Notes under the pieces: generated by a model
Databases searched by the model: none
Told to the model about the DNA's origin: nothing
What the model saw: the letters and a program-made list of their open reading frames with translations, nothing else
Translations under genes and position numbers: made by a program
From: an uncultured Bacilli bacterium
Lineage (GTDB): Bacteria; Bacillota_I; Bacilli_A; RF39; UBA660
Length of the DNA: 64,000 bases
Assembly: GCA_934130375.1 (NCBI GenBank)
Contig: CAKOXW010000001.1
Coordinates: 136,067-200,066, forward strand
Direction: 5' to 3'
Part shown: piece after piece, positions 1 to 64,000 of the stretch
How positions within the stretch are numbered: position 1 is the first letter of the stretch
How the letters are laid out: every line of letters begins with the position of its first letter

Positions 1-683
1 TCTTTTGTATATACACTTCCTATAAATGGTAATCTTACTTGTCCATTTAGTGAATGCCCCGAAGCAATTAAATCAAAATTGTATTTAAGTACAGAAGTTA
101 CACCATCAGGATAGTGCGTTAATAATATTTTATAATTATATGTATTTAGATTTATATTTTCTTTAATCTCATTTGTTAAGCTTTTATCTGGTGAAATTCC
201 AGATAAAAATATTGTTTCATTTTTTTCATTATATATTACTTCATATGTATCATCTAGTGATATAAAGTTTGAATTACTCATAATTGTATCAAATGTTTTA
301 TATAATAAATCTTCATCGCCATTTACATAGTATTTGCCATAGTATGCATTTATATTTTTTAAATTTTCTATTAATACATTATCTATTTCCTTATTATATT
401 TTGTATTTTTATCTACTAAGTCTCCAGTAAATAATACAATGTCTGGTTTAGTTAAATTTATTTCTTTTACTAATTTTTTTAGTTTTTTTTCATTAGTCAT
501 TCCATAGTGCAAATCAGTTACATGAACAATTTTTAGACCATAGAAATTACCAATATTGTTATTTATTATTTTATATTCTTTTACCTTAATACCCATATTA
601 CCAATGTATCTTAGTAATATAAATAGGGTTGCGATAATAAGAATAACAAGGAATATTATTTTCCATTTCTTTTTTAGTTTCAT
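1..683 (-). CDS. Calcineurin-like metallophosphoesterase, membrane-anchored; partial, C-terminus lies beyond window start
   Basis: Not in ORF track (runs off the window edge). Revcomp from ATG at 681-683 reads MKLKKKWKIIFLVILIIATLF... (TM anchor), then HVTDLHYG...PDIVLFTGDL metallophosphatase motifs. Start overlaps the stop of the upstream CPBP gene. Confidence 0.6.
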   Translation of the reverse strand, partial: MKLKKKWKIIFLVILIIATLFILLRYIGNMGIKVKEYKIINNNIGNFYGLKIVHVTDLHYGMTNEKKLKKLVKEINLTKPDIVLFTGDLVDKNTKYNKEIDNVLIENLKNINAYYGKYYVNGDEDLLYKTFDTIMSNSNFISLDDTYEVIYNEKNETIFLSGISPDKSLTNEIKENINLNTYNYKILLTHYPDGVTSVLKYNFDLIASGHSLNGQVRLPFIGSVYTK

Positions 684-685
684 AG

Positions 686-1363
686 TTACCTCACAAAGTA
701 TAGTAGTAATAATATTGTGTTATGCATAAAGTGTATTGTTATTGTAGACCATATATTTTTTGAATCTATAAATATATACATGAATACTGCACCAAAAGAC
801 CCATAAGGTATTATGTATAATAAGTCTTGTAATGATTGATATGTACCAATAACATGTGCAATGCCAAAGATTAGTCCGGATGCGATAATGGCTAAGGTTT
901 TGTTTATGAATATATTTTTAATAGTTTTTCTATATATTAATTCTTCTACTATTGGTGCACATATACATACTGATAATGCTGAATATATAGGAAGAGTATC
1001 TGCAATAGACCTTACTGCTTGTTCATTGTTTGATAGTTCTTTTCCTGTTATAGCAGTTATTATAGTGTCTGTTAGTGTCATTAGTATTAATGCTAGCATA
1101 TACAATTTTACATATTTATCTAAATTATCTATAAAGTTTTCTTTATAATTTTTTAAATCTTTCTTTAAATCATCCTTATATATTAATACTAGTGTAATAA
1201 GTGGTATTAATTCTAATGAATAAATTAGTATTATTTTTACTAATCTTGATGCATTCATGTAATCAAATTTGAATAAATCAAATAAGAAAAATGCAATGTC
1301 AGAAAAGAAGTAATAAAATAAAAATACCATAACTCCTGTTATTATTTGCTTTAAATATTTCAT
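686..1363 (-). CDS. CPBP family intramembrane glutamic endopeptidase (CAAX protease / Abi-like)
   Basis: Polytopic membrane ORF with EELIYRKTI (EExxxR) and FGIAHV (FxxxH) motifs typical of CPBP/Abi proteases. Confidence 0.65.
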   Translation of the reverse strand: MKYLKQIITGVMVFLFYYFFSDIAFFLFDLFKFDYMNASRLVKIILIYSLELIPLITLVLIYKDDLKKDLKNYKENFIDNLDKYVKLYMLALILMTLTDTIITAITGKELSNNEQAVRSIADTLPIYSALSVCICAPIVEELIYRKTIKNIFINKTLAIIASGLIFGIAHVIGTYQSLQDLLYIIPYGSFGAVFMYIFIDSKNIWSTITIHFMHNTILLLLYFVR

Positions 1364-1399
1364 TTTGCCTCCAATCTTAATAATTATAGCATGTTTCTA

Positions 1400-1461
1400 T
1401 TGTTTTTTAAAGATAATGTGTTATAATATTTGTAGCAGCGAAGAGTGGGACAACCCACTCT
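1400..1461 (+). promoter_or_regulatory. Putative promoter (TTGTTT -35 at 1400-1405, TGT-TATAAT -10 at 1422-1427) followed by a leader hairpin agagtggg-acaa-cccactct (1442-1461) plus a U-rich tract, upstream of rimP-nusA-infB
   Basis: Hexamers and a perfect 8-bp GC-containing stem read directly. Position in the 5' leader of the nusA operon suggests NusA-dependent autoregulatory attenuation (inference). Confidence 0.4.
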
Positions 1462-1483
1462 TTGAAATTTATTTGGAGGAAGT

Positions 1484-1741
1484 ATGGGTTTAGAAGATAA
1501 GATTAGAAGTGTTATTGAAGAAAAAGTTAATGAAATTGGTATTAATATCGTATCAATTAAATATGAAAAAGAAAATGGAGTTAACTATTTAAGAATATTT
1601 ATTGATAAAGAACCATTTATAAATATAGATGATTGTGTTAAAGTAACTGAGATAGTTAATCCAATTTTAGATGAGTATGATTTTATAGATGAGCAATATA
1701 TGCTTGATATATCTTCAATAGAAAAAGGAGGGAATTTATAA
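1484..1741 (+). CDS. rimP: Ribosome maturation factor RimP, short form (N-terminal domain only, 85 aa)
   Basis: Sequence FIDKEPFINIDDCVKVTEIVNPILDE matches the RimP N-domain. Stop overlaps the nusA ATG (ATAATG). Conserved position before nusA. Confidence 0.6.
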   Translation: MGLEDKIRSVIEEKVNEIGINIVSIKYEKENGVNYLRIFIDKEPFINIDDCVKVTEIVNPILDEYDFIDEQYMLDISSIEKGGNL

Positions 1742-2820
1742 TGAACAAAGAAGAATTTATTAAGGCTGTTGATTTTGTTGCGAAAGAAAAAGGTATTTCT
1801 AAAGATATTATTTTTGAAGCAATGGAGTTAGCATTATTAACTGCTTATAAGAAGAATTTTGATTCTAAAACTAATGCGAGAGTTGATATTAATCGTGAGA
1901 CTGGTGAGATTAAGGTTTATAAAGTATTAACTGTTGTTGATAGTATAGATGAAGAAGATCCAGAAGCATATGCGAAAATATTAGAAAGTGATGCGGATAA
2001 GATAGTAAAGGGTATTAAAGTAGGTGAAACTATTGAAGAAGAGATTACACCTAAAGATTTTGGTAGAGTAGCAACTTCTACTGCTAAGCAAGTTATGACA
2101 CAGAAATTAAGAGAAGCAGAAAGAGAAAGTATTATGTCTGAATTTGAGGGAAAGCAAGATGAGTTACTTGTTGGACAAGTTTCAAGAGAAGATGGTTTAA
2201 ATTACTATATTGATTTAGGTAGAGCACATGGTATTTTACCTAAGAAGGAATTAATACCAGGTGAGAAAATTGAAATGGGCTCTTCAATTAAAGTATATGT
2301 TACTAAGATTGAGGATTCAAAAGGACCACTTATCTTGTTATCAAGAAATCATTTTGGATTTGTTAAAAGATTACTTGAGCATGAAGTACCTGAATTTGCA
2401 GATGGTACAGTAAAACTATATAGTGTTGCAAGAGACGCTGGTTCAAGAAGTAAAGTTGCTGTTTATTCTGATAATCCAAGAGTTGATGCGATTGGAGCAT
2501 GTATTGGTGAAAAGGGTAGTAGAATTGCTAATATAATGAAGGAATTAAATGGTGAGAAGTTAGATATAGTATTGTATGATAAAGATCCAGTTAAATTTAT
2601 TAAAAATGCACTTAGTCCTGCTAAGGATGTTAATGTTCTAATTATGGACCCAAAAGAAAATGCAGCGCTTGCAATTGCAGATGGTGAACAATTATCACTT
2701 GCAATTGGTAAGAAAGGTCAAAATGTAAGGCTTGCATCTCGTTTAACTAAATATAAAATTGATGTTAAGACAAGTGCTGAATTAAAAGATATGGGTATAA
2801 ATATTGGCTTTGAGGGATAA
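1741..2820 (+). CDS. nusA: Transcription termination/antitermination factor NusA
   Basis: N-terminal NusA domain, S1 and two KH domains recognisable (GRVATSTAKQVM..., GACIGEKGSRI..., AIGKKGQNVRLASRLT). Operon context is nusA-ylxR-infB-rbfA. Confidence 0.95.
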   Translation: MNKEEFIKAVDFVAKEKGISKDIIFEAMELALLTAYKKNFDSKTNARVDINRETGEIKVYKVLTVVDSIDEEDPEAYAKILESDADKIVKGIKVGETIEEEITPKDFGRVATSTAKQVMTQKLREAERESIMSEFEGKQDELLVGQVSREDGLNYYIDLGRAHGILPKKELIPGEKIEMGSSIKVYVTKIEDSKGPLILLSRNHFGFVKRLLEHEVPEFADGTVKLYSVARDAGSRSKVAVYSDNPRVDAIGACIGEKGSRIANIMKELNGEKLDIVLYDKDPVKFIKNALSPAKDVNVLIMDPKENAALAIADGEQLSLAIGKKGQNVRLASRLTKYKIDVKTSAELKDMGINIGFEG

Positions 2821-2821
2821 T

Positions 2822-3082
2822 ATGAAAAAGATACCACTAAGAACTTGTTGTGTAACGAAAGAAAAATGTGAAAAAAGAGATTTAATTAGAATTGTTAGAA
2901 TGCCTAGTGGAGAAGTAAAAGTAGATTTAACAGGAAAATTAAATGGTAGAGGAGCGTATATTAAGGCTGATAAATCAGTAATAGATAAAGCTAAGAAATC
3001 TAAGGTGTTAGATAGACATTTAGAGGTAAGTGTTCCTGATACTGTTTATGAGGAGTTAGTTAGTATAGTAGAAAATAGATAA
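2822..3082 (+). CDS. ylxR: YlxR/DUF448 family RNA-binding protein
   Basis: Sequence MKKIPLRTCCVTKEK...RGAYI is typical of YlxR. RBS GAGGGA lies before the ATG at 2822. The track start at 2804 overlaps the nusA end. Confidence 0.75.
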   Translation: MKKIPLRTCCVTKEKCEKRDLIRIVRMPSGEVKVDLTGKLNGRGAYIKADKSVIDKAKKSKVLDRHLEVSVPDTVYEELVSIVENR

Positions 3083-3094
3083 GAGGTGATAATT

Positions 3095-5182
3095 ATGATG
3101 AGTGTAAAAGAATATGCTTTAGATGTAGGTAGAAGTGTAAAAGTAATATTAGATAAGTGCAATACTTTAGGTTTTTCTGCATCAAATGAAGATGATATCT
3201 TAAGTGAAGATGAAGTAATTGATCTTGATAATGCTGTTTATGAAGATAATGAAGAAGAAAACTTAATAGATAAAGCAGAAGAAATAGTATCTAATATGAA
3301 AAATGTAGATGATACTGTTCATGTACAAAAACTTAAGAAGAAAAGTGATATTATAAGTGCAAATGATTTTAAAAAAGAAAAGAAAGAAATGTATAAGCAT
3401 AAAGAAAAATTAATGTCTAATGCACCAGTTAAGGAAGATAATAAAATTGTATATGAAGAAAATATGACATTGTCTAAATTAGCAGAGAAATTAAATGCTA
3501 ATCCTATTGATTTAATAAAGAAATTCATGTCACTTGGAGTTATGGCTAATTTAAATAGTGTTGTTTCTTATGATGATGCTGAATTAGTTGTAATGGATTA
3601 TGATAAAGAATTAAAAAAAGCAGAAACAATGGATGCTAGTAATTTTGAGAAACTTGAAATTACTGATGATGCTAAGGATTTAGAACAGAGGCCTCCAGTT
3701 GTAACAATAATGGGACATGTTGACCATGGTAAAACTAGTTTACTTGATACTATAAGAAGAAGTAATGTAGTATCAGGTGAAGCAGGTGGTATTACTCAAC
3801 ATATTGGTGCTTATCAAGTAGAGAAAAATGGTAAGAAAATTACATTTATTGATACTCCTGGACATGCAGCATTTACAGAGATGCGTGCTAGAGGAGCAGC
3901 AATTACTGATATAGTAATTATTATAGTTGCAGCAGATGATGGTGTAATGCCTCAAACTAAAGAAGCAATTGATCATGCTAAGGCTGCTAAGGTGCCTATT
4001 ATAGTTGCTGTAAATAAAATAGATAAACCAGATGCAAATATACAAAAAGTATTAACTGAGATGACTGAGGCAGGTTTAACGCCTGATAGTTGGGGAGGAG
4101 ATACTACATTTGTAAATATTTCTGCAAAAACTGGAGAAGGTATTGATGAGTTATTAGAAACAATTTTGTTAACTGCTGAAATGCAAGATTTAAAAGCAAA
4201 TAAAAATAGGTATGCTTTAGGTACAGTTATAGAGGCAAAACTTGATAAGAACGTTGGATCTGTAGTAACTCTACTTATTCAAAATGGAACTCTAAGGTTA
4301 GGGGATCCTATAGTAGTTGGTACTTGTTTTGGTAAAGTTAGAACATTAAAAAATGATTTAGGTGAACAAATTGCGCATGCACTTCCATCTACTCCAGTTG
4401 AAATAACAGGTTTAAATGAAATACCTTCTGCGGGGGATAAGTTTATGGCTTTTGAAACTGAGAAACAAGCAAAGAGTATTGCTGAGGCTAGAAAAGAGAA
4501 AATGAAAGAGAAATCTAATAAGAATAGTAATTCTGTTAGTCTTGATGATTTATTTTCTAAGATTGAAAGTGGAGTTAAAGAAGTAAATATTATTTTAAAA
4601 GCAGATGTAAAGGGTTCTGAAGAAGCAGTTAGAAATGCTTTAATGAAAGTAAATGTAGAAGGTGTTAGAACTAATATAATTAGAAGTGGTACTGGAACAA
4701 TTACTGAAAGTGATATTGTTCTTGCAAATGCATCAAGTGCAATTATTATTGGATTTAATGTAAGACCATCTTCTAAGACTAAAGAATTTGCTAAGGAATA
4801 TAATGTTGATATTAGATTACATAATATTATATATAAAGTAGTAGAAGAGTTAGAATCTGCTATGAAAGGTATGCTTGACCCTGAATATGAAGAAAAAGTA
4901 TTAGGTGAGGCTGAAGTTAGACAATTATTTAAATTTTCTAAAGTTGGTACGATAGCAGGTTCTTATGTAACAAATGGTATTATTAAATCTAATTCTAAGG
5001 CTAGATTAATGCGTGATGGTGTTGTTATTTATGATGGCAGTATTAATTCAGTACAAAGAGAAAAAGATAGTGTTAAAGAAGTAAAACAAGGATTTGAATG
5101 TGGTATAACTCTTACTGATTATAGTGATATAAAAGAAGGGGATATAATTGAATCTTATGAAATGCAAGAGGTAAAAAGATGA
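3095..5182 (+). CDS. infB: Translation initiation factor IF-2
   Basis: GTP-binding domain [35 protein letters not shown] 6 nt before the ATG at 3095; the track start at 3086 is GTG. Confidence 0.95.
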
Positions 5183-5523
5183 AGATAAAAACAGAAAGAT
5201 ATGCTAGTCTTTTATTAAAAGAAATTAATGATATTTTATATAATGAAATACATGATGAAGATATTATTGGTACTACTGCAACATATGTAAAACTTGCTGA
5301 TGATTTAAGTTATGCTAAGGTATATTGTTCAGTATTTAAAACTGATAAGAAAGATAAAGCAATTCATGATTTAAATAATGCTGAAGGTTTTATTAAATCA
5401 ATTCTTTGTAAGAAAAAATTACCACTTAGAATAATACCTGATTTAGAATTTGTATATGATGAATCTATTGAATATGGTATGAAAATAGAGAAGATATTAG
5501 AAGAAACTAAGAAAGAAGATTAG
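5179..5523 (+). CDS. rbfA: Ribosome-binding factor A
   Basis: RbfA family sequence ([20 protein letters not shown]...). Overlaps the infB stop. Conserved operon position. Confidence 0.9.
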
Positions 5524-5538
5524 TTTCTTTTTATTTTG
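5504..5538 (+). terminator. AT-rich hairpin agaaacta...tagtttct overlapping the rbfA stop, followed by a T-tract
   Basis: Inverted repeat plus TTTTTATTTT read directly. Confidence 0.45.
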
Positions 5539-5567
5539 TGTGTAGTCTTGGTCTTAAATGATTTTTA

Positions 5568-5597
5568 GTACAAAAATAAAAAGACCTATTTGGTCTT
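5568..5597 (-). terminator. Rho-independent terminator (aagacc-aaat-aggtctt + T-run on minus strand) after the VanY-like gene
   Basis: Perfect 6-7 bp stem followed by UUUUUAUUUUU on the minus strand. Confidence 0.55.
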
Positions 5598-6410
5598 ATT
5601 TAATAAATATTCTTCTAGTGTTTTATTATTTTCATACATATATGTAGCATGTGAAATACCTACATATCTTATATGCCATGGTTCATTTTTATAACCAGTA
5701 ATATTTTTATTTTCTTCTGTATACCTAATAATAAATCCATATAAATGTGCATTATCTTTTAACCAAGTAAATTCTTTAGTATCACCAAAACTTGTATATG
5801 GAAGAATAGTATTATATAAATCATATGCATAACCAGTTTGATGTTCAGAATGTCCTGCTCTTGCAGAGTAGGTGTCAACTATTTCCTTAGTATCATTTCT
5901 TAAATATCCTTCATATAATTTTTTCTGATATTCATAATCTCTATATGCAGATACTATCTTAATATTAAGACCAAGAGAAAATGCATCATTATATAAATCT
6001 TTAAAATGATTATAAGCATCACTATCACCCTTAATATTACTATTTATAGCATAAGGATAACCATAATTAATTAAATTATTTGGTACATAATCTTCATCTA
6101 AATAATAATATTTATTTACAAGTACTAAGTCAGTATACTTATTAATACTTTCAAACTTCTTTTCATAAAAATTATAATCTAAATTTAAATTAACATTTTT
6201 TACGATTTCATCTAAAGATAAATTATTATTCTTTTCTTTATATGCATTATATCTATCTTTATTTTCTTCTTTATAAGTAGTTATTTCTTTAAAAACATTT
6301 ACTTCATTATTCATATTATTATCCCCCAAATTATTCTTTACAATAATTATATAAATGTTTAATGAAATTATTACTAAAATAAGAATAATAAATATAATAT
6401 TTTTCTTCAT
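5586..6410 (-). CDS. M15B family D-alanyl-D-alanine carboxypeptidase (VanY-like), N-terminal TM anchor
   Basis: SAYRDYEYQKKLY, SARAGHSEHQTGYAYDL, EPWHIRYVG match VanY/M15 zinc peptidase motifs. Confidence 0.75.
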   Translation of the reverse strand: MKKNIIFIILILVIISLNIYIIIVKNNLGDNNMNNEVNVFKEITTYKEENKDRYNAYKEKNNNLSLDEIVKNVNLNLDYNFYEKKFESINKYTDLVLVNKYYYLDEDYVPNNLINYGYPYAINSNIKGDSDAYNHFKDLYNDAFSLGLNIKIVSAYRDYEYQKKLYEGYLRNDTKEIVDTYSARAGHSEHQTGYAYDLYNTILPYTSFGDTKEFTWLKDNAHLYGFIIRYTEENKNITGYKNEPWHIRYVGISHATYMYENNKTLEEYLLNKTK

Positions 6411-6446
6411 ATTACCACCATTTATATTATAATATATTCAAATTTA

Positions 6447-7145
6447 TTAGACAAGAGAATAACATTTACGTTTAGATTTAACTTTTCTTGTATTTTTATC
6501 TGCAATCACTGAACCTTCTTTTGCTTCTGTATATAAATCATCTTTTAAAGGTAACCAAAGATGCAATCTATAATCCCCCTTATCATCAGTTACATCAACC
6601 CACTCAGCAATAATGCCTTCATCATTTTCACAAACATCCAAACCATGTTTATGCATAATGCCTTCTGAGTTAGAATTAGTTAAATCTGTCCTTGCGTATA
6701 CTAAGTCAAATCCATTGTAATATGCGTATTCAATAGCAAAAGAAACAAGTTCACTACAAGCACCTCTTCCTCTATATTCTTTTAGAGTAGATAATCCGTA
6801 GAAATATAGATTACTTGGAATGTGTGCATCACTAGATTTAAAATCTACTGATACATTTTCTTCATTGTAAGTGCATCCATTCATAGATACTGGTCTTAAA
6901 TGTTCATCTAAATATAAGAATAACTTACCATTATCATTATATAATTTTAATTCTTCACAAGCAGATTCATATGTAATTTCTTCTCCATATTGTTCTTCAA
7001 ATGATTTTAATAAACTCATAAGTACATAAGCACTTCTATCTGAGTAATTCATAGTTGCAATGTAACAACCATTATCTAATTTTTTCCATATTTTAAATTC
7101 ATGTTTATCATTAAATATTTCATTGTAAAATTCTTTCTTATTCAT
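6447..7145 (-). CDS. GNAT family N-acetyltransferase
   Basis: RGRGACSELVSFAIEYA acetyl-CoA binding motif. Start moved to the second ATG (7145), which has GGAGG 5 nt upstream and avoids overlap with the M20 gene. Confidence 0.65.
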   Translation of the reverse strand: MNKKEFYNEIFNDKHEFKIWKKLDNGCYIATMNYSDRSAYVLMSLLKSFEEQYGEEITYESACEELKLYNDNGKLFLYLDEHLRPVSMNGCTYNEENVSVDFKSSDAHIPSNLYFYGLSTLKEYRGRGACSELVSFAIEYAYYNGFDLVYARTDLTNSNSEGIMHKHGLDVCENDEGIIAEWVDVTDDKGDYRLHLWLPLKDDLYTEAKEGSVIADKNTRKVKSKRKCYSLV

Positions 7146-8190
7146 AAAAACCTCCAATAAATTTCTCATATATTTTGTATAATGTATATAAACTATCTTT
7201 ATTTACAAACTCATTTTTGCAATGAGGAAAATCACCAATTGGGTTCATAATTATAGTTGGAATACCTTTATCACTAAAGAATATCGCATCAGATGTAGTT
7301 TCACATCCTTTTATAACAATCTCTTTATTAAGAACATCACTTGCTTTTTTAATATAATTTTTAACATATTTATTATTTAAATCAGTAGTAAAAGCACTTC
7401 CAATAGTTAATACTTCAGTAGTAACTGTATTATCAATATTTTTAATAAAATTAATAATATCATCTTTATCTTTTTCTAAGTACCTAATATCTAGTATTGC
7501 TTCTGCATAATCAGGAACCTGATTATTAGACTTACCACCATTTAATTTAGATAAGTTAACACTTGTTATAAACTCATCCTTAGACTTAGGAATAGGGTAC
7601 TTAGTTATTATTTTATTGTATACATCCATGAGTTTTAGAATTGCATTAACACCTTCAAATAATTTAGCTGAATGAGCCGGTTTAGTTTTAGTAGATAATT
7701 TTAATTGTATTAAACCTTTTTCTTCACTGATTAAATCAAAATTAGAACCACCATCAGGTACGATTGCAATCTTACTATTATAAATCTTAGATAACTCATT
7801 TGCACAATTACCATCTATTTCTTCATCACTTGTAATAAATAAAGCAATATTTAAATCAGTTTTAATATTTTTAAGTAGAGTAAGACAAACTGCAACCGAT
7901 GCCTTCATGTCTATAGTACCTCTTCCATAAATATTATCTTTATCTTCAGTAAAGTCGTATGTATCAGCATGCACGATATCAATATGAGTACACATTATAA
8001 CATCTAAATCATGACTATTTGTATTTGATAATACTAAAGCCTTTTTATCTTTAAACTTATATTCAGTAATTAAAAGATTGCTATAATTCTTTTTAATATA
8101 ATTAAATAACTTTTCAAATTCATCTTTATTTTCTTCATAAGTTTTAAAACTTAATAAATCTTTTAATGTTTTAATAATTTCTTCTTTCAT
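7138..8190 (-). CDS. M20 family metallopeptidase (ArgE/DapE/peptidase T-like)
   Basis: HIDIVHAD, GRGTIDMKASVAV, TSDEEIDG motifs. Start set at MKEEII (8190) with GAAGGAGGA RBS. The longer track ORF would run through a terminator hairpin. Confidence 0.75.
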   Translation of the reverse strand: MKEEIIKTLKDLLSFKTYEENKDEFEKLFNYIKKNYSNLLITEYKFKDKKALVLSNTNSHDLDVIMCTHIDIVHADTYDFTEDKDNIYGRGTIDMKASVAVCLTLLKNIKTDLNIALFITSDEEIDGNCANELSKIYNSKIAIVPDGGSNFDLISEEKGLIQLKLSTKTKPAHSAKLFEGVNAILKLMDVYNKIITKYPIPKSKDEFITSVNLSKLNGGKSNNQVPDYAEAILDIRYLEKDKDDIINFIKNIDNTVTTEVLTIGSAFTTDLNNKYVKNYIKKASDVLNKEIVIKGCETTSDAIFFSDKGIPTIIMNPIGDFPHCKNEFVNKDSLYTLYKIYEKFIGGFYE

Positions 8191-8202
8191 AAATCCTCCT
8201 TC

Positions 8203-8239
8203 AAAATTAAAAGACCCATGTACTTGCATACATAGGTCT
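8203..8239 (-). promoter_or_regulatory. Intrinsic terminator hairpin (11-bp stem with one G.U, 6-nt loop, then UUUUAAUUUU) located 10 nt upstream of the M20 peptidase RBS; candidate attenuator
   Basis: Read directly on the minus strand: agacctatgta-tgcaag-tacatgggtct tttaatttt GAAGGAGGAtttATG. Confidence 0.45.
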
Positions 8240-8304
8240 TAAATCATTTATAATTTAATCATATGGACACAAGCAACGTAAAACCACTTGTATCCGAATT
8301 CTTA

Positions 8305-8370
8305 TTATTCTTCCACAAGTGTAATATGTCTATCGCGTCTTCTTAATGATAAATTAATAAACTTTTTCAT
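8305..8370 (-). CDS. Putative 21-aa leader peptide MKKFINLSLRRRDRHITLVEE upstream of the attenuator
   Basis: Short ORF with GGGAA 7 nt upstream. Contains four Arg codons in a run of five. Tentative. Confidence 0.2.
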   Translation of the reverse strand: MKKFINLSLRRRDRHITLVEE

Positions 8371-8497
8371 AAACATTTCCCTTTCGATGAACGTATAGTA
8401 GCACATTTTTAATTTCTTTGTCAACACCTATTTTTAAATTTAGAATTCTCTTAGTAATAATAGTGCACATATAACATAAATTTTAATGAGGTGTTTT

Positions 8498-9637
8498 ATG
8501 AAAAAATTTATGTTGTTTTTAATACTATTATTTGTATTTATAACTCCAATTTCTGCTGAGGATTTAACTTTAAATGCTAAGAGTTCAATACTAATTGAGG
8601 CTAGTACTGGCAAGATATTATATGAAAAAAATAAAGATGAGAGATATGCCCCGGCATCTATGACAAAAATGATGAGTTTAGTTATTATTATGGATAATAT
8701 TTACAATGGTAACCTTAGACTAGATGAGATGGTAAAAACTAGTAAAAATGCATCAGGTATGGGAGGTTCGCAAATATTTTTAAAAGAAGGAGAAGAAATG
8801 AGTGTTGATGATATGCTTAAAGGTATCACGATTGGGTCTGCAAATGATGCGACTGTCGCACTTGCTGAGAGAATTGCCGGATCTGAAGAAGCATTTGTTA
8901 AAATTATGAATGAATATGCTAAGAAACTAGGCCTTAAAAATACTCATTTTAAAAATTGTACTGGTCTTGATGAAAATGATCATTATTCTTCGGCATACGA
9001 TATGAGTGTTATTGCTAGGGAACTTGTAAAACATGATAAAATACTTAATTATTCATCAATATACGAAACATATCTAAGAAGTGATACTGATAATAAATTT
9101 TGGTTAGTTAATACTAATAAACTAGTAAGATTTTACAAAGGTGTAGACGGGCTTAAAACTGGTTATACAGATACTGCCGGATACTGTTTAACTGCAACTA
9201 TTAATAAAGATAATATGAGGGTTATAGCAGTAGTTATGGGTGAAGATAGTAGTACAACAAGGAATAGTGAAGTATCTGGATTACTTGATTATGCATATAA
9301 TCTTTATAAAAAAGATACTTATATTACTAAAGAAGAAGTACTTGGTAATGCTAAGGTTGAGAAAGGAAATGTAGAATATGCTAATATAGTTACTAAAGAT
9401 GATATAAGTATTATAAATAAAAAAGAGTATAAAAGAGGAGAAATTAAGTTTGAACTTGATTTAAAGAACTTAAAAGCACCTATTAAAAAGGGAGATGTAG
9501 TTGGTAAAATCAAGGTTATAGAAAATGGTAATATTATAAGCGAGGCAGATGTTACTGTTGATAAAAATATAGATAAAGCAGGGTATTTTACTATGTTTAT
9601 AAGAAATTTAAAAGAAATAATAAGCGCAAATATATAG
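8498..9637 (+). CDS. D-alanyl-D-alanine carboxypeptidase (S11, PBP5/DacA/DacF-like) with signal peptide
   Basis: SMTKMMS (SxxK), SANDA (SxN), KTGYT (KTG). RBS GAGG 6 nt before the ATG at 8498. Confidence 0.85.
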   Translation: MKKFMLFLILLFVFITPISAEDLTLNAKSSILIEASTGKILYEKNKDERYAPASMTKMMSLVIIMDNIYNGNLRLDEMVKTSKNASGMGGSQIFLKEGEEMSVDDMLKGITIGSANDATVALAERIAGSEEAFVKIMNEYAKKLGLKNTHFKNCTGLDENDHYSSAYDMSVIARELVKHDKILNYSSIYETYLRSDTDNKFWLVNTNKLVRFYKGVDGLKTGYTDTAGYCLTATINKDNMRVIAVVMGEDSSTTRNSEVSGLLDYAYNLYKKDTYITKEEVLGNAKVEKGNVEYANIVTKDDISIINKKEYKRGEIKFELDLKNLKAPIKKGDVVGKIKVIENGNIISEADVTVDKNIDKAGYFTMFIRNLKEIISANI

Positions 9638-9683
9638 TTTGCGTTTTTTGTATGATATAATTAATAAGAAAGAGGGTGAAAAA

Positions 9684-10013
9684 ATGGCAACAATAGAAGA
9701 TTTTATGAAATTAGATATTAGAGTTGGTAAAATAATTGATGCTAAAATATTTGAAAAGGCAAAAAGACCTGCATATCAACTTAAAATTGATTTTGGTAGT
9801 GAAATAGGAATAAAAAAGTCTTCTGCTCAAATAACAGAAGTATATAAAGTAGATGATTTAATTGGGAAACAAGTTTTAGCAGTAGTAAATTTTCCACCAA
9901 GACAAATTGCAAATTTTTTATCAGAGGTTTTGGTACTTGGAACATATAGTAAACAAGGTGTAGTCTTAATAAAACCTGATGAATTAGTAGAAAATGGTGA
10001 TAAATTAGGTTAA
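9684..10013 (+). CDS. tRNA-binding domain protein (CsaA / EMAP-like)
   Basis: MATIEDFMKLDIRVGKII...QLKIDFG is typical of the CsaA/MetG C-terminal tRNA-binding fold. RBS AGAGGGTG. Confidence 0.7.
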   Translation: MATIEDFMKLDIRVGKIIDAKIFEKAKRPAYQLKIDFGSEIGIKKSSAQITEVYKVDDLIGKQVLAVVNFPPRQIANFLSEVLVLGTYSKQGVVLIKPDELVENGDKLG

Positions 10014-10164
10014 TTGCTACGTTTAGTAGCATGCTTGAATTAGTTGATGAAAGTTATGAAATAGATACAAATGAAAATATAAAAGAAAAATTAGATGCAA
10101 TAAATAATGAACTAATAAGAAGAAAAGAAAGAAAAAATGAAATAATAATAAGCGAGGTATTTAT

Positions 10165-10848
10165 ATGAAAAAAATATTAATTGTTGAAGATGATATTGAA
10201 TTAAGAAATGAACTTGCTATATTTTTAAATAATAATGGTTTTAATTCGGTTTGTTTAGAAAATTTTTCTAATACTTTAAATGACATCTTATCTATTAATC
10301 CAGAATTGGTTTTACTTGATATTAATTTGCCTGGGTGTGATGGTGAATTTATATGTAGAGAATTAAGAAAGAAATCAAATGTTCCAATAATAATTATTAC
10401 AAGCAAAGATAGTGAACTTGATGAATTAGTAAGTATCAATAATGGAGCGGACCATTTTATTACTAAGCCTTTTAATATACAAATTCTTCTTGCGAAGATT
10501 AACTCTTTATTAAATCGTTCTAGTTTCACTAATACTGATATTATTGATGCTAAGGATTTTATTTTAAATGTGAGTAAATGTACTATAGAAAGTAGAGGAG
10601 TATGTATAGAGTTAACTAAGAATGAGTTTAGAATTCTAAGGTATTTAGTTTTAAATAGGAATAAGATTGTTACTAGGGAAGATATAATGAATAATTTATG
10701 GGATAGTGATTGTTTTATAGGTGATAGTACTTTAACTGTTAATATGACTAGAGTTAGAAACAAGTTAGAAAGTATTGGTTTAAAAGAATTATTAGTTACT
10801 AAAAGAGGTATTGGGTATATATTAAAGGAGAATAGTAATGAAATTTAG
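10165..10848 (+). CDS. OmpR-family response regulator, BceR-like
   Basis: Receiver domain (VEDDIELRN, LLDINLPGCDG, KPF) plus winged-helix (LTKNEFRILRYL...GIGY). First gene of an RR-HK-ABC module. Confidence 0.8.
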   Translation: MKKILIVEDDIELRNELAIFLNNNGFNSVCLENFSNTLNDILSINPELVLLDINLPGCDGEFICRELRKKSNVPIIIITSKDSELDELVSINNGADHFITKPFNIQILLAKINSLLNRSSFTNTDIIDAKDFILNVSKCTIESRGVCIELTKNEFRILRYLVLNRNKIVTREDIMNNLWDSDCFIGDSTLTVNMTRVRNKLESIGLKELLVTKRGIGYILKENSNEI

Positions 10849-11851
10849 TGATTTTATTAAAGATAAAATGCTTTCAATTATACTTCTTCTTTTTGGATTA
10901 ATTACTATAGAAATATTTTTTATGATATATACACTTCCTATATTTATTAAAATATATACTTTTTTAATAATAACTATTATGTACCTTGTTGGTATTATGT
11001 ATGAATATATAAAAAAGAAAAGGTATTATGAATATGTATTTAATATGTTAAATGAATTAGATGATAAATATTTAATATCAGAAATTATAAATACACCTAG
11101 TTTTACTGAAGGTAAAATATTAAAAGATATACTTATGGATATATGTAAATCTATGCATGAAAATGTAAATAAGTATAAATTAAATGAAATTGATTATAAA
11201 GAATATATTGAATTATGGATACATGAGATAAAGATACCTATCGCAACTACTAAGATGATTATTGAGAATAATAAGAGTAGTGTTACTAAGAGTATATCTG
11301 AAGAAGTAGATAAGATAGATAGTTATATTGAACAGGCACTTTATTATGCAAGGAGTAATAATGTATATAAAGACTACTATATTAAAAAGTGTAAGTTATC
11401 TGATATAGTAAATGATAGTATTAAGAAGAATAAAGTATCTTTAATAGAGAATAAAGTTGAAATTAGGGTTCATAATTTAGATTATAGTGTTAATACTGAT
11501 AGTAAATGGATTATGTTTATTTTAAATCAAATTACTGAGAATAGTATTAAATATAAGTCTAGTGATTCTGTACTTGAGTTTTATGGTAAGAAGAACAAGG
11601 ATAATGTAATTTTATATATAAAAGATAATGGTATTGGTATTAAAAATAGTGAAATAGATAGGGTATTTGATAAGGGGTTTACTGGTACGAATGGTAGACT
11701 TGATTTAAAGAAGTCTACTGGTATTGGGTTATATTTGTGTAAGAAGTTATGTTTAAAGTTAGGTATTAGTATTAATATTGAGTCTAAAGTAGGTAAGTAT
11801 ACAATTGTATCTTTAGTATTTCCAAATAGTAGTTATACTAATTTATCTTAA
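10838..11851 (+). CDS. Intramembrane-sensing histidine kinase, BceS-like
   Basis: Two N-terminal TM helices with no extracytoplasmic domain, H-box HEIKIPIATT, HATPase_c (DNGIGI, GTGIGL). Confidence 0.75.
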   Translation: MKFSDFIKDKMLSIILLLFGLITIEIFFMIYTLPIFIKIYTFLIITIMYLVGIMYEYIKKKRYYEYVFNMLNELDDKYLISEIINTPSFTEGKILKDILMDICKSMHENVNKYKLNEIDYKEYIELWIHEIKIPIATTKMIIENNKSSVTKSISEEVDKIDSYIEQALYYARSNNVYKDYYIKKCKLSDIVNDSIKKNKVSLIENKVEIRVHNLDYSVNTDSKWIMFILNQITENSIKYKSSDSVLEFYGKKNKDNVILYIKDNGIGIKNSEIDRVFDKGFTGTNGRLDLKKSTGIGLYLCKKLCLKLGISINIESKVGKYTIVSLVFPNSSYTNLS

Positions 11852-11852
11852 T

Positions 11853-11917
11853 GTTACAAAATTGTAGGATTTCTGTAATGTATTTCTATCGCAACTATTT
11901 TTCTTAAAGTATATAAT
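11853..11917 (+). promoter_or_regulatory. Candidate response-regulator operator (TGTTACA-n5-TGTAGGA-n4-TGTAATG direct repeats) plus TATAAT -10 (11912-11917) upstream of the ABC transporter genes
   Basis: Repeats and the -10 hexamer read directly. Architecture resembles BceR-binding sites upstream of bceAB (established knowledge). Assignment is inference. Confidence 0.3.
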
Positions 11918-11937
11918 TGGTTGCGAAAGGAGAAATT

Positions 11938-12705
11938 ATGAAAAATATATTGGAAGTTAAAAATGTAGAAAAGTATTATGGAGGTAGGTCTAATTTAACT
12001 AAGGCAGTAGATAATATTAGTTTTAATGTTAAGAAGGGTGAATTTGTAGGCATAATGGGTGCGAGTGGTAGTGGTAAGACTACTTTACTTAATTGTATTT
12101 CTACAATTGATAGAGTAACAACTGGTAATATATTTATTGATGGTTTAGATATTACTAAGTTAAAAGGTAATAAATTAAATAAGTTTAGAAGAGAAGAACT
12201 TGGTTTTATATTTCAAGATTTTAATTTATTAGATACTCTTACTGCTTTTGAGAATATAGCACTTGCGCTTACTATTCAAAAAATTAATGCTAATTCTATT
12301 GAAGAAAGAGTTAATGATATAGCGGAAAAGTTAGATATTAAGGGTATTTTAAATAAGTATCCATATCAATTAAGTGGTGGTCAAAAACAAAGAGTAGCTT
12401 CCGCAAGGGCAATAATTACTAATCCTAAATTGATACTTGCAGATGAACCAACTGGGGCGCTTGATTCTAAGTCTGCTAAGCAGTTATTAGAAATATTTAC
12501 AACTTTAAATGAAGATATTCATGCGACTATATTAATGGTTACACATGATGCATTTACAGCAAGTTATGCTGATAGAATTATATTTATTAAAGATGGTAAG
12601 ATATTTAATGAATTAGTTAAGGGTAATGATACTAGGAAAGAATTCTTTGAGAAGATAATTGAAGTACAAACTCTTCTTGGAGGTGAACTTAGCGATGTTA
12701 TTTAA
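11938..12705 (+). CDS. ABC transporter ATP-binding protein, BceA-like
   Basis: Walker A GASGSGKTT, signature LSGGQKQR, Walker B LILADEPTGALD. RBS AAAGGAGA before the ATG at 11938. Confidence 0.85.
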   Translation: MKNILEVKNVEKYYGGRSNLTKAVDNISFNVKKGEFVGIMGASGSGKTTLLNCISTIDRVTTGNIFIDGLDITKLKGNKLNKFRREELGFIFQDFNLLDTLTAFENIALALTIQKINANSIEERVNDIAEKLDIKGILNKYPYQLSGGQKQRVASARAIITNPKLILADEPTGALDSKSAKQLLEIFTTLNEDIHATILMVTHDAFTASYADRIIFIKDGKIFNELVKGNDTRKEFFEKIIEVQTLLGGELSDVI

Positions 12706-14752
12706 ATTATCATTAAAAAATATGAAGAAGAGTTTTAAAGATTATGCTATATACTTTATTACCTTAGTATTAGGTGTTTCAGTATTTTATATGTTTAATT
12801 CTCTTGATTCCCAAGAAGCAATGCTAGAAGTTTCAGCATCAACAAAAGAAATGATTAAACTTATGATTAATATGCTTTCTATGATTTCTGTATTTGTTGC
12901 AGTAGTACTTGGTCTTTTAATTGTATATGCGAATAGATTTTTAATAAATAGAAGAAAAAAAGAATTTGGTATTTATATGATTTTGGGTATGAGTAAGAAA
13001 CAAATATCTAGGATATTACTATTTGAAACATTATTTATTGGTATTATTTCTTTAGTAATTGGTCTTATAATTGGTGTATTTTTATCTCAGTTTGCATCAA
13101 TCTTAGTTGCTAAGTTGTTTGATGCGAATATGACTAAGTTTGAATTTGTATTTTCTCTATCAGCATGTATTAAAACATGTATATATTTTGCAGTTGCTTA
13201 TTTAGCAGTTATATTATTTAATGCATTTACAATATCTAAATATAAATTAATTGATTTAATTAATGCGAATAAGAAAAATGAACAAGTTAAGATGAAAAAT
13301 CCAGTTGTTTGTACAATAATATTTATTATATCTTCTATAGTTTTAGGATATGCTTATTATTTAGTAACTAATAAAATATTTACTGTTAAAAATCTCAATA
13401 CAGTAACAATGATGGTTGGTATTGCAATATTACTTGGTATTATTACAACTGTACTTATTTTCTATTCTATATCAGGTCTTATGTTAAAGATTTCTCAGTC
13501 TAATAAGAGTTCTTATTATAAAGGTACAAATATGTTTGTTCTAAGACAAATACATAATAAGATTAATACAACTGTTATAAGTATTAGTGTAATATGTTTA
13601 ATGTTATTTATGACTATTAGTGCATTATCTTCTTCTTTAGCGCTTAAAAATTCAATGCAGGAAGATGTTAGAAAAATGACACCGGTTGATGTAGTTATTA
13701 ATAAATCGGCATATTTAGATGATAGTAAATATGATAGTGCTTTAGTAAGTGATTCTAAGGAAAGTATTATTTATTCTTTAAGTAAGAACAATATTGATGT
13801 TAATTTATTAAAAGATATTAAAGAAGTACGTGTATATGAGGTTGATAATATTACTTGGAATACTACTTTAGGTACAGCTTCTGATGAGGTTAAGAATAAG
13901 TTTCCTAGTATGAAATTAGATACTAAAGAACAAATTATGAAGATATCTGAATATAATTTTATTGCAACTTTATATAATTTACCTACTTATTCATTAAATG
14001 ATGATGAATATATAATAGTATGCAATTATGAAAATATTGCTAATATTAGAAATTTAGGTCTTAGTAAAAATACTATTATAAATATAAAGGGTAGTAGTTT
14101 AAAGCCTAAGTATGATAAGTCTATGGATGGATTTATAGAGATATCTACAAGTCATACTAATGTTGGAATTATTCTTGTTCCTGATAATATTAATTTAAGT
14201 AATGATGAACAGGTGTTGTGGGTTTTAGCTGCTAATTATAATGCTTCTAGTGATAAAGATAAAAAAGAAATTGAAAAAATATTTGATGAAAGTGCTTTAG
14301 AAAGTATTGATGGTACTACATTAAAATCAAGTACTAAAATTCATATTGTAGAAGCAAGTGTTGGTGTATCTACCATAGTTGTATTTATTGCAATATATTT
14401 AGGAATTGTATTTTTAATTGTTAGTTGTGCTATTTTGGCATTAAAACAATTAACTGAAGCATCTGATAATAAGCAAAGATATACAATACTTAGAAAAATA
14501 GGGTGTAGTAATGAAATGATTAATAGTGCTTTATTTAAACAAATTGCAATATTCTTCTTACTTCCTTTAATTCTTGCAATTATTCACTCTATATTTAGTA
14601 TTAAGTTTGCTATGTCTATATTTGATACTCTAGCGTCTAAAGAGAAACTTTTACCATCTACTATTATGGCTGTTATAGTTATTGCAGTTGTATATATTGG
14701 TTATTTTATGGCAACTTATATTGGCTCTAAGAATATAATTAAGGAAGATTAA
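12695..14752 (+). CDS. ABC transporter permease, BceB-like (FtsX fold, large extracellular domain between TM7 and TM8)
   Basis: ~685 aa, 10 predicted TM segments with a ~200-aa extracellular loop. Start MLFKLSLKNMKK overlaps the ATPase stop. Confidence 0.8.
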   Translation: MLFKLSLKNMKKSFKDYAIYFITLVLGVSVFYMFNSLDSQEAMLEVSASTKEMIKLMINMLSMISVFVAVVLGLLIVYANRFLINRRKKEFGIYMILGMSKKQISRILLFETLFIGIISLVIGLIIGVFLSQFASILVAKLFDANMTKFEFVFSLSACIKTCIYFAVAYLAVILFNAFTISKYKLIDLINANKKNEQVKMKNPVVCTIIFIISSIVLGYAYYLVTNKIFTVKNLNTVTMMVGIAILLGIITTVLIFYSISGLMLKISQSNKSSYYKGTNMFVLRQIHNKINTTVISISVICLMLFMTISALSSSLALKNSMQEDVRKMTPVDVVINKSAYLDDSKYDSALVSDSKESIIYSLSKNNIDVNLLKDIKEVRVYEVDNITWNTTLGTASDEVKNKFPSMKLDTKEQIMKISEYNFIATLYNLPTYSLNDDEYIIVCNYENIANIRNLGLSKNTIINIKGSSLKPKYDKSMDGFIEISTSHTNVGIILVPDNINLSNDEQVLWVLAANYNASSDKDKKEIEKIFDESALESIDGTTLKSSTKIHIVEASVGVSTIVVFIAIYLGIVFLIVSCAILALKQLTEASDNKQRYTILRKIGCSNEMINSALFKQIAIFFLLPLILAIIHSIFSIKFAMSIFDTLASKEKLLPSTIMAVIVIAVVYIGYFMATYIGSKNIIKED

Positions 14753-14865
14753 AACAATTTAATATAATAAATAATTATACATTTGTTGGTTATAATATAA
14801 ATGTATAATTTTTGTATTTGAATATAAATAAATTAATGATACAATTATAATAGAAAGGAGTATAT

Positions 14866-15417
14866 ATGAAAGAGAAATTAAATAAGTTTTTTGTGTCTTC
14901 TATTATATTATCAATAATTATGTTTATAATAGGAATGATATTAATTATTTATCCGGAGGTATCATTTTTAACTATTACTTATATTTTAGCAGTAATGTTA
15001 ATTGTAAATGGAATATATTTCATTTTTGATAAGGAAACAAGTATATTATTCTCTTCATTTTTAACACTTGGTGTTTTAGAAGTAGTACTTGGTATTATAA
15101 TGCTTAGAAATCCTGATATAGTTAAGACATTATTTCCAATTGTAGTAGGTATTGTAATGATTACTAAGTCATCACTTGATTTAAGATTATCATTATTACT
15201 TAATGAAAATGGTTACAAAAACTGGTTGATATTATTTATATTATCAATTTTATCTATAGTATGCGGAATAGTAGTAATTGCTAATCCAACTATTGGTAGA
15301 GTTGCAATAACATCTTATATTGGTTTCATTATTGCATTCTATTCACTATCTGCATTAGTTGATACATTTATATTTAAGAAGAACATTAAGGATATAATTA
15401 AACTTATAGAGGGTTAA
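14866..15417 (+). CDS. HdeD/DUF308 family membrane protein
   Basis: Six short TM helices with the repeated pattern typical of DUF308. Confidence 0.5.
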   Translation: MKEKLNKFFVSSIILSIIMFIIGMILIIYPEVSFLTITYILAVMLIVNGIYFIFDKETSILFSSFLTLGVLEVVLGIIMLRNPDIVKTLFPIVVGIVMITKSSLDLRLSLLLNENGYKNWLILFILSILSIVCGIVVIANPTIGRVAITSYIGFIIAFYSLSALVDTFIFKKNIKDIIKLIEG

Positions 15418-15512
15418 TTAATCCTTTTTCTTTTAGTTACTTTACATATTTTAGAATTTTGTTCATTTACTAATATACTTGATAGTGATATAATTAAATT
15501 GGAGGTTGTTAT

Positions 15513-16049
15513 ATGTTTTGTAGTAATTGTGGTTCAGAAATAGAAAAGAAATATAAATTTTGTCCTAAGTGTGGAGAAAAATTAGAAATAAATAATGAAG
15601 AAGAAAAACCTAAAAGAGGAAGAAAGAAAAAAATAGTAGAAGAAGTCCCTATAGAACTAGAAAGTGAAGATAGTGCTTTAGAAGTAAGTAGTAATGAAAA
15701 ATTACTTGGTATTTTATCTTATTTAGGAATACTTTCTTTAATACCTTATTTTTGTGGCGATAAAAGTGAGTTTGTAAAGTATCATGCTACTCAAGGTTTA
15801 AACTTATTTCTAGTTAGTATTGTATATTTTGTTTTAAATCATTTGTTATCTTTAATTAAGATAACTAAGACAGTAGTGTCTTTTAATGGTGTAGTTGGTA
15901 CGGGAAGAGTAACTCCATTTATAATTAGATTTCCACTTCTTATGTGTGGAATATTCCTATGCATAATATCTATTATGGGTATTATATATGTATGCCAAGG
16001 TGAAAAGAAAGATTTACCAGTAGTAAAAGATATTAAAATAATTAAATAG
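15513..16049 (+). CDS. Zinc-ribbon + DUF4870-like membrane protein
   Basis: N-terminal CSNCG...CPKCG zinc ribbon, then a YHATQGLNL membrane domain. Confidence 0.5.
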   Translation: MFCSNCGSEIEKKYKFCPKCGEKLEINNEEEKPKRGRKKKIVEEVPIELESEDSALEVSSNEKLLGILSYLGILSLIPYFCGDKSEFVKYHATQGLNLFLVSIVYFVLNHLLSLIKITKTVVSFNGVVGTGRVTPFIIRFPLLMCGIFLCIISIMGIIYVCQGEKKDLPVVKDIKIIK

Positions 16050-16159
16050 TGTGCCTGACAAAAGGTGCGCTTTTTTTTATTTTTTTTATGTTTTAATAAA
16101 GAAAAGGAGATGATAATATTGTAGATGAGTTATCCATTCAGATTGAAAATAATAGTAAG

Positions 16160-16768
16160 ATGATTTATAAACTTGCTAATAGTTTTTCGTATAATTCAAG
16201 AGAGGATTTGTATCAAGTTGGAATACTTGGGTTAATTAATGCATATAGAAAATATGATAGTAGTCTTGGTATAAAGTTTTCTACTTATGCTTATCCATTT
16301 ATACTTGGTGAGATGAAAAAGTATATAAGAGAGAATAATGGTATAAAGATTAGTAGAGATATTATATATTTAAGTAAAAGATTAGATAAATTAATAGAAA
16401 TATTAAAGAATAAAACTCATAGAAATCCAACTACTAGTGAACTAGCAAGTATATTAGAAGTTTCTGAATGGAAAATAGTTGAAGCACTTGGAATTAGAAA
16501 TTGTATAAAGAGCCTAGATGAATATGTAAACGATGATGAAAATATATCTTATATTGATACCATCAAGGTGAGTGATGGTATTGATGAAATAGAATTTAAT
16601 GATATGTTAAGTACATTAAGTGATACTGAAAGAGAAATAATAAGTGAGAAATATTTTTATGATAAATCTCAATCTGAGATTGCTAGTAATTTAGGATATT
16701 CACAAGCTAAAGTTTCAAGGGAAGAGAAAAAGATATTAGTAAAATTAAAGAATTATTACAAAGTATAG
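16160..16768 (+). CDS. Sigma-70 family sigma factor of the SigF/SigG/SigB group; coding region probably begins upstream of the first ATG
   Basis: DLYQVGILGL, KFSTYAYPFILGEMKKYIRENNGIKISR and C-terminal ...QAKVSREEKKIL match regions 2-4 of SigF-type factors. The in-frame upstream codons (DDNIVDELSIQIENNSK) continue the alignment, and AAAGGAGA lies at 16102-16109. Confidence 0.75.
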   Translation: MIYKLANSFSYNSREDLYQVGILGLINAYRKYDSSLGIKFSTYAYPFILGEMKKYIRENNGIKISRDIIYLSKRLDKLIEILKNKTHRNPTTSELASILEVSEWKIVEALGIRNCIKSLDEYVNDDENISYIDTIKVSDGIDEIEFNDMLSTLSDTEREIISEKYFYDKSQSEIASNLGYSQAKVSREEKKILVKLKNYYKV

Positions 16769-16795
16769 AAAAATCTAATGGTTTTTCTATTTTTT

Positions 16796-16816
16796 GTGTA
16801 TTCTTGGGCTTAAGTA
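16796..16816 (+). repeat. Copy of the recurrent 3' motif GTGTATTCTTGGGCTTAAGTA
   Basis: One of five near-identical copies (5538, 16796, 26731, 31717, 49547) following AT-rich terminators. Confidence 0.6.
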
Positions 16817-17045
16817 ATAAAATTTACAAAAATTAAAAAAATTACAAATTTATTAAATTTGTAACTTTTTTATAACTAATTTATTAAATTTGCTTAAACA
16901 GATTTCTAAAATTGTAAGTGTTTTTTACTTTAAAACCTTAAAATTTGCGATTTGACATATATTTTTAAGTTGATATGATGACATTGGAATACTTAACATT
17001 AGGTGATTGCCTTCTTGATTTTTAGTGATGAAGGGAGGTATGTGT

Positions 17046-17114
17046 ATGGTCAAAGATGTAACAGTCTTATTACTTGTAATTATCCTTCTTCTATTTGTGG
17101 TACGCTACTTATAG
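17046..17114 (+). CDS. Putative 22-aa hydrophobic peptide MVKDVTVLLLVIILLLFVVRYL (type I toxin-like / small membrane protein)
   Basis: AAGGGAGG SD 7 nt upstream of the ATG. Single TM-length hydrophobic core. Lies in an otherwise ORF-free 520-bp intergenic region. Followed by hairpin cctaatc-ataag-gattagg (17130-17148). Confidence 0.3.
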   Translation: MVKDVTVLLLVIILLLFVVRYL

Positions 17115-17313
17115 TTGAAATAAAAAAATTACCTAATCATAAGGATTAGGCATTTCTCATTTATGGGCAACACCTAATACCAGGTTAAGTGTTCCTTTTA
17201 TATTTTATGAAGAATCTCTTCATGTATTCATGATAGCACATTTTTTAATATAAATCAATTGATTAAAGAATTATTTTAGTGTATACTTTATGTATAGTAG
17301 AAAGGGTGAAATA

Positions 17314-18633
17314 ATGAAGAAGAAAAATGGGTTTACTTTGGTTGAATTACTAGCAGTAATAGTAATACTCGCAATTATCTTAGTTATTGCGGTACCTAAA
17401 ATTACTGACACAATAAAAAATTCAAAGATTGCATCATTTGAGAGTAGTGCGAAAACTATTGCTGCGCAAGCAGAAAAGAAGAAAATGGAGAAAGAAATAC
17501 TAGAAGATACTGGAAGTATTAGTTGTAGTGACATTGTTAAATTAAATGATACTGATTATGGTAATTGTAGTATAACTTTCGATGGTAATACTGCTAAGGT
17601 TAGTTTAGTAGGAAAGGGTAAGTTTGAAGGACTATCAGTAATAAATGGTACTAAAGATAATGCAACTGCTGGTGAAGTTAAAATGCCTGAATATGGTAAA
17701 GGAACAACATTTATAAAGGCTTTATATGATAGTGATATATTAAGAAAAACAAATGGGCTTAAGAAAGACAATACAAGTGATGCAAATATAAGGTATGAAG
17801 GAGCAAATCCAAATAACTATGTATCATTTAATGATGAGCTATGGAGAATAATAGGAGTATTTGGTGATAACATTAAGTTAGTTAGAAGTGAACAATTAGG
17901 TAAATTATCGTGGGATAGTTCGGATTATTCAGTTAATATTGGTGATGGAGTAAATGAGTGGAGCCAAGCCGATTTAAAAGAATATTTAAATACAATGTAT
18001 TATGGCGGAACTAGTGTAACATGTTATGGCGGAAGAAGAAATGTAACTACGACATGTCCAAGTGGTAACATAAATTCATCTGCAAAGTCAATGATAAATA
18101 ATTATACTTGGAATACAGGTGCAATAAATTATGATGATACAACAATTGTAAATCAAGAAACATTTGCACTAAATACTGTACCATTTTATAATGCTGAAAG
18201 AGGTTCAGTAACTGGTAAAATATGCACAAGTGGAGATTTCTGTAATGACACAATTGAAAGAAAAACAACATGGCCGGGTTATGTAGCATTACCATATACA
18301 ACTGATTGGGCATATGCAAGTAGTGAGACTGCATGTGCAACTAATATGAAAGATGGTTTTGTTGCTGATACCTTGAATGTTGATAATATGACATGTAAGA
18401 AAAATAACTGGATGCATCATGGTAGTACAGTGAATGAAGGTATGTGGATGCTTTCGCCTGGTGCTTATTCCGTCTATGCTTACTACGTGTGGAGTGTCTC
18501 TGGTTCTGGAAATGTCTACAAAGCTTTTGCGGATATTGCACTTCCCGTTTTCCCATCCGTATATCTAAATACTGAAGTCAAAATAACAAGTGGAAGTGGT
18601 TCAAGTAGTGACCCATATATACTTGGTGTATAG
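17314..18633 (+). CDS. Modular type IV pilin-like protein 1 (prepilin N-terminus + ~110-aa pilin module + ~330-aa Cys/Trp-rich C-terminal module)
   Basis: MKKKNGFTLVELLAVIVILAIIL is a class III signal peptide with G|FTLVE. N-terminal ~110 aa are about 60% identical to the two paralogues at 31967 and 49825. RBS AGAAAGGGTG. Confidence 0.7.
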   Translation: MKKKNGFTLVELLAVIVILAIILVIAVPKITDTIKNSKIASFESSAKTIAAQAEKKKMEKEILEDTGSISCSDIVKLNDTDYGNCSITFDGNTAKVSLVGKGKFEGLSVINGTKDNATAGEVKMPEYGKGTTFIKALYDSDILRKTNGLKKDNTSDANIRYEGANPNNYVSFNDELWRIIGVFGDNIKLVRSEQLGKLSWDSSDYSVNIGDGVNEWSQADLKEYLNTMYYGGTSVTCYGGRRNVTTTCPSGNINSSAKSMINNYTWNTGAINYDDTTIVNQETFALNTVPFYNAERGSVTGKICTSGDFCNDTIERKTTWPGYVALPYTTDWAYASSETACATNMKDGFVADTLNVDNMTCKKNNWMHHGSTVNEGMWMLSPGAYSVYAYYVWSVSGSGNVYKAFADIALPVFPSVYLNTEVKITSGSGSSSDPYILGV

Positions 18634-18636
18634 ATT

Positions 18637-18663
18637 AAGTGCTAGTTTACTAGTGCTTTTTTT
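18637..18663 (+). terminator. Rho-independent terminator (aagtgctagt..actagtgctt + T7)
   Basis: Perfect inverted repeat followed by TTTTTTT immediately after the pilin-1 stop. Confidence 0.6.
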
Positions 18664-18711
18664 GATTGATTAATTGTTTAAAATATTTTATACTTATTAC
18701 AGGTGGTATTT

Positions 18712-19527
18712 ATGAATATGAAAGTACTAAATGATGATACTCTACTTAATTATTTGTTAAGTAATAAGTGCGGTAAATCTAAAAATAATATTAAGTCACT
18801 ACTTAAAAATAAATGTATATATGTAAATAATAAGTGCGTAACTAAATTTGATTACAAAATTTATAAAAATGATGTAATCTCGGTAAAACAAGGTAGGTGC
18901 GAAGTTGATATATTGTATGAAGATAACGATTTAATTGCGGTAAATAAAGAAGCAGGTTTATTAACTGTATCAATTGATAATAAAGATACAAAAACACTCT
19001 ACAAGGAAGTATCTAAGTATGTAAAAACTAAAAATAAGAACAACAAGGTATTTATTGTAAATAGATTAGATAGAGATACTTCTGGAATTGTTTTATTTGC
19101 TAAAAACCAAGAATTTAAGTATTTATTACAAGGTAGTTGGAATGAAATTGTAAGGGTAAGAAAGTATGATGCGATTGTACATGGGTGCTTAAAAAGTGAT
19201 GGGCATATTGAAAGTTATTTAACTGAAAATAAAGAGCATATCGTACATTCTTCGAATAATGGTAAGAAAGCCATTACTGATTTTAAAGTTGTTAAGTCTA
19301 AGGATGAATTTAGTTATATAGAAGTATATTTATCTACTGGTAGGAAAAATCAAATTAGAGTTCATTTAAAAGAATATGGTTATCCAATAGTTGGTGATAG
19401 AAAATATGGTATTAAAGATAATTCTAAAAGATTAATGCTTCATGCATCATATCTTGAATTTTTTAATCCTAAAACTAATAAAATTATAAAAATTACTTGT
19501 GATTGCCCATTTAAGGACTTTATTTAG
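18712..19527 (+). CDS. RluA family pseudouridine synthase
   Basis: S4-like N-terminus, catalytic RLDRDTSGIVLFAKN. RBS AGGTGG before the ATG at 18712. Confidence 0.8.
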   Translation: MNMKVLNDDTLLNYLLSNKCGKSKNNIKSLLKNKCIYVNNKCVTKFDYKIYKNDVISVKQGRCEVDILYEDNDLIAVNKEAGLLTVSIDNKDTKTLYKEVSKYVKTKNKNNKVFIVNRLDRDTSGIVLFAKNQEFKYLLQGSWNEIVRVRKYDAIVHGCLKSDGHIESYLTENKEHIVHSSNNGKKAITDFKVVKSKDEFSYIEVYLSTGRKNQIRVHLKEYGYPIVGDRKYGIKDNSKRLMLHASYLEFFNPKTNKIIKITCDCPFKDFI

Positions 19528-19540
19528 GAGGTATTTTTTT

Positions 19541-20521
19541 ATGAAAAAAATAATAAAGATAACATTTTTATTTCTATTTGTAATACTTTCTTGTGGATGT
19601 GGTAAGGTAAATGTTTCGGTTGATAGTAAGTCATTATTTTATATGGATACATATATTCAAGTAAAGTTATATGATTGTGCGAATAGTGAAGAAATATTTA
19701 ATAAAATAGATAATATATATAAAGAATATCATGAATTAACTGATAGATATAATAGTTATGATGGTATTGTAAATGTATATTATTTAAACAACGTGCTTAA
19801 AAATAAAGAAAGTATTGAAATCGATGATAGATTAGCAGACTTAATACAATACGGAATTGATGCTTACACTAAAACTGATGGCTACATTAATATTGCGATT
19901 GGTAACCTTGTAGATATATGGAAGCATTATAGAGAAGATGGTACCAAAGTTCCTACTAAAGATGAACTAGAGAGTGCAAATATTGATATAAAGAATATAA
20001 GCCTTAAGAACAAGGTATATAGTAAAAAGAAGGATGTTAAGATTGATTTAGGAGCTTATGCTAAGGGGTACGTAACTGAGATTGTAGGTGAGTACTTAGA
20101 AGAACAAGGTATTAATAAGTATTTAATTAATGCTGGTGGTAATGTGAAGGTTGGTTCTAAGTATAATGATAATCTATATAAAGTAGGTTTAGAAGAACCT
20201 TTTAATACTAGTAATGTTTATGATATTATTAATGTTGAAAATAAGTCTATAGTAACTAGTGGTAGTTATCAAAGATATTACAAAGTAGATAATGTTATTT
20301 ATAATCATATTATTAATCCTAAGACATTATATTCTGATAATTATACTAAGAGTGTTACAATTATATGTGATAATTCTAAAGAGGCAGATATATTATCTAC
20401 TTATATGTTTATGTTACCAATTGATAAGGGTTTAGAAATCATTAATAATTTAGATGGAGTAGAAGCAATATGGTATGCTGATACAATATACAAGTCTTCT
20501 AATTTTAGTAAGTATGAATAA
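19541..20521 (+). CDS. apbE: FAD:protein FMN transferase ApbE (lipoprotein)
   Basis: Lipobox LSCGCG, ApbE-family core. RBS GGAGG. Followed by the conserved NusG_II/Gx-transporter partners. Confidence 0.8.
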   Translation: MKKIIKITFLFLFVILSCGCGKVNVSVDSKSLFYMDTYIQVKLYDCANSEEIFNKIDNIYKEYHELTDRYNSYDGIVNVYYLNNVLKNKESIEIDDRLADLIQYGIDAYTKTDGYINIAIGNLVDIWKHYREDGTKVPTKDELESANIDIKNISLKNKVYSKKKDVKIDLGAYAKGYVTEIVGEYLEEQGINKYLINAGGNVKVGSKYNDNLYKVGLEEPFNTSNVYDIINVENKSIVTSGSYQRYYKVDNVIYNHIINPKTLYSDNYTKSVTIICDNSKEADILSTYMFMLPIDKGLEIINNLDGVEAIWYADTIYKSSNFSKYE

Positions 20522-20852
20522 GAATGATATTATATTAATATTAACTGTTAGTTTAATTACTATTTTATTATTCGTAATACCAACAAGGAATAGTAATTAT
20601 GCTTATGTATATTATGATGGTACTAAGATTAAAGATATTAGTTTAGATAAAGATGATAAGTATATAGTACAAGGTTATAATGGTGATATAGTAATTGAAG
20701 TTAAGAATAAGAAAATTAGGGTTGTAGAAGAGAATTCTAATAATCATTTATGTAGTAAGCAAGGGTTTACTAATAGTATTCCTATTGTGTGTTTACCTAA
20801 TAAAATAGTTATAGATTTTAGTAATGATAATAATTTAGATACAGTTATGTGA
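20514..20852 (+). CDS. NusG domain II-containing protein (DUF1312)
   Basis: Small membrane-anchored protein in the conserved ApbE - NusG_II - Gx transporter arrangement. Confidence 0.5.
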   Translation: MNKNDIILILTVSLITILLFVIPTRNSNYAYVYYDGTKIKDISLDKDDKYIVQGYNGDIVIEVKNKKIRVVEENSNNHLCSKQGFTNSIPIVCLPNKIVIDFSNDNNLDTVM

Positions 20853-20859
20853 AGTAGTT

Positions 20860-21276
20860 ATGAAAAAGATATTTAGTGTTATATTGATTATTGCTTTTTG
20901 TTTTTTACTTCTTAGTTTAATACCAACTAAAAATAATAATAATGAAAAAATTAATGAAGAAAGAGAAAAGATTAGTTGGGAATTAGTAAGAAAAATAAGT
21001 AACACTAAAAAAATAATTGTAAAGAATAGAAATACTAATGTTGTATTAAAAACAATAGATGGCAATTTAGTTGAAGATATTATATCAATATTATCAAATG
21101 GTTATGTGATTAATTCAAAGGATGTTGATTATATTTTGTCGTATCATATTATGGAATTGTATGATGATGAATTATTGATTGATACTATTGTGATATATCC
21201 TGATTGTGTTTTGTTTGAAAGTAATAATACTCGTTATGAAATAGATATGGATGCATTTTTAAAAATAATTGAATAG
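20860..21276 (+). CDS. Hypothetical secreted/membrane-anchored protein
   Basis: Signal/TM N-terminus. No recognisable domain. Confidence 0.4.
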   Translation: MKKIFSVILIIAFCFLLLSLIPTKNNNNEKINEEREKISWELVRKISNTKKIIVKNRNTNVVLKTIDGNLVEDIISILSNGYVINSKDVDYILSYHIMELYDDELLIDTIVIYPDCVLFESNNTRYEIDMDAFLKIIE

Positions 21277-21289
21277 TAGTGAGGTAGTT

Positions 21290-21787
21290 ATGGATACGAA
21301 AAGAATAAGCAAGTTATCAATGCTTTTAGCGCTTTCTTTGGTGCTTAGTTTGGTTGAAAGTTATATTCCAATATTAAATGGTATCATACCGGGTTTTAAA
21401 GTAGGATTTGCAAATATAGTTGTTTTATTTGCGCTTTATAATTTATCTTTTAGGGAAGCAATTAGTTTATCAATACTAAGAGTTTTTATTATGGGAATTC
21501 TAAGGACAGGGTTGTTTTCAATAACTTTTACTTTTAGTTTAGTAGGAGCGTTATTAAGTGTTATTGCTATGTTTTTAGCTAAAAATTATACTAAGTTATC
21601 TATAGTTGGTGTGAGTATTATTGGTGCGATATTTCATAGTATTGGTGAAATAGTTATTGCTATGTTATTTTTATCAAATACTAATATTGTTTACTATTTA
21701 CCAATTCTTTTAGTAGTATCTTTATTAACTGGTTCCTTAGTTGGTATTATTACTGATAAAATATTAAAGTATTATGATAATTATTAA
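21290..21787 (+). CDS. Gx transporter family protein (heptaprenyl diphosphate synthase component I-like)
   Basis: Polytopic membrane protein with the SYIP...FK.G.ANI pattern. RBS GTGAGGTAG before the ATG at 21290. Confidence 0.6.
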   Translation: MDTKRISKLSMLLALSLVLSLVESYIPILNGIIPGFKVGFANIVVLFALYNLSFREAISLSILRVFIMGILRTGLFSITFTFSLVGALLSVIAMFLAKNYTKLSIVGVSIIGAIFHSIGEIVIAMLFLSNTNIVYYLPILLVVSLLTGSLVGIITDKILKYYDNY

Positions 21788-21791
21788 TATA

Positions 21792-21816
21792 AAGTTAGTT
21801 AATTCTAACTTTTTTT
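21792..21816 (+). terminator. Hairpin agttag-ttaatt-ctaact + T7
   Basis: Read directly after the Gx transporter stop. Confidence 0.45.
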
Positions 21817-21834
21817 AAAGTGCAATAAATATAT

Positions 21835-21861
21835 TTCAAAGTGCAATTTTTGCACTTTGAA
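21835..21861. promoter_or_regulatory. Perfect 12-bp-arm palindrome ttcaaagtgcaa-ttt-ttgcactttgaa, with an extra direct copy of aagtgcaat at 21818, upstream of the topoisomerase B-subunit gene
   Basis: Read directly. Candidate operator. Confidence 0.3.
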
Positions 21862-21991
21862 ATTGTAATATGGGTAAGTACTTAACAAAAAGTACATTAT
21901 GTTATTTATTACAAATTTAAGAAAAACAAGGTAGAAACTTGCAAGAATTTATATTTTGGGTTAAAATATAGGTTGTAAAAGGAGAATACGT

Positions 21992-23896
21992 ATGGCAGTT
22001 AAATATGATGACAATTCGATTAAGATATTAGAGGGGCTTGAAGCAGTTAGAAAAAGACCGGGTATGTATATTGGTTCTACTGATAAAAGAGGTTTGCATC
22101 ATCTTGTATGGGAAATTGTTGATAATAGTATTGATGAAGTTATAAATGGGTATGGTAATTATATTAAGATTATAATTCATAGTGATAAATCTGTATCAGT
22201 TTCTGATGAAGGTAGAGGTGTGCCAGTTGGTATGCATTCAAGTGGTAAGAATACTATGGAAGTTATTTATACTATTTTGCATGCTGGTGGTAAGTTTGAA
22301 GAAGGCGGATATAAAGTATCTGGTGGTCTTCATGGCGTTGGAGCATCAGTTGTTAATGCTCTATCTTCTTGGATGGAAGTTACTAGTAAAAGAGATGGCG
22401 GAGAATATTTTGTAAGGTTTGAAAATGGTGGCCATGTTGTTATTCCTCCTCACAAAGTAGGTAATACCAATAGAACTGGTACGACAGTAAGGTTTTTGCC
22501 CGATAAAGAAATATTTCAAACTACGACTTTTTCATTTACAACTATTTGCGAAAGAATGCAGGAAAGTGCGTTTCTTCTTAAGGGGCTTACAGTTGAGGTA
22601 ATAGATGAAGAAGATAAAAAACAAGAGAAATTCCATTATGATAATGGTATTGAATCTTTTGTTGAATATATAAATGAAGATAAGAAAACTCTTCATAAGG
22701 TAATTAATTTTGAAGGTATTAAAGATAGAATTGAAGTAGATATTGCGATGCAGTATACTGATAGTTATCAAGAAAGTATTGTGTCATTTGTAAATAATGT
22801 TAAAACAATTGATGGTGGTACTCATGAGGTTGGCTTCAAGACTGCCTTAACAAGGGTGTTTAATGACTATGCTAAAAAGAATGGCTATATAAAGTCTAAG
22901 GATAAGGCTTTTGAAGGTACTGATGTAAGAGAGGGATTAACTGCTGTTATTTCTTTAAAAATTCCAGAAGATTTATTGCAATTTGAAGGACAAACTAAGG
23001 GTAAGTTAGGTACTCCTGTTGCAAGGAATGTTGTTGATAGTATTGTATCTGAGAAATTAGAATTTTATTTAGAAGAAAATAAAGAGGTTGCAGTTAATAT
23101 TATTAATAAAGCATTAAAAGGTAAAAGTGCAAGAGAAGCAGCAAGAAAAGCTAGGGATGAGGCTAGAAAGTCAAGTGGAACTAAGAAAGAAAAGATACTA
23201 AGTGGTAAATTAACTCCTGCGCAAACAAAAAATCCTAATAAAAATGAATTATTTTTAGTAGAGGGTGATTCTGCGGGTGGTTCTGCAAAGCAAGGTAGAG
23301 ATAGAAAATTCCAAGCAATTCTTCCTCTTCGTGGTAAGGTTATTAATACTGAGAAAGCAAAGATTGAAGATATATTTAAAAATGAAGAAATAAATACAAT
23401 GATATACACTATCGGAGCAGGTTGTGGTAAAGATTTTAATCTTGCTGATTGTAATTATAATAAAGTAATAATTATGACCGATGCTGATGATGATGGTTCT
23501 CATATCCAGTGTTTATTACTAACTTTCTTTTATAGATATATGAAACCACTTATTGAGGATGGTAGATTATATATTGCGATGCCACCACTTTATAAACTTG
23601 ATTATGGTAAGAATAAGCATGAATATATATGGACTAATGAGGATTTAAGAGAGAAAAGTGGCTATATAAATATTCAAAGATATAAAGGACTTGGTGAAAT
23701 GAATGCTGACCAGTTATGGGATACTACAATGGACCCTGATAAGAGAAGTTTGATTAAAGTTAATATAACTGATGCTGTTTTAGCAGAAAAAAGAGTAAGT
23801 GTATTAATGGGTGACCAAGTTGAACCAAGAAAAGAGTGGATTGAGGAAAATGTAGAATTTTCTTTGGAAGATGATTATAAAATAAATAATAAGTAG
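21992..23896 (+). CDS. Type IIA topoisomerase ATPase subunit B (GyrB/ParE family; possibly ParE since no gyrA/dnaA context)
   Basis: LEGLEAVRKRPGMYIGST, GHK ATPase, Toprim EGDSAGGSAKQGRDR, PLRGKVLN. 634 aa. Confidence 0.9.
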   Translation: MAVKYDDNSIKILEGLEAVRKRPGMYIGSTDKRGLHHLVWEIVDNSIDEVINGYGNYIKIIIHSDKSVSVSDEGRGVPVGMHSSGKNTMEVIYTILHAGGKFEEGGYKVSGGLHGVGASVVNALSSWMEVTSKRDGGEYFVRFENGGHVVIPPHKVGNTNRTGTTVRFLPDKEIFQTTTFSFTTICERMQESAFLLKGLTVEVIDEEDKKQEKFHYDNGIESFVEYINEDKKTLHKVINFEGIKDRIEVDIAMQYTDSYQESIVSFVNNVKTIDGGTHEVGFKTALTRVFNDYAKKNGYIKSKDKAFEGTDVREGLTAVISLKIPEDLLQFEGQTKGKLGTPVARNVVDSIVSEKLEFYLEENKEVAVNIINKALKGKSAREAARKARDEARKSSGTKKEKILSGKLTPAQTKNPNKNELFLVEGDSAGGSAKQGRDRKFQAILPLRGKVINTEKAKIEDIFKNEEINTMIYTIGAGCGKDFNLADCNYNKVIIMTDADDDGSHIQCLLLTFFYRYMKPLIEDGRLYIAMPPLYKLDYGKNKHEYIWTNEDLREKSGYINIQRYKGLGEMNADQLWDTTMDPDKRSLIKVNITDAVLAEKRVSVLMGDQVEPRKEWIEENVEFSLEDDYKINNK

Positions 23897-23935
23897 AAAA
23901 ATGTAAATATTTGTGATAATATTAAGTAGAGGTGT

Positions 23936-24694
23936 ATGATGAAAAAGATATTAAAGATTTTATTAGCAATTATTCTTGTATGGATTTTATTTTTTATAAT
24001 TGATTTTATTAGCATTAAAACAAGTAAGAAACCAATTTTTGTAATTAATAAGACTATTAATAGAGATAGTAATTCAACTGAATATAAAGGACTTGGTTAT
24101 AAAGTTATCGTATGTGAAAAAGATGAAGATAAGAAAGTAACTATTGGTGGATTTGGTCTTAAAAATTCATGTGAAGTTGAAGTAAAGAAGACTGATGCTG
24201 AAAAATTTAGTGATGAATATACAAATGTTGATAATACTAATTTATTTGTTTATAGAACAAGTAGTGAAATAATCAATATATTAAAAAATGGTACTGGTAT
24301 AGTATATTTAGGTTTTCCCGGGTGTCCTTGGTGTCAAGCATATGTTCCTTATTTAAATGAAGTTGCTAAAACTAACGGACTTGAAAAAATTTATTACTTT
24401 AATATATTGGAAGATAGAAAGAATAATACTGATGATTATAAAGAAATGGTTAGTTTATTAAAAGATTATTTATCTAATGATAGTGAAGGCAATAAGAGAA
24501 TTTATGCTCCATCAATTATAGCAGTAAAAGCAGGCGAAATAGTTTCATTTGATGATGAAACAGGTTATGATACTAAAGGAGAAAAAGATCCAAAAGATTA
24601 TTGGACTGAAAAGAGAGTTAAAAAATTAAAAGAAAAATTAAATAAAATGGCTAAAGAAGTTGCAAGTAATACATGCAGTGATTGTAATAAATAA
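23936..24694 (+). CDS. Membrane-anchored thioredoxin-fold protein (CPWC motif)
   Basis: N-terminal TM, then FPGCPWCQAY thioredoxin-like active site. C-terminal CSDC. Confidence 0.5.
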   Translation: MMKKILKILLAIILVWILFFIIDFISIKTSKKPIFVINKTINRDSNSTEYKGLGYKVIVCEKDEDKKVTIGGFGLKNSCEVEVKKTDAEKFSDEYTNVDNTNLFVYRTSSEIINILKNGTGIVYLGFPGCPWCQAYVPYLNEVAKTNGLEKIYYFNILEDRKNNTDDYKEMVSLLKDYLSNDSEGNKRIYAPSIIAVKAGEIVSFDDETGYDTKGEKDPKDYWTEKRVKKLKEKLNKMAKEVASNTCSDCNK

Positions 24695-24773
24695 GAGATA
24701 AAGAAATTTATTTCTTTTTTCTTGACTTTATTATGAATATAAATATAATAAAAAGCAATTGAAGAGGTGTATT

Positions 24774-25172
24774 ATGAATAATCAAATAAGTTTATATAGA
24801 GAACAATTATATTATGAATTAACTCATTATGATAAAAAGAATAAATCTAAGATTAGGTTACAAGATGAATTAATTGAGAGAATAATATTTAATGTAGATG
24901 ATGATTTAAGAAAATCTTTTGTATTTCCTGATAGATTGATGAAAAATATAGACTTTACGGATGTATCATTTGATAACTTTGATTTTAGAGGGTTTGATGC
25001 TGAAGGGTTTTATGGAATTACTATTAATACTGATAGTATATATAACAAGGATTTAAGTTATTCTATTTTAAGAGGTGTTAGTATAGTAGGTAGTATCGAT
25101 GGTATTAATATAGAAGGTACTGATTTTTCAGGGTGCATATTCTATAATAACAAGGTTAAAGGTAAGAAGTAG
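24774..25172 (+). CDS. Hypothetical protein, pentapeptide-repeat-like C-terminus
   Basis: RBS GAGGTG before the ATG at 24774. Weak repeat pattern DFTDVSFDNFDFRGFDAEGF. Confidence 0.4.
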   Translation: MNNQISLYREQLYYELTHYDKKNKSKIRLQDELIERIIFNVDDDLRKSFVFPDRLMKNIDFTDVSFDNFDFRGFDAEGFYGITINTDSIYNKDLSYSILRGVSIVGSIDGINIEGTDFSGCIFYNNKVKGKK

Positions 25173-25243
25173 TATTTTGTATGTACCAATTATGAAAATA
25201 TCACTATTAAGACCAATTGATGCGATAAAAAAGTAAAAAATTG

Positions 25244-25273
25244 TTGACAATTGCATATAATGTGTTATATAAT
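25244..25273 (+). promoter_or_regulatory. Sigma-A-type promoter for the infC operon (TTGACA, 17-18 nt spacer, TGTnTATATAAT)
   Basis: Consensus hexamers read directly. Confidence 0.45.
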
Positions 25274-25420
25274 TAATTCGTAAAAAAAGGAAAGCGATTT
25301 ATATCCACCTGAGAGCACGTAGTTCTAGGTACAAAAGCCAATAATTAATTCTATTTATATTATGTGAGTTTTTGGGTGGATATTTATCTACCTTTTTTGC
25401 TGGAAAAAATGATTTTTCGT
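25274..25420 (+). promoter_or_regulatory. infC-rpmI-rplT leader with alternative antiterminator (atatccacc 25301-25309 pairs with ggtggatat 25375-25383) and terminator (ggtggat-attt-atctacc + T6, 25375-25398); L20-type autoregulatory leader
   Basis: Mutually exclusive helices read directly. L20-mediated attenuation of the infC operon is established in Bacillus and relatives. Confidence 0.45.
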
Positions 25421-25957
25421 ATGGAGGTGCTTACTATAGCAAAGGAAAAAGATTTACCTATCAATGGTGAAATAAGATGTAGTCAAATGTTGGTTATTGG
25501 ACCAAAAGGAGAGCAACTTGGAGTTAAATCAAAAAGTGATGCTTTGACACTTGCTGATTATGCTGGATTTGATTTAGTACTTATTAATGAATCTTCTAAT
25601 CCACCAGTTTGTAAATTAATGGATTATAAGAAATATAAGTATGAAAAGAAAAAGAAGCAAAAAGAAAATGATAAGAAGCAAAGAGAAACTAGTTTTGAAG
25701 TTAAGGAATTTAGATTATCAGTTACAATTGATAAACATGATTTTGAGACTAAGATGAATAATGCTAAAAAGCATTTAGAAAAAGGAAACAAAGTTAAGGC
25801 TTCAATAAGATTTAAAGGAAGACAACTTGCACATACTGAACTTGGTGAAGAAGTTTTAAATAGATTTGCTGAGGGATTAAGTGATGTTGCTGAAGTAGAG
25901 TCTAAACCAAAATTTGAGTTTAAATCTATTTATATGGTTTTAGCACCAAAAAAATAA
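25421..25957 (+). CDS. infC: Translation initiation factor IF-3
   Basis: INGEIR..., PPVCKLMDY, and a C-domain match IF-3. GGAGG sits 8 nt before an in-frame ATA at 25436, suggesting a non-canonical start as in other infC genes. ATG at 25421 lacks an SD. Confidence 0.9.
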   Translation: MEVLTIAKEKDLPINGEIRCSQMLVIGPKGEQLGVKSKSDALTLADYAGFDLVLINESSNPPVCKLMDYKKYKYEKKKKQKENDKKQRETSFEVKEFRLSVTIDKHDFETKMNNAKKHLEKGNKVKASIRFKGRQLAHTELGEEVLNRFAEGLSDVAEVESKPKFEFKSIYMVLAPKK

Positions 25958-25973
25958 ATGAGGAGGAGAAGTT

Positions 25974-26168
25974 ATGCCAAAAATTAAAACACATAAAGGA
26001 ACAAAGAAAGTATTAAAAGTACGTAAAGGTGGTACTATTTCTATGGGAAGACCTGGAAGTAGACACAATACTGGTAAGAAAAGTGCAGTAGCAAACAGAA
26101 AAAATAGAAAGGGTTCAGTTTTATCTAAGTCAGATGCTAAGAGATTAAAAACTGTAAAAATTAAGTAA
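25974..26168 (+). CDS. rpmI: 50S ribosomal protein L35
   Basis: MPKIKTHKGTKK... is typical of L35. RBS GAGGAGGAG. Confidence 0.95.
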   Translation: MPKIKTHKGTKKVLKVRKGGTISMGRPGSRHNTGKKSAVANRKNRKGSVLSKSDAKRLKTVKIK

Positions 26169-26179
26169 GGAGGTAAATT

Positions 26180-26716
26180 ATGGCAAGAGTTAAAGGTGGA
26201 ACAGTAGCAAGAGCTAGAAGAAAGAAAACTTTAAAAGAAGCTAGTGGTTATTTTGGAAGTAAACACAGATTATATAAGACTGCTAAGGAACAATTATTAC
26301 ATTCTGGAGTATATGCTTATAGAGATAGAAGACAAAAGAAGAGAGATTTTAGAAAATTATGGATTACTAGAATTAATGCTGCTTGTCGTGAAAATGAAAT
26401 TAGTTATTCTAAATTCATAAATGGTCTTAACAAAGCAGGTTTAACTGTTAATAGAAAGATGTTAGCAGAACTTGCAATTGATAATGAAAAAGCATTTGCT
26501 GATTTAGTAGTTATTGCTAAGGATGCTTTAGAAGGTAAGGAATATAAACCAGCTAAGGTTAAATTAGAAAGTAAGAAAGAAGAAAAAGTAGAAGTTAAAG
26601 AAAAAGCACCTGCTAAGAAGGCTGCTGCTAAAAAAGAGACTACTACTAAGAAAACTACTACAACTGCTAAGAAAGCACCAGCAAAGAAAACTACAACTAA
26701 GAAAGAAACTAAGTAA
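26180..26716 (+). CDS. rplT: 50S ribosomal protein L20 with ~60-aa Lys/Ala/Thr-rich C-terminal extension
   Basis: [16 protein letters not shown]...[18 protein letters not shown] is canonical L20 (~118 aa). The extra tail is [38 protein letters not shown]. Confidence 0.9.
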
Positions 26717-26731
26717 TTGGTTTCTTTTTTT
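26703..26731 (+). terminator. AT-rich hairpin aagaaac..gtttctt overlapping the rplT stop + T7
   Basis: Read directly. A second hairpin+T8 at 26770-26808. Confidence 0.4.
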
Positions 26732-26754
26732 GTGTATTCGTGGGCTTAAATAAT
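26731..26754 (+). repeat. Copy of recurrent 3' motif TGTGTATTCGTGGGCTTAAATAAT
   Basis: Motif family, see 16796. Confidence 0.55.
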
Positions 26755-26876
26755 ACTAATATTATTTTAAGATAAAGTAATTTATAAAAAACTTTATCTT
26801 TTTTTTAATTTTTTAGGGGAAATTAAAAAGTTTTAGGGAATATTCCATATATAGAGTAATTACAAAGGAGGATTAA

Positions 26877-27764
26877 ATGAATTACTATGATGAAATAAAA
26901 AAAGAATTAGTAAATAATGAAATATATAAAAGAGTAAAAGATTATTCAAAGAACAGACATGATTTAAGTACGTATTACAATGTAGGTAAATTATTAAGTG
27001 AGGCAGGTAAGAGTTATGGTGATGGCATTATTAAGGAATATAGTAAAAGACTTACAAATGAATTAGGGAAAGGTTATGGCATTAGTACATTAAAAAATAT
27101 GAGAAAATATTATATATTATCAAAAAGCCAGGCACTGCCTGGCCTTTTGACATGGTCACATTATTGTGAATTGTTTTCAATAAAAAATATAGATGAGATT
27201 AGATATTATATAGATATTTCTATTTCACAAAATTTAAGTTATAGAGAATTAAGAAATAGAATAAAATCAAAAGAATATGAAAGATTAGATAATAAAACAA
27301 AAGAAAAACTAATTAATAAAGAAGATACTATAGTAAGTGATTTTATAAAAGACCCAATTATAATTAATAATAGTTTAAATTATATAGAAATATCGGAAAG
27401 AGTATTAAAGGAATTAATATTAAATGATTTAGATAATTTTCTTAATCAATTAGGTAATGGTTTTTGCTATATTGGTTCTGAATACAAGATTAAGATTGGA
27501 AATACTTATAATTATATAGATATATTACTTTATAACATTGAATTTAATTGTTATGTAGTTGTAGAGTTGAAAGTAACTGAATTAAGAAAAGAGCATATTG
27601 GACAAATTGAAATATATATGAATTATATTGATAAAAATGTAAAAAAAATTGGTATGGATAATACAATTGGTTTAATAATATCTAAGTATAAAAATGAGTA
27701 TATAATTGAATACTCAAGTGATAGTCGTATTAAAGTAACTACTTATTTGATAAAGCAGAATTAA
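26877..27764 (+). CDS. DUF1016 / YhcG-like PD-(D/E)XK nuclease family protein
   Basis: C-terminal GFCYIGSEYKI...YIDILLYNIEFNCYVVVELKVTEL...GQIEIYMNYID matches the YhcG restriction-endonuclease-like core. RBS AAAGGAGGA. Confidence 0.65.
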   Translation: MNYYDEIKKELVNNEIYKRVKDYSKNRHDLSTYYNVGKLLSEAGKSYGDGIIKEYSKRLTNELGKGYGISTLKNMRKYYILSKSQALPGLLTWSHYCELFSIKNIDEIRYYIDISISQNLSYRELRNRIKSKEYERLDNKTKEKLINKEDTIVSDFIKDPIIINNSLNYIEISERVLKELILNDLDNFLNQLGNGFCYIGSEYKIKIGNTYNYIDILLYNIEFNCYVVVELKVTELRKEHIGQIEIYMNYIDKNVKKIGMDNTIGLIISKYKNEYIIEYSSDSRIKVTTYLIKQN

Positions 27765-27773
27765 CTGAATTTA

Positions 27774-27795
27774 AAAAGGTGTGCCACTTGCACAC
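27774..27795. terminator. Hairpin gtgtgc-cactt-gcacac flanked by A5 (plus) / T5 (minus); convergent-gene terminator
   Basis: Read directly, 15 nt after the DUF1016 stop. Confidence 0.35.
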
Positions 27796-27976
27796 TAATT
27801 AACATCTCGACATTATTATGAATTTTTCTCAATTAATGAAAATTATTTAAAAAATGATTTAGTGCTGATTATTACTTAACTATAATGCGCCAATTTTATT
27901 TATTAGGTAAAAAGTTGCGACATTGTCGCAACAATTGACATGGTAACATTATTATAAAGAATTATATTTTTAAAGA

Positions 27977-28002
27977 ATAAAAATGGTCGGCAATACCGAC
28001 CG
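27977..28002 (-). terminator. Terminator ggtcgg-tattg-ccgacc + T-run for def (minus strand); additional palindrome ttgcgacaATGtcgcaa at 27915-27931
   Basis: GC-rich 6-bp stem + UUUUUAUUC on the minus strand. Confidence 0.45.
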
Positions 28003-28043
28003 AATTAACTTGGTGTCATAATATTAGTTAAAACAAAAAAGAA

Positions 28044-28592
28044 TTAGATTGTTCTAATTCCGTCAATGTTATTTGTTATTTTATCAATAAATAGTATTCC
28101 GTTTAAGTGGTCTAATTCGTGCTGGAAAGCAATTGCAAGTTCTTCTCTTGCTCTTATGCTAATTTTATTGCCATCAATGTCATAGCCTTCAAATTTAACT
28201 CTTGCGTATCTTTTTACATATCCTTCAACATCTCTATTAACTGATAAGCATCCTTCTCCCGCATCAGCAGCAATTTCTTCTTCTGAATGGCTTACCATAA
28301 CTGGATTTATAATAACATAAGTATCAAATTTTTGCTCTTCATCATCTTCTTCGGTTACTTCATGTACAACAACAAAATATCTTTTATTTATTCCAAGTTG
28401 TATTGCAGCCATACCCATACCAGGTCTTAGATTGTATTTTTCAGATAATTCTTCAATTTGACTATCATATAAATATTCAATCATATCGTTAATCGCATCT
28501 TTATCTTTTTGAGATAAAGGAAATGTTACTTCCTTACTAATATTTCTTAATCTTTTATCTTTTTCATCAAGTATGTCTTTCATTTTAATCAT
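28044..28592 (-). CDS. def: Peptide deformylase
   Basis: GMGMAAIQLG, EGCLSV, HELDHLNG motifs. Confidence 0.9.
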   Translation of the reverse strand: MIKMKDILDEKDKRLRNISKEVTFPLSQKDKDAINDMIEYLYDSQIEELSEKYNLRPGMGMAAIQLGINKRYFVVVHEVTEEDDEEQKFDTYVIINPVMVSHSEEEIAADAGEGCLSVNRDVEGYVKRYARVKFEGYDIDGNKISIRAREELAIAFQHELDHLNGILFIDKITNNIDGIRTI

Positions 28593-28704
28593 ATACTTCA
28601 CCCCAAATTCATTGTTATTTTACCATAAATAAATAAAAAAATAAATAGTTAGTTTTTCTTTAAAATAAAAGTATTTTTTGATATAATCTATACAGGTGGT
28701 ATAA

Positions 28705-31245
28705 ATGAAGTTGTGTGAGGTTGATAAAAGTAAAATATCTCCAATGATGTTACAATATATTGATATTAAAGAAAAAAATATGGATGTTATTTTATTTTTT
28801 AGATTAGGGGATTTTTATGAAATGTTTTTTGAGGATGCTTATATTGCATCAAAAGAACTAGAACTTACTTTAACTGGTAAAAATGCAGGTTTAGATGAAA
28901 GAATTCCTATGTGTGGTATTCCTTACCATGCAGCGTCAATTTATCTTGAGAAATTGGTTGAAAAAGGGTATAAGGTTGCGATATGTGAACAGGTTGAAGA
29001 CCCTAAGACTGCCAAGGGTGTTGTTAAAAGAGAAGTAATGCAAATAGTATCTTCTGGAACAGTTATGAATAGTGATGCGCTTGATGAGAAGAGTAATAAT
29101 TATATTGGAAATGTGCTTGATTTTAATAGTTCGTATGTAATATGTTATACCGATTTATCTACTGGTGAAGTAAATGTGAAAATGATTAATCATGATACGG
29201 ATACTTTAATTAATACTATATTATCTTTAGGGTTAAATGAAATCGTGTTTAAATCAGATTTTAATAAGTACGTAGTTGATACTCTAAGGAATAAGTGTAG
29301 ATTAAATGTAAGTATTAGTGATTATGTATGTGATACAGATGAATATAAATATATATATGACTTTGTATTAGATGAAAGATATATTATATGTATTAATCAT
29401 TTATTATCTTATTTAATAGATACTCAGAAAAGAAGTTTAACTCATTTGCAAAGAGTTAATATTATTGAAAATATTTATTTAAATATAGATGTTAATAGTA
29501 TTCGTAATTTAGAATTAGTTGAATCTTTAAGATTAAAAAGTAGAAATTATTCATTATTATGGTTACTTGATAAGACTAAGACTGCAATGGGTTCAAGGAT
29601 GCTTAAGAATTGGATTTTAAATCCTTTAACTAATATCGAAGAAATTAATAAAAGGTATGATATTATTAGTACTTTAGAAACTGAATTTATATTAAAAGAA
29701 GAGTTAAAGAATTATTTAAATGAAGTTTATGACTTAGAAAGATTATGTGGTAGAATTTCTTATGGTAATACTAATGCGAGAGATTTAATACAACTTAAGA
29801 ATTCTTTAAAAGTTCTTCCTGATATTAATAAAATATTAACTGATTTAAAGTTTTATAAAAACATTGAGACTTTAGAAGATTTATATAGTTTACTTGATAA
29901 AAGTATTGATGATGATGCTCCTATAACTATTAAAGAAGGCGGAATAATAAAAAGAGGTTATAATTTAGAACTTGATAGTTTAAAAGATAATAGTAAATCT
30001 GGAAAAGATTTTGTTGTAAATATGGAGAGTGAAGAGAGAGAAAGAACAGGTATTAAGAATTTAAAGGTTGGGTATAATAAAATATTTGGTTATTATATAG
30101 AAGTATCTAAGGGGAATATACCTTTAATTAAAGATGAATATAATTATGAGAGAAAACAAACTTTAGCAAATTGTGAAAGATATGTTACTCCTTTATTAAA
30201 AGAAAAAGAAGCAATGATATTAGGTGCGGAAGAGAAGATTATTAATCTTGAATACAATTTGTTTATTGAAATTAGAGATATAGTTAAGAATTATATTAGT
30301 AGAATACAAGTAATTGCTAAGACTATAGCAGAGATAGATGTTTTGCAGTCTTTAGCGTGTGTTGCTGAAGAAAATAATTATGTAAGACCAGTTATTAGTG
30401 ATAAAAGAATTATAGATATTAAAGGTAGTAGACATCCAGTTGTTGAGAAAGTATTAAATACTGAATATGTAGATAATGATATTTATATGGATGAAAAAAC
30501 TAATATTTTAATGATTACTGGACCAAATATGGCTGGTAAATCTACTTATGAAAGAGAACTTGTTATTACATCTATAATGGCTCAAATGGGTTCTTTTGTG
30601 CCTGCTAAGAGTTGTATTATTCCTATATTTGATAAAGTATTTACTCGTATAGGAGCATCAGATGATCTTGTGTCAGGCGATAGTACATTTATGGTTGAAA
30701 TGAAAGAAGCAAATATAGCATTATTAAACGCTACTAAAAATAGTTTAATAATATTTGATGAATTAGGAAGGGGTACAGCAACTTATGATGGATTATCAAT
30801 CGCACAATCAATAATTGAATATATTCATGATAATATTGGATGTAAAACACTATTTTCAACTCACTATCATGAACTTACTAAATTAGATAAACACTTTAGT
30901 GGTATTAAAAATGTACATGTTGCAATAAAAGAAGAAAATGGTAATATTACATTTATGCATAAAGTAAAAGATGGACCTGTTGATAAGAGTTATGGTATAC
31001 ATGTTGCTAAACTTGCTAATTTACCAAGTAAAGTAATAAATAGGGCTAATGAAATATTAAATACTTATGAAAATAAAAAGGAAGTAGTATTTAGTGAACA
31101 ATTATCAATACCTATAGAAACTATAGAAAAAGATAATATAATTGAAGATAAAATTAAGAATATAGATATACTTAATACAACACCACTTGATGCACTTAAT
31201 TTTATTTATGAATTAAAAAAAGAAATTGATAAAAAAAATAATTGA
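28705..31245 (+). CDS. mutS: DNA mismatch repair protein MutS
   Basis: TPMMLQYIDIKE...FFRLGDFYEMF mismatch-binding domain, Walker A GPNMAGKST, FDELGRGT, STHYHEL. Confidence 0.95.
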   Translation: MKLCEVDKSKISPMMLQYIDIKEKNMDVILFFRLGDFYEMFFEDAYIASKELELTLTGKNAGLDERIPMCGIPYHAASIYLEKLVEKGYKVAICEQVEDPKTAKGVVKREVMQIVSSGTVMNSDALDEKSNNYIGNVLDFNSSYVICYTDLSTGEVNVKMINHDTDTLINTILSLGLNEIVFKSDFNKYVVDTLRNKCRLNVSISDYVCDTDEYKYIYDFVLDERYIICINHLLSYLIDTQKRSLTHLQRVNIIENIYLNIDVNSIRNLELVESLRLKSRNYSLLWLLDKTKTAMGSRMLKNWILNPLTNIEEINKRYDIISTLETEFILKEELKNYLNEVYDLERLCGRISYGNTNARDLIQLKNSLKVLPDINKILTDLKFYKNIETLEDLYSLLDKSIDDDAPITIKEGGIIKRGYNLELDSLKDNSKSGKDFVVNMESEERERTGIKNLKVGYNKIFGYYIEVSKGNIPLIKDEYNYERKQTLANCERYVTPLLKEKEAMILGAEEKIINLEYNLFIEIRDIVKNYISRIQVIAKTIAEIDVLQSLACVAEENNYVRPVISDKRIIDIKGSRHPVVEKVLNTEYVDNDIYMDEKTNILMITGPNMAGKSTYERELVITSIMAQMGSFVPAKSCIIPIFDKVFTRIGASDDLVSGDSTFMVEMKEANIALLNATKNSLIIFDELGRGTATYDGLSIAQSIIEYIHDNIGCKTLFSTHYHELTKLDKHFSGIKNVHVAIKEENGNITFMHKVKDGPVDKSYGIHVAKLANLPSKVINRANEILNTYENKKEVVFSEQLSIPIETIEKDNIIEDKIKNIDILNTTPLDALNFIYELKKEIDKKNN

Positions 31246-31292
31246 AAATAGTAAAATCTATGATATAATTATTTTTATGTGTGAGGTGTTAT

Positions 31293-31697
31293 ATGGCAGA
31301 TATTAATAGAAGTGAATTAAGAAAAATTATTATGACTGCACTTTATCAAATAAGTGTTTATAAATCAAGTAAGATTAAATATGATACTAATGAAGTTATT
31401 AAAGAATTATTAGAAGTTAAAAATGATTTTGTAAATGAAATAGTATTCGGTGTTTTAGAGCATGAAGATGAATTAGTAGATATTGCTAATAAGTATTTAA
31501 AAGATTGGACTATAGATAGATTAGGAAAAACTGACCAAGCAATACTTAAGATAGGTTTATATGAATTATTATATACTGATACACCTGATATAGTATGTAT
31601 AAATGAAGCCTTAGAGTTAGCAAGCGAGTACTCTGATGATAAAGTAAAAAGTATGATTAATGCAGTACTAGATAACGTAATGAAAAATAAAGATTAA
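31293..31697 (+). CDS. nusB: Transcription antitermination factor NusB
   Basis: RSELRKIIMTALYQ, DRLGKTDQAILKIGLYELLY. RBS GTGAGGTG. Confidence 0.85.
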   Translation: MADINRSELRKIIMTALYQISVYKSSKIKYDTNEVIKELLEVKNDFVNEIVFGVLEHEDELVDIANKYLKDWTIDRLGKTDQAILKIGLYELLYTDTPDIVCINEALELASEYSDDKVKSMINAVLDNVMKNKD

Positions 31698-31716
31698 TTT
31701 CTTTATTTTTTTTATA

Positions 31717-32288
31717 ATATGTATTCTTTGACTTAAGTAGTTTATATTATATATTTATAAATTTATATGTTAAAGATTATAAGTTTTATATTATTTTGAA
31801 TACAAGTAACATCCCCTAATAATTAGTTAAAAAGTGGTTGTTTTGATATAAAATGTTAAAACTTTTGTAAATTTTCGTCAAAAATAGACCTAAAAAACGC
31901 CCTCGCCCATTGCCAAATGGGGGGGGGTGTATAGTATAATAACCTTGTATAATAGAGGAGGAAATTATGAAGAAAAAGAAGGGTTTTACTTTAGTAGAAT
32001 TATTAGCAGTAATAGTTATTTTGGCAGTTATACTAATTATTGCAATGCCAAAAATAAGTGATGTAATTAAGAATTCTAAGGAAGCATCATTAGAAACAAC
32101 TGCAAAATTAATAGCAAGTCAGGCAGAAAAGAAATATACTGAAAATCAAGTATTAGATGGTTCAACTACAATAAAATGTAGTGATGTTGCTAAGATAAGT
32201 GATACTGATTATGAAAGTTGTAATATTACTTTTGATAGTAAAGGTAATGCTAAAGTAACAATAGTAGGTAAGGGTAAGTTTGAAGGTT
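31717..32288 (+). repeat. Cassette B: ~570 bp (recurrent 3' motif + leader + promoter + first ~107 codons of pilin-like gene 2), near-identical to 49547-50146
   Basis: Aligned by eye: shared leader ...ttatattattttgaatacaagtaacatcc...gatataaaatgttaaaa...tttgtaaattttcgtcaaaaatag..cgcc..cgcccattgccaaatggggggggg...aggaggaaat and nearly identical N-terminal coding. Confidence 0.7.
31919..31927 (+). repeat. G9 homopolymer between the TTGCCA (31910-31915) and TATAAT (31935-31940) hexamers
   Basis: Counted directly. Spacer is 19 nt. Confidence 0.8.
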
Positions 32289-32875
32289 TACAAGTAGTAG
32301 ATGGAACTAAAGATAGTGCAAAAGCAAGCGCTAAGAAAGAAATTGTTGAAACTGCTGCTAAGTATTTTAGTTATGAAGAAGTGGAAGGCGGTATGTCAAT
32401 AACAGGTTATAATATTGCTGGAGGAACTGATGTAGTAATACCATCACAAATAGATGGTAAGACAGTTGTTGCTATTGGAGATTTGGCATTTACAACAAGA
32501 GGTATTATACCAACACTTACTGCTTATAATAATGATTATAAAGTAAGTTTATTAAGTTATAATTCTAATAATAATTATGTGGTAAAACCGCTTGTAACAG
32601 ATCTTAAAGGTTTAGGAATAACTTCGGTAGTGATACCTAATACAGTAACAAGCATAGGTAATAATGCATTTGCTGATAATAAGTTAACTAATATTACAAT
32701 ACCATCAAGTGTTATTGAAATAAGTCTTGAAGCGTTTTACGGCAATCAAATAAGTTCAATTACATTTCCTGATACACCAATCACTCTTGGCTGTAGAGTA
32801 TTTGCTCGTAATCCAATTTCTGCAGATGAAACTTATAGTTTACCAAGTAATGTTACTTATGTATGTGTAAATTGA
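31967..32875 (+). CDS. Modular type IV pilin-like protein 2 (pilin module + BspA-type leucine-rich-repeat module)
   Basis: MKKKKGFTLVELLAVIVILAVIL prepilin N-terminus. C-terminal repeats ...IPNTVTSIGNNAFADNKLTNITIPSSVIEISLEAFYGN... are typical of BspA-like LRR surface proteins. RBS GGAGGA. Confidence 0.7.
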   Translation: MKKKKGFTLVELLAVIVILAVILIIAMPKISDVIKNSKEASLETTAKLIASQAEKKYTENQVLDGSTTIKCSDVAKISDTDYESCNITFDSKGNAKVTIVGKGKFEGLQVVDGTKDSAKASAKKEIVETAAKYFSYEEVEGGMSITGYNIAGGTDVVIPSQIDGKTVVAIGDLAFTTRGIIPTLTAYNNDYKVSLLSYNSNNNYVVKPLVTDLKGLGITSVVIPNTVTSIGNNAFADNKLTNITIPSSVIEISLEAFYGNQISSITFPDTPITLGCRVFARNPISADETYSLPSNVTYVCVN

Positions 32876-32947
32876 TATTTTAATTTAGATTGTTAAAGAG
32901 ATAGATTTCTATCTTTTTTTCTTGTATAATAATTATGGAGGTAAAGT

Positions 32948-33427
32948 ATGGATGATATAGTTAATGTAGTTATTGAAATACCATTTAGGTCTAGAAATAA
33001 GTATGAGATAAGTAATGGTAAAGTTATGTTAGATAGAGTGTTGTATTCTGCAATGGGTTATCCTTGCGAATATGGAATGATTGAAAATACTCTTGCTAAA
33101 GATGGTGACCCTCTTGATATTTTAGTTATAGCAACAGAAGCAAGTTACCCAGGTTGTATTGTGCCTGCTCGTATTATTGGTTATTTAGATATGGTTGATA
33201 ATGGTAAAGAAGATTATAAATTAATATCTGTTGTTGCGTGCGACCCAAGATATGATGATATTAAGAGTTTAGATGATATTTCTTCATTTACTTTAGAAGA
33301 GATTAAGAACTTTTTTGAAAATTATAAAAAGTTAGAAAATATAGATGTAAAGGTTGGTAAATATCATAGTTGTAGTGAAGCACTTAAGATACTTAAAGAA
33401 TGTGAGGAAAGGTATAATGAGGAATAG
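32948..33427 (+). CDS. ppa: Inorganic pyrophosphatase (family I)
   Basis: VIEIPFRSRNKYE, DGDPLDILV motifs. Confidence 0.9.
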   Translation: MDDIVNVVIEIPFRSRNKYEISNGKVMLDRVLYSAMGYPCEYGMIENTLAKDGDPLDILVIATEASYPGCIVPARIIGYLDMVDNGKEDYKLISVVACDPRYDDIKSLDDISSFTLEEIKNFFENYKKLENIDVKVGKYHSCSEALKILKECEERYNEE

Positions 33428-33872
33428 AGGTTTTGAAATAGTTTCTGCGTATAAAGATAAAGGTATTAATATTCCAGTGAGAAAAACTCATGGTTCTGCA
33501 GCATACGACATAGAAGCAGCAGAAGATATAGTTATTCCTCCGTATCAACAAGGTATAAAGCCTACTTTGATACCTACTGGGTTAAAAGCTTATTGTAGAA
33601 GTGATGAGTTTTATATTCTTGCTAATAGAAGTTCTGGTCCTAAGAAGGGTTTTGTAATGGCTAATAGTATTGGTATTATTGATAGTGATTATTATGATAA
33701 TGAGAGTAATGAGGGACATTTTTATTTTCAATATTATAATTTTAATAAAGAAGAGTTGCATGTTAAGAAGGGTGATGTTATAGGGCAAGTAATATTTATG
33801 AAGTTCTTAACGTGTGATGATGATTGTGCGGAAGGTATTAGGACTGGTGGTTTTGGTTCTACTGATAAGTAA
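33417..33872 (+). CDS. dut: dUTP diphosphatase
   Basis: SAAYDI, GIIDSDY, C-terminal RTGGFGSTDK. ATG at 33417 overlaps the ppa end. The track start is TTG in the ppa tail. Confidence 0.8.
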   Translation: MRNRGFEIVSAYKDKGINIPVRKTHGSAAYDIEAAEDIVIPPYQQGIKPTLIPTGLKAYCRSDEFYILANRSSGPKKGFVMANSIGIIDSDYYDNESNEGHFYFQYYNFNKEELHVKKGDVIGQVIFMKFLTCDDDCAEGIRTGGFGSTDK

Positions 33873-33905
33873 AATATGATATAATTGAAATAGAAAGGAG
33901 TATTT

Positions 33906-34667
33906 ATGATTATTTTAATTATTGTTTTAGTAATTTTGTTATTATCTATTAAACAAGTTAGTGAGTATGAAAGAGGAGTTAAGTTTTGTTTTGGTAAGTT
34001 TAAGAAAATTATGAACCCAGGATGGAATATTGTACTTCCTATAATTGAATCTTACAAGAAGATTGATATAAGGACTAAGGTAATTGATGTTCCTGAACAA
34101 GAAGTAATTACTAAGGATAATGTGTCTGTTAAGATTAATGCGGTAATTTATTATAATATTTTTGATGCTTCTAAAGCAATTTTAGAGGTTGAGAATTTTC
34201 ATTATGCAGTATCACAACTTGCTCAAACTACAATGCGTAATTCAGTTGGTTCAGTAACTTTAGATGAGTTATTAAGTTGTAGAGATAAAATATCTGATAC
34301 AATTTGTAAGATTGTAGATAAAGCAAGTGATGAGTGGGGTGTTAAGGTACATGATGTTGAGTTAAAGGATGTATCCCTACCAGGTGAAATGAAAAGAGTT
34401 ATTGCTAAGGTTGCAGAGGCTGAGAGAGAAAAACAAGCTGTCATTACAAAGGCTGCAGGTGAACTTGAGGCATCTAAGAATTTAGCAGAAGCAGCAACTA
34501 CTTTATCACAAGCACCAGGTGCACTTCATTTAAGAACTTTAGCAACTATTAATGATATTTCATCTGACCAATCAAATACAATAATTTTTGCAGTACCACT
34601 TGAGGTTTTAAGAGCATTTGAAGGAGATAAGGCAAAAGAATTAATTACTAAAATTAAAAATAAGTAA
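33906..34667 (+). CDS. SPFH/band-7 (stomatin-like) domain membrane protein
   Basis: N-terminal TM then EYERGVKFCFGKF...ITKDNVSVKINAVIYY stomatin-like core. Confidence 0.75.
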   Translation: MIILIIVLVILLLSIKQVSEYERGVKFCFGKFKKIMNPGWNIVLPIIESYKKIDIRTKVIDVPEQEVITKDNVSVKINAVIYYNIFDASKAILEVENFHYAVSQLAQTTMRNSVGSVTLDELLSCRDKISDTICKIVDKASDEWGVKVHDVELKDVSLPGEMKRVIAKVAEAEREKQAVITKAAGELEASKNLAEAATTLSQAPGALHLRTLATINDISSDQSNTIIFAVPLEVLRAFEGDKAKELITKIKNK

Positions 34668-34726
34668 CTAGATTTATCTAGTGCTTTTTTCTTTTTGTAA
34701 AACATATTATAGATTAGGTGATTTTA

Positions 34727-35281
34727 ATGAAACTAACATCAATAGTACTGGTAGCAATTTCTCTATCTATGGATGCTTTTGCAATATCTATTTGTAAGGG
34801 TTTAAGTATGAAAGAAAATAATTATAAAAAGGCACTTGTAATTGCACTTTATTTTGGTTTATTTCAAGCATTAATGCCTATAATTGGCTATTTATTTGGT
34901 TTTTCAGTAAATAGTATTCTTAATAGAATTAATTCTTTTTTAGCGTTTATAATTCTTGTATCAATAGGTATTAGTATGCTTGTTGATTCTAATGAAAAAC
35001 GTGAGTTAGATGACAGTGTTAATTTTAAGACAATGATTGTGCTTGCGGTCGTAACAAGTATTGATGCACTTGCGATAGGTGTTACTTTTGCTTTTTTAAA
35101 TGTAAATATTATCGCATCATCAATACTAATTGGAATTATCACCTTTGTAATTACATTTTCAGGTGTCTTAATTGGTAATAAATTTGGATCAAAATACGCA
35201 AGTAGGGCACAGCTACTTGGTGGCATTATATTAATATTAACCGGTATTAAAATATTACTTAATTATTTAGATATAATTTAG
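34727..35281 (+). CDS. mntP: Manganese efflux pump MntP
   Basis: Duplicated DAFAISI / DALAIGV motifs in a six-TM protein. Confidence 0.8.
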   Translation: MKLTSIVLVAISLSMDAFAISICKGLSMKENNYKKALVIALYFGLFQALMPIIGYLFGFSVNSILNRINSFLAFIILVSIGISMLVDSNEKRELDDSVNFKTMIVLAVVTSIDALAIGVTFAFLNVNIIASSILIGIITFVITFSGVLIGNKFGSKYASRAQLLGGIILILTGIKILLNYLDII

Positions 35282-35326
35282 TAATATTTTTCTTTTATTT
35301 GTAAATAATATAATTGGGAGGAAATT

Positions 35327-35545
35327 ATGAAAAATTATAAAGAAGTACCATTTATTATTACTGGTAAAGATTTAGATTATTTAACAGATATGTTTCATTG
35401 GAATTATTTATGTTACAAGTGTATGAATAATGCATCTTTAGAAGTAGTTGATAAGGAAATTAAAAATATGATAGAAAAGAGTATGGCTTTATTTGATGAT
35501 AATATGAATAATATTTTAGATACTCTAGGAGGCTCAAATGAATAA
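35327..35545 (+). CDS. Hypothetical small protein (possible coat-protein operon partner)
   Basis: 72-aa ORF overlapping the start of the CotF-like gene. No recognised domain. Confidence 0.35.
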   Translation: MKNYKEVPFIITGKDLDYLTDMFHWNYLCYKCMNNASLEVVDKEIKNMIEKSMALFDDNMNNILDTLGGSNE

Positions 35546-35855
35546 GGAAATTACTAATAAAAAAATGGAAGTACCAAAAGGAATTTGCTTAAACGACAAA
35601 GATTATATTGAAACATTATTAACTCATTTAAAAGATATGTCTAAAAATTATTGTGTTGCAATGAGCGAGGCATCAAATGAAAAGTTATATGATATGTATG
35701 CATCTATGTTTAAAAAGATTAGTAAGATGCAAAGGGACGTATATGAATTAATGTTTAGATGTGGATGGTATCCTATGGAATGTGTAGGTGATACTAAAAT
35801 TAATTCTAAATATAATATGCTAACAACAGAGTACACTGATTTAGATAATAATTAA
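35538..35855 (+). CDS. Spore coat protein F (CotF)-like domain protein
   Basis: LNDKDYIETLLTHLKDM...EASNEKLYDMYASMFKKISKMQRDVYELMFRCGWYP resembles the Coat_F domain. Confidence 0.45.
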   Translation: MNKEITNKKMEVPKGICLNDKDYIETLLTHLKDMSKNYCVAMSEASNEKLYDMYASMFKKISKMQRDVYELMFRCGWYPMECVGDTKINSKYNMLTTEYTDLDNN

Positions 35856-35881
35856 TATTGAAAATTAACAATTAATGTAGT

Positions 35882-36544
35882 ATGATTATAATGGTGATAC
35901 TAATGAATTATGATTATAATAAAATTGTTAATTTTTTATTTGGAAAAGAGATAAAAGCATTAAATGGTGTTTTAGAAGAAGTAATTAATAGTAAATATAC
36001 TTTAATTGATGTTAATACTAAAAATAAAATGTTTTTGTTAAACGAAAAAAATACTAATACTAGTTTTATATTAGAAAAAAGAGGTAATGGTATTTTAATC
36101 GCACCTGACTTATATTCAAATCTAAACTTTTCTGACAATTTTATTGAACTTACTGAAATTACTATTAATGAAAATAATGGTGATGCAATCGTATCTAAAA
36201 TATTTAAACAAGATGATAAATTAGTTGCTTTTACAACTTCATGGCATTATAGTAATGATAGTTATACTGAGGCAGTAAATAAAATGATGATTATTAATAG
36301 TGAAGATATTGAAAAAATATCAGATAGGTATACTATTGAAACTTTTTTGAAATCCTTTTACGAAAAGAGAAGAGGTATTTTTAGTGATTTATACTGGGAT
36401 ATAGATTTGCTTACTAAGAATATATTTATAGATGCTAAGAGAATTGAGCGAGTAAATATTAATGATAGTAATTCAGATAAGTTTAATGTTTTATATAATA
36501 AATATTTAAAAATTGTTACTGATGCAGTTAATAAATCAAGGTAA
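35882..36544 (+). CDS. Hypothetical protein
   Basis: 220-aa ORF. No recognised motif. Confidence 0.4.
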   Translation: MIIMVILMNYDYNKIVNFLFGKEIKALNGVLEEVINSKYTLIDVNTKNKMFLLNEKNTNTSFILEKRGNGILIAPDLYSNLNFSDNFIELTEITINENNGDAIVSKIFKQDDKLVAFTTSWHYSNDSYTEAVNKMMIINSEDIEKISDRYTIETFLKSFYEKRRGIFSDLYWDIDLLTKNIFIDAKRIERVNINDSNSDKFNVLYNKYLKIVTDAVNKSR

Positions 36545-36591
36545 AACTTGATTTTATTTTATTTTTAAGTATAATTTAGTTGGTGATGTTT

Positions 36592-37149
36592 ATGAAATTA
36601 TTACTTCATATTTGTTGTGGACCTTGTTCTGCGGCGTGTATTAAGGTACTTAGAGATGAGAATATTGATGTAACGGGTTATTGGTATAATCCAAATATAC
36701 AACCATATACCGAATATTTAAATAGACTTGATGCTCTAAAAGAGTATTCGAAAATGATTAATTTAATAGTAATATATAATGATTATTATAATTTAAAAGA
36801 ATTTGTTGATAATGTTAAAAATGATTTAAATAATAGATGTGGGTATTGTTATTTATCTAGGTTAGAAAGTGCTTTTAAATATGCATCTAGTAATGGTTAT
36901 GATTATGTAACTACAACTTTATTAATAAGCCCTTATCAAAAACACGATTTGATAATTAAAACATGTGAATTCTTAGAGAAAAAATATAATGTTAAATTTT
37001 TATATAGAGACTTTAGACCTTATTTTTATGAAGGTAAGGCAATGTTTAAGGAAACTGGACTATATATGCAAAAATATTGTGGATGTGTATTTAGTGAAGA
37101 AGAAAGATACGAAAAAAAGATTAAAAAAAATACAGGACTATATGAATAG
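36592..37149 (+). CDS. queH: Epoxyqueuosine reductase QueH (DUF208)
   Basis: LLLHICCGPCS and CGYCY...YCGC cysteine motifs. Confidence 0.8.
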   Translation: MKLLLHICCGPCSAACIKVLRDENIDVTGYWYNPNIQPYTEYLNRLDALKEYSKMINLIVIYNDYYNLKEFVDNVKNDLNNRCGYCYLSRLESAFKYASSNGYDYVTTTLLISPYQKHDLIIKTCEFLEKKYNVKFLYRDFRPYFYEGKAMFKETGLYMQKYCGCVFSEEERYEKKIKKNTGLYE

Positions 37150-37192
37150 TTTTGTATTTTTTTATATAGTTATATAAATAAAAAAAGAAATC

Positions 37193-37363
37193 TTACTTAG
37201 ATTCTTTTCTTATCTTCTTAGCATCTCTAGTTGTCATTACTACAGTTTTACCATCAATAGTAACTTTTTGTTTATTTAAACCTTGTTTCTTCTTAGTAGC
37301 GTTTAATGCATGAGAACGACTATTACCAAATAAAGGTTTTCTATCAGTTTTTACATTTGCCAT
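37193..37363 (-). CDS. rpmB: 50S ribosomal protein L28
   Basis: Not in ORF track. Revcomp reads MANVKTDRKPLFGNSRSHALNATKKKQGLNKQKVTIDGKTVVMTTRDAKKIRKESK, with RBS GGAGGAAAG upstream. Confidence 0.85.
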   Translation of the reverse strand: MANVKTDRKPLFGNSRSHALNATKKKQGLNKQKVTIDGKTVVMTTRDAKKIRKESK

Positions 37364-37473
37364 AAATCTTTCCTCCTTTTTAGCGGATTTCCTTTATCAA
37401 TTGTACCTTAAATATTTAAATAAGTCAATTGTTATCTTACTAAAAATTTGTTAAAATATAAATGGAGGCATTT

Positions 37474-40332
37474 ATGAATTATATTCCACTTAGAGTAAAA
37501 ACTAGTTATTCGTTTTTAAAATCTTTAAATGATATTAAAAAGATGGTTTCATACTGCAAAGAAAAAGGTATTGAAGCATGTGCGATATGTGATGATAATA
37601 TGTTTGGTGTTATGGAGTTTTACAAGGAATGCATCAAAAATGATATAAAGCCAATAATAGGTATGGAACTTTCAATTGATAATGGGTTTGTTATTTTGTA
37701 CGCAAAAAACTATGCTGGGTATCAAAATTTAACTAGAATTACATATGCTATGCAAAATACTCCTATTAGTCTTGATATTCTAAGGAAGTATTGTAGTGAT
37801 TTAATATGTGTTACTAACTTAAGTATTGATTTTTATGATGATATATATTATGGATATACGAACTCTAAGGATAGGGATTTAAATAAGAAATGTGTATATG
37901 TTCCTGTAATACTATGTTTAGAGAAAGATGATATTAAGTATTTAAAGTATTTAGATTTAATTAAAAAAAATAAGAAGTTAAAAGATTCAGAACCATTTTT
38001 AATTCATAGTAATTGTTACTTTGATTTTAACTCTATTGATTATGAAAATGCATATGAAATTGCTAGTAAGTGCAATATAACATTTGAGGTTAATAAAAAT
38101 TTATTTCCTAAGTACGAGTGTAAGAATGCTAAGGAGTATTTGTTTAATTTAGCAAAAAATGGGTTATTTAAGAGATTTGATGGTAAAGTTACTAAGAAAT
38201 ATTATGATAGGTTATTATATGAATTAGATATTATTGATAAGAATAATTTTAATGATTATTTTTTAGTAGTATTTGATTATGTTAGATATGCTAAGAAGCA
38301 AGGTATTTTAGTAGGTCCAGGTAGAGGTAGTGCAGCGTCTTCTTTAGTTGCGTATTCTCTTGGAATTACTGATGTTGATCCAATTAAATATAATTTATTA
38401 TTTGAAAGATTTTTAAATACAGAGAGGATTACACTTCCTGATATAGATATAGATTTTGAGGCTAATAGAAGAGATGAAGTAGTTAAGTATGTAATGGAAA
38501 AGTATGGATATAATAGGGCTGCTTGCATTATTACATTTACAACTCTTGCAAGTAAGCAAGTATTAAGAGATGTTGCAAGAGTATATGATATTGATACTCA
38601 CACTATTGATAGACTAGTTAAATATGTTCATAATAATTATTCACTAGATACATGTTTAGCTAATAAGAACTTACTTCTTTATTTGAAAGAAAATCCTAAG
38701 ATAGATGAGATATATAGAGTTGCTATGAAATTGGAAGGACTAAAAAGACAGTATTCTATACATGCTGCTGGTATAATAATAGGTGGAGATATTCTTAGTG
38801 ATTATATACCTATAATTAAGTATGGAAATTTTTACATAAGTGGTTATTCGATGGAGCACTTAGAAGAATTAGGTTTAGTTAAGATGGATTTTTTATCTCT
38901 TAAGAATTTAGATACTATTTTAAGTATAACAAAAAAAATTCCTAATGTTAATTTAAAAGAAATAGATTTAAATGATATGAAAACTTTATCTATATATACT
39001 AAGGCTTTGACTGGAGGTATATTTCAATTTGAATCTTATGGTATGAAACAATTTTTAAGTAAGTTAAGGCCTACTACTTTTGATGATATTGTTGCTGCTA
39101 TCGCTCTTTTTAGACCAGGTTGTGCTTCTTCAATTGATGCATTTATAAGAAGGAAAAACGGATTAGAGAAAATTGATTATATTGATCCTTCTTTAAAAGA
39201 TATCTTAGAAAGTACTTATGGAATAATTGTTTATCAAGAGCAAATAATGCAGATTGCTAATGTCATGGCGGGGTATTCGTATGGTGAGGCAGATGTGTTA
39301 AGAAGGGCTATGTCAAAAAAGAAAAAAGAAGTAATGGAAGGTGAAAGAGATAAATTCATAAATAGAAGTATTGAACATGGCTATAGTTATGAAACTGCTT
39401 TTAAAACTTATTATTTCATCTTAAAATTTGCTAATTACGGATTTAATAAAGCTCATTCAGTTGCGTATTCTATATTGTCAATGATGATGGCTTATTTAAA
39501 AGCATACTACAAAGAAGAATTTATGAGTGCTATATTAAATTCTTCAATTGGTATTGAAGATAAAACTATGGAATATGTATCAGAGTGTAGAAAATTAGAT
39601 GTTAATATATTAAAACCTAGTATAAATATAAGTGGTGTAGAGTATAAAAAATATCGTAATTCTATTATTGTTCCTTTATCTATAATTAAAAATGTTGGTA
39701 CTTTAAGTGCTAAAGAGATTATTAGAAAAAGAGAAAGTGGTGAATTTAAAAGCTTTAATGACTTTGTAAGAAGATGCTATTCAAATAATATTAATAAAAA
39801 AGTAATCGAAAGTTTAATTGATGCAGATTGCTTTTCTATGTTTGAATACAATCATAGTACACTTCATTATAATCTTGATGCTGTAATAAATTATGCAATG
39901 ATATCAAAAGAAATTGATGATGAGTTAATTAGTGAACCAATTTTAGAAGTAAAAGAAGAGTTTGATAAGAGTGAACTTTTAGAAAGAGAAAAAAATGTAT
40001 TTGGTTTTTATTTAGTAAATCATCCAGTTACTAAGTATAAATGTAATTATAATAATGTAGTAAGTAGTTCTGATATAGCAGCATATTTTGATAAATATAT
40101 TAATGTTATAGGTATGGTTGATAGTATTAAAACAGTTGAAACTAAGAAAGTAGAAACTATGGCATTTATTAGTCTTCAAGATGAATTTGGTGTGATGCAA
40201 GTTACGATTTTTCCAAAAGAGTATCCTAAAATTAAGAATATTAATAAAAATGATATTGTATTTATAAATGGAAAAGTTCAAAAACGTATGAATAGTTATC
40301 AAGTAATATTGCAAAATATAAAAAAATTGTAA
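37474..40332 (+). CDS. dnaE: DNA polymerase III alpha subunit DnaE (compact, ~950 aa)
   Basis: PHP domain N-terminus (PLRVKTSYSFLKS), polymerase core (GPGRGSAASSLVAYSLGITDVDP, LPDIDIDF), C-terminal OB fold. RBS GGAGG. Confidence 0.9.
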   Translation: MNYIPLRVKTSYSFLKSLNDIKKMVSYCKEKGIEACAICDDNMFGVMEFYKECIKNDIKPIIGMELSIDNGFVILYAKNYAGYQNLTRITYAMQNTPISLDILRKYCSDLICVTNLSIDFYDDIYYGYTNSKDRDLNKKCVYVPVILCLEKDDIKYLKYLDLIKKNKKLKDSEPFLIHSNCYFDFNSIDYENAYEIASKCNITFEVNKNLFPKYECKNAKEYLFNLAKNGLFKRFDGKVTKKYYDRLLYELDIIDKNNFNDYFLVVFDYVRYAKKQGILVGPGRGSAASSLVAYSLGITDVDPIKYNLLFERFLNTERITLPDIDIDFEANRRDEVVKYVMEKYGYNRAACIITFTTLASKQVLRDVARVYDIDTHTIDRLVKYVHNNYSLDTCLANKNLLLYLKENPKIDEIYRVAMKLEGLKRQYSIHAAGIIIGGDILSDYIPIIKYGNFYISGYSMEHLEELGLVKMDFLSLKNLDTILSITKKIPNVNLKEIDLNDMKTLSIYTKALTGGIFQFESYGMKQFLSKLRPTTFDDIVAAIALFRPGCASSIDAFIRRKNGLEKIDYIDPSLKDILESTYGIIVYQEQIMQIANVMAGYSYGEADVLRRAMSKKKKEVMEGERDKFINRSIEHGYSYETAFKTYYFILKFANYGFNKAHSVAYSILSMMMAYLKAYYKEEFMSAILNSSIGIEDKTMEYVSECRKLDVNILKPSINISGVEYKKYRNSIIVPLSIIKNVGTLSAKEIIRKRESGEFKSFNDFVRRCYSNNINKKVIESLIDADCFSMFEYNHSTLHYNLDAVINYAMISKEIDDELISEPILEVKEEFDKSELLEREKNVFGFYLVNHPVTKYKCNYNNVVSSSDIAAYFDKYINVIGMVDSIKTVETKKVETMAFISLQDEFGVMQVTIFPKEYPKIKNINKNDIVFINGKVQKRMNSYQVILQNIKKL

Positions 40333-40374
40333 AATATAGAGTGATATGTTATAATTGAAAATAGAGGTGAATTT

Positions 40375-41913
40375 ATGAATTCGAAAGATAAAATAATTGC
40401 TATAATATTAACAATATTCGTATCAATTATTTGTTTAATACCAATATATGATTTTAAAATATATGCTAAAGAGACACCTAAATCTTTATTTAAAGTATAT
40501 TTAAATGGTAAAAGTATTGGAGTTATTGAATCTAAGGAAAAGTTAGAAAATTATATAAATAATGAACAAAAAGATTTAAAAGAGAAATATAATGTTGATA
40601 CTGTATATGCACCTGCTGGTTTGTATATCGTGCCTTATACAACTTATAATGATACTGTTGTAGATGAAAAATATATATATGATGCTATAAAAGAAACTGA
40701 GAAGTTTACTATTAAAGGTTACGAGATTACTATTGCTAAGGATGATACTGAAGATACAAAAGGAAATGATACTGATATTAGTGCACAGAGTACTAAGAAA
40801 GAAGACAATACAAATGAAGATATAAAATTTTATGTATTATCTAAAGATGACTTTAAGAATGCAGTTTCAAATGTTGTGAAGGCATTTGTTAATGCTGATG
40901 ATTTAGAAGCTTTTTTATCTGGTGAAGATATTGTTATTAAAAATATAGGTAATAAAATAGAAGATTTATATATTAAAGAAGATATAACTATTAAAGAAAA
41001 ATATATTCCTAGTGATAAAAAAATATATTTAGATGAAAAAGAAATTACTAAGTATTTGCTTTTTGGTAAAGATATTGAAGAAAAGAAGTATAAAGTAAAA
41101 GCAGGAGATACAATTGAGAGTATTGCTGAAAATAATAAACTTGCCGTAGAAGAATTATTAGTTGTTAATCAAAATTTAAAGAGCAAAAATAATATTTTAT
41201 CTATTGGACAAGAAATTTCAGTAGCACTTATTTCTCCAATAATAACTGTTGTTGAAGAAGAACATAAAGTAGAAGAAAAGGTAATCGCTTTCTCAACTAC
41301 TGTTGAATATGATAGTTCTATGGTATGGGGTGCTACAAAGATAAAACAACAAGGTAAAGATGGAAGTCAAATAGTTACTCAAAAGATTAAGTATGAAAAT
41401 GGTGAGATTAAGCAAGCATTAATTACTGATACTGAACTTGTAGAAGATGTTATAAATCAAGTAAAAGTAATTGGTACTAAAAATAACTTTGTTGTTGATC
41501 CATCAGATATTCCTACTTCTGGAGATTGGTTTTGGCCAACTTTAAAACCATTTATTATATCAAGTGGATATGGATGGAGATGGGGTGTTCTTCATGATGC
41601 TAATGATATAACTGGAACAGGACATGGTTCTCCAATTTTTGCAGCTAATAATGGAATTGTAAGTAAAGTGTTCTACGATGGTATAGGCGGATATCAAATT
41701 ATTATTGCGCATGATGGTGATATATATACTTGGTATGCTCATTTATCTGCTCAGTATGTTAGAACTGGTCAAGAAGTAAAAGCAGGAGATAAAATTGGTG
41801 CTATGGGATGTACAGGTTCTGCTTGTACAGGTACACACTTACACTTTGCAGCATATAGAGGAAAACCAGGTGCAGGTGGAGTATCATTTGATTCATTAAA
41901 ATTGTATAGATAG
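40375..41913 (+). CDS. M23 family metallopeptidase with LysM and G5 domains, N-terminal TM anchor
   Basis: LysM (KVKAGDTIESIAENNKL), G5 (VEYDSSMVWG...GKDGSQIVTQKIKYENGE), M23 motifs HDANDITG and THLHF. Confidence 0.75.
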   Translation: MNSKDKIIAIILTIFVSIICLIPIYDFKIYAKETPKSLFKVYLNGKSIGVIESKEKLENYINNEQKDLKEKYNVDTVYAPAGLYIVPYTTYNDTVVDEKYIYDAIKETEKFTIKGYEITIAKDDTEDTKGNDTDISAQSTKKEDNTNEDIKFYVLSKDDFKNAVSNVVKAFVNADDLEAFLSGEDIVIKNIGNKIEDLYIKEDITIKEKYIPSDKKIYLDEKEITKYLLFGKDIEEKKYKVKAGDTIESIAENNKLAVEELLVVNQNLKSKNNILSIGQEISVALISPIITVVEEEHKVEEKVIAFSTTVEYDSSMVWGATKIKQQGKDGSQIVTQKIKYENGEIKQALITDTELVEDVINQVKVIGTKNNFVVDPSDIPTSGDWFWPTLKPFIISSGYGWRWGVLHDANDITGTGHGSPIFAANNGIVSKVFYDGIGGYQIIIAHDGDIYTWYAHLSAQYVRTGQEVKAGDKIGAMGCTGSACTGTHLHFAAYRGKPGAGGVSFDSLKLYR

Positions 41914-41921
41914 GAGAATAT

Positions 41922-42797
41922 ATGAAAAAAGCTTTATTAATATTATTAAGCATAATGATGCTTACTGGTTGTGGTGGTAATAAAAATGAGCAAACAACAG
42001 AGCCAAAACAATTACTACATATCAGTGATTATTTTAAAGATAAAGGTATTAATAATATTGGTACTTTAAAATGTAGTGCACTAAATAATGAAAAAATTAT
42101 GTATGCAAATTATGCACTTAATTACTTCATTTTAGAAAATGGTGATACATACAAATTTGTATATGGTGGTAATAAGATTTATAGTAATAATGAACAATGT
42201 ATGAAGATTACTACAAATGTAAAAGTTAAAACATTTAAGTATAAATATTTTTTAGGAACTGATGGTAATTATTATAATATTACTATTGATAATGATGATA
42301 TTAAATTAGAAAAAGTAGAGTTAAGTGGATATGATGCAACATTGTATAATGATACAAGTGTAATTAATTTTACAAGTACAACTGTTCCTGATAGTTATAC
42401 TGCACAAAGAGGTTGGTATTCAGCGTACTATGTTTTAAAAAATGATGGAATTCATAATTTAATTATATTAAGTTCTTATAATAATACAGGAACTCTAAAT
42501 TATCAAATAGTTAATGATGAAATTCTATATAAGAAAAGTGATTATGGAAATATTAAGAGATTTGAAACTACATATAAAGAAGGTATAACATTAATCTTAT
42601 CTGATACTGGTTTATATATTAAAGAAGAAGTAAAAACAGAAGAATGTAGTAAATATGCAGATATTAAATGTGAAACAAAAATGGTAAATAATGAGTTATA
42701 TCAAAAATATAAAAATGATATTAAATATGTAGATAGTTATAGAATTATTGCTGATGATAATGGTTTTTATACAACAAGTTATTTGCTAGTTAAGTAA
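41922..42797 (+). CDS. Hypothetical lipoprotein
   Basis: Lipobox LTGCGG. No other recognisable domain. Confidence 0.45.
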   Translation: MKKALLILLSIMMLTGCGGNKNEQTTEPKQLLHISDYFKDKGINNIGTLKCSALNNEKIMYANYALNYFILENGDTYKFVYGGNKIYSNNEQCMKITTNVKVKTFKYKYFLGTDGNYYNITIDNDDIKLEKVELSGYDATLYNDTSVINFTSTTVPDSYTAQRGWYSAYYVLKNDGIHNLIILSSYNNTGTLNYQIVNDEILYKKSDYGNIKRFETTYKEGITLILSDTGLYIKEEVKTEECSKYADIKCETKMVNNELYQKYKNDIKYVDSYRIIADDNGFYTTSYLLVK

Positions 42798-42898
42798 TTA
42801 TATTTATAATAAGAAGCATAAGGTGTAACAAATTTTTAAAAAATAGAAAAATATACTTGCAAAAACTATAAACATTTGTTATAATCTTTATGTTTTAT

Positions 42899-42975
42899 GG
42901 CGAGATAGCTCAGCTGGCTAGAGCAATCGGTTCATACCCGATAGGTCAAGAGTTCGAATCTCTTTCTCGCTACCA
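42899..42975 (+). tRNA. tRNA-Met (elongator type, anticodon CAT)
   Basis: 77-nt cloverleaf GGCGAGA...TCTCGCTACCA with anticodon loop TTCATAC and T-loop GTTCGAATC. TTGCAA-17-TATAAT promoter upstream. Closely resembles elongator tRNA-Met of Bacillus. Confidence 0.9.
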
Positions 42976-42985
42976 AATGTAAATA

Positions 42986-43010
42986 GCAAGCCCTAGGGGC
43001 TTGTTTTTTT
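42986..43010 (+). terminator. Rho-independent terminator gcaagccc-tag-gggcttg + T7
   Basis: Read directly after the tRNA. Confidence 0.6.
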
Positions 43011-43188
43011 GTAGTTGATATAACAAAGATTATAAATAGTTTCTTAATTAAGTGTATGTATAATTTTTTACATAATATATATCATTATCCCTTATATTAA
43101 AAATATAAAATCAAGTAAAACAAAAGATGATTAGAAATGATAATCATCTTTAAAACAGTTTTTTATATTTGCTATATATAAGAACAAA

Positions 43189-44076
43189 TTATTTCATTAT
43201 AATTTCAATTAATTTTTTAGTACTAAAATTAGGTAAATGTTTATTTGATGTTGCAATACCAATATATCTGTTTGGTATTTTTTCTTTTAAATTTATTTCA
43301 TATAATTGTTTGTTTTTTAGTTCTTCTTTAATATAATCTTTTGTAGCATAACCAATACCTAAACCAATCTTAGCAAATTCTACAACCAAAGAATAACTGG
43401 CTAATTCAATATTTGGTTTAAGAATGGTATTGTTTTCTTTGGCAAAATCATCTAAAAATTCTCTAGTATTAGATCCTTTTGATTGTAGTATTAAAGGATA
43501 TTTATTTAATTCTTTAATTGATATTTCATTGTTAATTAAATTACTATATGTTCTATTTACTACGAAGCAATCTGTAATTCTTTTACACTTTGTTATTTTA
43601 ATATCTTGACCATAATCTTTTTCATTTAAATTCAAGATTATAATATCTATTAATCCATTTCTTAGTTTTGAAAATAATTCAGATGATATATTAGTTATAA
43701 TTTGAATATCTATTTTTGGATATAATCTATGAAACTCTTCTAAATATGGAAGTAAAAACTCCTTAGTTAAGGTTGTGCTTATGCCAATTTTAATACAACC
43801 AGTTTCTAGATTTATTAATTCAGTAAATTTATTTTCTGCATTTGAAATGTATTCAATAGCTTGTTTTATGTAATTGTAAAATTCTGATCCTTCTTCTGTC
43901 AATATAACCCCTCTTTTTGTTCTAACAAAAAGTTGCCCGCCAAGTTGTTCTTCTAAATTTTTAATTGATTTACTAATTGCTGGTTGTGAGATATTTAATT
44001 CTTTAGATGCTTTAGTAATATTTTTATGATTAGCAACAGTATAAAAAATTCTATATAATTCAAAGTCAATATTCAT
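43189..44076 (-). CDS. LysR family transcriptional regulator
   Basis: N-terminal HTH LYRIFYTVANHKNITKASKELNISQPAISKSIKNLEEQLGGQLF plus a LysR substrate-binding domain. Divergent to the PHP gene. Confidence 0.8.
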   Translation of the reverse strand: MNIDFELYRIFYTVANHKNITKASKELNISQPAISKSIKNLEEQLGGQLFVRTKRGVILTEEGSEFYNYIKQAIEYISNAENKFTELINLETGCIKIGISTTLTKEFLLPYLEEFHRLYPKIDIQIITNISSELFSKLRNGLIDIIILNLNEKDYGQDIKITKCKRITDCFVVNRTYSNLINNEISIKELNKYPLILQSKGSNTREFLDDFAKENNTILKPNIELASYSLVVEFAKIGLGIGYATKDYIKEELKNKQLYEINLKEKIPNRYIGIATSNKHLPNFSTKKLIEIIMK

Positions 44077-44259
44077 AATAACCTCCAGTTATGATAAACA
44101 TAATAAATATGTATTTTAATTATATCAAATAAAGACGTATAATACAAGTAGATGGGAGGGAAATATATGATAATAGATATATGCGAAAAGTCTGGATGTG
44201 ATAAAAGTACTTCAGCAAGTACTTTAATGAAGAAAACTAATATTAAGGAGAAAATAAAC

Positions 44260-45243
44260 ATGGAAAATTATAAATCATCACCACAAGTTTGGTTAGAAAA
44301 GCAAGTTTTTGAAGATAAATCAGCAATGGATACACTTAATAGATTATATTTTGATAATATAATAAAACCATATAGAGAAAGTGATAAAATTATTGATTTA
44401 CATACACACACAAATTATTCGGATGGAGATTTATCTCCTTATGAATTGATAAGATTGGCTATAGAAAAAAGAGTTGGAATACTTGGAATAACGGATCATG
44501 ATACATTGGATGGAATAAAACAAATTGATAAAACTAATTCATTAATAGTTGATAGTGGTATACAAATTATTGATGGAGTTGAACTTTCTGCAAAAGTTTC
44601 TAAAGGAAGAATGCATATACTTGGATATGATATAGACATTAATGATGTTAATATTAATAAAGAAATGGAAAAAATAAAAGATAATAGTATTAATTCAGTT
44701 TTATCAATAATGGAACAGATAAAAAGAGATTATGGCATAGTTTTTAAATATAGTGATATAAAAGAATTGGTAAATTCTAATCAAAATTTAGGAAGACCTG
44801 ATTTAGCCAAATTATGTGTAAAATATGGATATGCTTCATCAATACAAGATGCTTTTGATAAGTATTTAATAGAAGCCTACAATAAAACTAGAAGTACAAG
44901 TAAAGGATTATCTTATCAAGAATGTATAGAATTAATATTACAAAGTAAAGGAATTCCAATTTTAGCGCATCCAAAATCTTTAGAACTTCCAGAAAAAGAA
45001 TTTTTAATATTATTAAAAGAAATGATAAACTCGGGATTAAAGGGTATTGAAGTTTATCATTCTAGTCATACGAAAGAGGAAATAAAATATTATTTAGAAA
45101 TTGCAAATAGATATGACTTATTAATTAGTGGTGGTAGTGATTATCATGGTAAAACTATTAAACCTGATATTGAATTGGGTACAGGAAAAAATAATGGAAT
45201 TAGAATTAAAAAATTATCTTTACTTGACAAATTGAATAAATAA
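44260..45243 (+). CDS. PHP domain phosphoesterase (TrpH/YciV-like)
   Basis: DLHTHTNYSDG, GITDHD motifs. Start chosen at MENYK with AAGGAGAAA RBS (the track start at 44152 lacks an SD). Confidence 0.65.
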   Translation: MENYKSSPQVWLEKQVFEDKSAMDTLNRLYFDNIIKPYRESDKIIDLHTHTNYSDGDLSPYELIRLAIEKRVGILGITDHDTLDGIKQIDKTNSLIVDSGIQIIDGVELSAKVSKGRMHILGYDIDINDVNINKEMEKIKDNSINSVLSIMEQIKRDYGIVFKYSDIKELVNSNQNLGRPDLAKLCVKYGYASSIQDAFDKYLIEAYNKTRSTSKGLSYQECIELILQSKGIPILAHPKSLELPEKEFLILLKEMINSGLKGIEVYHSSHTKEEIKYYLEIANRYDLLISGGSDYHGKTIKPDIELGTGKNNGIRIKKLSLLDKLNK

Positions 45244-45504
45244 CATTTGAAAAATAATAAGAAATAATATTGCATTTAGCTGAATGCTTAAGGTCTAGAT
45301 ATACTATATTCACGTATCAAATAGTAAAAAACAAGTTCATATTTTATGGGCTTGTTTTAATTTTATACTCCGAAAAATACTTTTTAAAAAATCTTTTTAT
45401 GTAAAATTAGTATTTCTACAATATGTAGAGAAAAAAAGTATGTTTATTATGCTAAGATTTAATTGTAGAAGTGATTTATAATTTATAAATAACGGAGGTT
45501 AAAT

Positions 45505-47613
45505 ATGGCATTTGTATATAAAAAAGAAAAAAATTCATTAATAGTAGATGACCCAATATACGGAGAAATAATTGTTCCTTATCCTTTTTCTGAAATAGTT
45601 TTAACAAAAGAAATGCAAAGATTATCAGGGATATCACAAAATGGTTTTTCACAACTTGAATATAAAGAACTTGAGAATAATGATAGATTAAGTCATAGCG
45701 TTGGTGCTTTTTACGTAATGTCATTATTTTTGAATAGATTAGAAGAAATCTTAAAAAGTTTTAATATTAAACTTAGCAAAGATGATAAAGATATTGCGTT
45801 ATGTTCTATGTTACTGCATGATATAGGGCACGGACCATTTTCTCATACATTAGAATTGGTAACTAATTACTCACATGAAAAACGTACTACAGACATTTTG
45901 CTTGGAGATACAGAGGTTAATAAAGCAATAACAAAGTTCTTTGGAGAGAAAAAAGTTAAAAAGATTGCAAGTTTTATAGCAGAGATTAATGATAGTCAAG
46001 AATTAGGTACGGATAGTTTTACAAAATTGCTTAATAATTTAGTTTCTTATCAATTAGATGCGGATAGAATTGATTATTTAATTCGTGATGCATATTATGT
46101 TGGTATTTCTTCTGCAATAGATTTAAAGAAAATAATTTCAAGTATGGGTGTTGTTGTAAATAATAATCAAGAATATGAATTACTAATTGATAGAAAGGGT
46201 CTTGCAAGTGTAGAAAATGTTTTATTGCAAAGATACCAAATGTATAGAGATGTGTATTTAAGCCCAATTTCAGTTTTAGGAGATTATATATTTAAAAAGA
46301 TTATTGAACGATATAGAGATAATACAAAGTTGCATACTTTACCTGTTTCAAAAAGTTTAAAAACATTAGTTAGTGATACAATGGTAAGTAATTTAAATGA
46401 TTTTTTAGAGATGAAAGATGAAGATTTTAATATTTCTTTTAAAATGCTATCTAAATCAAATTTAGATACTGTTATGTCTTACTTATGTGATTTTGATAAT
46501 ATAAAAGACTATATTTTAATTAAGAATGATGTTTCTGAAGAAAAAATCAAAACAAAATTAAAAGAAATATTTGGTGATATTGATTTAAGTGATACATTAT
46601 CAATAATAAGTATTGATACTAAAACAAAATTATATAAAAAGGAACAAAAATTAAATGTTCAAAATGGAAATAGAATTATGGATTTAACTGAATGCACAAA
46701 TTTAATAAGGCCACAAGAAGAATTAGAAAATACATATATTTTCTTTAACCCTGAATTACTTAGATTAGAACTTGGTTTAAGTGATAAAGAATTTAAAAAA
46801 TATGAAAGCGAGGTAATAAAAATGATTGAAGAATTAAATAAAAAACCTGAAGAATTTGAATTAAAATATATAATTGATGAAAAAGATACTGAAGACTTAG
46901 ATAAAGAAACTTTGATTAATAAGATTATTTCTGTTTTTAAGACTAATGGTTTTAAAATAGTTTCAGTAACAGAAAAACAAAATAATGATGAATATTATGA
47001 TACTAGAGATTTAAAATTATATAAAAATGGTGGGTCACTTAGAATAAGAAAGGTTGAACAAAAAGGAAAAGAGAAAATAAAAGCCACTTGCAAAATGCCA
47101 CTTGGAAAAGGTGAAGTTTATTCATCAAGAAGTGAAATTGAAGAAACATTAGAAGATGATAGTTTTGATGAATTTATGCAAAAGATGATTAGTTCTAAAG
47201 TGAATGTTAACTTTGATGACATATTAAGATTTCCTATATTAAATTCTCGTACAAAAAGAAAAGATATAGTATTAGATAAAAACGGAGTTCAAGTATGTTT
47301 ATCATTTGATACTACCAAGTATACTAACCATCTTTTAAATGATGCTACAACAACTGATAAAATGATTGAGATTGAAGCAATTGGAGAACTTAACAATAGA
47401 ATTATTCTTAATGAAATACATGAATTTATCGCATCTTCTTTTAGTAGTTTAGAAGTAAATAAACAAAGTAAATACGAAAGAGGTATTAATCGTACTTTAC
47501 AACTATACAATAATTTAGAAGAAAACCAATCTATGGAAGAGTATTTTTCAATACCAACTTATGCATCTCTATCTAATGCTGATGCTTTAGTTAAAAAACT
47601 AAAACATGTTTAG
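45505..47613 (+). CDS. Fusion protein: HD-domain dNTP triphosphohydrolase-like N-terminal region (aa 1-~430) + CYTH (triphosphate tunnel metalloenzyme) C-terminal domain (aa ~450-660)
   Basis: HD: RLSHSVGAFYV...LLHDIGHGPFSHTLE...DADRIDYLIRDAYYVG. CYTH: EFELKYII (ExExK), YYDTRDLKLYKNGGSLRIRK, MIEIEAIGE. RBS ACGGAGG. Confidence 0.7.
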   Translation: MAFVYKKEKNSLIVDDPIYGEIIVPYPFSEIVLTKEMQRLSGISQNGFSQLEYKELENNDRLSHSVGAFYVMSLFLNRLEEILKSFNIKLSKDDKDIALCSMLLHDIGHGPFSHTLELVTNYSHEKRTTDILLGDTEVNKAITKFFGEKKVKKIASFIAEINDSQELGTDSFTKLLNNLVSYQLDADRIDYLIRDAYYVGISSAIDLKKIISSMGVVVNNNQEYELLIDRKGLASVENVLLQRYQMYRDVYLSPISVLGDYIFKKIIERYRDNTKLHTLPVSKSLKTLVSDTMVSNLNDFLEMKDEDFNISFKMLSKSNLDTVMSYLCDFDNIKDYILIKNDVSEEKIKTKLKEIFGDIDLSDTLSIISIDTKTKLYKKEQKLNVQNGNRIMDLTECTNLIRPQEELENTYIFFNPELLRLELGLSDKEFKKYESEVIKMIEELNKKPEEFELKYIIDEKDTEDLDKETLINKIISVFKTNGFKIVSVTEKQNNDEYYDTRDLKLYKNGGSLRIRKVEQKGKEKIKATCKMPLGKGEVYSSRSEIEETLEDDSFDEFMQKMISSKVNVNFDDILRFPILNSRTKRKDIVLDKNGVQVCLSFDTTKYTNHLLNDATTTDKMIEIEAIGELNNRIILNEIHEFIASSFSSLEVNKQSKYERGINRTLQLYNNLEENQSMEEYFSIPTYASLSNADALVKKLKHV

Positions 47614-47644
47614 TGTTATTTAACCTAAGCCATAAATAAAAATA

Positions 47645-47674
47645 ACTCGAGTACAATATTCGAGTTTTAATTTT
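47645..47674 (+). terminator. Hairpin actcga-gtacaatat-tcgagt + TTTAATTTT after the HD-CYTH gene
   Basis: Read directly. Confidence 0.4.
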
Positions 47675-47729
47675 AAGCATTGCAATAGCAAATTTAAAGA
47701 AATTATTATATAATTAATATGGTGGTTGT

Positions 47730-48371
47730 ATGAATATATTGCTTGTTGAAGATAATCTAGGTATACAAAAAGGACTTAGTTATTCACTTACTAAAAATAA
47801 CTACAATGTAATAGTTAAATCTAGTATAAAAGATACTAAAACATATCTTGAAGATAATAAACCAAATCTAATTATATTAGATATCGCGTTACCAGATGGT
47901 AGTGGTCTAGATTTATATAAAGATTATATTAAATCCTTAAATATAAATACCATTTTCTTAACTGCAGATGATAATATAGACAATATTGTTTTCGCGCTTG
48001 ATACCGGGGCATGTGACTATATTACTAAGCCTTTTGAAGTTAGAGTACTTATTGCTAAAATAAATAGAATTTTATCTAATAAAAGTCTTGTTATAAACGA
48101 TATAGTATTTGATATTAATAAAATGGAAGTATTTAAGAATGACAAGGTAGTAAGTTTAACTAGTTTAGAGAAAAAAATACTTTTCTTATTAGTGTCTAAT
48201 AAAAATAAAGTAGTTACAAGAGAGAACTTGATAAATTATATATGGGAACTTACTGGTAACGATGTATACGATAATACGATTACAGTTTATTTAAAAAGAA
48301 TTAGAGAAAAACTTGATACTGATATAATAAAAACAATAAAAGGTATAGGATATAGAATAGATGAAGAGTAG
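47730..48371 (+). CDS. OmpR-family response regulator
   Basis: Receiver (LLVEDN, LDIALPDGSG, KPF) plus winged helix. Confidence 0.8.
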   Translation: MNILLVEDNLGIQKGLSYSLTKNNYNVIVKSSIKDTKTYLEDNKPNLIILDIALPDGSGLDLYKDYIKSLNINTIFLTADDNIDNIVFALDTGACDYITKPFEVRVLIAKINRILSNKSLVINDIVFDINKMEVFKNDKVVSLTSLEKKILFLLVSNKNKVVTRENLINYIWELTGNDVYDNTITVYLKRIREKLDTDIIKTIKGIGYRIDEE

Positions 48372-49542
48372 TAATATAAAGTACATAATTTTATTCTCCA
48401 TAGTATTATTTATTACAGCCTTAATAAATGTGTGCGAGTATAATACTTATAGAATTAACTATAATAACAAAATTTCAAGTATAATTGAATTAGTAGTAAG
48501 TAAGTATCAAGATATTAGTAAAGAAGAGATATATAATATTATTAATAATAAAAGTGATAAGTCTAATGTATTAAAAGAATATGGAATATATGATGATATA
48601 GATAACTTAGTAATTGAGAATGAGAATAAATATACATTTTATTTAGTAGTTAATTTAATGTTAGTTGTTATATTATTTATAATATTCTATATAATTATAT
48701 TTAAAGATAAGTATTTATTTAATAAAAATATTAATAAATTAACTAAATACTTTAGTGAGATAAATAATGGTAATTATGATATAGATATTAATGATAATAA
48801 AGAGAATAATTTATCTATATTAAAAAATGAGATATATAAAACAACTATAATGCTTAAAGAACAAGCAAGTAATTCTAAGAAGGATAAGGAAGAATTAAAA
48901 GTAATGTTAGAAGATATATCACATCAATTAAAGACCCCTCTAACAGCAATTAATATTTATATAGATAACCTACTTGATAATGATATAGATTATAAAACTA
49001 GAAATGAATTTCTAAAAGAAATAAAGAAAGATATAAATAATATGAATTTCTTAATATTAAATTTACTTAAACTATCAAAGTTTGATACTAATACTATAAA
49101 GTACGAGATTAAGAAGTACAAGGTAGATAGTATTATTAGTAAAGTAATTAATAATTTAAGTTATTTAAGTGATTTAAAGAATATAAATATAAATGTTATT
49201 GGTGATAAGAATATAGTATTAAATTGTGATTATAGATGGGAAGTAGAAGCTATTAGTAATATAGTCAAGAATGCTTTAGAACATTGTTATTCTAAAGTAG
49301 AAATTAGTTATAAAGAATATAAATCATATGTAGAGATAAGAATTATTAATGATGGAGATACTATCAATAAGAAAGATATTAAGCATATATTTGATAGATT
49401 TTATAAAATATCTAATGATAAAGATAGTATTGGTATAGGTTTAGCGTTATCTAAAAGTATTATAGAAAAAGATAATGGTAAAATTAATGTTATAAGTGAT
49501 AATAATAGTACAATATTTGAAATAAAGTATTATAAATATTAG
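48361..49542 (+). CDS. Sensor histidine kinase (two TM segments flanking a ~65-aa extracytoplasmic loop)
   Basis: H-box ISHQLKTPLTAINIY, HATPase_c (NDGDTI, GIGLAL). Overlaps the RR stop. Confidence 0.75.
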   Translation: MKSSNIKYIILFSIVLFITALINVCEYNTYRINYNNKISSIIELVVSKYQDISKEEIYNIINNKSDKSNVLKEYGIYDDIDNLVIENENKYTFYLVVNLMLVVILFIIFYIIIFKDKYLFNKNINKLTKYFSEINNGNYDIDINDNKENNLSILKNEIYKTTIMLKEQASNSKKDKEELKVMLEDISHQLKTPLTAINIYIDNLLDNDIDYKTRNEFLKEIKKDINNMNFLILNLLKLSKFDTNTIKYEIKKYKVDSIISKVINNLSYLSDLKNININVIGDKNIVLNCDYRWEVEAISNIVKNALEHCYSKVEISYKEYKSYVEIRIINDGDTINKKDIKHIFDRFYKISNDKDSIGIGLALSKSIIEKDNGKINVISDNNSTIFEIKYYKY

Positions 49543-49546
49543 TTTT

Positions 49547-50146
49547 ATATGTATTCTTGGGCTTTATTAGTTTATATTACATTTATAAAAGAATTACAAA
49601 AAAGTAATTCTTTTAAACTTATATATTAAAGATTATATAGTTTTATATTATTTTGAATACAAGTAACATCCAGTTAAAAATAGCTAAAAAGTAGTTATTT
49701 GATATAAAATGTTAAAAACTTTGTAAATTTTCGTCAAAAATAGGCCTGAAAAACGCCTCCGCCCATTGCCAAATGGGGGGGGGTGTTATGCTATAATAAT
49801 TACATAAAATAGAGGAGGAAATTTATGAAGAAAAAGAAGGGTTTTACTTTAGTGGAATTATTAGCAGTAATAGTTATTTTGGCAGTTATACTAATTATTG
49901 CAATGCCAAAAATAAGTGATGTAATTAAGAATTCTAAAGAAGCATCATTAGAAACAACTGCAAAGTTAATAGCAAGTCAAGCAGAGAAGAAATATACTGA
50001 AAATCAAGTATTAGATGGTAGTAGTACAATAAAATGTAGTGATGTTGCTAAGATAAATGATGCTGACTATGAAAGTTGTAATATTACTTTTGATGATAAG
50101 GGTAATGCAAAAGTATCAATAGTAGGTAAGGGTAAGTTTGAAGGTA
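49547..50146 (+). repeat. Cassette C: ~600 bp near-identical to cassette B (31717-32288)
   Basis: See cassette B. Encoded N-termini differ at only a handful of residues over ~107 aa. Confidence 0.7.
49775..49783 (+). repeat. G9 homopolymer between TTGCCA (49766-49771) and TATAAT (49792-49797)
   Basis: Counted directly. Spacer is 20 nt. Confidence 0.8.
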
Positions 50147-50898
50147 TGGCTGTATGCAATGCTAATAAGAATAGTGCATCTATATCTAGTGATTGTTCAA
50201 CAAATGCATCTTATTTTACATATGAGGACACTACTATAGTAACTAACGTTATTGTTGAAGATGCGAATAAGTGCAAGAGTTATATTCAAACAAAGCATTT
50301 AACTGAAGAACAAGCAACAACGTTGTGTACTGAAGGTTCAATAACAATTGGTGAATCTACTGGTTCGTTAAAAGATTTAGTTGTAGTTGGTGCGATACCA
50401 TCAAGTGATTATGAGACAGTAGGATTAAGAATAGAAACAAAAGATGGTATATCAATAACTGGTTATAATATAGAAGGAGGAACTGATGTAGTAATACCAT
50501 CACAAATAGATGGCAAGACAGTTGTTGCTATTGGAGATAATACAAGTGATGGTCTAGGAATAACTTCAGTGGTAATACCAAATTCAGTGACAAGCATAGG
50601 TATGAATGCATTTAGATGGAACAAATTAACAAATGTAACAATTCCATCAAGTGTTAAAACAATAGGTCATAGTGCATTTAGAGGGAACAAATTAACAAAT
50701 GTAACAATTCCTAGTAGTGTTATTTCAATAGATTACTATGCTTTTAATAGTAATCCAAATATTGTAATTACCAATAATTCGAGTATTGAAAATACACAAG
50801 ATGTTTGGGATAAAATTTTAGGAATAGACGGGTCATGTTCTCCGAAAGTAACTATAACAAATAATATTATTGAAATAGGTGTGGGACCTAATTGCTAA
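49825..50898 (+). CDS. Modular type IV pilin-like protein 3 (pilin module + Cys-containing linker + BspA-type LRR module)
   Basis: Same prepilin N-terminus. Shares internal blocks SITGYNIEGGTDVVIPSQIDGKTVVAIGD and GLGITSVVIPNSVTSIG with protein 2 (mosaic). LRR-type repeats NKLTNVTIPSSV. Confidence 0.7.
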   Translation: MKKKKGFTLVELLAVIVILAVILIIAMPKISDVIKNSKEASLETTAKLIASQAEKKYTENQVLDGSSTIKCSDVAKINDADYESCNITFDDKGNAKVSIVGKGKFEGMAVCNANKNSASISSDCSTNASYFTYEDTTIVTNVIVEDANKCKSYIQTKHLTEEQATTLCTEGSITIGESTGSLKDLVVVGAIPSSDYETVGLRIETKDGISITGYNIEGGTDVVIPSQIDGKTVVAIGDNTSDGLGITSVVIPNSVTSIGMNAFRWNKLTNVTIPSSVKTIGHSAFRGNKLTNVTIPSSVISIDYYAFNSNPNIVITNNSSIENTQDVWDKILGIDGSCSPKVTITNNIIEIGVGPNC

Positions 50899-50971
50899 AG
50901 TGAGTAATAAATCTCACTTTTTAAATTGATATTAATAATTTAAAATGGTATAATATTGTTGGGTGGTAAAG

Positions 50972-51736
50972 ATGAAAGATATAAATGTATTAGTAAATGG
51001 TGGTATTAATGTAAATGGTTCTTTGGAATTGTTTTCTAATATTGAAACTTATGAGGAAAATCTTAATAATTTTTTAAATAGTATTAAGGAAAGAATTATT
51101 AGTTTAAATGAGTATAAAGAGAAAAATGATATGCATAATTATAATATTTTAGTGGATGCATTAAAGTTTGAAACTAAGTTACTTGGTTTTAATTCTTTAT
51201 CTGAAATATGTAATAAGCAAACTGTTGCTAGTAAGAATAATTATGTTACTTTTGTTACTGATAATTTTAATGAATTAGTTACTGAATTAAATAGGGTAAT
51301 TATGCTTTGTTTAAGTTATTTTGGTATTAGTGATACAAGTGATTATATTGTTTCTTTCGGTTCTGTTAAGAGTGATGATGCAATATTAGTAGTTGATGAT
51401 TCTGATTTAATTAGAAATTTTATTAGACACATGCTTGATAGTTCTTATGAAATTAAGGTTGCTAAGGATGGTGTTGAAGCATTATATATTTTGTCTAATC
51501 AAAAAATATCTGGTATGTTCTTGGACCTTGAAATGCCTAATGTTAATGGATTTGAAGTTTTAAATTATATGGATAAAAATAATATGTTTGAAAATATTCC
51601 GGTTACTGTAATAACTGGTGTAGATGGTAAAGCGGAATTAGATAGGTTATCTATGTACCCAATTACTGATGTGTTGTTAAAACCTTTTAATGAAAAATCA
51701 TTAAAGGATGCGATTGATAAGATGTTAAAAAAATAG
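50972..51736 (+). CDS. Response-regulator receiver protein with N-terminal HPt-like/helical domain
   Basis: C-terminal CheY-like receiver (ILVVDDSDLIR...FLDLEMPNVNGFEV...KPF). N-terminal ~130 aa helical; HPt assignment tentative. Confidence 0.5.
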   Translation: MKDINVLVNGGINVNGSLELFSNIETYEENLNNFLNSIKERIISLNEYKEKNDMHNYNILVDALKFETKLLGFNSLSEICNKQTVASKNNYVTFVTDNFNELVTELNRVIMLCLSYFGISDTSDYIVSFGSVKSDDAILVVDDSDLIRNFIRHMLDSSYEIKVAKDGVEALYILSNQKISGMFLDLEMPNVNGFEVLNYMDKNNMFENIPVTVITGVDGKAELDRLSMYPITDVLLKPFNEKSLKDAIDKMLKK

Positions 51737-51740
51737 CAAG

Positions 51741-52703
51741 TTAAAGTTTACTTGCTATTTTTTCATAGTTTTTAAAATTAGTTTTTGATATATCTTTTAG
51801 CTTATCTATTCCGTACATTTTTACTATTTTTACTCCAACCTCATCAACAAGGTTTGATGAACCAAGTGGAAGAGTAGTGTTTAATTCTTTGTTTAATTTT
51901 TTCATTTCATTTAAAAATATGTATCTACTTATTATTGATGAAACTCCAACTGATAAGCATTTGTCTTCTGCTCTTGGTGTCATTGTAAGATTTTTAACTC
52001 TATAACTGCATTTTTCTAAGTATTCAAAATATTTCTTTTCATTTACGAATTGGTCAACTACTATTTTATCATATTCAAAATTATTATTTTTAATAAGTGT
52101 AAATAATGCTTTGTTGTGAAGTAGTGCTTTTATTTTATTCATATTCATATTTTGATTGTATATTTCATTATATTTTTTATTATTTAGTATAATAATTATA
52201 TGTGGTATTTTTTCAATTAGTTGTGGTGCGATTTTAATTATTTTTTCATCTGTTATTTGTTTTGAATCTCTTACACCCAAACTTTCTAAGAATGGAATAT
52301 CCTTTTTGTTTACATAGGAAGCAGTAACAACTATTGGACCAAAGAAATCTCCAGTACCAACTTCATCAGACCCAACCGAATTTATGAAGTAGTAATCGCA
52401 TCTATCTTCATCTTTTTCTATTTTTTTAGTTTCTTTCTTTTCTTTCTCAACAGGGTATTTGCCAGTTAATGCTCTTTCTCTTTCTTTCCACATGCTAGCA
52501 TCTATATCAGCACTTATACCTTGAAAAACAACTTTTCCAGATTCATATAAAGTTACAACTGTATCTTCTTCATCTGCTTGAAATACTGCGTAAGGTGGTG
52601 TTTTATCTCTTTTTTTGTATTTAAAATATTCAACCATTTCATTTTTAGTCGCATCACTTACTTTATAACTAAATGTTTGTATTTGTGTTTTAATTTTTGC
52701 CAT
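51741..52703 (-). CDS. rnhC: Ribonuclease HIII
   Basis: TBP-like N-domain, catalytic GSDEVGTGDFFGP. RBS AGGTGA before the ATG at 52703. Confidence 0.85.
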   Translation of the reverse strand: MAKIKTQIQTFSYKVSDATKNEMVEYFKYKKRDKTPPYAVFQADEEDTVVTLYESGKVVFQGISADIDASMWKERERALTGKYPVEKEKKETKKIEKDEDRCDYYFINSVGSDEVGTGDFFGPIVVTASYVNKKDIPFLESLGVRDSKQITDEKIIKIAPQLIEKIPHIIIILNNKKYNEIYNQNMNMNKIKALLHNKALFTLIKNNNFEYDKIVVDQFVNEKKYFEYLEKCSYRVKNLTMTPRAEDKCLSVGVSSIISRYIFLNEMKKLNKELNTTLPLGSSNLVDEVGVKIVKMYGIDKLKDISKTNFKNYEKIASKL

Positions 52704-52788
52704 AAATATCACCTATGAACATTTTAACATAAAAACATTTATTTTTCTAGCAATATGTAATATAATATTAACATAGGATGTGAAGTAT

Positions 52789-53502
52789 ATGAATATAGTA
52801 GATACGATTATTTTGCTCGGGCTTTTATTAGGTGCGGCGACTGGATTTGTAAGAGGGTTCTTTAAACAGACAGTTATCTTTTTAGGAACTATTCTTGTTG
52901 TTGTACTTGCATTTCTAATAAAAAATCCATTATCTGCAATAATGTATCAAAATTTACCATTTTTTAGGTTTGGTGGTTTAACAGCGCTTAATATACTTGT
53001 TTATGAGGTTATAGCGTTTATTATTGCAATTACAATACTGACACTTATTCTTGCAATAATTATAAAAATTACTGGTATAATAGAGAAGATACTTAAATTT
53101 ACAATTATTCTTGCGTTGCCATCTAAATTACTAGGTATGATAGTTGGTGTAATTCAATCAATTGTAATTATGTACATAATATTATTTATTATGTCACTTC
53201 CAACATTAAAGATGGATTTTCTAAAGGATTCTAAGTACACAGATGTAATTCTTACAAAGACACCTATAATTTCAAATATAACTAATGATATAGTTAAGTC
53301 ATTTAATGAGATTGCTGAACTTACTAAAATCAAGGTTGATTTAAAAGATGTAGATAATACTAATGGTAAGATAGTTGATGTATTACTTAAAAATAATATT
53401 GTTACTATTGGTAATGTAGATAATTTAGTTGAGAGTAAGAAAATAAGTATTGATAATTATTCAGAATTAAAAGATAAATATAAGGAGGAATATAATGATT
53501 AA
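52789..53502 (+). CDS. cvpA: CvpA family membrane protein
   Basis: N-terminal IVDTIILLGLLLGAATGFVRGFFKQ is typical of CvpA. Confidence 0.7.
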   Translation: MNIVDTIILLGLLLGAATGFVRGFFKQTVIFLGTILVVVLAFLIKNPLSAIMYQNLPFFRFGGLTALNILVYEVIAFIIAITILTLILAIIIKITGIIEKILKFTIILALPSKLLGMIVGVIQSIVIMYIILFIMSLPTLKMDFLKDSKYTDVILTKTPIISNITNDIVKSFNEIAELTKIKVDLKDVDNTNGKIVDVLLKNNIVTIGNVDNLVESKKISIDNYSELKDKYKEEYND

Positions 53503-53800
53503 TCATGAATTTAATGAAGATAAGTATGAGGAGATAATAAAACAAGGTGTAGTGTTATTTGATTTTTATGCTACATGGTGCGGTCCTTGCAAAATGCTTG
53601 CACCTGAACTTGAGGATTTAGTTAAGAAGAACAAGGATGTAAGTATTTATAAGATAGATGTAGATAAGCATAGTAATTTTACTAGGAAGTTTGGTATTAT
53701 GAGTGTACCTACATTATTACTTTATAAAAATGGTGAATTAGTAAAAAAAATAAGTGGTTATATGCCATGCGATGAATTAATTAATTGGATTAATAGTTAG
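53495..53800 (+). CDS. trxA: Thioredoxin
   Basis: WCGPCK active site, ~100 aa. Confidence 0.9.
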   Translation: MINHEFNEDKYEEIIKQGVVLFDFYATWCGPCKMLAPELEDLVKKNKDVSIYKIDVDKHSNFTRKFGIMSVPTLLLYKNGELVKKISGYMPCDELINWINS

Positions 53801-53808
53801 GAGAAGTT

Positions 53809-54885
53809 ATGAAAAGAAATGTATTAAAATATATAGTTATATTTGTGTCAATTATGTTTTTAGTTGGATGTAGCAATAATACTGGTAGTGGTATTATAGA
53901 TGGTAATAGTAAGATTAAGATTGTTAAAAATGAAGTATCTAATATTAAATTAGAGGAATATAGTAGTGATGTATTTTCTATGAAGAAACCAGTTGGTTGG
54001 AAAGTTGAAACTGGTGGTGAGGGAATATATTATGCGATAAGAGTATATGATGAGGCGGATACTAGAAATCAAATATTTTTAATGCCTAAGATACAGCCAT
54101 TGCTTAAGAGTGATACTGCTAAGAAGCAATGGGTATATTATAATAGTTTATCTGGAGGACAACATAGATTGTTTGCTGAGGCAGTTGTACTTAATAAAGC
54201 AACTACTGAAGAGTTTTATAAGCAATTTAATAATGTTGCTAGTTTTATGAAAAACATTGATAATTCTTTTTCAAGTATAACTTTCCCAACATTTACAAAT
54301 TTCACTAAACTTGATGAAAGTGCTTCTAGTGCATCTATGAAAAGTGTTGCATTAGATAGTAAAGTATTAAGAGCAACATTTAATAGTGAAAAAGGTGAAC
54401 TGGGAGAAGGTATGTTTTTAGCGTCAATAGTTAATTTTGGTAATAATTATCAAATGGGTATTGATACATCATATTATATGATTTATGATATTATGGCAAT
54501 TACTAGTGCAAAAGATAAATTTATTGATTATAAAGATATGTTATTAGAGTGCATAAATTCAATAAAATTTACTGATAGTTATGTTAATAAAACAATTGAT
54601 GATGGTAATACTCAAACTAAAAATGCTCTAGCGTTATCCGCATCAATTCAAAAATCATTTGACTCTTATATGAGTGCTTGGGAAAATAGAAGTAAAACTT
54701 ATGATATTATGAGTCAAAAACAAAGTGATGCAACTTTAGGATATGAAAGAGTTTATGATACTGAAACAAATGAAATATATAAGGCTTATAATGGATTTAC
54801 TGATGATTATGATGGTAAGAGATACAAGTCTATTACTGATGATATGTATGCACAAAAGACAAGTGGTTATATAGAAAAGAGGTAA
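53809..54885 (+). CDS. Hypothetical lipoprotein
   Basis: Lipobox LVGCSN. No recognised domain. Confidence 0.4.
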   Translation: MKRNVLKYIVIFVSIMFLVGCSNNTGSGIIDGNSKIKIVKNEVSNIKLEEYSSDVFSMKKPVGWKVETGGEGIYYAIRVYDEADTRNQIFLMPKIQPLLKSDTAKKQWVYYNSLSGGQHRLFAEAVVLNKATTEEFYKQFNNVASFMKNIDNSFSSITFPTFTNFTKLDESASSASMKSVALDSKVLRATFNSEKGELGEGMFLASIVNFGNNYQMGIDTSYYMIYDIMAITSAKDKFIDYKDMLLECINSIKFTDSYVNKTIDDGNTQTKNALALSASIQKSFDSYMSAWENRSKTYDIMSQKQSDATLGYERVYDTETNEIYKAYNGFTDDYDGKRYKSITDDMYAQKTSGYIEKR

Positions 54886-54886
54886 T

Positions 54887-55834
54887 ATGAAAAAGTATTT
54901 TGTAGTATTTGTTGCTGTATTAGCATTGTTTACTGGATGTTCTAAAGATAATGATAATAAGAACAACAAGGATAATAATAGTAGTAATAATAACAATAAT
55001 AGTGTAGTTGAGAGTAAGAATTTAGTTGATGCTGTTTTAAAGAATAAAAATAAATCAGAAAATGATTATAAGAAATTTGTTGGTGGAGAGGTTTTAAATG
55101 AGAATACTAATTTCTTAGAATATGCTTTTATTTCTAATAATAAAGCATATATATATAATCCTGAAAAACTCAATTCTTCAGAGTTAAGTTATAAATTAGT
55201 ATATGAAATACCTAGTGATATTACAATAACTAATGTAGGTATTCCATATGGTGCGGATATATATTTTTATGATAATTTGGGTGGAAAGTATGCAGTTTAT
55301 GATGATAATACAGATAGTAAAATAGAACCTGGTTATAGTTTGTTTGAAAGAGCAATATATAAATTTAAAAAAGTTAATCAAGTTCCTTATACAGTTGCGC
55401 ATAATTTAACAAGGGATTATGATTTAAGATGTAATATGTTTTATGCTAAAGATAATGTTTTATATGAGATACAAGAGGAGTATTATCACTTTACTGAAAA
55501 GAGAACTGTTCCAGCAACAACTTTTAAGGTAAATGGTAATTATGAAGGTGAAAAGATATTACATTTTTACAATGATAGAATAATGAAAACTGATAAAGGC
55601 TTTTATGAAATTGCTAGATATAGTGGTGATAATGGGCCTATAACTGCAACATTTAAGATTGATTTATTAAGTAAATTCTATGATGAAGTATTAACATTTA
55701 CTTATGAATATGTAATATTAAAAGATTATACAATGATACCAATTGATGATGTTATGACAAATAGAGGTAAAACATATAATTATAATTTCTATGTAGATAG
55801 ATTTGAAGAAGTAAAAGATACATTTGTTGAATAA
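54887..55834 (+). CDS. Hypothetical lipoprotein with Asn-rich low-complexity linker
   Basis: Lipobox FTGCSK, then NNKNNKDNNSSNNNNNS. Confidence 0.4.
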   Translation: MKKYFVVFVAVLALFTGCSKDNDNKNNKDNNSSNNNNNSVVESKNLVDAVLKNKNKSENDYKKFVGGEVLNENTNFLEYAFISNNKAYIYNPEKLNSSELSYKLVYEIPSDITITNVGIPYGADIYFYDNLGGKYAVYDDNTDSKIEPGYSLFERAIYKFKKVNQVPYTVAHNLTRDYDLRCNMFYAKDNVLYEIQEEYYHFTEKRTVPATTFKVNGNYEGEKILHFYNDRIMKTDKGFYEIARYSGDNGPITATFKIDLLSKFYDEVLTFTYEYVILKDYTMIPIDDVMTNRGKTYNYNFYVDRFEEVKDTFVE

Positions 55835-56009
55835 ACAGATGTATTTTTCATATACGATTAAAAAGAATAAAATCTAATCGTAAATGGAAAAATGTCAAAG
55901 GAAATGTTACTTTTGCAATTATAAAGTTAATAAAATAATTAAAAAAGTAACAAAAAATATTTCTTTTTGAAATTAAATATTGTATAATTGTTTTGTAGAG
56001 GTGTTAGAT

Positions 56010-56603
56010 ATGAGTGATTTAGAAAAGATTTTAAGTTTAGTACAAAAAAATGATGGTTATATTACAACAAAAGAAGTGGTGGAAAACGGGTTAAATAAAA
56101 TGGCATTAAAAAGATTGTGTGATGGAGGTTTATTAGAAAGAGTATCAACCGGTTATTATTCTTTGCCTAATATTTTTAACGATGAATATTATAAGATTAT
56201 ATCAAAAAGTAAAAATGCTGTTTTTTCTTATGCTACATCTTTGTTTTTGCATGATTTATCAGACCGAACGCCATTATATTTTGATATAACCGTACCACGT
56301 GGTTATGGCGGACCTTTACAAAATATTGAGACAGTCTCACTTCATTATGTAGATAATAGTCTTTTAAACTTAGGAATGGAAATAATTAAATCTCCATTTG
56401 GGATGAACATTAAATGTTATGATGTTGAAAGGACTATGTGTGATATTATTAAAGATAGAAATCATATGGATAAAGAAATTTATTCTAAGGCTTTAAAATG
56501 GTATGCAGAAAGGAAGGATAAAGATATGTTAAAACTTGCTAAATACTCAAAAAGATTAAATATAGAAAAAGAAGTTGTAGAAATTATGCAATTAATTTTA
56601 TGA
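56010..56603 (+). CDS. AbiEi-type antitoxin/transcriptional regulator (type IV TA / abortive infection)
   Basis: ~200-aa protein with N-terminal wHTH-like region directly upstream of, and overlapping, an AbiEii-family nucleotidyltransferase gene. RBS GAGGTG. Confidence 0.6.
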   Translation: MSDLEKILSLVQKNDGYITTKEVVENGLNKMALKRLCDGGLLERVSTGYYSLPNIFNDEYYKIISKSKNAVFSYATSLFLHDLSDRTPLYFDITVPRGYGGPLQNIETVSLHYVDNSLLNLGMEIIKSPFGMNIKCYDVERTMCDIIKDRNHMDKEIYSKALKWYAERKDKDMLKLAKYSKRLNIEKEVVEIMQLIL

Positions 56604-57442
56604 TGAATAGCGATAAATTAAATGCGCTTATTAAAAAGCGTGCTAATGGAAGCAACGATATGTCATTGCATCTTCATCAAATGTTTTTCTTTGAACATGT
56701 TTTAATGAGACTTGAAAAAAGTAAATATAGGGATAATATTATTTTAAAAGGAGGAGTATTACTTTCTTCAATTATCGGGAGTGATATGAGAACTACAAAA
56801 GATATAGATGCTACACTGAAAAGTATTGCTCTAAATGAAGAAACGATTAGAGATATATTTGAAGAAATATTATCTATTAATATAGATGATGGAGTTTCAT
56901 TTAAAATTGAAAATATTAAAGATATTAGATTAGAAGATGAATATGGTGGTTATCGAATAAATGTTTATGGAAAATTTGATAAATTAAAAACATATTTCTT
57001 TATTGAAGTAACAACAGGTGATGTAATTACTCCAAGAGAAATCGATTATAAATATAATTCTATTTTTGAAGATAAAATCATCAATATTATGGCATATACG
57101 ATTGAAACTATAATTGCAGAAAAACTAGAGAGTATTATTAGTAAAAATATTTCTACAACAAGGGCTAAAGATTTTTATGATATGTATATAATAGTAAATA
57201 AACACAAAGAAAAAATAAATAAAGATACTTTAATTATGGCAGTAAAAAGAACTTTTAACCATAGAAATACTAGATACGATATTGAATATTTAAAAGAAGT
57301 TTATAATCTTTTAAAAGATAGTGCAATATTAAAAGAACTTTTTAATAACTATAGTAAGAAACTCGATTATGCTAAAAATGTAAAATACGAAGAAACAATT
57401 GCTGCTATAAATGAAGTTATTAATATTTTAGAAACGAATTAG
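56600..57442 (+). CDS. AbiEii/AbiGii family nucleotidyltransferase toxin (DUF1814)
   Basis: KGGVLLSS...RTTKDIDAT nucleotidyltransferase signature. 4-nt overlap with the upstream gene. Confidence 0.7.
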   Translation: MMNSDKLNALIKKRANGSNDMSLHLHQMFFFEHVLMRLEKSKYRDNIILKGGVLLSSIIGSDMRTTKDIDATLKSIALNEETIRDIFEEILSINIDDGVSFKIENIKDIRLEDEYGGYRINVYGKFDKLKTYFFIEVTTGDVITPREIDYKYNSIFEDKIINIMAYTIETIIAEKLESIISKNISTTRAKDFYDMYIIVNKHKEKINKDTLIMAVKRTFNHRNTRYDIEYLKEVYNLLKDSAILKELFNNYSKKLDYAKNVKYEETIAAINEVINILETN

Positions 57443-57518
57443 TTGCAATATAAGTAATATTAAAATACATTTGTTGAATAAATAAATGTATTTTTTTATA
57501 TAATTAAATGGTGATACT

Positions 57519-59420
57519 ATGTTTTCTAAGGAACTTAATAAGCGTATTAAAATAATTATATTGATTGTGTCTTTTTTATTTATTTTAGTTATATTAAAAG
57601 TTGGTTATATACAAATAGTTGAATATAAAAAATTGAATTCTAAGGCAACAAGTCTATGGAGTAGAAATTTACCTATTGAAGCATCTCGTGGTCTTATATA
57701 TGATGCAAATAATTTAATTATTGCTGATAATATAACTACTACTTCTTTAGTTATTATTCCTAATCAAATTAAAGATAAAGAAAGTGTTGCTAAAGATTTA
57801 AGTGAAATACTTAATGTGAGTTATGATGAAATGTATAAGCATGTTTCTAAGAAAACATCTATTGAAAGAGTGCATCCTGAAGGTAGAAGATTATCATACG
57901 AGATTGCTGATAAGATTAGTGCCCTTAATTATGATGGAGTTTATCTACTTAAGGAAAGTAAGAGATATTATCCCTATGATACTTTATTATCACATGTAAT
58001 TGGGTACGTTGGTATAGACAATCAAGGTTTAAGTGGACTTGAACTTGAGTATGATGATTATTTAACTGGTAGTTATGGTTCAATTAAGTATTTTAGTGAT
58101 GCAAAAGGTAATAGACTTAATATGAGTGAAGTATATGAACAACCTAGTAATGGTATGAATTTACAATTAACTATCAATCTTGAAATACAAAAATCTATTG
58201 AAAGAGAACTTGATAATGTAGTTACAAAATACAATCCCGATAATGCTTTAATATTAGTTATGAATCCTAATAATGGTGAAATATTGGGTATGGCATCAAG
58301 GCCAACTTTTTCTCCTACAAATTATAAAAATTATACTATTGAACAAATCAATAGAAATTTACCTATTTGGATGACTTATGAGCCAGGTTCAACTTTTAAA
58401 ATTATTACTTTGGCAGCATCCTTAAATGAACATGTAGTTGATTTAGATAACGAAACTTTTTATGATGGTGGTTCTATTCAAGTTGAAAATGCTAGAATTA
58501 AATGCTGGAAAGCAGGTGGGCATGGGCATCAAACTTATTTACAAGTAGTTGAGAATTCCTGCAACCCAGGATTTGTTACATTGGGTCAAAGACTAGGCAA
58601 AGAAAAATTATTTAGTTATATTAGAAATTTTGGTTTTGGTTCAAAAACTGGTATTGATTTAAATGGAGAAACATCTGGAATATTATTTAATCTAGATAAA
58701 GTAGGACCTGTTGAACTTGCAACTACTGCTTTTGGGCAAGGTGTATCAGTTACTCCAATACAACAAATTACAGCAGTCTCTGCAGCAATCAATGGTGGTA
58801 ATTTGTATAAACCATATGTAGTTAAAAGAATACTTGAACCTGTTACTAATAATATTATTAAAGAAAATACACCTACATTAGTGCGAAATGTAATTGATAG
58901 TGATACATCAAAAGAAGTAAGAAGAGCACTTGAAAGTGTTGTTGCAAATGGAACAGGTAGAAATGCTTATATAGAAGGTCATAGTGTAGGTGGAAAAACT
59001 GGTACTGCACAAAAAGTTAATAATGGTGCTTACATGATAGGTAATTATATAGTATCTTTTATAGGTTTTACTCCAGTTTCTCATCCAGAAGTGGTAGTAT
59101 ATATTGCGATAGACTATCCAAAAGGTATTGTTCAGTATGGTGGTACAGTTGCCGCACCAGTAGCTAAAAGTGTACTTACTGATTGTATAAATATTTTAAA
59201 TCTTGAAAAAGATGATGTTAAAGATAAGAATTATAATTGGAACGAAGTAAAGTATGAGAAGGTTCCTAATGTAGTAAATATGACTAAAGATGAAGCGTTA
59301 AAGGTACTTAGCAAGTTCAAGGTTATTACTGAGGGTAATGGTAATATAGTAGTTGACCAATCTCCTAATTATAATGATAAAGTAAAAGTAGGTGAAGAGG
59401 TAAGAATATATTTAAAGTAA
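57519..59420 (+). CDS. Class B penicillin-binding protein (PBP2B/SpoVD-like transpeptidase) with C-terminal PASTA domain
   Basis: N-terminal TM, GSTFKIITLAASL (SxxK), ENSCNPGF (SxN), GGKTGTAQ (KTG), C-terminal PASTA. Confidence 0.85.
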   Translation: MFSKELNKRIKIIILIVSFLFILVILKVGYIQIVEYKKLNSKATSLWSRNLPIEASRGLIYDANNLIIADNITTTSLVIIPNQIKDKESVAKDLSEILNVSYDEMYKHVSKKTSIERVHPEGRRLSYEIADKISALNYDGVYLLKESKRYYPYDTLLSHVIGYVGIDNQGLSGLELEYDDYLTGSYGSIKYFSDAKGNRLNMSEVYEQPSNGMNLQLTINLEIQKSIERELDNVVTKYNPDNALILVMNPNNGEILGMASRPTFSPTNYKNYTIEQINRNLPIWMTYEPGSTFKIITLAASLNEHVVDLDNETFYDGGSIQVENARIKCWKAGGHGHQTYLQVVENSCNPGFVTLGQRLGKEKLFSYIRNFGFGSKTGIDLNGETSGILFNLDKVGPVELATTAFGQGVSVTPIQQITAVSAAINGGNLYKPYVVKRILEPVTNNIIKENTPTLVRNVIDSDTSKEVRRALESVVANGTGRNAYIEGHSVGGKTGTAQKVNNGAYMIGNYIVSFIGFTPVSHPEVVVYIAIDYPKGIVQYGGTVAAPVAKSVLTDCINILNLEKDDVKDKNYNWNEVKYEKVPNVVNMTKDEALKVLSKFKVITEGNGNIVVDQSPNYNDKVKVGEEVRIYLK

Positions 59421-59452
59421 TATGTGTTGTTTATTTTTATAAAAAAAGAATG

Positions 59453-60352
59453 CTATTTTTGCATTCTATATTCTTTAGTAATGATACTAGGGTTACAGAT
59501 TATAACTGTTGTACCTGGTTTAATAATATTATCATTTTCATCTAATTGAGAAGGTGTTGTGTAGTCCCATATTTGTTTTACAACATCAAGTGGAACATTA
59601 ACACATCCATGTGAACCATTGTATAAATTTATATTAGTACCATTTTGGTCTTGGCCAAATGAATTTCTTGTTTGCATATCATGTATACCATATGCATTAT
59701 TAGTAAGTATTTTATTATAATCATCTTCAGTTGCTTCATTTGTAAAGTTAATCCAATAATCAACGGGTACTTTGTATGAATTGTTTCTACCAATTAAGTA
59801 TGTATTTAAAGTTTTATATTTTACATTAAATATACCAGTTGGAGTAGGTGAATTAGGAGATCCTGTCACAACACTACCTTGTAATTCTATAACTTCATTA
59901 TTTTTAATACTTATAGTTTGATTATCAAGGTTAATTACTACAACATCATCTGGTTCATAAAATAGGTTACTTGTATTTACAAAACCTTCAGTATATATAT
60001 CATTATAATGACATGAAATATATGAATTATTTCCATATTCTTTTAATACTTCACATCTCATATTAGCGCCTATAAAACCAATATCATTACCATCTTTATC
60101 ATATAATGTAGTATCATTTTTTAAATAAGCATACTTTGCTTCCATAGTAGGTTCTTGTGTTTCAACTACTAAATCTGGTGTATTAGTTGGTATGATAGTT
60201 TCAATTGTTTGTGTATTAACTGGTTCATCAATATAAATTACTTCACAATCATCCATAGTAAAATGTTCTACTATTTTACCTGATGAAATTAATAAACCAT
60301 ATGATAATAATGCACTTAAAATTAGTGCTTTTCTTCCGTTATTTTTCTTCAT
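59453..60352 (-). CDS. L,D-transpeptidase (YkuD domain) with N-terminal anchor
   Basis: TPTGIFNV...IHD...GSHGCVNV catalytic His/Cys motif. Confidence 0.7.
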   Translation of the reverse strand: MKKNNGRKALILSALLSYGLLISSGKIVEHFTMDDCEVIYIDEPVNTQTIETIIPTNTPDLVVETQEPTMEAKYAYLKNDTTLYDKDGNDIGFIGANMRCEVLKEYGNNSYISCHYNDIYTEGFVNTSNLFYEPDDVVVINLDNQTISIKNNEVIELQGSVVTGSPNSPTPTGIFNVKYKTLNTYLIGRNNSYKVPVDYWINFTNEATEDDYNKILTNNAYGIHDMQTRNSFGQDQNGTNINLYNGSHGCVNVPLDVVKQIWDYTTPSQLDENDNIIKPGTTVIICNPSIITKEYRMQK

Positions 60353-60500
60353 AAATAAATTCCCCCTCTTTTTTATGGCTTATATTATACACATTTTCTA
60401 ATTTTTGTCAAATTTGCTAGGGTATTTACATATTATTAAATAAAAGAGTTTTAATTAATAAAATATTATAGTATAATTGTTTTGTTATGGAGATGATTAA

Positions 60501-61493
60501 ATGTTAATTTTAGCAAAGTCAGTATTATCATTAATGATTGGTTTTTTAGCGTCTTTAGTACTTGGTTTAATAATAGTGCCAATTTTAAGAAGAACACATA
60601 TCAATCAAAATGTCAGTATATATTTAAAAGATGCTCATAAGAAAAAGGATGGAACTCCTACTATGGGTGGAATTATATTTATAATTGGAACTTTTTTATC
60701 TATTATAGCCCTTCTTTTTATGAAAAAAATAGATTTTTCACCTAATTTATTTATAACATTATTTGTATTTGTATCTTATGCTTTAATTGGATTTTTAGAT
60801 GATTATTTAAGTGTTAAGAGGAAAACTAATATTGGGCTTACAACAATTCAAAAGTTATTTTTGCAATTGATTGTTGCGGTAGTATTTTTCTATATTTATA
60901 TGAAGAGTGGTAATGATCCAGTTTTAGAGATTTATACATTAAATATAAAGATAAATATGGGTTGGTTTTATGGAATATTTATATTATTTGTATTATTAGC
61001 AGGTTCAAATGCAGTTAATTTAACAGATGGACTTGATGGTCTTGCTGCTTCACTTTCTTTAATAGCGTTTTTAGCACTTGGTATTATCGCTTGGGGTTCA
61101 GGATGGGTATCTGGTTATCAAGATTTAGCAATATTTTGTTTTATATTAGTCGGATCTTTATTTGGATTTCTATTATTCAATACATATCCAGCAAAAGTAT
61201 TCATGGGTGATACTGGTTCACTTGCACTTGGTGCGACACTTGCAACTTTAGCAATATTAACTGACCATGAATTAACACTTCTATTTGTAATGGGTGTATT
61301 TGTGCTTGAAACATTATCAGTAATAATTCAAGTAATATCAGTAAAATTATTTCATAAAAAAGTATTTTTAATGACACCACTTCATCATCACTTTGAAAAA
61401 CTAGGTTATGCGGAACCTGATATAGTAAAAGGTTTCTTAGTAGTTGGTTTCTTACTTGCAATGGCAGGTATAGCATTTGGAGTGTGGATTTAA
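60501..61493 (+). CDS. mraY: Phospho-N-acetylmuramoyl-pentapeptide transferase
   Basis: TPTMGG, NAVNLTDGLDGLA, MGDTGSLALG motifs. Confidence 0.95.
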   Translation: MLILAKSVLSLMIGFLASLVLGLIIVPILRRTHINQNVSIYLKDAHKKKDGTPTMGGIIFIIGTFLSIIALLFMKKIDFSPNLFITLFVFVSYALIGFLDDYLSVKRKTNIGLTTIQKLFLQLIVAVVFFYIYMKSGNDPVLEIYTLNIKINMGWFYGIFILFVLLAGSNAVNLTDGLDGLAASLSLIAFLALGIIAWGSGWVSGYQDLAIFCFILVGSLFGFLLFNTYPAKVFMGDTGSLALGATLATLAILTDHELTLLFVMGVFVLETLSVIIQVISVKLFHKKVFLMTPLHHHFEKLGYAEPDIVKGFLVVGFLLAMAGIAFGVWI

Positions 61494-62584
61494 TGAAGAA
61501 TAAAAATATAGATTTGGTTTTACTAATTTCTGTAATTGCGATATCTATATTTGGAATAATAATGATTTATTCATCTTCAAATATTTGGGCAGAATATAAG
61601 TTTAATGATGCTTTTAAATATTTAAAGATGCAGGGACTATTTTTAATAGTTGGAATTGTACTAATGATTATAATATCAAAAATACCTTATAAGTACTATT
61701 TGGACAAAGCAAATATCATACTAGTTATTTGTTTTGCCCTTTTAATTTTAGTTCTTATTCCAGGTATAGGTAAGATTAGAAATGGTAGTAGAAGTTGGTT
61801 TGGAGTAGGAGGACTTGGTATTCAACCTTCTGAGTTTATGAAACTTTCTTTAATAATATTTATATCTAAGTATTTGCATAAAAATGAAAGAAATAATATT
61901 AGTATTAAAAAAGATATATTACCTATATTATTTATAACTCTTTTAACTTTTGGTTTAATAATGTTACAACCTGATTTTGGTACGGGTGTAATAATTGTTA
62001 TGAGTATAATTGGAATATTATTTATATCTGGTTTAAAGATGAAATTCTTTATTATAGCAGGTTTAGTTGGTGTAGTTGGTGCGGTTGTGCTTATATTGAT
62101 AGCGCCTTATAGATTTGAGCGAATTCTATCATTTATTAATCCATGGGTTGACCCTTTAGGTACTGGGTTCCAGGCAATACAAAGTTTGTTTGCGATTGGG
62201 CCAGGGGGTTTACTTGGTTTAGGACTTGGTAATTCTATTCAAAAGCATTTCTATTTACCAGAACCTCAGACTGATTTTATATTTGCAATTATAAGTGAGG
62301 AATTTGGATTTTTAGGCGTTTTGATAGTGTCAGCATTGTTTTTAACAATTATATATAGAGGTATGAAGATATCTTTAAATGCGAAAGATTTATTTTCAAA
62401 GTATTTATCCTTTGGTATTACATTTTCACTAGCATTTCAAGCACTTCTAAATCTTATGGTAGTAGTATCCTTAATTCCAATAACTGGAGTGACTTTGCCT
62501 TTCCTTTCTTATGGTGGGTCTAGTTTGCTTATAACTTTATGTAGTATGGGTATACTATTAAATATAAGTAGATTTCAAAAATAA
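61493..62584 (+). CDS. ftsW: SEDS family peptidoglycan glycosyltransferase (FtsW/SpoVE/RodA)
   Basis: 10-TM SEDS protein with QPSEFMK, PDFGT, LPEPQTDFIFA motifs. ATG overlaps the mraY stop (TAATG). Confidence 0.85.
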   Translation: MKNKNIDLVLLISVIAISIFGIIMIYSSSNIWAEYKFNDAFKYLKMQGLFLIVGIVLMIIISKIPYKYYLDKANIILVICFALLILVLIPGIGKIRNGSRSWFGVGGLGIQPSEFMKLSLIIFISKYLHKNERNNISIKKDILPILFITLLTFGLIMLQPDFGTGVIIVMSIIGILFISGLKMKFFIIAGLVGVVGAVVLILIAPYRFERILSFINPWVDPLGTGFQAIQSLFAIGPGGLLGLGLGNSIQKHFYLPEPQTDFIFAIISEEFGFLGVLIVSALFLTIIYRGMKISLNAKDLFSKYLSFGITFSLAFQALLNLMVVVSLIPITGVTLPFLSYGGSSLLITLCSMGILLNISRFQK

Positions 62585-62634
62585 TTGACAAACAAATGTT
62601 TGAGTAGTATACTTAATATGGTTGTGGTGGTTGT

Positions 62635-64000
62635 ATGAATAGAGTGTACGCATGTATTGATTTAAAGAGTTTTTATGCATCGGTTGAGTGTATGGAAAGA
62701 GGTCTTGATCCTCTTAGTACAAATTTAGTTGTTGCAGATACATCTAGAACAGAAAAGACCGTGTGTCTTGCAATAACACCTTCTTTAAAACAATATGGAC
62801 TAAGTGGTAGGGCAAGATTATTTGAAGTAATTAAGAAGGTAAATGATATTAATTATAAGAGAAGAAAAAATAATAATTATAAATCTTTTACCGGTAAATC
62901 TTACGATGATAATGAACTTAAGAATAATAAAAATTTGGAACTATCTTATATAGCGGCACCACCACAAATGAAAAAATATATGAAGTATAGTACTGATATT
63001 TATAAGATATATCTAAAGTATATTGCACCTGAAGATATTTTTTCATATTCTATTGATGAAGTATTTTGTGATATTACAAGTTATTTAAATACATATAAAT
63101 TAACTCCTAAGGAACTTATTTCTAAAATTATTAAAGATGTTTATAATACAACTGGTATAACAGCAACATCTGGAATTGGTACGAATATGTTTTTAGCAAA
63201 GATTGCAATGGATATTGTTGCAAAACATACTGATGCGGATGAATATGGTGTGAGAATTGCCCAGTTAGATGAGATTGGTTATAGAAAATTATTATGGGAG
63301 CATAAGCCTTTAACTGATTTTTGGAGAATGGGACCAGGAATTACTAAAAAGTTAGAGAAGTATAGTATGTATACTATGGGTGATATAGCAAGGATGTCTT
63401 TAATTAATGAGGATTTATTATATAAATTATTTGGTGTGAATGCAGAATTAATTATTGATCATGCATGGGGATATGAACCAACTACAATTAAAGAAGTAAA
63501 AGAATATAAACCGAAGAGTAATAGTATTTCATCTGGTCAAGTACTGCATTGTCCATATAAATATGATAAGACTAAGTTAATTATAAAAGAGATGATTGAT
63601 AATATTTCCTTAGATTTAGTTAGTAAGCACAAAATTACTGATACTTTGACGCTTACTATTAATTATGATTATGAAATGAACGTAGATTATAATGGTCCAA
63701 GGGCATTTGACCATTATGGCAGATGTGTGCCAAAGAGTGCTCATGGTAGTATTAAACTTCCTTATAAAACTTCATCTGTAGTAGTTTTAATGAGAAAAGT
63801 ACTTGAGTTATATGATAAGATTATTAATAAGAATTTATATGTTAGAAAGATTACTATAAGTGCGTGTGATTTAACTTGTGATGATAATCTAAATAATCAA
63901 GTATGTTCTTTCCAACTTGATTTGTTTAATGATAATAGTTTTGAAAATGAGATTGATAAGAAAAATCAAGAGAATGAGTTAAAGTTAGAGAAAACTATAT
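62635..64000 (+). CDS. Y-family DNA polymerase (UmuC/DinB/UvrX-like), partial; continues past window end
   Basis: Not in ORF track (no stop within the window). MNRVYACIDLKSFYASVECMERGLDPLSTNLVVAD is a typical Y-family N-terminus. Confidence 0.75.
   Translation, partial: MNRVYACIDLKSFYASVECMERGLDPLSTNLVVADTSRTEKTVCLAITPSLKQYGLSGRARLFEVIKKVNDINYKRRKNNNYKSFTGKSYDDNELKNNKNLELSYIAAPPQMKKYMKYSTDIYKIYLKYIAPEDIFSYSIDEVFCDITSYLNTYKLTPKELISKIIKDVYNTTGITATSGIGTNMFLAKIAMDIVAKHTDADEYGVRIAQLDEIGYRKLLWEHKPLTDFWRMGPGITKKLEKYSMYTMGDIARMSLINEDLLYKLFGVNAELIIDHAWGYEPTTIKEVKEYKPKSNSISSGQVLHCPYKYDKTKLIIKEMIDNISLDLVSKHKITDTLTLTINYDYEMNVDYNGPRAFDHYGRCVPKSAHGSIKLPYKTSSVVVLMRKVLELYDKIINKNLYVRKITISACDLTCDDNLNNQVCSFQLDLFNDNSFENEIDKKNQENELKLEKTI

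Follow-up and report, generated by a model that had tools for sequence, protein, structure and literature searches.

A short oriented motif recurs past stop codons and at the 5' edge of variable gene cassettes in an uncultured gut Bacilli bacterium

Background

Species-specific extragenic repeats and hot spots for gene cassettes are both known kinds of bacterial sequence, the former exemplified by REP/BIME elements and the latter by the minimal mobile elements of Neisseria, with their DNA uptake sequence (DUS) and Correia repeats. REP/BIME elements of Enterobacteria and Pseudomonas are short, species-specific, strictly extragenic and concentrated at the 3' ends of genes near terminators, as is the motif that we describe here, and their copies number in the tens to hundreds. 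A REP is an imperfect palindrome headed by GTAG and has a linked RAYT transposase, whereas our motif has an orientation locked to that of the upstream gene and neither dyad symmetry nor an inverted partner. Throughout the 64,000-nt stretch of DNA that we analyzed (hereafter, the window) and at all further loci, we found no dyad symmetry, no conserved RNA pairing and no inverted copy; the GGGC core lacks self-complementarity, and folds leave the motif flank unpaired.

The minimal mobile elements of Neisseria are similar in that different whole-gene cassettes, none with mobility genes, occupy the same slot between conserved genes, and in that the junctions, adjacent to terminators, carry small species-specific repeats. 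At nusB-ppa, rbfA and HK-RR (HK, histidine kinase) we likewise observe alternative cassettes, again free of mobility genes, flanked by the same conserved genes. The repeats themselves differ. DUS are 10-12 nt long, are found at a density of about one per kb, in both orientations, and often come as inverted pairs; none of these features is seen in the motif, which does not have the distribution of a DUS or USS (five copies in 64 kb, all on one strand and all intergenic). Terminal inverted repeats and a TA duplication characterize Correia elements, and neither is seen for the motif: a MITE-like or Correia-like structure is not supported by any minus-strand copy in the window or at any locus, and the nusB junctions carry no duplication.

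Three other systems invite comparison. Class C group II introns reportedly (Robart, Seo & Zimmerly, PNAS 2007) insert right after the T-tract of an intrinsic terminator, co-oriented with the upstream gene, and a site of this kind (behind a terminator T-tract, in sense orientation) is present at 11 of the 15 loci described below. They differ in what is inserted, which here consists of ordinary genes with promoters (pilin-like genes, YhcG, Ku/ligase); ribozyme domains D5/D6 and a reverse transcriptase ORF were not found, nor was there an Rfam intron match. Integron cassettes (attI/attC) are also promoter-proximal, co-oriented single-gene units with one conserved boundary and variable cargo, but the cassettes studied here have no attC hairpin with inverse core sites (R''/R'), are dispersed singly rather than arrayed and have their own promoters. 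Their 3' ends are plain terminators with no shared core, and no integrase was found in the window region. Phage "morons" and the end-insulator of Tn916 are comparable as autonomous promoter-gene-terminator units between host transcription units and as an element-borne barrier to read-through; they share no 24-nt terminal motif, and the setting here is one of chromosomal housekeeping loci. The motif is distinct from the known kinds in four ways: it is non-palindromic, strictly oriented, located at the terminator T-tract and found at the 5' edge of cassettes. A full-text literature search found no description of this repeat.

Results and discussion

Five copies of the motif in the window

The plus strand of the window, which has a G+C content of 26%, carries five copies of the motif (Table 1), against a chance expectation of 0.03 from dinucleotide shuffles. 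Scanning the window with the 20-mer TGTATTCTTGGGCTTAAGTA at up to three mismatches gives four plus-strand matches, at 16797, 26733, 31720 and 49550, and a fifth, degenerate copy, TGTAGTCTTGGTCTTAAATG, lies at 5541-5560. In a position-weight scan of both strands the five copies score 34-42 bits and everything else at most 14 bits. The recurrence noticed in a sequence-only reading of this DNA is thus real, and the copy coordinates given there hold with shifts of only 1-3 nt. The same reading placed all copies in one orientation shortly past stop codons, which is what we find: all five are on the plus strand, 7-28 nt past the stop of a co-oriented gene (the gap to the core being 17 nt at rbfA, 28 at the sigma gene, 16 at rplT, 22 at nusB and 7 at HK). 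Pfam assigns the products of the five upstream genes to RbfA, a sigma-70-family protein, L20, NusB and a histidine kinase. No other dispersed G/C-containing k-mers were found in the window.

Table 1. Features at and around the motif copies in the window (energies are folding energies)
Feature	Coordinates	Strand	Remarks
Motif copy 1	5539..5562	+	Degenerate (TGTAGTCTTGGTCTTAAATG), after rbfA; faces convergent VanY gene, no cargo
Motif copy 2	16795..16818	+	After accessory SigB/F/G-like sigma factor gene; followed by family A module and pilin-like gene 1
Motif copy 3	26731..26754	+	After rplT; 5' edge of YhcG (PDDEXK nuclease) cassette
Motif copy 4	31718..31741	+	After nusB; opens pilin-LRR cassette of ~1.19 kb that is absent from some strains
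Motif copy 5	49548..49571	+	7 nt past histidine kinase stop codon; 5' edge of second pilin-LRR cassette
rbfA terminator, AT-rich hairpin and T-tract	5499..5538	+	Directly 5' of copy 1; -10.4 kcal/mol
Sigma gene terminator, AT-rich hairpin and T-tract	16765..16794	+	Directly 5' of copy 2; -9.9 kcal/mol
rplT terminator, AT-rich hairpin and T-tract	26699..26730	+	Directly 5' of copy 3; left arm in coding sequence; -12.4 kcal/mol
nusB terminator, AT-rich hairpin and T-tract	31677..31717	+	Directly 5' of copy 4; kept in empty allele
Second hairpin and T-tract	16834..16872	+	3' of copy 2
Second hairpin and T-tract	26769..26808	+	17 nt 3' of copy 3
Hairpin and T-tract	49586..49615	+	17 nt 3' of copy 5; first terminator-like structure past HK gene
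Pilin-like gene 1 (N_methyl prepilin signal)	17314..18633	+	Cargo downstream of copy 2
YhcG/DUF1016 PDDEXK nuclease gene	26877..27764	+	Cargo downstream of copy 3
Pilin-LRR gene 2 (N_methyl and BspA-type LRR)	31967..32875	+	Cargo of nusB cassette
Pilin-LRR gene 3	49825..50898	+	Cargo of HK cassette
G9 tract	31919..31927	+	In spacer of the nusB cassette's own promoter (TTGCCA-19 nt-TATAAT)
G9 tract	49775..49783	+	In spacer of promoter of second (HK) cassette

Comparison of 14 loci delimits a conserved block of ~24 nt, positions -2 to +21, which reads T-R-TGTATTC-K-TGGGCTTAA-R-TA-R-T. Invariant positions make up 17 of the 24, G1, C6, G10 and C12 among them, in flanks that are unrelated to one another; information content is highest at C6, G9-G11 and C12. 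A weaker TTATATTACA-like tail reaches to about +31, and 5' of the block there is only T-richness. Positions -1, 7 and 17 switch between the same two states among strains at nearly every locus, which suggests that they are either free to vary inside a site otherwise under constraint or exchanged from copy to copy. These three positions would be silent in the frame of a mini-ORF, (A/G)TG TAT TCK TGG GCT TAA (MYSWA*), which we nevertheless rejected: the third position of GCT is invariant, conservation runs beyond the stop codon, a Shine-Dalgarno sequence is lacking, and the frame closes early in the copies of rbfA, L032 and L079. By-eye comparison with sigma-54, SigB, ECF, Spo0A, cre, DnaA-box, boxA and Tus-Ter sequences and with an Xer/dif-like dyad gave weak likenesses, none of which fits the conserved G/C positions.

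Fifteen loci within a single lineage

Ten further loci on related human-gut metagenome contigs bring the total in this species to 15 independent loci, in ~0.5 Mb of partly redundant DNA. Contigs collinear with the window, from the Hadza and other gut metagenome cohorts, were found via the window's L20 protein. A metagenome scan for the motif returned 22 matches, 16 of which are gut contigs of 24-28% G+C with the same layout, and lookups of pilin paralogues contributed two more loci. At all 15, the motif points the same way as the upstream gene, whose stop lies 5-37 nt before the motif begins. The upstream genes, mostly housekeeping, are rbfA, the sigma factor gene, rplT, nusB, HK, a MiaB-like gene, GatB, UvrA, an E1-E2 ATPase, a pgsA-like gene, two ABC genes, an NTP-transferase gene, a 519-aa gene and one more. 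Among the possibilities that the sequence-only reading had listed, the small dispersed repeat is therefore both supported and extended, as a lineage-restricted element at 15 loci.

An exact-pattern scan of 185,579 species genomes (one per species, the source species not among them) gave 25 single matches in unrelated taxa, at about chance level, a scatter from which it follows that the source species is not in the genome collection and that the motif is not widespread. Viral contigs held chance matches only, and plasmids and phages only matches with E >= 3, on which ground a known IS end was rejected; an Rfam 15 covariance-model search at the motif matched no family. Sister species of the same G+C (L20 identity ~88% or ~82%) have no copy in ~92 kb, and they too have variable pilin-LRR genes behind terminators. 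From these searches taken together we infer that the motif is lineage-specific. The close relative L079 (ppa 91% identical) has one diverged copy, TGTAGTCTATGGCTTAAGTGAT, 46 nt past a gene's stop codon and 25 nt before a terminator.

Being lineage-specific, over-represented and close to terminators are properties of Neisseria DUS as well, and the genome encodes many ComGC-like pilins, so that one might take the motif for a DNA uptake sequence of a type IV pilus/competence system that favors the uptake and spread of motif-bearing DNA. This we hold to be very improbable. The motif occurs about once per 13 kb, as opposed to about once per kb for known uptake sequences, is 24 nt long, and is found in one orientation and in intergenic DNA only. 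We know of no uptake specificity in Bacillota.

The L20 protein used for the lookups (26180-26716) has a Lys/Thr/Ala-rich C-terminal extension of ~60 aa that is common to a whole clade of low-G+C gut Bacilli-like organisms. Its homologues with the extension are 165-200 aa long, on contigs of up to 1.3 Mb.

Terminators before and after the motif

An AT-rich hairpin with a T-tract lies directly 5' of four of the five window copies, with energies of -9.9 to -12.4 kcal/mol (ViennaRNA) against a background of -3.2 +/- 2.4 kcal/mol for 42-mers of the window. Such hairpins have 0-2 G-C pairs and are therefore not called by a simple terminator scan, which needs at least three. The statement that every copy lies just after a hairpin and T-tract consequently stands for these four and fails for the HK copy, where no hairpin precedes the motif and the first real one follows it (the 70-nt segment downstream of this copy folds at -12.8 kcal/mol). 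Across the species, a hairpin with T-tract is found just 5' of the motif at 11 of 15 loci and is missing upstream at the other four; those four and most of the rest have a hairpin/T-tract 17-56 nt 3' of the motif. Since the upstream hairpins are unrelated in sequence between loci and absent from four of them, the motif is not the conserved tail of one terminator family, an outcome that the sequence-only reading had considered.

The position of the motif right behind the T-tract of such weak hairpins would suit a termination aid or insulator. Located where RNA polymerase lets go of the template at weak AT-rich terminators, the motif would either be bound by a lineage-specific protein or act as a downstream-duplex element. 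It would keep transcription from running on into convergent genes or into cargo that is phase-variable or harmful, and would have spread incidentally, carried along by cassettes. Both kinds of context, with cargo and with a convergent gene, agree with this, as does the contiguous, asymmetric conservation of 22-24 bp with a G/C core, which looks like a protein-binding site; the insulator terminator at the end of Tn916 (PMC11658703) is a published precedent. However, an upstream hairpin is missing from four of the 15 loci, the motif is absent from sister species that have comparable AT-rich terminators as well as pilin-LRR genes, no candidate binding protein was identified, and insulation alone leaves the breakpoints at the 5' edge of the motif, described below, unexplained. 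As the whole account we consider it unlikely, if a serious contender. A protein-binding site, one of the earlier suggestions, is possible; an antitermination site, another, finds no support.

Terminators on the 3' side raise the alternative of an RNA element in read-through or 3'-UTR transcripts, either a processing or stability signal or the seed of a small RNA derived from the 3' UTR and ending at the downstream hairpin. The motif is always co-oriented with, and near, the upstream stop codon, and most copies have a terminator 17-56 nt further on. In HK, L033, L046, L054 and L079 no terminator intervenes between the stop codon and the motif, which must therefore be transcribed there. Against this, a terminator precedes the motif at 11 of 15 loci, no conserved structure or pairing partner, Rfam family or complementary site in the window was found, and the downstream "body" is not conserved between families. 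We regard an RNA function as improbable.

Two further features of hairpins in this region may be recorded. The loop of the hairpin that follows copy 5 (49586-49615) is reverse-complemented at ~2600-2640 of L058 (AAAAAC vs GTTTTT), a hairpin-loop inversion, and two 91%-identical terminator-like hairpins, AARATACATTTGTTGAATAAA.ARATGTATTTTT, follow neighboring genes at 55815-55848 and 57462-57495.

Cassettes, their cargo and their promoters

Sequence 3' of the motif falls into at least six families that share only the motif: a small-peptide module with pilin gene 1 (family A), the YhcG nuclease cassette (family B), pilin-LRR cassettes (family C), copies without cargo that face a convergent gene (family D), a gene for a holin-like membrane protein (family E), and an ABC/FtsX gene followed by a pilin gene (family F). 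Within family C, homology among the seven loci begins at the motif. Each cargo unit is equipped with a promoter and a terminator, and the order in a cassette is motif, short AT-rich leader (often with a hairpin), promoter, cargo and terminator. The sequence-only reading had assigned two copies to the 5' edge of duplicated pilin cassettes, and those at 31720 and 49550 are indeed the first bases of these cassettes; it had put a third ~500 bp upstream of pilin-like gene 1, and the distance from the 16797 copy is 517 nt to the ATG (17314) or 493 nt to the start of the longest ORF.

Every pilin-LRR gene examined (in the window, L031, L032 and L075-L077) has the promoter TTGCCA-AATG9TGTATAG-TATAAT, with a G9 homopolymer in its 19-nt spacer. 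This tract is a candidate slipped-strand switch for phase variation. No variation in its length was found, G9 being present in all 10 assemblies; in L042 the G tract is interrupted (GGGAGG). Cargo downstream of copy 2 is served by a TTGACA-16-TATGAT promoter at 16952.

An alternative-sigma promoter, the first function proposed for the motif, would consist of GTATT as -35 and a TATATTA-like -10 about 17 nt downstream, with the accessory SigB/F/G-like factor encoded at 16160-16768 as the candidate and transcription starting a few nt 3' of TAAGTAAT. GTATT does resemble the -35 of SigF/G (GYATA), several families have a weak TATATTA-like block at +23 to +29, the neighboring sigma gene belongs to the SigB/F/G family, and the nusB variant scores as TTGACT-16-TATATT. 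Yet conservation is strongest (C6, G9-G11, C12) between the GTATT and TAAGTA boxes, where a spacer should vary freely, so that instead of two boxes around a non-conserved spacer the information peaks inside the proposed spacer. Nor is there always a co-oriented transcription unit downstream: at two loci, that of rbfA and that seen in L038, L049 and L051, the motif is aimed at a convergent gene and a terminator follows within 17-36 nt. Cargo is transcribed from sigma-A-like promoters of its own, and the sigma gene is missing from strains that retain motifs. Promoter-like matches in the window are not above those in shuffles, and the scan calls just one of the five copies, a locus-specific variant. 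We therefore disfavor this proposal and think it highly improbable.

Several observations concern the cargo itself. The pilin-LRR family comprises prepilin-signal proteins fused to BspA-type leucine-rich repeats and is large and very diverse (the three genes of Table 1; P0121-P0240), the N-terminal ~140 aa being conserved and the C-terminus variable; gut metagenomes hold thousands of variants, at many chromosomal sites and with presence or absence differing by strain. A gene for a 22-aa hydrophobic peptide, MVKDVTVLLLVIILLLFVVRYL (17046-17114), has a strong promoter (16952-16979), a ribosome-binding site and a terminator; the module recurs elsewhere (L029, L031, L076 ~5330-5400) and resembles a type I toxin or small membrane peptide. 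A second dispersed intergenic repeat, AAATTTGCTTAARCAGATTT, is located at 16886-16905 and also in L075 (~5431) and L076 (~5200), within the A-rich, hairpin-bearing family A module, which is found with or without the main motif. In L046, a Ku and ATP-dependent ligase (NHEJ) operon (3602-6559, on the motif strand) begins 103 nt 3' of a motif copy.

Differences between strains at motif sites

Structural variation between strains adjoins all five window sites. At nusB-ppa, L029, L030 and L031 retain the nusB terminator and lack the motif and cassette. The alleles part exactly at ...TTTATAATA/TGTATTC (ATAATA/TGTATTC, the slash marking the breakpoint) and rejoin at the ppa -10 box, the 1.19 kb cassette substituting for ~39 nt; the slot is either empty or holds a pilin gene of 302 or 377 aa. 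Downstream of rbfA there is VanY or other genes, depending on the strain, and L066 diverges inside the T-tract, with other genes and no motif. At the HK site, L056, L057 and L059 have lost the pilin gene and retained the motif, the leader of ~100 nt and the 3' terminator, so that HK-RR is found with or without a pilin gene. At rplT, L030 has lost most of YhcG via a 12-nt direct repeat and kept the motif.

The same downstream DNA also appears behind different genes. The YhcG (family B) leader is identical in L052, where it follows rplT, and in L054, where it follows the NTP-transferase gene, the homology beginning at TTATG/TGTATTC. The family A module follows the sigma gene, the 519-aa gene or an ABC gene, and occurs without the motif in L029 and L076. 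In some strains the 519-aa gene replaces the upstream gene at the sigma locus; it has its own hairpin and motif in L031 and is joined directly to motif-less family A DNA in L029, the indel between the two taking in the upstream hairpin too. Since further indels between strains within the same 20 kb lack the motif, variation does not require it.

The sigma gene itself (16160-16768) is short and of the SigB/F/G family, below all NCBIfam cut-offs, and adjoins a gene for a zinc-ribbon protein. The pair forms an accessory block that is missing from several strains.

Variation of this kind could also be read neutrally, with the motif as ordinary intergenic DNA that segmental duplications of pilin loci carried along and that now decays, having neither a function nor a dedicated mechanism. 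Many copies do belong to duplicated pilin leaders, and strains differ about as often inside the motif as in its flanks. On the other hand, six downstream families share the motif alone, 17 of 24 positions are invariant over 14 loci whose flanks are unrelated, and all 15 loci keep the motif at a strict position with respect to the stop codon. A neutral relic is, in our judgment, a poor prospect.

The motif as a proposed cassette boundary

The motif has a constant position and orientation and is restricted to one lineage; DNA starting at it is present, absent or replaced according to strain, and the same downstream module stands behind different host genes. Because it is the common 5' terminus of otherwise unrelated modules, we infer that it is most likely a sequence used in DNA movement. 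Our leading interpretation, to which we give somewhat less than an even chance, is that self-contained cassettes behind host terminators have the motif in common as their 5' terminal or junction sequence, and that it is used in placing or copying them. That a lineage-specific, non-palindromic sequence of ~24 nt should be the only one common to such a set of gene cassettes is a description that we put forward tentatively, as nearly an even call. The inserted cassettes mostly encode pilin-like adhesins, and just as tentatively we count many pilin-LRR genes behind the G9-tract promoter among their cargo. The breakpoints at or just 5' of the motif (nusB-ppa, rbfA in L066, the YhcG leader, family A and family C) support the boundary reading.

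Under this interpretation, cassettes would be lodged behind the T-tract of a host intrinsic terminator and ahead of the next host promoter, always pointing the same way as the host gene upstream, and would be placed or copied next to terminators through the motif. The motif might be recognized in trans by a recombinase or transposase, or might be the crossover or junction point itself, and gene-less copies would be minimal or decayed cassettes. A secondary role as upstream insulator of the cassette is compatible with this; insulation and mobility are not mutually exclusive.

Several findings count against a boundary. The nusB insertion is not clean, pilin genes are lost with the motif retained in the HK strains, family A DNA occurs without the motif, motif-free indels are found in the same region, and in the relative L079 the motif is at the 3' side of a cargo-like gene. 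We found no conserved right-end motif and no inverted copy at the 3' end of any cassette, no target-site duplication (the nusB junctions show replacement instead) and no recombinase or transposase next to any motif copy. A "AAATTGATATT" likeness at cassette 3' ends is accounted for by the -35 boxes of the next genes.

The boundary reading can be carried further, to a previously undescribed cassette-mobilization system whose recognition end would be the motif. Such a system would set promoter-gene-terminator units directly behind housekeeping intrinsic terminators, in one orientation and without inverted repeats or target duplications, and would thereby distribute phase-variable pilin-LRR adhesin genes around a gut Bacilli chromosome. 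This extension is unlikely. If the motif is a handle for placing cassettes, it would represent a new way to add insulated accessory genes beside essential genes without disruption and would explain how surface adhesins of a large and rapidly changing family are spread over the genome of an uncultured organism that is common in the human gut. Even conservatively, it marks cassette hot spots in strain comparisons from metagenomes and serves as a species-specific signature sequence.

Mobile elements are present near one motif copy. At the same point, ~60 nt upstream of it, L049 (720-2303) and L051 (8293-9888) carry different elements, one with a large serine recombinase and the other with a tyrosine integrase, ArdC and DUF4314. 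We considered the motif as an att site of such serine or tyrosine recombinases and rejected it: since both elements end ~60 nt before the motif, ahead of the shared terminator, their target is the end of the upstream gene and not the motif.

Follow-up and report, generated by a model that had tools for sequence, protein, structure and literature searches.

Probable modular type IV pilins with interchangeable surface modules form a multi-copy, recombining gene family in an uncultured gut bacterium

Do uncultured gut bacteria display adhesins by means of type IV pilins, and how might such a repertoire be built and varied? This question is raised by a 64-kb stretch of DNA (hereafter the window; 26% GC) that belongs to a 216-kb contig from a Hadza human-gut metagenome. 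An earlier note had reported in it a family of three genes for modular type IV pilin-like proteins with adhesin-type C-terminal modules, and had regarded the fusion of a pilin module to leucine-rich repeats (LRR) as unusual. Modular pilins were defined by structure-function work on PilB of Streptococcus sanguinis (Raynaud et al. 2021, PMC8179133), the only species in which they have been tested by experiment.

All three open reading frames (ORFs) were found on the forward strand where they had been placed, and each encodes a prepilin-type modular protein, namely copy 1 (17314-18633, 439 aa), copy 2 (31967-32875, 302 aa), and copy 3 (49825-50898, 357 aa). Copy 1 has a further in-frame ATG upstream, at 17290, but its start was taken as 17314 because the ribosome-binding site fits this codon. 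Each copy has its own ribosome-binding site and, after the stop codon, a terminator-like hairpin with a T-run that was read from the sequence (18638-18663, 32896-32920, and 50899-50922, respectively, all on the forward strand); thus each copy is a monocistronic unit. The housekeeping genes of the window include nusA, infB, rbfA, parE, infC, rplT, def, mutS, nusB, ppa, dut, dnaE, rnhC, trx, a penicillin-binding protein (PBP) gene, mraY, ftsW, and two two-component systems. Upstream of copy 1, the non-coding region is unusually long (545 bp) and contains a 24-codon ORF with a good ribosome-binding site (17040-17114, forward strand); this ORF encodes a very hydrophobic peptide (MCMVKDVTVLLLVIILLLFVVRYL) and might be toxin-like or specify a small membrane peptide.

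The constant part of the three proteins is a pilin module of residues 1-122 (17314-17679 in copy 1, 31967-32332 in copy 2, and 49825-50190 in copy 3), whose N-terminus reads MKKKNGFTLVELLAVIVILA in copy 1 and MKKKKGFTLVELLAVIVILA in copies 2 and 3. The class III (prepilin) signal that had been proposed for all of them is borne out by matches above the cutoffs of both Pfam N_methyl (PF07963; 32.7-33.5 bits against a cutoff of 21.2, with 33.5 bits for copy 2) and TIGR02532 (28-29 bits against 16.3), and six-frame translation of the 64-kb window revealed no matches to the prepilin motif other than copies 1-3. Glu11 and Pro28 of the precursor (Glu5 and Pro22 of the mature protein) are invariant in alignments A1, A3, and A4; the role of Glu5 in type IV pilins has been described previously (PMC10191384). 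The predicted structure shows the "lollipop" fold of pilins, in which a long N-terminal alpha-helix (alpha1, 55 residues) packs against a head made of an antiparallel beta-sheet. In residues 1-112, the near-identity of copies 2 and 3 was recovered (92%), whereas copy 1 is 67-68% identical to them rather than about 60% as previously estimated.

In the C-terminal parts, BspA-type LRRs had been recognized in copies 2 and 3, and Pfam LRR_5 (cutoff 27.7 bits) indeed matches both, with 57.9 bits for copy 2 and 66.3 bits for copy 3, at residues 217-299 of copy 2 (32615-32863) and 236-314 of copy 3 (50530-50766). An AlphaFold2 (AF2) model of copy 3 (pLDDT 76, pTM 0.62) contains a confident LRR solenoid, for which Foldseek retrieved Treponema pallidum TpLRR (6mlx, E 4e-5) as well as proteins of Faecalibacterium (4gt6) and Bacteroides (4fs7) and pneumococcal PcpA (4cp6), the matches spanning E-values from 4e-5 to 1.5e-3. 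The same model shows a confident alpha/beta middle domain at residues 131-214 (50215-50466), to which no family was assigned. The C-terminal module of copy 1 (residues 125-439; 17686-18630) is Cys/Trp-rich as described earlier (6 Cys and 9 Trp), but it comprises 315 aa and not some 330. It has no match in Pfam and no relative in the PDB by sequence, a profile search having matched pilin N-termini only, and an AF2 model based on 30 close homologues has a pLDDT below 50. Weak matches to DUF6273 were detected in three of 30 homologues. In the homologue P0224, which carries two tandem copies of the copy-1-type module, the segment that aligns to copy 1 residues ~365-420 matches DUF6273 (PF19789) with 33.8 bits against a cutoff of 23.5. 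A direct hhalign comparison of the copy 1 module with bona fide DUF6273 gave a weak match (probability 4.6%, E 0.009) that falls in the expected register, with WMLSP against WFLRSP. We tentatively describe this module, from its sequence, as possibly a distant DUF6273-like domain.

The family is larger than the three members initially counted. A fourth gene, on the same contig and strand as the window copies, lies 2.5-3.7 kb before window position 1 (L006 13860-15047, minus strand of that locus) and encodes a 395-aa protein with N_methyl and DUF285 (PARCEL-type) repeats, whose pilin module is 71-72% identical to those of copies 2 and 3. A sister strain encodes 455 aa with more DUF285 repeats at the same locus (L007 13860-15227), indicating that repeat number varies between strains. 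A fifth gene, for a 449-aa protein with N_methyl and LRR_5, was found between pgsA and recA on a contig from the same sample with similar coverage (L094 10001-11350, NODE_232). Hence, this genome has at least five members, and a grafted domain that is not pilus-specific scores above Pfam cutoffs in four of them (DUF285 in the fourth gene, LRR_5 in copies 2 and 3 and in the fifth gene).

Searches of metagenomes with the pilin module alone yielded 2,472 matches at E<=0.001, the copy-1 architecture yielded more than 4,570 (mostly of about 440 aa), and copy 3 yielded 5,851, nearly all of the best 120 of which combine N_methyl with LRR_5. The globular head alone retrieved 361 representatives (one per 50% cluster from about 15 billion proteins), in nearly all of which the head occupies residues ~29-121 and most of which are 250-700 aa long. 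The same pilin carrier was found with LRR_5, DUF285, Flg_new, dockerin, and DUF6273 modules. In the collection of reference genomes, the closest match is only 63% identical, and the relatives come from metagenome-assembled genomes (MAGs) labelled as Bacilli, Tenericutes, Mollicutes, Erysipelotrichaceae, or "Clostridium sp."; loci of the MAGs with Bacilli, Tenericutes, or Mollicutes labels commonly contain prepilin-type ORFs of 300-1,090 aa. In another organism (L002, L003, and L099; 10001-10534 and flanks), a short family member ends a block of unannotated genes; it adjoins a serine recombinase and lies not far from the gene cluster of a sortase-dependent (SpaA/VWA) pilus, and an integrated element may carry it there.

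The fusions themselves have been catalogued before. The InterPro survey of modular pilins (PMC8179133), which found 264 architectures among more than 1,200 proteins, lists in its Dataset S1 both IPR012902-IPR026906 (18 proteins, and a further 6 in which the domain is present twice) and IPR012902-IPR005046 (9 proteins, and a further 4 in which it is present three times). IPR026906 is the BspA-type LRR region and IPR005046 is DUF285; these entries are therefore exactly the architecture of copies 2 and 3 and that of the fourth paralogue, respectively. The survey placed the LRR domain among those of "no clear function". Thus, while sequence and predicted fold agree with the modular pilin interpretation given earlier, the unusualness of the LRR fusion had been overstated. 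However, the Dataset S1 entries were counted without further study, whereas here we observe a large gut-metagenome family and its multi-copy genomic organization. Our literature search found no paper devoted to the catalogued fusions and nothing specific to LRR-bearing pilins or to pili of RF39/RFN20-type bacteria.

We then compared the copies at the DNA level. The blocks that had been noticed in both copies 2 and 3 (SITGYNI.GGTDVVIPSQIDGKTVVAIGD and GLGITSVVIPN.VTSIG) are real. The two genes are 91% identical over 536 bp, a block that starts some 210 bp before the ATG and ends near position +320, at about codon 107. Two further blocks, one of 93 bp (94% identity) and one of 107 bp in the LRR region (82%), are also shared, and unrelated insertions separate the blocks. 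The fifth paralogue is a mosaic that has two tandem copy-3 middle domains, the shared SITGYNI block, an insertion otherwise present only in copy 2, and a copy-3-type tail. In a different sample, an orthologue of the copy 3 locus that is 97% identical (L090) carries the -10 region of the copy-2 version, and at the gatB-GGDEF locus the alleles of different strains are only 57-89% identical to copy 3. Taken together, the shared DNA blocks, the mosaic paralogue, the copy-2-type -10 region, and the divergent alleles provide good support for the cassette exchange between paralogues that had been suggested from the window. Exact NusA and ParE proteins were found on 115 and 101 contigs, respectively, whereas exact pilin proteins were found on only 22, 14 (copy 2), and 6, which is consistent with a faster turnover of the pilin genes.

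The conserved unit extends upstream of the coding sequence and includes a block beginning TGTATTC(T/G)TGGGCTTAAGTA, which is immediately preceded by the terminator of a housekeeping gene. Its left-boundary motif (TGTATTCTTGGGCTTAAGTA) marks the start of the upstream block at 16797-16816 for copy 1, 31720-31739 for copy 2, and 49550-49569 for copy 3, all on the forward strand. In the form TGTATTC(T/G)TGGGCTTAA(G/A)TA, this motif was also observed at L004 and L089-L098. A fourth site in the window (26733-26752) precedes a DUF1016/YhcG-type gene (26877-27764) rather than a member of the pilin family, and the motif might mark the edge of a cassette or be a site for a regulator.

Between this boundary and the start codon, copies 2 and 3 have in common a hairpin of the pattern CGCC(C/T)(T/C)CGCCCATT-GCC-AAATGGGGGGGGGTG, whose 3' arm is a run of nine G residues (G9). 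The hairpins were identified on the forward strand by sequence and RNA folding at 31897-31930 (G9 at 31919-31927) and 49752-49787 (G9 at 49775-49783). No other run of G or C in the AT-rich window exceeds five residues, and the hairpin pattern occurs twice there against an expectation of zero. Folded as RNA, the hairpins reach -27 to -29 kcal/mol with z-scores of -2.4 to -3.6 (-29.3 kcal/mol and -3.6 for copy 2). The run is located between promoter-like hexamers: in copy 2, a -35-like TTGCCA within the hairpin loop and 3' arm (31910-31915) and TATAAT (31935-31940) are separated by a 19-nt spacer, and in copy 3, TTGCCA (49766-49771) is followed by an extended -10 (TGn) element, TGCTATAAT (49789-49797), with a 20-nt spacer to TATAAT. 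Across nine distinct instances of the hairpin, 96% of cells are paired, compared with 44-73% in slid registers; pairing is kept by one-sided C/U changes only, opposite an invariant G-run, and a shuffle control was uninformative. These alignments are consistent with, though short of proof of, an RNA hairpin. We considered whether a known RNA or riboswitch, such as one for control of pilins by c-di-GMP, lies upstream of copies 2 and 3, and rejected this candidate: at the gathering threshold, Rfam detected only a tRNA in the window, and a permissive scan gave SpF66 at a sub-threshold 24.6 bits (cutoff 42). An intrinsic terminator was not supported, as a terminator scan found none and the tail is not a U-run.

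Similar hairpins precede family members elsewhere, including in other metagenomes. The run is G10 before a copy-1-type gene (L088) and G9 before a DUF285-type gene (L089); it is G9 in L090, G10 at an allelic locus that has TTGTCA and a different pyrimidine arm (L091), G9 in L093-L095 (and thus upstream of the fifth paralogue), and interrupted (GGGAGGGGG) in L092b. Three assemblies with identical coding sequence and flanks have G9, G8, and G9 (L096, L097, and L098, respectively), and in L092-L098 the hairpin is located at position ~9950. The G8 and G9 versions of one locus and the interrupted variant are what a slipped-strand switch would produce, and the G-run hairpin is a candidate phase-variation or regulatory element by which some copies may be switched individually. 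Counted against such a switch are the spacers, all of which are 19-20 nt and none 17, a modal run length of 9, and the small number of assemblies from which the length variation derives, where errors in homopolymer assembly are possible. The G-run could equally well have a structural role, because it forms one arm (3') of the conserved hairpin. G9 runs were also observed just upstream of prepilin genes in other Firmicutes (L031 ~9987, Peptoniphilus duerdenii, where the run lies inside the ribosome-binding region, and L017 ~137), and pilin genes may be under the control of homopolymers more widely.

No pilus assembly genes had been reported in the window, and we reached the same result for pilB, pilC, pilD, and pilM using all ORFs of at least 100 aa, Pfam tables for parts of the window (L001, L006), and signature scans. 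Genes for a GspE/PilB ATPase, a GspF/PilC platform protein, and an A24 peptidase are absent from the window, from a 10-kb extension of it, and from the 20-kb L094 locus of the same sample, the search having covered about 104 kb attributed to this genome. Nor was machinery detected beside family members, either in the gene content of about 17 contexts (including L002-L005, L018, and L090-L100) or in scans of about 1.3 Mb of loci with PROSITE-style and Walker-A patterns. Genes of PilB/PilT type were found only beside distant N-terminal relatives, in loci of Clostridium, Ruminococcus, Oscillospiraceae, and Erysipelotrichaceae. In related strains (L096-L098, ~600-3460), a gene of the ComK family adjoins a TraG/VirD4-like coupling protein at a distance of about 7 kb upstream from a pilin-LRR paralogue. 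This gene may be a sign that the lineage has a competence regulon, though it may belong to a mobile element.

On balance, these genes probably encode modular type IV pilins, in which a constant carrier, a small pilin fold with its class III signal peptide, would present interchangeable ligand-binding modules (BspA-type LRRs, DUF285 repeats, or a DUF6273-like Cys/Trp-rich domain), with cleavage, filament incorporation, adhesion, and switching as inferred parts of the model. The precursor would enter the membrane via its hydrophobic alpha1N helix, and a prepilin peptidase encoded elsewhere would cut after Gly6 to leave Phe1 and Glu5 in the mature protein. A type IV filament machine of Com or T4aP type, also encoded elsewhere, would then take in the pilin module as a low-abundance subunit, and the bulky C-terminal module would thereby be shown beyond the cell wall as an adhesin. 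Recombination would keep the region of the promoter and pilin module constant while shuffling the 3' modules, so that the family diversifies, and a change of G-run length in the promoter-proximal hairpin may switch some copies individually.

The proteins might also act without any filament. They could be pilin-type surface anchors that are processed by the peptidase and held in the membrane via alpha1N, either singly or in a short pseudopilus stub, giving a lineage with a reduced genome a general display route for its surface proteins. A precedent is the archaeal "bindosome", formed by sugar-binding proteins with class III signals. Such a role would suit the failure to find machinery linked to any member in about 17 contexts, the great frequency of prepilin-type ORFs of 300-1,090 aa in related MAGs labelled Bacilli, Tenericutes, or Mollicutes, the many paralogues per genome (at least five here), and the 55-residue alpha1 helix, which could act as a stalk. 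However, Glu5 and Pro22, which matter for the docking and packing of filament subunits, are invariant, and the organism has genes for peptidoglycan synthesis (mraY, ftsW, and PBPs), so that a membrane-embedded anchor would need to project its module through the wall; we find a filament-free anchor rather unlikely. That no machinery has been seen so far, together with the short N_methyl motif of Pfam (27 residues), could even be taken to mean a generic signal-anchor, i.e., a hydrophobic transmembrane helix that matches N_methyl by chance and involves neither a prepilin peptidase nor pilin biology, which we consider highly improbable.

Alternatively, the proteins could be minor pilins of the competence (Com) pseudopilus, with modules that capture DNA or other cells rather than host ligands. 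Their best NCBIfam similarities are indeed to ComGC and ComGE (E about 1e-9 to 1e-7), the lineage is Bacilli-like, and a ComK gene lies near a paralogue in related strains. However, the scores are far below the ComG equivalog cutoffs (36.7-37.3 bits against 75 for ComGC and 27-32 bits against 49 for ComGE) and involve the N-terminal helix only, LRR_5 and DUF285 are adhesin-type or variable-surface rather than DNA-binding modules, and the ComK gene, being next to a TraG-like coupling protein, may be part of a mobile element. A competence role is improbable on this evidence.

Modular type IV pilins, the interpretation that we prefer, can be compared with several known systems. The present family resembles S. 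sanguinis PilB (vWA) and PilC (lectin) in having a class III signal and a small pilin module joined by a short linker to a bulky domain that is not pilus-specific, in its monoderm host, and in its predicted role in adhesion (PMC8179133; Shahin et al. 2023, PMC9934059). In contrast, PilB and PilC are encoded by single genes inside a pil operon with the machinery, whereas the present family consists of at least five scattered monocistronic paralogues among housekeeping genes, bears LRR_5, DUF285, and DUF6273-like modules, and is known from sequence. What sets it apart from the characterized examples is the organization into scattered single-gene cassettes outside a pil operon, the active module shuffling, and the upstream G-run hairpin. 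With BspA-type LRR surface proteins (T. pallidum TpLRR, Streptococcus pneumoniae PcpA, and Tannerella BspA), the LRR-bearing members share the C-terminal repeat module; those proteins are attached via Sec signal peptides, lipoprotein anchors, choline-binding repeats, or T9SS, whereas the anchor here is the pilin module.

Regarding the G-run, promoter-spacer phase variation is known from Neisseria porA (poly-G) and opc (poly-C). As in these genes, the run lies between -35-like and -10 hexamers and its length apparently varies by 1 nt between isolates; unlike in them, the spacers are 19-20 nt and the run is the 3' arm of a conserved hairpin. The vlp genes of Mycoplasma hyorhinis carry a poly-A tract in the promoter spacer and differ in that their products have a lipoprotein signal instead of a pilin-module anchor, the tract here being poly-G inside a hairpin and switching being a candidate property. 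More generally, variable surface proteins of Mollicutes and DUF285/PARCEL proteins (PMC2996958) are likewise multi-gene surface families of small AT-rich genomes, and the present family has in common with these systems a homopolymer in the promoter region, a strain-variable repeat number (395 versus 455 aa), and DUF285. It is possible, if doubtful, that the pilin module is a universal carrier for a large recombining adhesin repertoire, in which a cassette would comprise the conserved upstream block, the constant pilin module, and a swappable effector module, and many cassettes would be toggled independently by G-run slippage. If so, the family would be a pilin-based counterpart of the variable-lipoprotein systems of mycoplasmas and would provide stochastic variation of surface adhesins in a commensal.

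The design that has been tested in S. sanguinis recurs here in a multi-copy family whose members shuffle their modules. This family is highly abundant in gut metagenomes of humans and animals and is borne by lineages with no cultured members. If displayed on filaments, its products probably have a major part in the attachment of these small-genome gut bacteria to mucus, host cells, or other microbes. The G-run hairpin would provide a simple genetic means to study on/off variation straight from metagenomic reads, and the greatest interest lies in a possible pilin-based repertoire of individually switchable adhesins in an uncultured gut lineage.

Two minor observations were also made. Two overlapping ORFs of 207 and 280 aa on the forward strand of the window (55980-57442) look, by eye only, like a toxin-antitoxin pair of the AbiEi/AbiEii type. 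In addition, the beta-hairpin of the pilin head (TDYESCNITFDSKGNAKVTIVGKGKFEG; copy 2 residues ~78-106, window ~32198-32284; cf. P0457, P0424, and P0516) resembles an Ig-like repeat, "...GTDYTVxYxNNxNxGTATVTxTGKGNFEG...", that is present in 10-14 copies in very large surface proteins of Firmicutes, a similarity that may reflect shared ancestry or convergence.

Follow-up and report, generated by a model that had tools for sequence, protein, structure and literature searches.

A run of nine G residues within the promoter spacer of pilin-like genes of an uncultured gut Bacilli bacterium: a candidate slippage-prone expression switch

The analysed DNA, hereafter the window, is a 64-kb stretch of a human-gut (Hadza) contig from an uncultured Bacilli bacterium and represents core chromosome, with the genes of NusA, IF-2, a GyrB/ParE-type topoisomerase subunit (Pfam DNA_gyraseB), MutS, NusB and DnaE; its NusA is 82–84% identical to that of "Bacilli bacterium" MAGs and Clostridium sp. 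CAG:1193, whose longest contigs measure about 1.1–1.3 Mb. The window also carries the following pilin-like genes, two of which begin with a shared 5' cassette:

17314..18633, + strand: pilin-like gene 1 (439 aa), with the same N-terminal pilin module, lacking the G tract and the shared upstream cassette
31717..32290, + strand: 5' cassette (~250 nt upstream and ~320 nt of coding sequence), ~95% identical to that of gene 3 by alignment
31967..32875, + strand: pilin-like gene 2 (302 aa), class III (prepilin) signal KKGFTLVE and BspA-type LRR C-terminus (Pfam N_methyl 2.7e-8, LRR_5 1.3e-15)
49825..50898, + strand: pilin-like gene 3 (357 aa), N_methyl and LRR_5

The class III signal peptide is read as MKKKKG/FTLVELLAVIVILAVI (PF07963, E 2.7e-8), and from the combination of N_methyl with a BspA-type LRR the product is predicted to be surface-exposed or to interact with the host. 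No prepilin peptidase and no assembly ATPase or platform gene was found among the scanned ORFs of the window. Downstream of the nearly identical cassette genes 2 and 3 diverge, and the family as a whole is multi-copy, its members being conserved at the 5' end, variable at the 3' end and present in some strains but not in others. Additional copies in other samples follow gap, plsX and other housekeeping genes; in some strains the cassettes are missing and nusB is followed directly by ppa, while in others a histidine kinase gene is followed by that of a response regulator and the cassette is reduced to a remnant. Phage and plasmid collections contained no DNA similar to the cassette and so gave no indication of a known mobile element. 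Between two alleles of gene 3 pS was 0.078 and pN/pS was 0.10, indicating purifying selection. An intact mutS gene stands immediately upstream of the gene 2 locus, and slippage rates may therefore be modest.

The related loci, cited below by their L numbers, were gathered by scans that included a protein-anchored one; a GTDB genome scan did not retrieve the species itself, its best match being 69% identical, and a scan of JGI metagenomes for CGCCCATTGCCAAATGGGGG returned 0 matches, the species being essentially absent from that collection.

The upstream region of gene 2 contains a complete set of promoter elements:

31865..31887, + strand: upstream block TTGTAAATTTTCGTCAAAAATAG (about -82 to -60), possibly a regulator site, invariant in 6 diverged upstream regions
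31910..31915, + strand: -35-like hexamer TTGCCA (TTGCCA, TTGTCA or TTGACA in the family and sister species), inside the loop region of a hairpin
31919..31927, + strand: G9 homopolymer in the promoter spacer, identical in L001 and L083–L086
31935..31940, + strand: -10 hexamer TATAAT, 19 nt from the -35 hexamer and 26 nt 5' of the ATG, invariant in the family
31955..31961, + strand: ribosome-binding site GAGGAGG, by sequence reading, before the ATG at 31967

The G run is separated from the -35 hexamer by AAT (31916–18) and from the -10 hexamer by TGTATAG (31928–34), and an overlapping alternative -10 hexamer, TATAGT (31930–35), would give a spacer of 14 nt. The -10 context, TATAGTATAAT, is without the TG of an extended -10, and this promoter is therefore expected to depend on the -35 spacing. 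Further 5' of the TTGTAAATTTTCGTCAAAAATAG block the sequence is variable among the 6 diverged upstream regions; a CodY-like half-match (AATTTTC...) was noticed at 31870–85.

The placement of nine G residues between these hexamers, the 19-nt spacer and the AT-rich surroundings, all proposed in an earlier note on this DNA, were borne out by the sequence and its coordinates. The GC content varies along the window from 21 to 31%, being about 26% overall, and in this background the tract is an extreme outlier: G3 occurs 187 times, G4 20 times, G5 twice, G6 to G8 never and G9 twice, and these two G9 runs, both in promoter spacers of the paralogs, are the only G/C runs longer than 5. Runs of seven or more G are expected at 0.30 matches per window, and the observed count was reached in 0/100 shuffles. 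No C run longer than 5, no A/T run of at least 10 and no dinucleotide repeat was found across the 64 kb. As the G9 was recovered in independent assemblies produced by different assemblers, an assembly artefact is ruled out.

Phylogenetic footprinting supports the promoter itself. The hexamers TTG[C/T/A]CA (TTGNCA) and TATAAT are kept in 13 distinct family promoters and in ~14 promoters of a sister group (~62% protein identity), with TATAAT lying 25–31 nt 5' of the ATG; the spacer between the hexamers differs from promoter to promoter both in sequence and in length. Conserved hexamers around a changing spacer are the footprint expected of a sigma-A promoter, and judged by this footprint the hexamer pair is a real one at the level of consensus.

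The best-scoring promoters 5' of other genes in the window, found by a spacer scan limited to regions upstream of RBS-preceded ORFs, have spacers of 16–17 nt (a window-wide histogram of spacer lengths was dropped as too noisy in AT-rich DNA). By this standard 19–20 nt is supra-optimal and poor activity is expected, above all for gene 2, in agreement with the earlier description of its 19-nt spacer as over-long. At the same time no spacing is commoner in the family than 19 nt, which both near-full-length interrupted ("locked") runs have and which at least two unrelated, repeat-free spacers of the sister group share, there together with a perfect TTGACA and with TGnTATAAT. This geometry may thus be tolerated or even intended rather than simply "off", and the proposed polarity, in which G9 would be off and G7 on, is not secure.

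The earlier note had placed the same element before gene 3, and this proved right in part: a second G9 does lie between TTGCCA and TATAAT, but the spacer is longer and the -10 hexamer is of the extended type.

49766..49797, + strand: gene 3 core promoter, TTGCCA (49766–71), 20-nt spacer, TATAAT (49792–97), extended -10 TATGcTATAAT
49775..49783, + strand: second G9, in the promoter spacer of gene 3 (G9 in L002, L091–95, L184, L187 and L190)

The spacer of 20 nt, against 19 nt in gene 2, is due to one extra T (TGTTATGC), and the TATGc before the -10 hexamer corresponds to the Gram-positive extended -10 motif that is missing from gene 2. With an extended -10 and a 20-nt spacer the output of gene 3 may be insensitive to run length, or less tied to the -35 spacing. 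The purifying selection seen on gene 3 suggests that it is expressed and constrained despite its nominally poor 19–20 nt spacer.

Other promoter types were considered. The spacers of 19 nt in gene 2 and 20 nt in gene 3 fall within the over-long 19–20 bp range of MerR-type promoters; this type was rejected since the dyad has its centre at the -35 box (31913/14) and not in the spacer, and since the spacers are unrelated between paralogs and sister species. No MerR-family gene adjoins the cassettes. A sigma-54 promoter, a ComX cin-box, a LexA box and a CcpA cre site, compared by eye, gave no fit.

Among paralogs the run is G9, G8, G5 or interrupted, resulting in spacers of 16–20 nt between kept hexamers:

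Gene 2 type promoter: run of G9, spacer of 19 nt
Gene 3 promoter: run of G9, spacer of 20 nt
L098 promoter: run of G8, spacer of 18 nt
L118 promoter: run of G8 with an extra T, spacer of 19 nt
L100 and L104 promoters: run of G5, spacer of 16 nt, extended -10
L099 promoter: interrupted run GGTGGGGGG, spacer of 19 nt
L105 promoter: interrupted run GGAGGGGG, spacer of 19 nt
L103 promoter: interrupted run GGGAGG, spacer of 17 nt
L107 promoter (72% relative): run of G9, with a different -10 region

Polymorphism of tract length between strains, for which the earlier note suggested comparing related genomes, was absent from the alleles compared. No length difference was found at any single locus among three alleles of gene 2, two of gene 3 and two of the G5 paralog, where each tract length is the assembly consensus and so gives the majority length only. 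The three distinct gene 2 alleles differ by 17–22 substitutions in ~260 nt and by 1–5 indel events, among them a change between T7 and T8 in a T-run of this intergenic region, while all keep G9; the two gene 3 alleles differ by 25 substitutions and 3 indels and both keep G9; the G5 paralog has G5 in its two alleles, which come from two samples. The flanks of such same-locus alleles differ by 7–9%. In L187 a gene 2-type promoter is found at the gene 3 locus, from which it follows that gene conversion does occur. Taking the pS of 0.078 and ~8% neutral divergence together with the unchanged run, the G9 is, on this allele comparison, a tract long maintained by selection or gene conversion.

Around the -35 box an inverted repeat was identified that had been missed in the earlier reading:

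31898..31929, + strand: imperfect inverted repeat CGCCCTCGCCC-ATT-GCCA-AAT-GGGGGGGGG-TG of gene 2, 14-bp stem with one G.G mismatch, the 3' arm being the G9 (RNA fold -25.6 kcal/mol, z -3.0)
49754..49785, + strand: the gene 3 copy, left arm CGCCTCCGCCC (-26.6 kcal/mol, z -2.9)

In this structure the G run and the following TG pair with the pyrimidine-rich arm CGCCCTCGCCC, ATT pairs with AAT, and GCCA forms the loop, so that the -35 box lies in the loop region. On the minus strand neither hairpin folds better than shuffles, because the U.G (T.G) wobbles turn into A.C. The C/T-rich arm accompanies the G-rich run in all family members, even in the degenerate L103 (UUUUCCU/AGGGAGG), and both are jointly absent from the more distant relatives L004 and L110, while L099 breaks the pairing of the stem without compensation. 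No covariation signal was obtained, paired cells making up 82.3% as compared with 81.2% after column shuffling, and RNAalifold found 0 compensatory pairs in the hairpin; the covariation statistic is uninformative here, as one arm is all G and will pair with whichever pyrimidine stands opposite. At the core of the structure CCCATT-GNCA-AATGGG forms a 16-bp palindrome with its centre near -33.5 (CCCATTGNCAAATGGG being the palindrome at the -35 box), which is a plausible candidate operator. An intrinsic terminator was rejected, as the plus-strand tail UGUAUAGUAU contains no U-tract and no terminator-like site was found in 31600–32100; on the minus strand a T6 tail is present, yet the stem is no better than shuffles. 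In Rfam searches only a tRNA passed the gathering score in the window, and a permissive search of 31690–31990 gave nothing above 16 bits against cut-offs of 34–55.

Simple repeats also occur at the corresponding place in relatives. They were found in 8/117 regions of 100 nt 5' of pilin-like starts, taken from the low-GC loci fetched with the pilin module, against a background of 0.7% per 100 nt, which is an enrichment of ~10-fold. In rabbit-gut Bacilli MAGs (L005, L007, L060 and L078) (TA)5-7 lies inside the spacer of TTGATA/TTGACT...TATAAT, and polyG stands upstream of pilin-like starts also in L107 (G9) and L118 (G8). Peptoniphilus duerdenii (L026) has a G9 just 5' of a pilin gene, and in Firmicutes bacterium CAG:449 (L058) the arrangement TTGACA-AAAACCATC (N9)-G9-TATCAT heads an operon with a pilin-like gene. 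Related gut Bacilli carry either (TA)n or G8–G10 at the same promoter position. That different repeat types were gained independently at one promoter position is, among the indirect arguments for a selection of mutable spacers in this clade, the strongest.

The explanation that we favour, tentatively and at somewhat less than even confidence, is that of a contingency switch operating at low frequency: the promoter-spacer tract would be prone to slippage, with G9 as its modal state. The phase-switch interpretation advanced in the earlier note is kept by this in part: the outlier tract in a promoter spacer, the different lengths among paralogs and the repeats of relatives speak for it, and the constancy of each locus and the insecure polarity speak against it. 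By the main rival explanation the run would be there chiefly to provide a conserved stem-loop or palindrome around the -35 box with its 3' arm, which is possible although on balance unlikely, and which is not exclusive of a switch. Such a structure could be the site of a dimeric regulator that occludes the -35 box, or it could be an insulating hairpin placed before the promoter on read-through RNA from the upstream gene; in either form the structure would constrain the run length, and slippage would be an accident purged by selection. The strand-specific fold, with z about -3 in both copies, and the presence of a complementary arm wherever the family has a G run are consistent with this role, which would also explain why genes 2 and 3 have the G9 in unchanged register with the upstream arm although its distance to the -10 hexamer differs by 1 nt, and why it is invariant across diverged alleles. 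It is weakened by the missing covariation signal, by a G.G mismatch that is conserved in the stem, by the uncompensated break in L099, and by the negative terminator and Rfam results; moreover, a designed stem needs no homopolymer, an RNA role needs upstream transcription while no conserved upstream promoter was seen, and the (TA)n and polyG of relatives devoid of the arm are left unexplained.

Static inheritance of a recently duplicated, gene-converted promoter cassette in which no switching occurs is improbable. The promoters would then be constitutively weak or activator-driven at a fixed 19–20 nt, and the differences between paralogs would reflect slow indel divergence. The close identity of the two 5' cassettes and the promoter swap in L187 do suggest that concerted evolution could copy a G9 from locus to locus, and a modal 19-nt spacing shared with repeat-free sister promoters, together with constant same-locus lengths, agrees with a fixed geometry. 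But a G9 in 26% GC DNA is slippage-prone, and its persistence unchanged through ~8% neutral divergence is unexpected unless it is selected; nor does inheritance account for independent lineages having gained different repeat types at this position, and activation at a fixed spacing is disfavoured by the lack of a MerR-like dyad centred in the spacer and of a regulator gene travelling with the cassette. A composite of the above ideas, to which we likewise give little credence, would make the 19-nt spacer deliberate, place the -35 box in the loop between the C/T-rich arm and the polyG, and treat G9 as the working regulated state; slippage would then shift promoter geometry and stem register at once, giving a combined structural and mutational switch of a modular pilin-LRR adhesin repertoire, on which the relatives would have converged by means of (TA)n spacers.

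According to the favoured contingency-switch explanation, a sigma-A-type promoter with a G9 spacer would serve a dispersed, strain-variable family of pilin-like/LRR surface proteins, and the length of the run would set the distance from TTGCCA to TATAAT. Because the run fixes this distance, a G gained or lost at replication should alter the transcription of that single paralog, and each copy would possess its own heritable and reversible expression state, by the contingency-locus logic of N. meningitidis porA and of Mycoplasma vlp/Vmm. Slippage at a useful frequency, the dependence of expression on length and the identity of the "on" length are what we infer here. By the comparative data G9 is the modal state that selection has kept, and a real switch would therefore be a minority-variant (bet-hedging) system.

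Should the tract switch, a contingency system in the style of Mycoplasma and Neisseria would be operating on pilin-borne LRR adhesins in uncultured human-gut Bacilli, a small-genome lineage (~1.2 Mb) that is widespread in Hadza, Nepali and industrialised cohorts. Paralogs would be individually switchable, on top of the gain and loss of cassettes between strains, offering this experimentally unstudied commensal group a means of varying its surface (to evade IgA or phages, or to attach in a niche) and extending promoter-spacer repeat switching to the type IV pilin-like genes of Firmicutes. If no switching occurs, the conservation of the G9 over ~8% neutral divergence would point to a hairpin or operator at the -35 box.

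Switching by repeats in promoter spacers is established for porA (polyG), hifA/B (TA repeats), Bordetella pertussis and Mycoplasma hyorhinis genes (PMC3899988) and for Vmm of Mycoplasma mycoides (PMC2628566). With the known switches the present locus shares the tract, its position, a predicted surface-protein target and a multi-copy family, while length polymorphism at the same locus was not found in the alleles compared. A similar tract is known from Neisseria meningitidis, where porA (polyG in the spacer) and opc (polyC in the promoter) likewise combine a homopolymeric G/C tract with a surface-protein gene and a change of one nucleotide alters transcription (PMC3899988). The length of the porA tract varies between strains and within cultures, whereas here each locus has G9 in every assembly; the present host is, moreover, of low-GC Gram-positive type, and its tract doubles as a hairpin arm.

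The vlp genes, like the present ones, form a family of multi-copy surface proteins with a highly conserved 5' region (promoter and signal sequence), divergent 3' ends and an own spacer repeat in each copy. M. hyorhinis vlp (poly-A) and the Vmm of M. mycoides and Vmc of M. capricolum ((TA)n) belong, as the present locus does, to small-genome bacteria of Bacilli/Mollicutes type (PMC3899988, PMC2628566). Relatives of the present organism use (TA)n exactly as Vmm does. The differences are that prepilin-type proteins with LRR modules here take the place of lipoproteins, that the repeat is polyG in an AT-rich genome, and that the copies are dispersed singly among housekeeping genes and not clustered.

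Haemophilus influenzae hifA/hifB resemble the present genes in that a pilus/fimbrial gene is governed by the spacer length of overlapping -35/-10 boxes (PMC3899988, PMC9187656), but the repeat is the dinucleotide (TA)n, the promoter is bidirectional and the product is a Gram-negative chaperone-usher fimbria. Another comparable case is Bifidobacterium breve, a Gram-positive commensal of the human gut whose sortase-dependent pilus is controlled by a G-tract of ~11–12 via replication slippage, with heterogeneity demonstrated by error-corrected sequencing and further G-tracts mentioned in promoter spacers (PMC9187656). Its tracts are intragenic and act by frameshift, its genome is of high GC content, and its pili are sortase pili, not type IV pilin-like.

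As to the products, modular type IV pilins consist of a pilin module and an adhesive module, as in Streptococcus sanguinis PilB/PilC. The present proteins are built alike: behind an N-terminal class III signal and pilin helix comes a large additional domain, here a BspA-type LRR. They differ in having no pilus-assembly genes nearby and in forming a multi-copy, strain-variable family. Among these systems the G9 element is probably a member of the class of simple-repeat promoter switches, found in a lineage not studied before, where its target, the modular pilin-LRR genes, is an unusual one.

The cassettes of the two pilin-LRR genes, that of gene 2 (31717-32875) and that of gene 3 (49547-50898), were each found to be present in some and absent from other strains of the same species (loci L087-L090, L185, L186, L188, and L189). 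Among these loci, the strains without gene 2 carry ppa directly after nusB, and the strains without gene 3 keep the initial ~120 nt of the region upstream in the cassette together with a short remnant resembling its 3' end. The absence state at the gene 3 locus thus resembles the result of a deletion more than it does a cleanly empty site.

The paralogous 5' cassettes also appear to exchange sequence. In one other strain (L187:60-357, compared with window 49545-49825) the gene 3 locus carries promoter-proximal sequence of the gene 2 type, recognized by the CCCTCG arm (the pyrimidine-rich left half of the hairpin whose 3' arm is the G run), TGTATAG, and the 19-nt spacer, which points to gene conversion between the 5' cassettes of genes 2 and 3. 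The upstream region of gene 3 additionally contains an insertion that gene 2 is without:

49588-49615: AT-rich hairpin of 26 nt, AAAAGAATTAC-loop-GTAATTCTTTT

The loop of this hairpin is reverse-complemented between strains, being CAAAAACG in L185 versus CGTTTTTG in L187, a difference that, judging from the two loops, is a hairpin-loop inversion. Separately, on one metagenome scaffold (L098:945-1500) a plsX-like ORF of 181 aa, about half the usual length, runs through the type B upstream region of one cassette and through that cassette's G8 tract; either plsX has truly been interrupted by an insertion, or the scaffold is chimeric.

Three further kinds of feature in the window relate to possible regulation or lie near the pilin-like genes:

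31865-31887 and 49722-49744: block TTGTAAATTTTCGTCAAAAATAG, preceding the presumed start by ~60-80 nt
16160-16768: gene of the sigma-70 family, listed at 202 aa and containing regions 2, 3, and 4; pilin-like gene 1 lies ~550 nt downstream of it
28705-31245: full-length mutS with all five MutS domains, located two genes ahead of gene 2 and its G9 promoter

The block is unchanged across diverged alleles and includes AATTTTC, half of a CodY-box-like motif, and may be a regulator site. Since mutS is full length, mismatch repair is presumably active in this organism and would moderate the slippage rate.

In the sister species (L108-L122, L132; ~62% protein identity) the promoters combine a perfect TTGACA, adjoined by the partial palindrome TGTCAAcTTGACA, with an extended -10 TGnTATAAT, and their spacers, which are repeat-free, measure 19 nt and also 16 and 14 nt; over-long promoter spacing appears to be a trait of the family. 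In Peptoniphilus duerdenii ATCC BAA-1640 (L026:2987-2995) the 15 nt that separate a pilC/GspF-like gene from a pilin gene contain a G9 tract overlapping the RBS (TTTAG9AAGAAATG), and in an Elusimicrobiaceae MAG (L081:2967-2980) a C14 run is located immediately upstream of a pilin-like ORF or within its 5' end; both tracts are candidates for different types of switch in cultured or other lineages.

Additional predicted polyG promoter spacers in gut Bacilli are those of Firmicutes bacterium CAG:449 (L058:100-145), where AAAACCATC, G9, and TATCAT come after a perfect TTGACA, giving an 18-nt spacer, upstream of a small membrane-protein ORF and with a pilin-like gene ~790 nt downstream, and of L024:4725-4760 (TTGACAC-G10-TACCTATGATAGAAT), 1.7 kb from a pilin-like gene. 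In rabbit-gut Bacilli MAGs (L005, L007, L060, L078) the TTGATA/TTGACT...TATAAT spacers upstream of pilin-like genes contain (TA)5-7, the (TA)n length varying by paralog and the spacers spanning 13-18 nt. This is the same type of repeat as in the known promoter-spacer switches of Vmm (Mycoplasma mycoides) and hif (Haemophilus influenzae), placed at the promoter position that G9 occupies in the window.

Follow-up and report, generated by a model that had tools for sequence, protein, structure and literature searches.

What would a dNTP triphosphohydrolase do with a triphosphate tunnel fused to its C-terminus? The question is raised by a gene in the window, as we call the whole 64,000-nucleotide stretch of DNA that was analysed, whose host is an uncultured low-GC gut Firmicute. 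The gene (Table 1) encodes an HD half followed by a CYTH half, and a protein 100% identical to its product is encoded on 15 metagenome contigs. The monomer AF2 model has a pLDDT of 84.8, falling below 50 at aa 679-690 within the C-terminal tail. A consensus scan found two terminator-like hairpins where 0.6 would be expected, both in the intergenic gaps flanking the gene, which is a stand-alone transcription unit.

Table 1. Features of the HD-CYTH gene and its borders, in window coordinates
Feature	Position	Strand	Detail	Basis
Terminator-like hairpin and T-run	45328..45358	+	gap between PHP gene and HD-CYTH gene	consensus scan
Shine-Dalgarno-like GGAGG	45494..45498	+	6 nt 5' of ATG	direct sequence reading
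HD-CYTH gene	45505..47613	+	702 codons and stop	ORF list
SAMHD1/EF1143-type dNTP triphosphohydrolase core	45505..46824	+	aa 1-440	phmmer, Foldseek, conservation
Pfam HD	45688..45975	+	aa 62-157	PF01966, 31.2 bits vs cutoff 22
Pfam HD_assoc_2, C-terminal lobe of dNTPase core	46117..46713	+	aa 205-403	PF19276, 23.7 bits vs cutoff 23.1
CYTH / triphosphate tunnel metalloenzyme domain	46837..47499	+	aa 445-665	Pfam, fold, residue alignment
Poorly conserved C-terminal tail	47500..47610	+	aa 666-702	low conservation
Terminator-like hairpin and T-run	47644..47666	+	31 nt past HD-CYTH stop	consensus scan

The N-terminal half is a full HD dNTPase core of the SAMHD1/EF1143 type, for which homology and the modelled fold predict dNTP hydrolysis. 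A sequence-only reading had assigned the first ~430 aa to a dGTPase/SAMHD1-like HD domain, and phmmer, Foldseek and conservation bear this out across the whole core. Against the PDB, phmmer matched the HD half to EF1143 (2o6i, 2e-27), BT4208 (2q14, 4e-27) and SAMHD1 (about 1e-11), and Foldseek aligned it with 2o6i, 4lrl, 2q14 and 2hek over about 440-460 columns at a TMt of 0.72-0.80 (EF1143 0.72-0.77, BT4208 0.77-0.79, 2hek 0.80), with SAMHD1 at 0.61-0.67. The HD metal ligands H64, H105-D106 and D187 are identical residues in EF1143 in the phmmer alignment. In a conservation set of 48 sequences, made up of the window protein plus 47 homologues with identities as low as 50%, the invariant residues of the HD core include R61, H64, H105, D106, H109, H114, H124, E125, D185, D187, Y191, D195, R243 and Y251, and the dNTPase motifs beyond HD itself (R61, H109, H114, H124-E125, D185, R188, Y191, D195, R243, Y251) are present and conserved. 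Each of the 26 fusion sequences scored, among them the window protein itself, retains the HD catalytic and metal residues. The NCBIfam models of the Dgt type all missed their cutoffs, TIGR01353 with 21 bits against 152, and the anti-phage dGTPase models NF041026 and NF003701 with 18.6 against 400 and 17.1 against 383 bits; the matches cover aa 59-124 only.

The C-terminal half is, from its sequence and model, a catalytically complete YgiF-like triphosphate tunnel with predicted PPPase activity. Its assignment to CYTH, likewise made from the letters alone, holds up: PF01928 scores 34.7 bits with the whole protein and 37.7 bits with the C-terminal half against a cutoff of 23.2, and HD, HD_assoc_2 and CYTH all exceed their gathering cutoffs. 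The domain has the tunnel fold, with antiparallel beta-strands and a C-terminal plug helix, and the closest structure is an active PPPase. Single-sequence phmmer with this half found no match in the PDB, so the kinship to solved triphosphate tunnel metalloenzymes (TTMs) is visible by profile or structure only. Window residues E450, E452, K454, E624 and E622 align to YgiF E4, E6, K8, E162 and E160, and R513, R515, K530, R542 and R585 to YgiF R56, R58, K69, R81 and R126; all ten are invariant across the 48 sequences. The ExExK motif (E450-x-E452-x-K454), the acidic patch of metal site 2, the site-1 glutamate, the catalytic arginine and the tunnel lysine and arginines are all present. Six YgiF residues bind two metals and substrate, by mutagenesis or structure (PMC4641920), and their counterparts are the invariant E450, E452, R513, K530, E622 and E624.

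Might the tunnel act on nucleotides rather than on inorganic triphosphate (PPPi)? As a nucleoside triphosphatase like CthTTM or SaTTM, or as a class IV nucleotidyl cyclase, it would consume (d)NTPs by a second route in parallel or generate a signal. SaTTM, whose crystals were grown with ATP (7nsd), ranks second among the Foldseek matches of the CYTH half, and sequence is a poor guide to TTM substrate specificity (PMC8233210). However, the HF motif needed for true class IV cyclases (HFxxxxExExK; PMC8233210) is missing four residues ahead of ExExK, where the window protein reads L444-N445-K-K-P-E-E450, and an NCBIfam search of the C-terminal half gave no match at E <= 1, the cyaB model TIGR00318 included. 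The recurrent fusion of CYTH to PPPi-releasing dNTPase clades also fits PPPi as the shared metabolite better, and we consider a nucleotide substrate very improbable.

The mechanism best supported by sequence and model is the one that the sequence-only reading had proposed, dNTP cleavage coupled to PPPi disposal, and on balance the protein is probably a bifunctional enzyme of this kind. The N-terminal HD domain would cleave a dNTP to deoxynucleoside and PPPi, the product that SAMHD1-type enzymes are reported to release (PMC5207538, PMC5318888), and the YgiF-like tunnel would then split PPPi to PPi and Pi with two metal ions. E622 would hold the metal-triphosphate complex, E450, E452 and E624 would hold the metal that activates water, and R513 would have a role on the leaving group, such that one polypeptide could degrade dNTPs without freeing a strongly metal-chelating by-product. 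From the domain identities, folds and conserved catalytic residues observed here we infer what each domain acts on, that PPPi passes from one to the other, and the physiological role, which is most likely control of the dNTP pool. E. coli relies on ordinary pyrophosphatase for bulk PPPi hydrolysis and can do without YgiF (PMC3440374), so a dedicated PPPase is not obviously needed. The coupling gains weight because fusions of CYTH with dNTPases have arisen independently in other arrangements.

How widespread is the fusion, and is it new? Of the best 120 homologue clusters, almost every one carries both PF01928 and PF01966, and the search for like fusions elsewhere, suggested from the sequence alone, yielded more than 100 database clusters with both Pfam domains, with NCBI labels like 'CYTH domain-containing protein' on some. 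A scan of genome contigs was dominated by HD-only dNTPases of Bacteroidota, and no family count was drawn from it. The same reading suggested that the combination was not a described architecture, which proves mistaken: PMC8233210 credits Iyer & Aravind 2002 (BMC Genomics 3:33) with noting HD hydrolase-CYTH multidomain proteins, by which account the combination has been on record since 2002. The chemistry of either half is well known. Literature searches found no bench work on any HD-CYTH fusion. Other layouts that combine CYTH with dNTPase-type HD domains are HD-CYTH-CYTH, HD-HD-CYTH (P0217) and the reverse order CYTH-HD, in which the HD is Dgt-like (P0214, P0225); by their sequences, CYTH has been joined to dNTPase-type HD domains independently and in several arrangements.

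The more distant members of the family bear on whether the tunnel must be an enzyme at all. Seven distant single-CYTH fusions (P0128, P0134, P0142, P0147, P0177, P0181, P0236) have other residues in place of the metal-site-2 glutamates; most of them keep the tunnel arginines and lysine, with K at the R513 position in P0147, and all except P0147 and P0177 keep the site-1 glutamate. The HD-CYTH-CYTH proteins P0148, P0156 and P0158 have a degenerate proximal CYTH and an appended distal CYTH; the distal domain is entirely canonical in P0148, and in P0156 and P0158 it is altered or aligns only in part. The HD catalytic residues are intact in every fusion with a degenerate CYTH. The degenerate proximal CYTH of the two-tunnel proteins argues for some role that does not depend on catalysis, and the degenerate domains of some distant fusions hint at a second, binding-only function.

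All three observations would suit a CYTH that is mainly a triphosphate-binding regulator of the HD dNTPase, sensing PPPi or the triphosphate moiety of (d)NTPs with catalysis secondary, whether for product feedback or as a stand-in for the (d)GTP allosteric sites of SAMHD1 and EF1143. Against this, the catalytic CYTH residues are all invariant in the 48 sequences of at least 50% identity, as befits an enzyme, the nearest structure is an active PPPase, and regulation and catalysis can coexist; we judge a chiefly regulatory tunnel unlikely in the window protein. Also counting against the bifunctional enzyme are the site-2 glutamates lost in distant fusions, the degenerate proximal CYTH of the two-tunnel proteins and the location of stand-alone CYTH relatives away from HD genes; none of these relatives (P0123, P0125, P0129) adjoins an HD gene, in a small sample of three.

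Does the genomic setting reveal a role beyond pool control? The gene has a GC content of 24.9% in a window of 26.2%, no integrase or mobile genes were seen beside it in the window, and it is flanked by housekeeping genes (DnaE, RNase HIII). The terminator-like hairpins part it from the PHP gene on one side and a two-component system on the other, and the PHP, LysR and two-component system neighbours are missing from every other lineage examined. The island-like context described in the sequence-only reading finds no support in these observations: a genomic island is rejected on the native GC, the hairpins on either side and the unconserved PHP neighbour. The PHP gene, whose product matches a TrpH/RNase RNM-like phosphoesterase below threshold, is likewise rejected as a functional partner, on the separating hairpin and on its absence from other lineages. 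No Rfam element besides tRNA-Met was found in the window.

By analogy with bacterial defence dGTPases and SAMHD1, the protein might instead be an anti-phage effector that depletes dNTPs, with the CYTH rendering the loss irreversible or free of toxicity. Being a proposal about biological role, it can hold together with the bifunctional HD and CYTH mechanism. Close relatives at 76-81% identity lie in unrelated neighbourhoods, and therefore the gene moves. Defence-type neighbours (SIR2_2, DUF87, ResIII/SNF2, N6_N4 methyltransferase) occur at L084/L085, and L094 has SbcC-like and JetD-like (Wadjet-type) genes together with Mob_Pre and a serine recombinase. In the species of L084/L115 the region 3' of the HD-CYTH gene differs between strains, and there is a weak PADLOC dGTPase match. 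Yet that match is 22 bits over 64 residues (aa 60-123) and covers the HD motif only, and the anti-phage dGTPase models of NCBIfam, with cutoffs of 383-400 bits, gave 17-19. L084/L085, L094 and L115 have defence or mobile genes close by, whereas most other loci, the window included, are without them, and most are housekeeping (PcrA/LigA, UvrA/SecA, UvrC, DapAB, ThyX/Tmk). No full-length fusion was found in IMG/VR, INPHARED or PLSDB, where HD-only relatives cover <=50% of the query. An anti-phage role is, in our estimation, unlikely.

The operon of the HD-CYTH gene in sister clades also contains, directly upstream, a gene for an XRE-HTH-CyaB-like CYTH protein; tblastn for this partner in the window found nothing below E 5. 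A more elaborate scheme could be built on this arrangement, in which the tunnel is the central regulator of a dNTP-depletion module complete in itself, binding either an NTP or PPPi, the product, and feeding back on the HD dNTPase. The HTH-CYTH protein may sense the same class of ligand and switch the operon, and the mobile two-gene unit could be an unrecognised nucleotide-depletion anti-phage or stress system. Such a scheme would explain why a degenerate proximal CYTH persists and why a second CYTH is intact in at least P0148, but to its parts taken jointly we give little credence.

If dNTP cleavage and PPPi disposal are indeed coupled, the fusion would be a Rosetta-stone link that identifies dNTP triphosphohydrolases as a physiological source of PPPi and CYTH/TTM proteins as its dedicated sink. 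This would address the debated origin of cellular PPPi, since in the TTM literature the origin, and even the existence, of PPPi in cells is uncertain (PMC3440374). It would also provide, from gut Firmicutes, a one-polypeptide enzyme converting dNTP to nucleoside, PPi and Pi. How dNTPases might be regulated through their product could be approached with the degenerate-CYTH variants and with the HTH-CYTH partner. None of these findings overturns existing knowledge, as the architecture has, on the attribution in PMC8233210, been listed for two decades.

As in the HD-CYTH proteins of Iyer & Aravind 2002, as described in PMC8233210, both domain superfamilies are present in one polypeptide. The CYTH half is 17% identical to E. 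coli YgiF, a CYTH-CHAD inorganic triphosphatase (PDB 5a60/5a61); YgiF has a C-terminal CHAD and is without HD, whereas in the window protein the tunnel is C-terminal to the dNTPase and the partner domain is HD, with no Pfam match to CHAD. The class IV adenylyl cyclase CyaB/YpAC-IV has the CYTH fold and ExExK motif in common with the window domain. The bacterial anti-phage dGTPase (Dgt-type; NF041026, PADLOC dGTPase) is an HD-superfamily dNTP triphosphohydrolase with chemistry like that expected of the window HD, but Dgt-type enzymes are another HD clade and match the window protein in the HD motif region only, at 17-22 bits. The whole catalytic-core fold is shared with EF1143, the Enterococcus faecalis dNTP triphosphohydrolase (PDB 2o6i, 3irh, 4lrl), and with its relatives BT4208 (2q14), Aquifex O67745 (2hek) and SAMHD1, although identity in the Foldseek alignments is only about 21-26%, and the motifs RxxH, HDxGHGPxSH, H-E, DADRxDYxxRD and RYQMY are common to the EF1143/SAMHD1 group and the window protein. 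Unlike EF1143-type enzymes, which end after the HD core, and SAMHD1, which adds an N-terminal SAM domain, the window protein runs on into CYTH.

The 702-residue HD-CYTH protein of the window is encoded exactly where the sequence-only reading had placed it, every motif quoted there is found in it, and it shares the N-terminal MAFxY with its homologues in a 48-sequence alignment. Three Pfam domains exceed their gathering scores, and the C-terminal half alone is also called as CYTH (37.7 bits, E 2.4e-9, gathering score 23.2), which argues against an ordinary dGTPase C-terminal extension. The architecture had been thought undescribed, but of the 120 best-matching homologue clusters (identity as low as 51%) almost all are annotated PF01928+PF01966, and those named at NCBI go by 'HD domain-containing protein [Bacilli bacterium]' or 'CYTH domain-containing protein [Clostridia bacterium]'. 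The HD-CYTH architecture is already catalogued, and the finding is real and well formed.

Coordinates of features in the window, in the window protein, and in related contigs (L) and representative proteins (P)
Sequence	Feature	Position	Strand	Details
Window	HD-CYTH ORF	45505-47613	+	702 aa, ATG start
Window	GGAGG	6 nt 5' of HD-CYTH ATG	+	
Window protein	HD	aa 62-157		Pfam 31.2 bits, gathering score 22
Window protein	HD_assoc_2	aa 205-403		Pfam 23.7 bits, gathering score 23.1
Window protein	CYTH	aa 480-610		Pfam 34.7 bits, gathering score 23.2
Window	QMYRDVY segment	46237-46257		aa 245-251
Window	PHP phosphoesterase gene	44152-45243		
Window	Pilin-like/LRR_5 gene	49825-50898		
L081/window	Region left of LysR	37462-42797		DnaE, M23 peptidase, lipoprotein, tRNA-Met
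L082	Gene upstream of LysR	100-1986		628 aa, no Pfam match
L111	Match to window 44956-48697	1-2575		90-93% identical, without window 45551-46738
L120	RelA_SpoT-domain gene	1485-2549	-	
L084	HTH-CYTH partner	7250-7987		
L091	HTH-CYTH partner	7255-7998		
L092	HTH-CYTH partner	7265-7999		
L093	HTH-CYTH partner	5255-5986		
L112	HTH-CYTH partner	1-552		
L115	HTH-CYTH partner	5930-6667		
L123	HTH-CYTH partner	49-792		
L116	HTH-CYTH partner, 3' end	1-42		
L117	HTH-CYTH partner, 3' end	2-187		
P0217	Two SAMHD1-like HD modules	~10-325, 890-1337		
P0217	CYTH, fully canonical	1345-1563		

To which kind of dNTPase does the N-terminal half belong? Its best PDB match by phmmer is EF1143 of Enterococcus faecalis (2o6i/3irh/4lrl, 2e-27), two of whose structures contain dGTP together with dATP or dTTP; further matches are BT4208 (4e-27), Aquifex 2hek (8e-24), fungal SAMHD1 (2e-14) and human SAMHD1 (~1e-11), and E. 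coli Dgt matches only marginally (E 0.23). In the full-length AlphaFold2 model, made with 48 homologues as input (pLDDT 84.8, pTM 0.75), residues 1-440/460 superpose on entire dNTPases, with TMt of 0.72-0.80 for the bacterial ones. The metal ligands and surrounding dNTPase motifs that are identical to EF1143 in the alignment (R61, H64, H105, D106, H109, H114, H124, E125, D185, D187, Y191, D195, R243 and Y251) are invariant in the 48 homologues and intact in 26/26 fusion sequences scored, the query among them. Because the NCBIfam dGTPase and anti-phage dGTPase models match the HD motif alone, at 17-21 bits against cutoffs of 152-400, the N-terminal half is of the SAMHD1/EF1143 type, not the Dgt type. 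The invariant QMYRDVY segment is among the model's few low-confidence stretches (pLDDT <50) and may be a loop that becomes ordered only upon substrate binding or oligomerisation.

The C-terminal half (residues 430-702), modeled separately (pLDDT 87.8, pTM 0.82), forms eight long β-strands and a long C-terminal helix. The top Foldseek match (E 1e-10) is a structure of E. coli YgiF that contains triphosphate and two Mg ions; SaTTM and AtTTM3 come next. YgiF is described as a specific inorganic triphosphatase (PMC3440374), in which E160 and the triphosphate complete metal site 1, E4, E6 and E162 make up metal site 2, where the water nucleophile is activated, R56 serves catalysis and K69 substrate binding (PMC4641920). 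Aligning ygiF of E. coli K-12 to the family profile with hhalign pairs E4, E6 and K8 with E450, E452 and K454 of the window protein; R56, R58 and K69 with R513, R515 and K530; R81, E83, R126 and D143 with R542, E544, R585 and D602; and E160, E162, K191 and R194 with E622, E624, K656 and R659. Although hhalign gives this pairing a low probability (19.7%, E 0.0012, single-sequence template), its register fits the structural ranking, which was obtained independently. True class IV cyclases have been proposed to be marked by an HF pair placed four residues ahead of ExExK (PMC8233210); the window CYTH has L444-N445 at that position, and the NCBIfam cyaB model TIGR00318 does not match the C-terminal half. 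Since 14/14 mapped positions are invariant in the 48-sequence alignment, and both the HF pair and the TIGR00318 match are absent, the CYTH half is predicted to be a catalytically complete, YgiF-like triphosphate tunnel. A TTM activity directed at nucleotides, as another reading of the same fold, is very unlikely.

Across representatives, 15 tunnel positions were scored, and the window protein, L001 and several others keep 15/15. Seven single-CYTH fusions (P0128, P0134, P0142, P0147, P0177, P0181 and P0236) have lost metal-site-2 glutamates, E452 being replaced by K or Q and E624 by K, I, Q or R; in most of them the site-1 glutamate and the basic residues of the tunnel persist, and degeneration is broader in P0147 and P0177. 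In 3/3 HD-CYTH-CYTH proteins the proximal CYTH has degenerated; the distal one is fully canonical in P0148, only part of it aligns in P0156, and in P0158 its E452 is changed to K. Because the CYTH adjoining HD decays while the HD residues stay intact in every degenerate-tunnel fusion scored, this tunnel appears to have a role that outlasts loss of catalysis, for which binding, scaffolding or allostery are candidates. Such variants would suit a tunnel that is mainly regulatory and senses triphosphate, which we consider doubtful for the window protein; there the catalytic reading stands because all of the residues are invariant down to 50% identity.

When 1.84 billion proteins were searched exhaustively with only the CYTH half as query, 120 representative clusters were returned, and this CYTH subfamily is small. 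According to domain HMMs, 24 representatives are HD-CYTH (plus query, L001 and L003 in the residue scoring; full length ~670-730 aa, with a few shorter fragments), three are HD-CYTH-CYTH (P0148, P0156 and P0158; ~910 aa) and one, P0217 (1566 aa), is HD-HD-CYTH; several carry multiple CYTH domains and many are stand-alone CYTH proteins (205-250 aa, fragments included). Two MAGs, one of Clostridia (L002, 26% identity) and one of Treponema (L003, 27%), carry distant HD-CYTH fusions. On L111, a metagenome co-assembly contig, the missing ~1.19 kb corresponds to HD residues ~16-411 and leaves a CYTH-only ORF out of frame with the original start; the deletion may be genuine or may stem from the assembly. 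The order is reversed to CYTH-HD in P0214 (660 aa; HD motif RLSHS...HDIGHVPFSHTLE) and P0225 (850 aa), whose HD halves have Dgt-type dGTP triphosphohydrolase models as top, sub-threshold NCBIfam matches, which indicates that CYTH was fused independently to a second dNTPase clade. Because CYTH thus seems, by sequence comparison, to be joined to PPPi-releasing dNTPases of two clades and in both orders, triphosphate would be the shared metabolite, and this is the strongest comparative argument for it.

In a sister clade (nine loci, HD-CYTH 64-82% identical to the window's), the gene directly upstream of HD-CYTH encodes a 243-247 aa protein that combines an XRE-type HTH with CYTH, the flanks being otherwise unrelated; this partner gene is absent from the 64-kb window. 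The two genes are 1-14 nt apart wherever the ends of both can be seen, and the Shine-Dalgarno sequence of the HD-CYTH gene lies inside or just past the partner's 3' end. The partner CYTH is of a different subfamily from the HD-CYTH tunnel and passes TIGR00318 (91 bits against 58); it has N-F in place of the cyclase H-F and keeps the ExExK, RxR and ExE motifs. As a hypothesis, the partner could be a ligand-sensing repressor of its operon.

The HD-CYTH gene of the window lies between the PHP phosphoesterase and a two-component system, with DnaE upstream and RNase HIII downstream. The island-like setting first proposed for it is not supported: its GC content is native (24.9%, the window as a whole 26.2%), 3.8 kb of sequence contains just two terminator-like hairpins (0.6 expected), which fall in its two flanking intergenic regions, and neighbours in other lineages are unrelated, namely PcrA and LigA (L086), UvrA and SecA (L087), MgsA, ThyX, Tmk and UvrD (L091), tRNA synthetases, SepF and DivIVA (L092), sortase and IleS (L095), UvrC and AgrB (L119), and a RelA_SpoT-domain gene and DapAB (L120). 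The small alarmone synthetase-like gene of L120, ~550 bp upstream of and divergent from a 55%-identity HD-CYTH, is the one instance of a further nucleotide-polyphosphate enzyme adjoining the fusion. The PHP neighbour resembles 3',5'-nucleoside bisphosphate phosphatase/RNase RNM (TrpH/YciV type; 152-160 bits, where the cutoffs are 375-400), the match beginning at about residue 80 and leaving the first ~79 unmatched. Another window gene, flanked by a two-component system and an orphan response regulator, encodes a protein that joins LRR_5 repeats to an N-terminal methylation motif like that of type IV pilins (KGFTLVELL). An identical HD-CYTH protein occurs on 15 gut-metagenome contigs, most with the gene arrangement of the window; L082, whose HD-CYTH is also 100% identical, differs from L081 and the window by strain-level variation left of LysR.

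An anti-phage role by dNTP depletion would be compatible with the same chemistry. Defence-like or mobile settings are found at L084/L085 (SIR2_2, DUF87, ResIII/SNF2, methyltransferase) and at L094 (SbcC-like and JetD-like genes, Mob_Pre, recombinase); in the L084 species the region downstream of HD-CYTH varies between strains (L115). The full-length fusion was not found in IMG/VR, phage or plasmid records. We regard this role as unlikely for the window protein; other members of the family may act in defence.

Our literature search found no characterization of an HD-CYTH protein and no link of dNTPase-derived PPPi to CYTH enzymes; PPPases are treated as 'metabolite proofreading' enzymes in a discussion that nowhere mentions dGTP (PMC3440374). 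Most deserving of pursuit are the fusions with degenerate tunnels and the HTH-CYTH partner. The domain identities, folds and residue conservation are demonstrated; what each domain acts on, the passing of PPPi from one to the other and the role in the cell we infer, and we lean, by a little, towards an enzyme that both makes PPPi from dNTPs and cleaves it. The HD core would convert a dNTP into deoxynucleoside and PPPi, and removal of PPPi would stop the build-up of a strong Mg/Ca chelator, the attached tunnel cleaving it to PPi and Pi through two-metal catalysis of the kind established for YgiF and AtTTM3.
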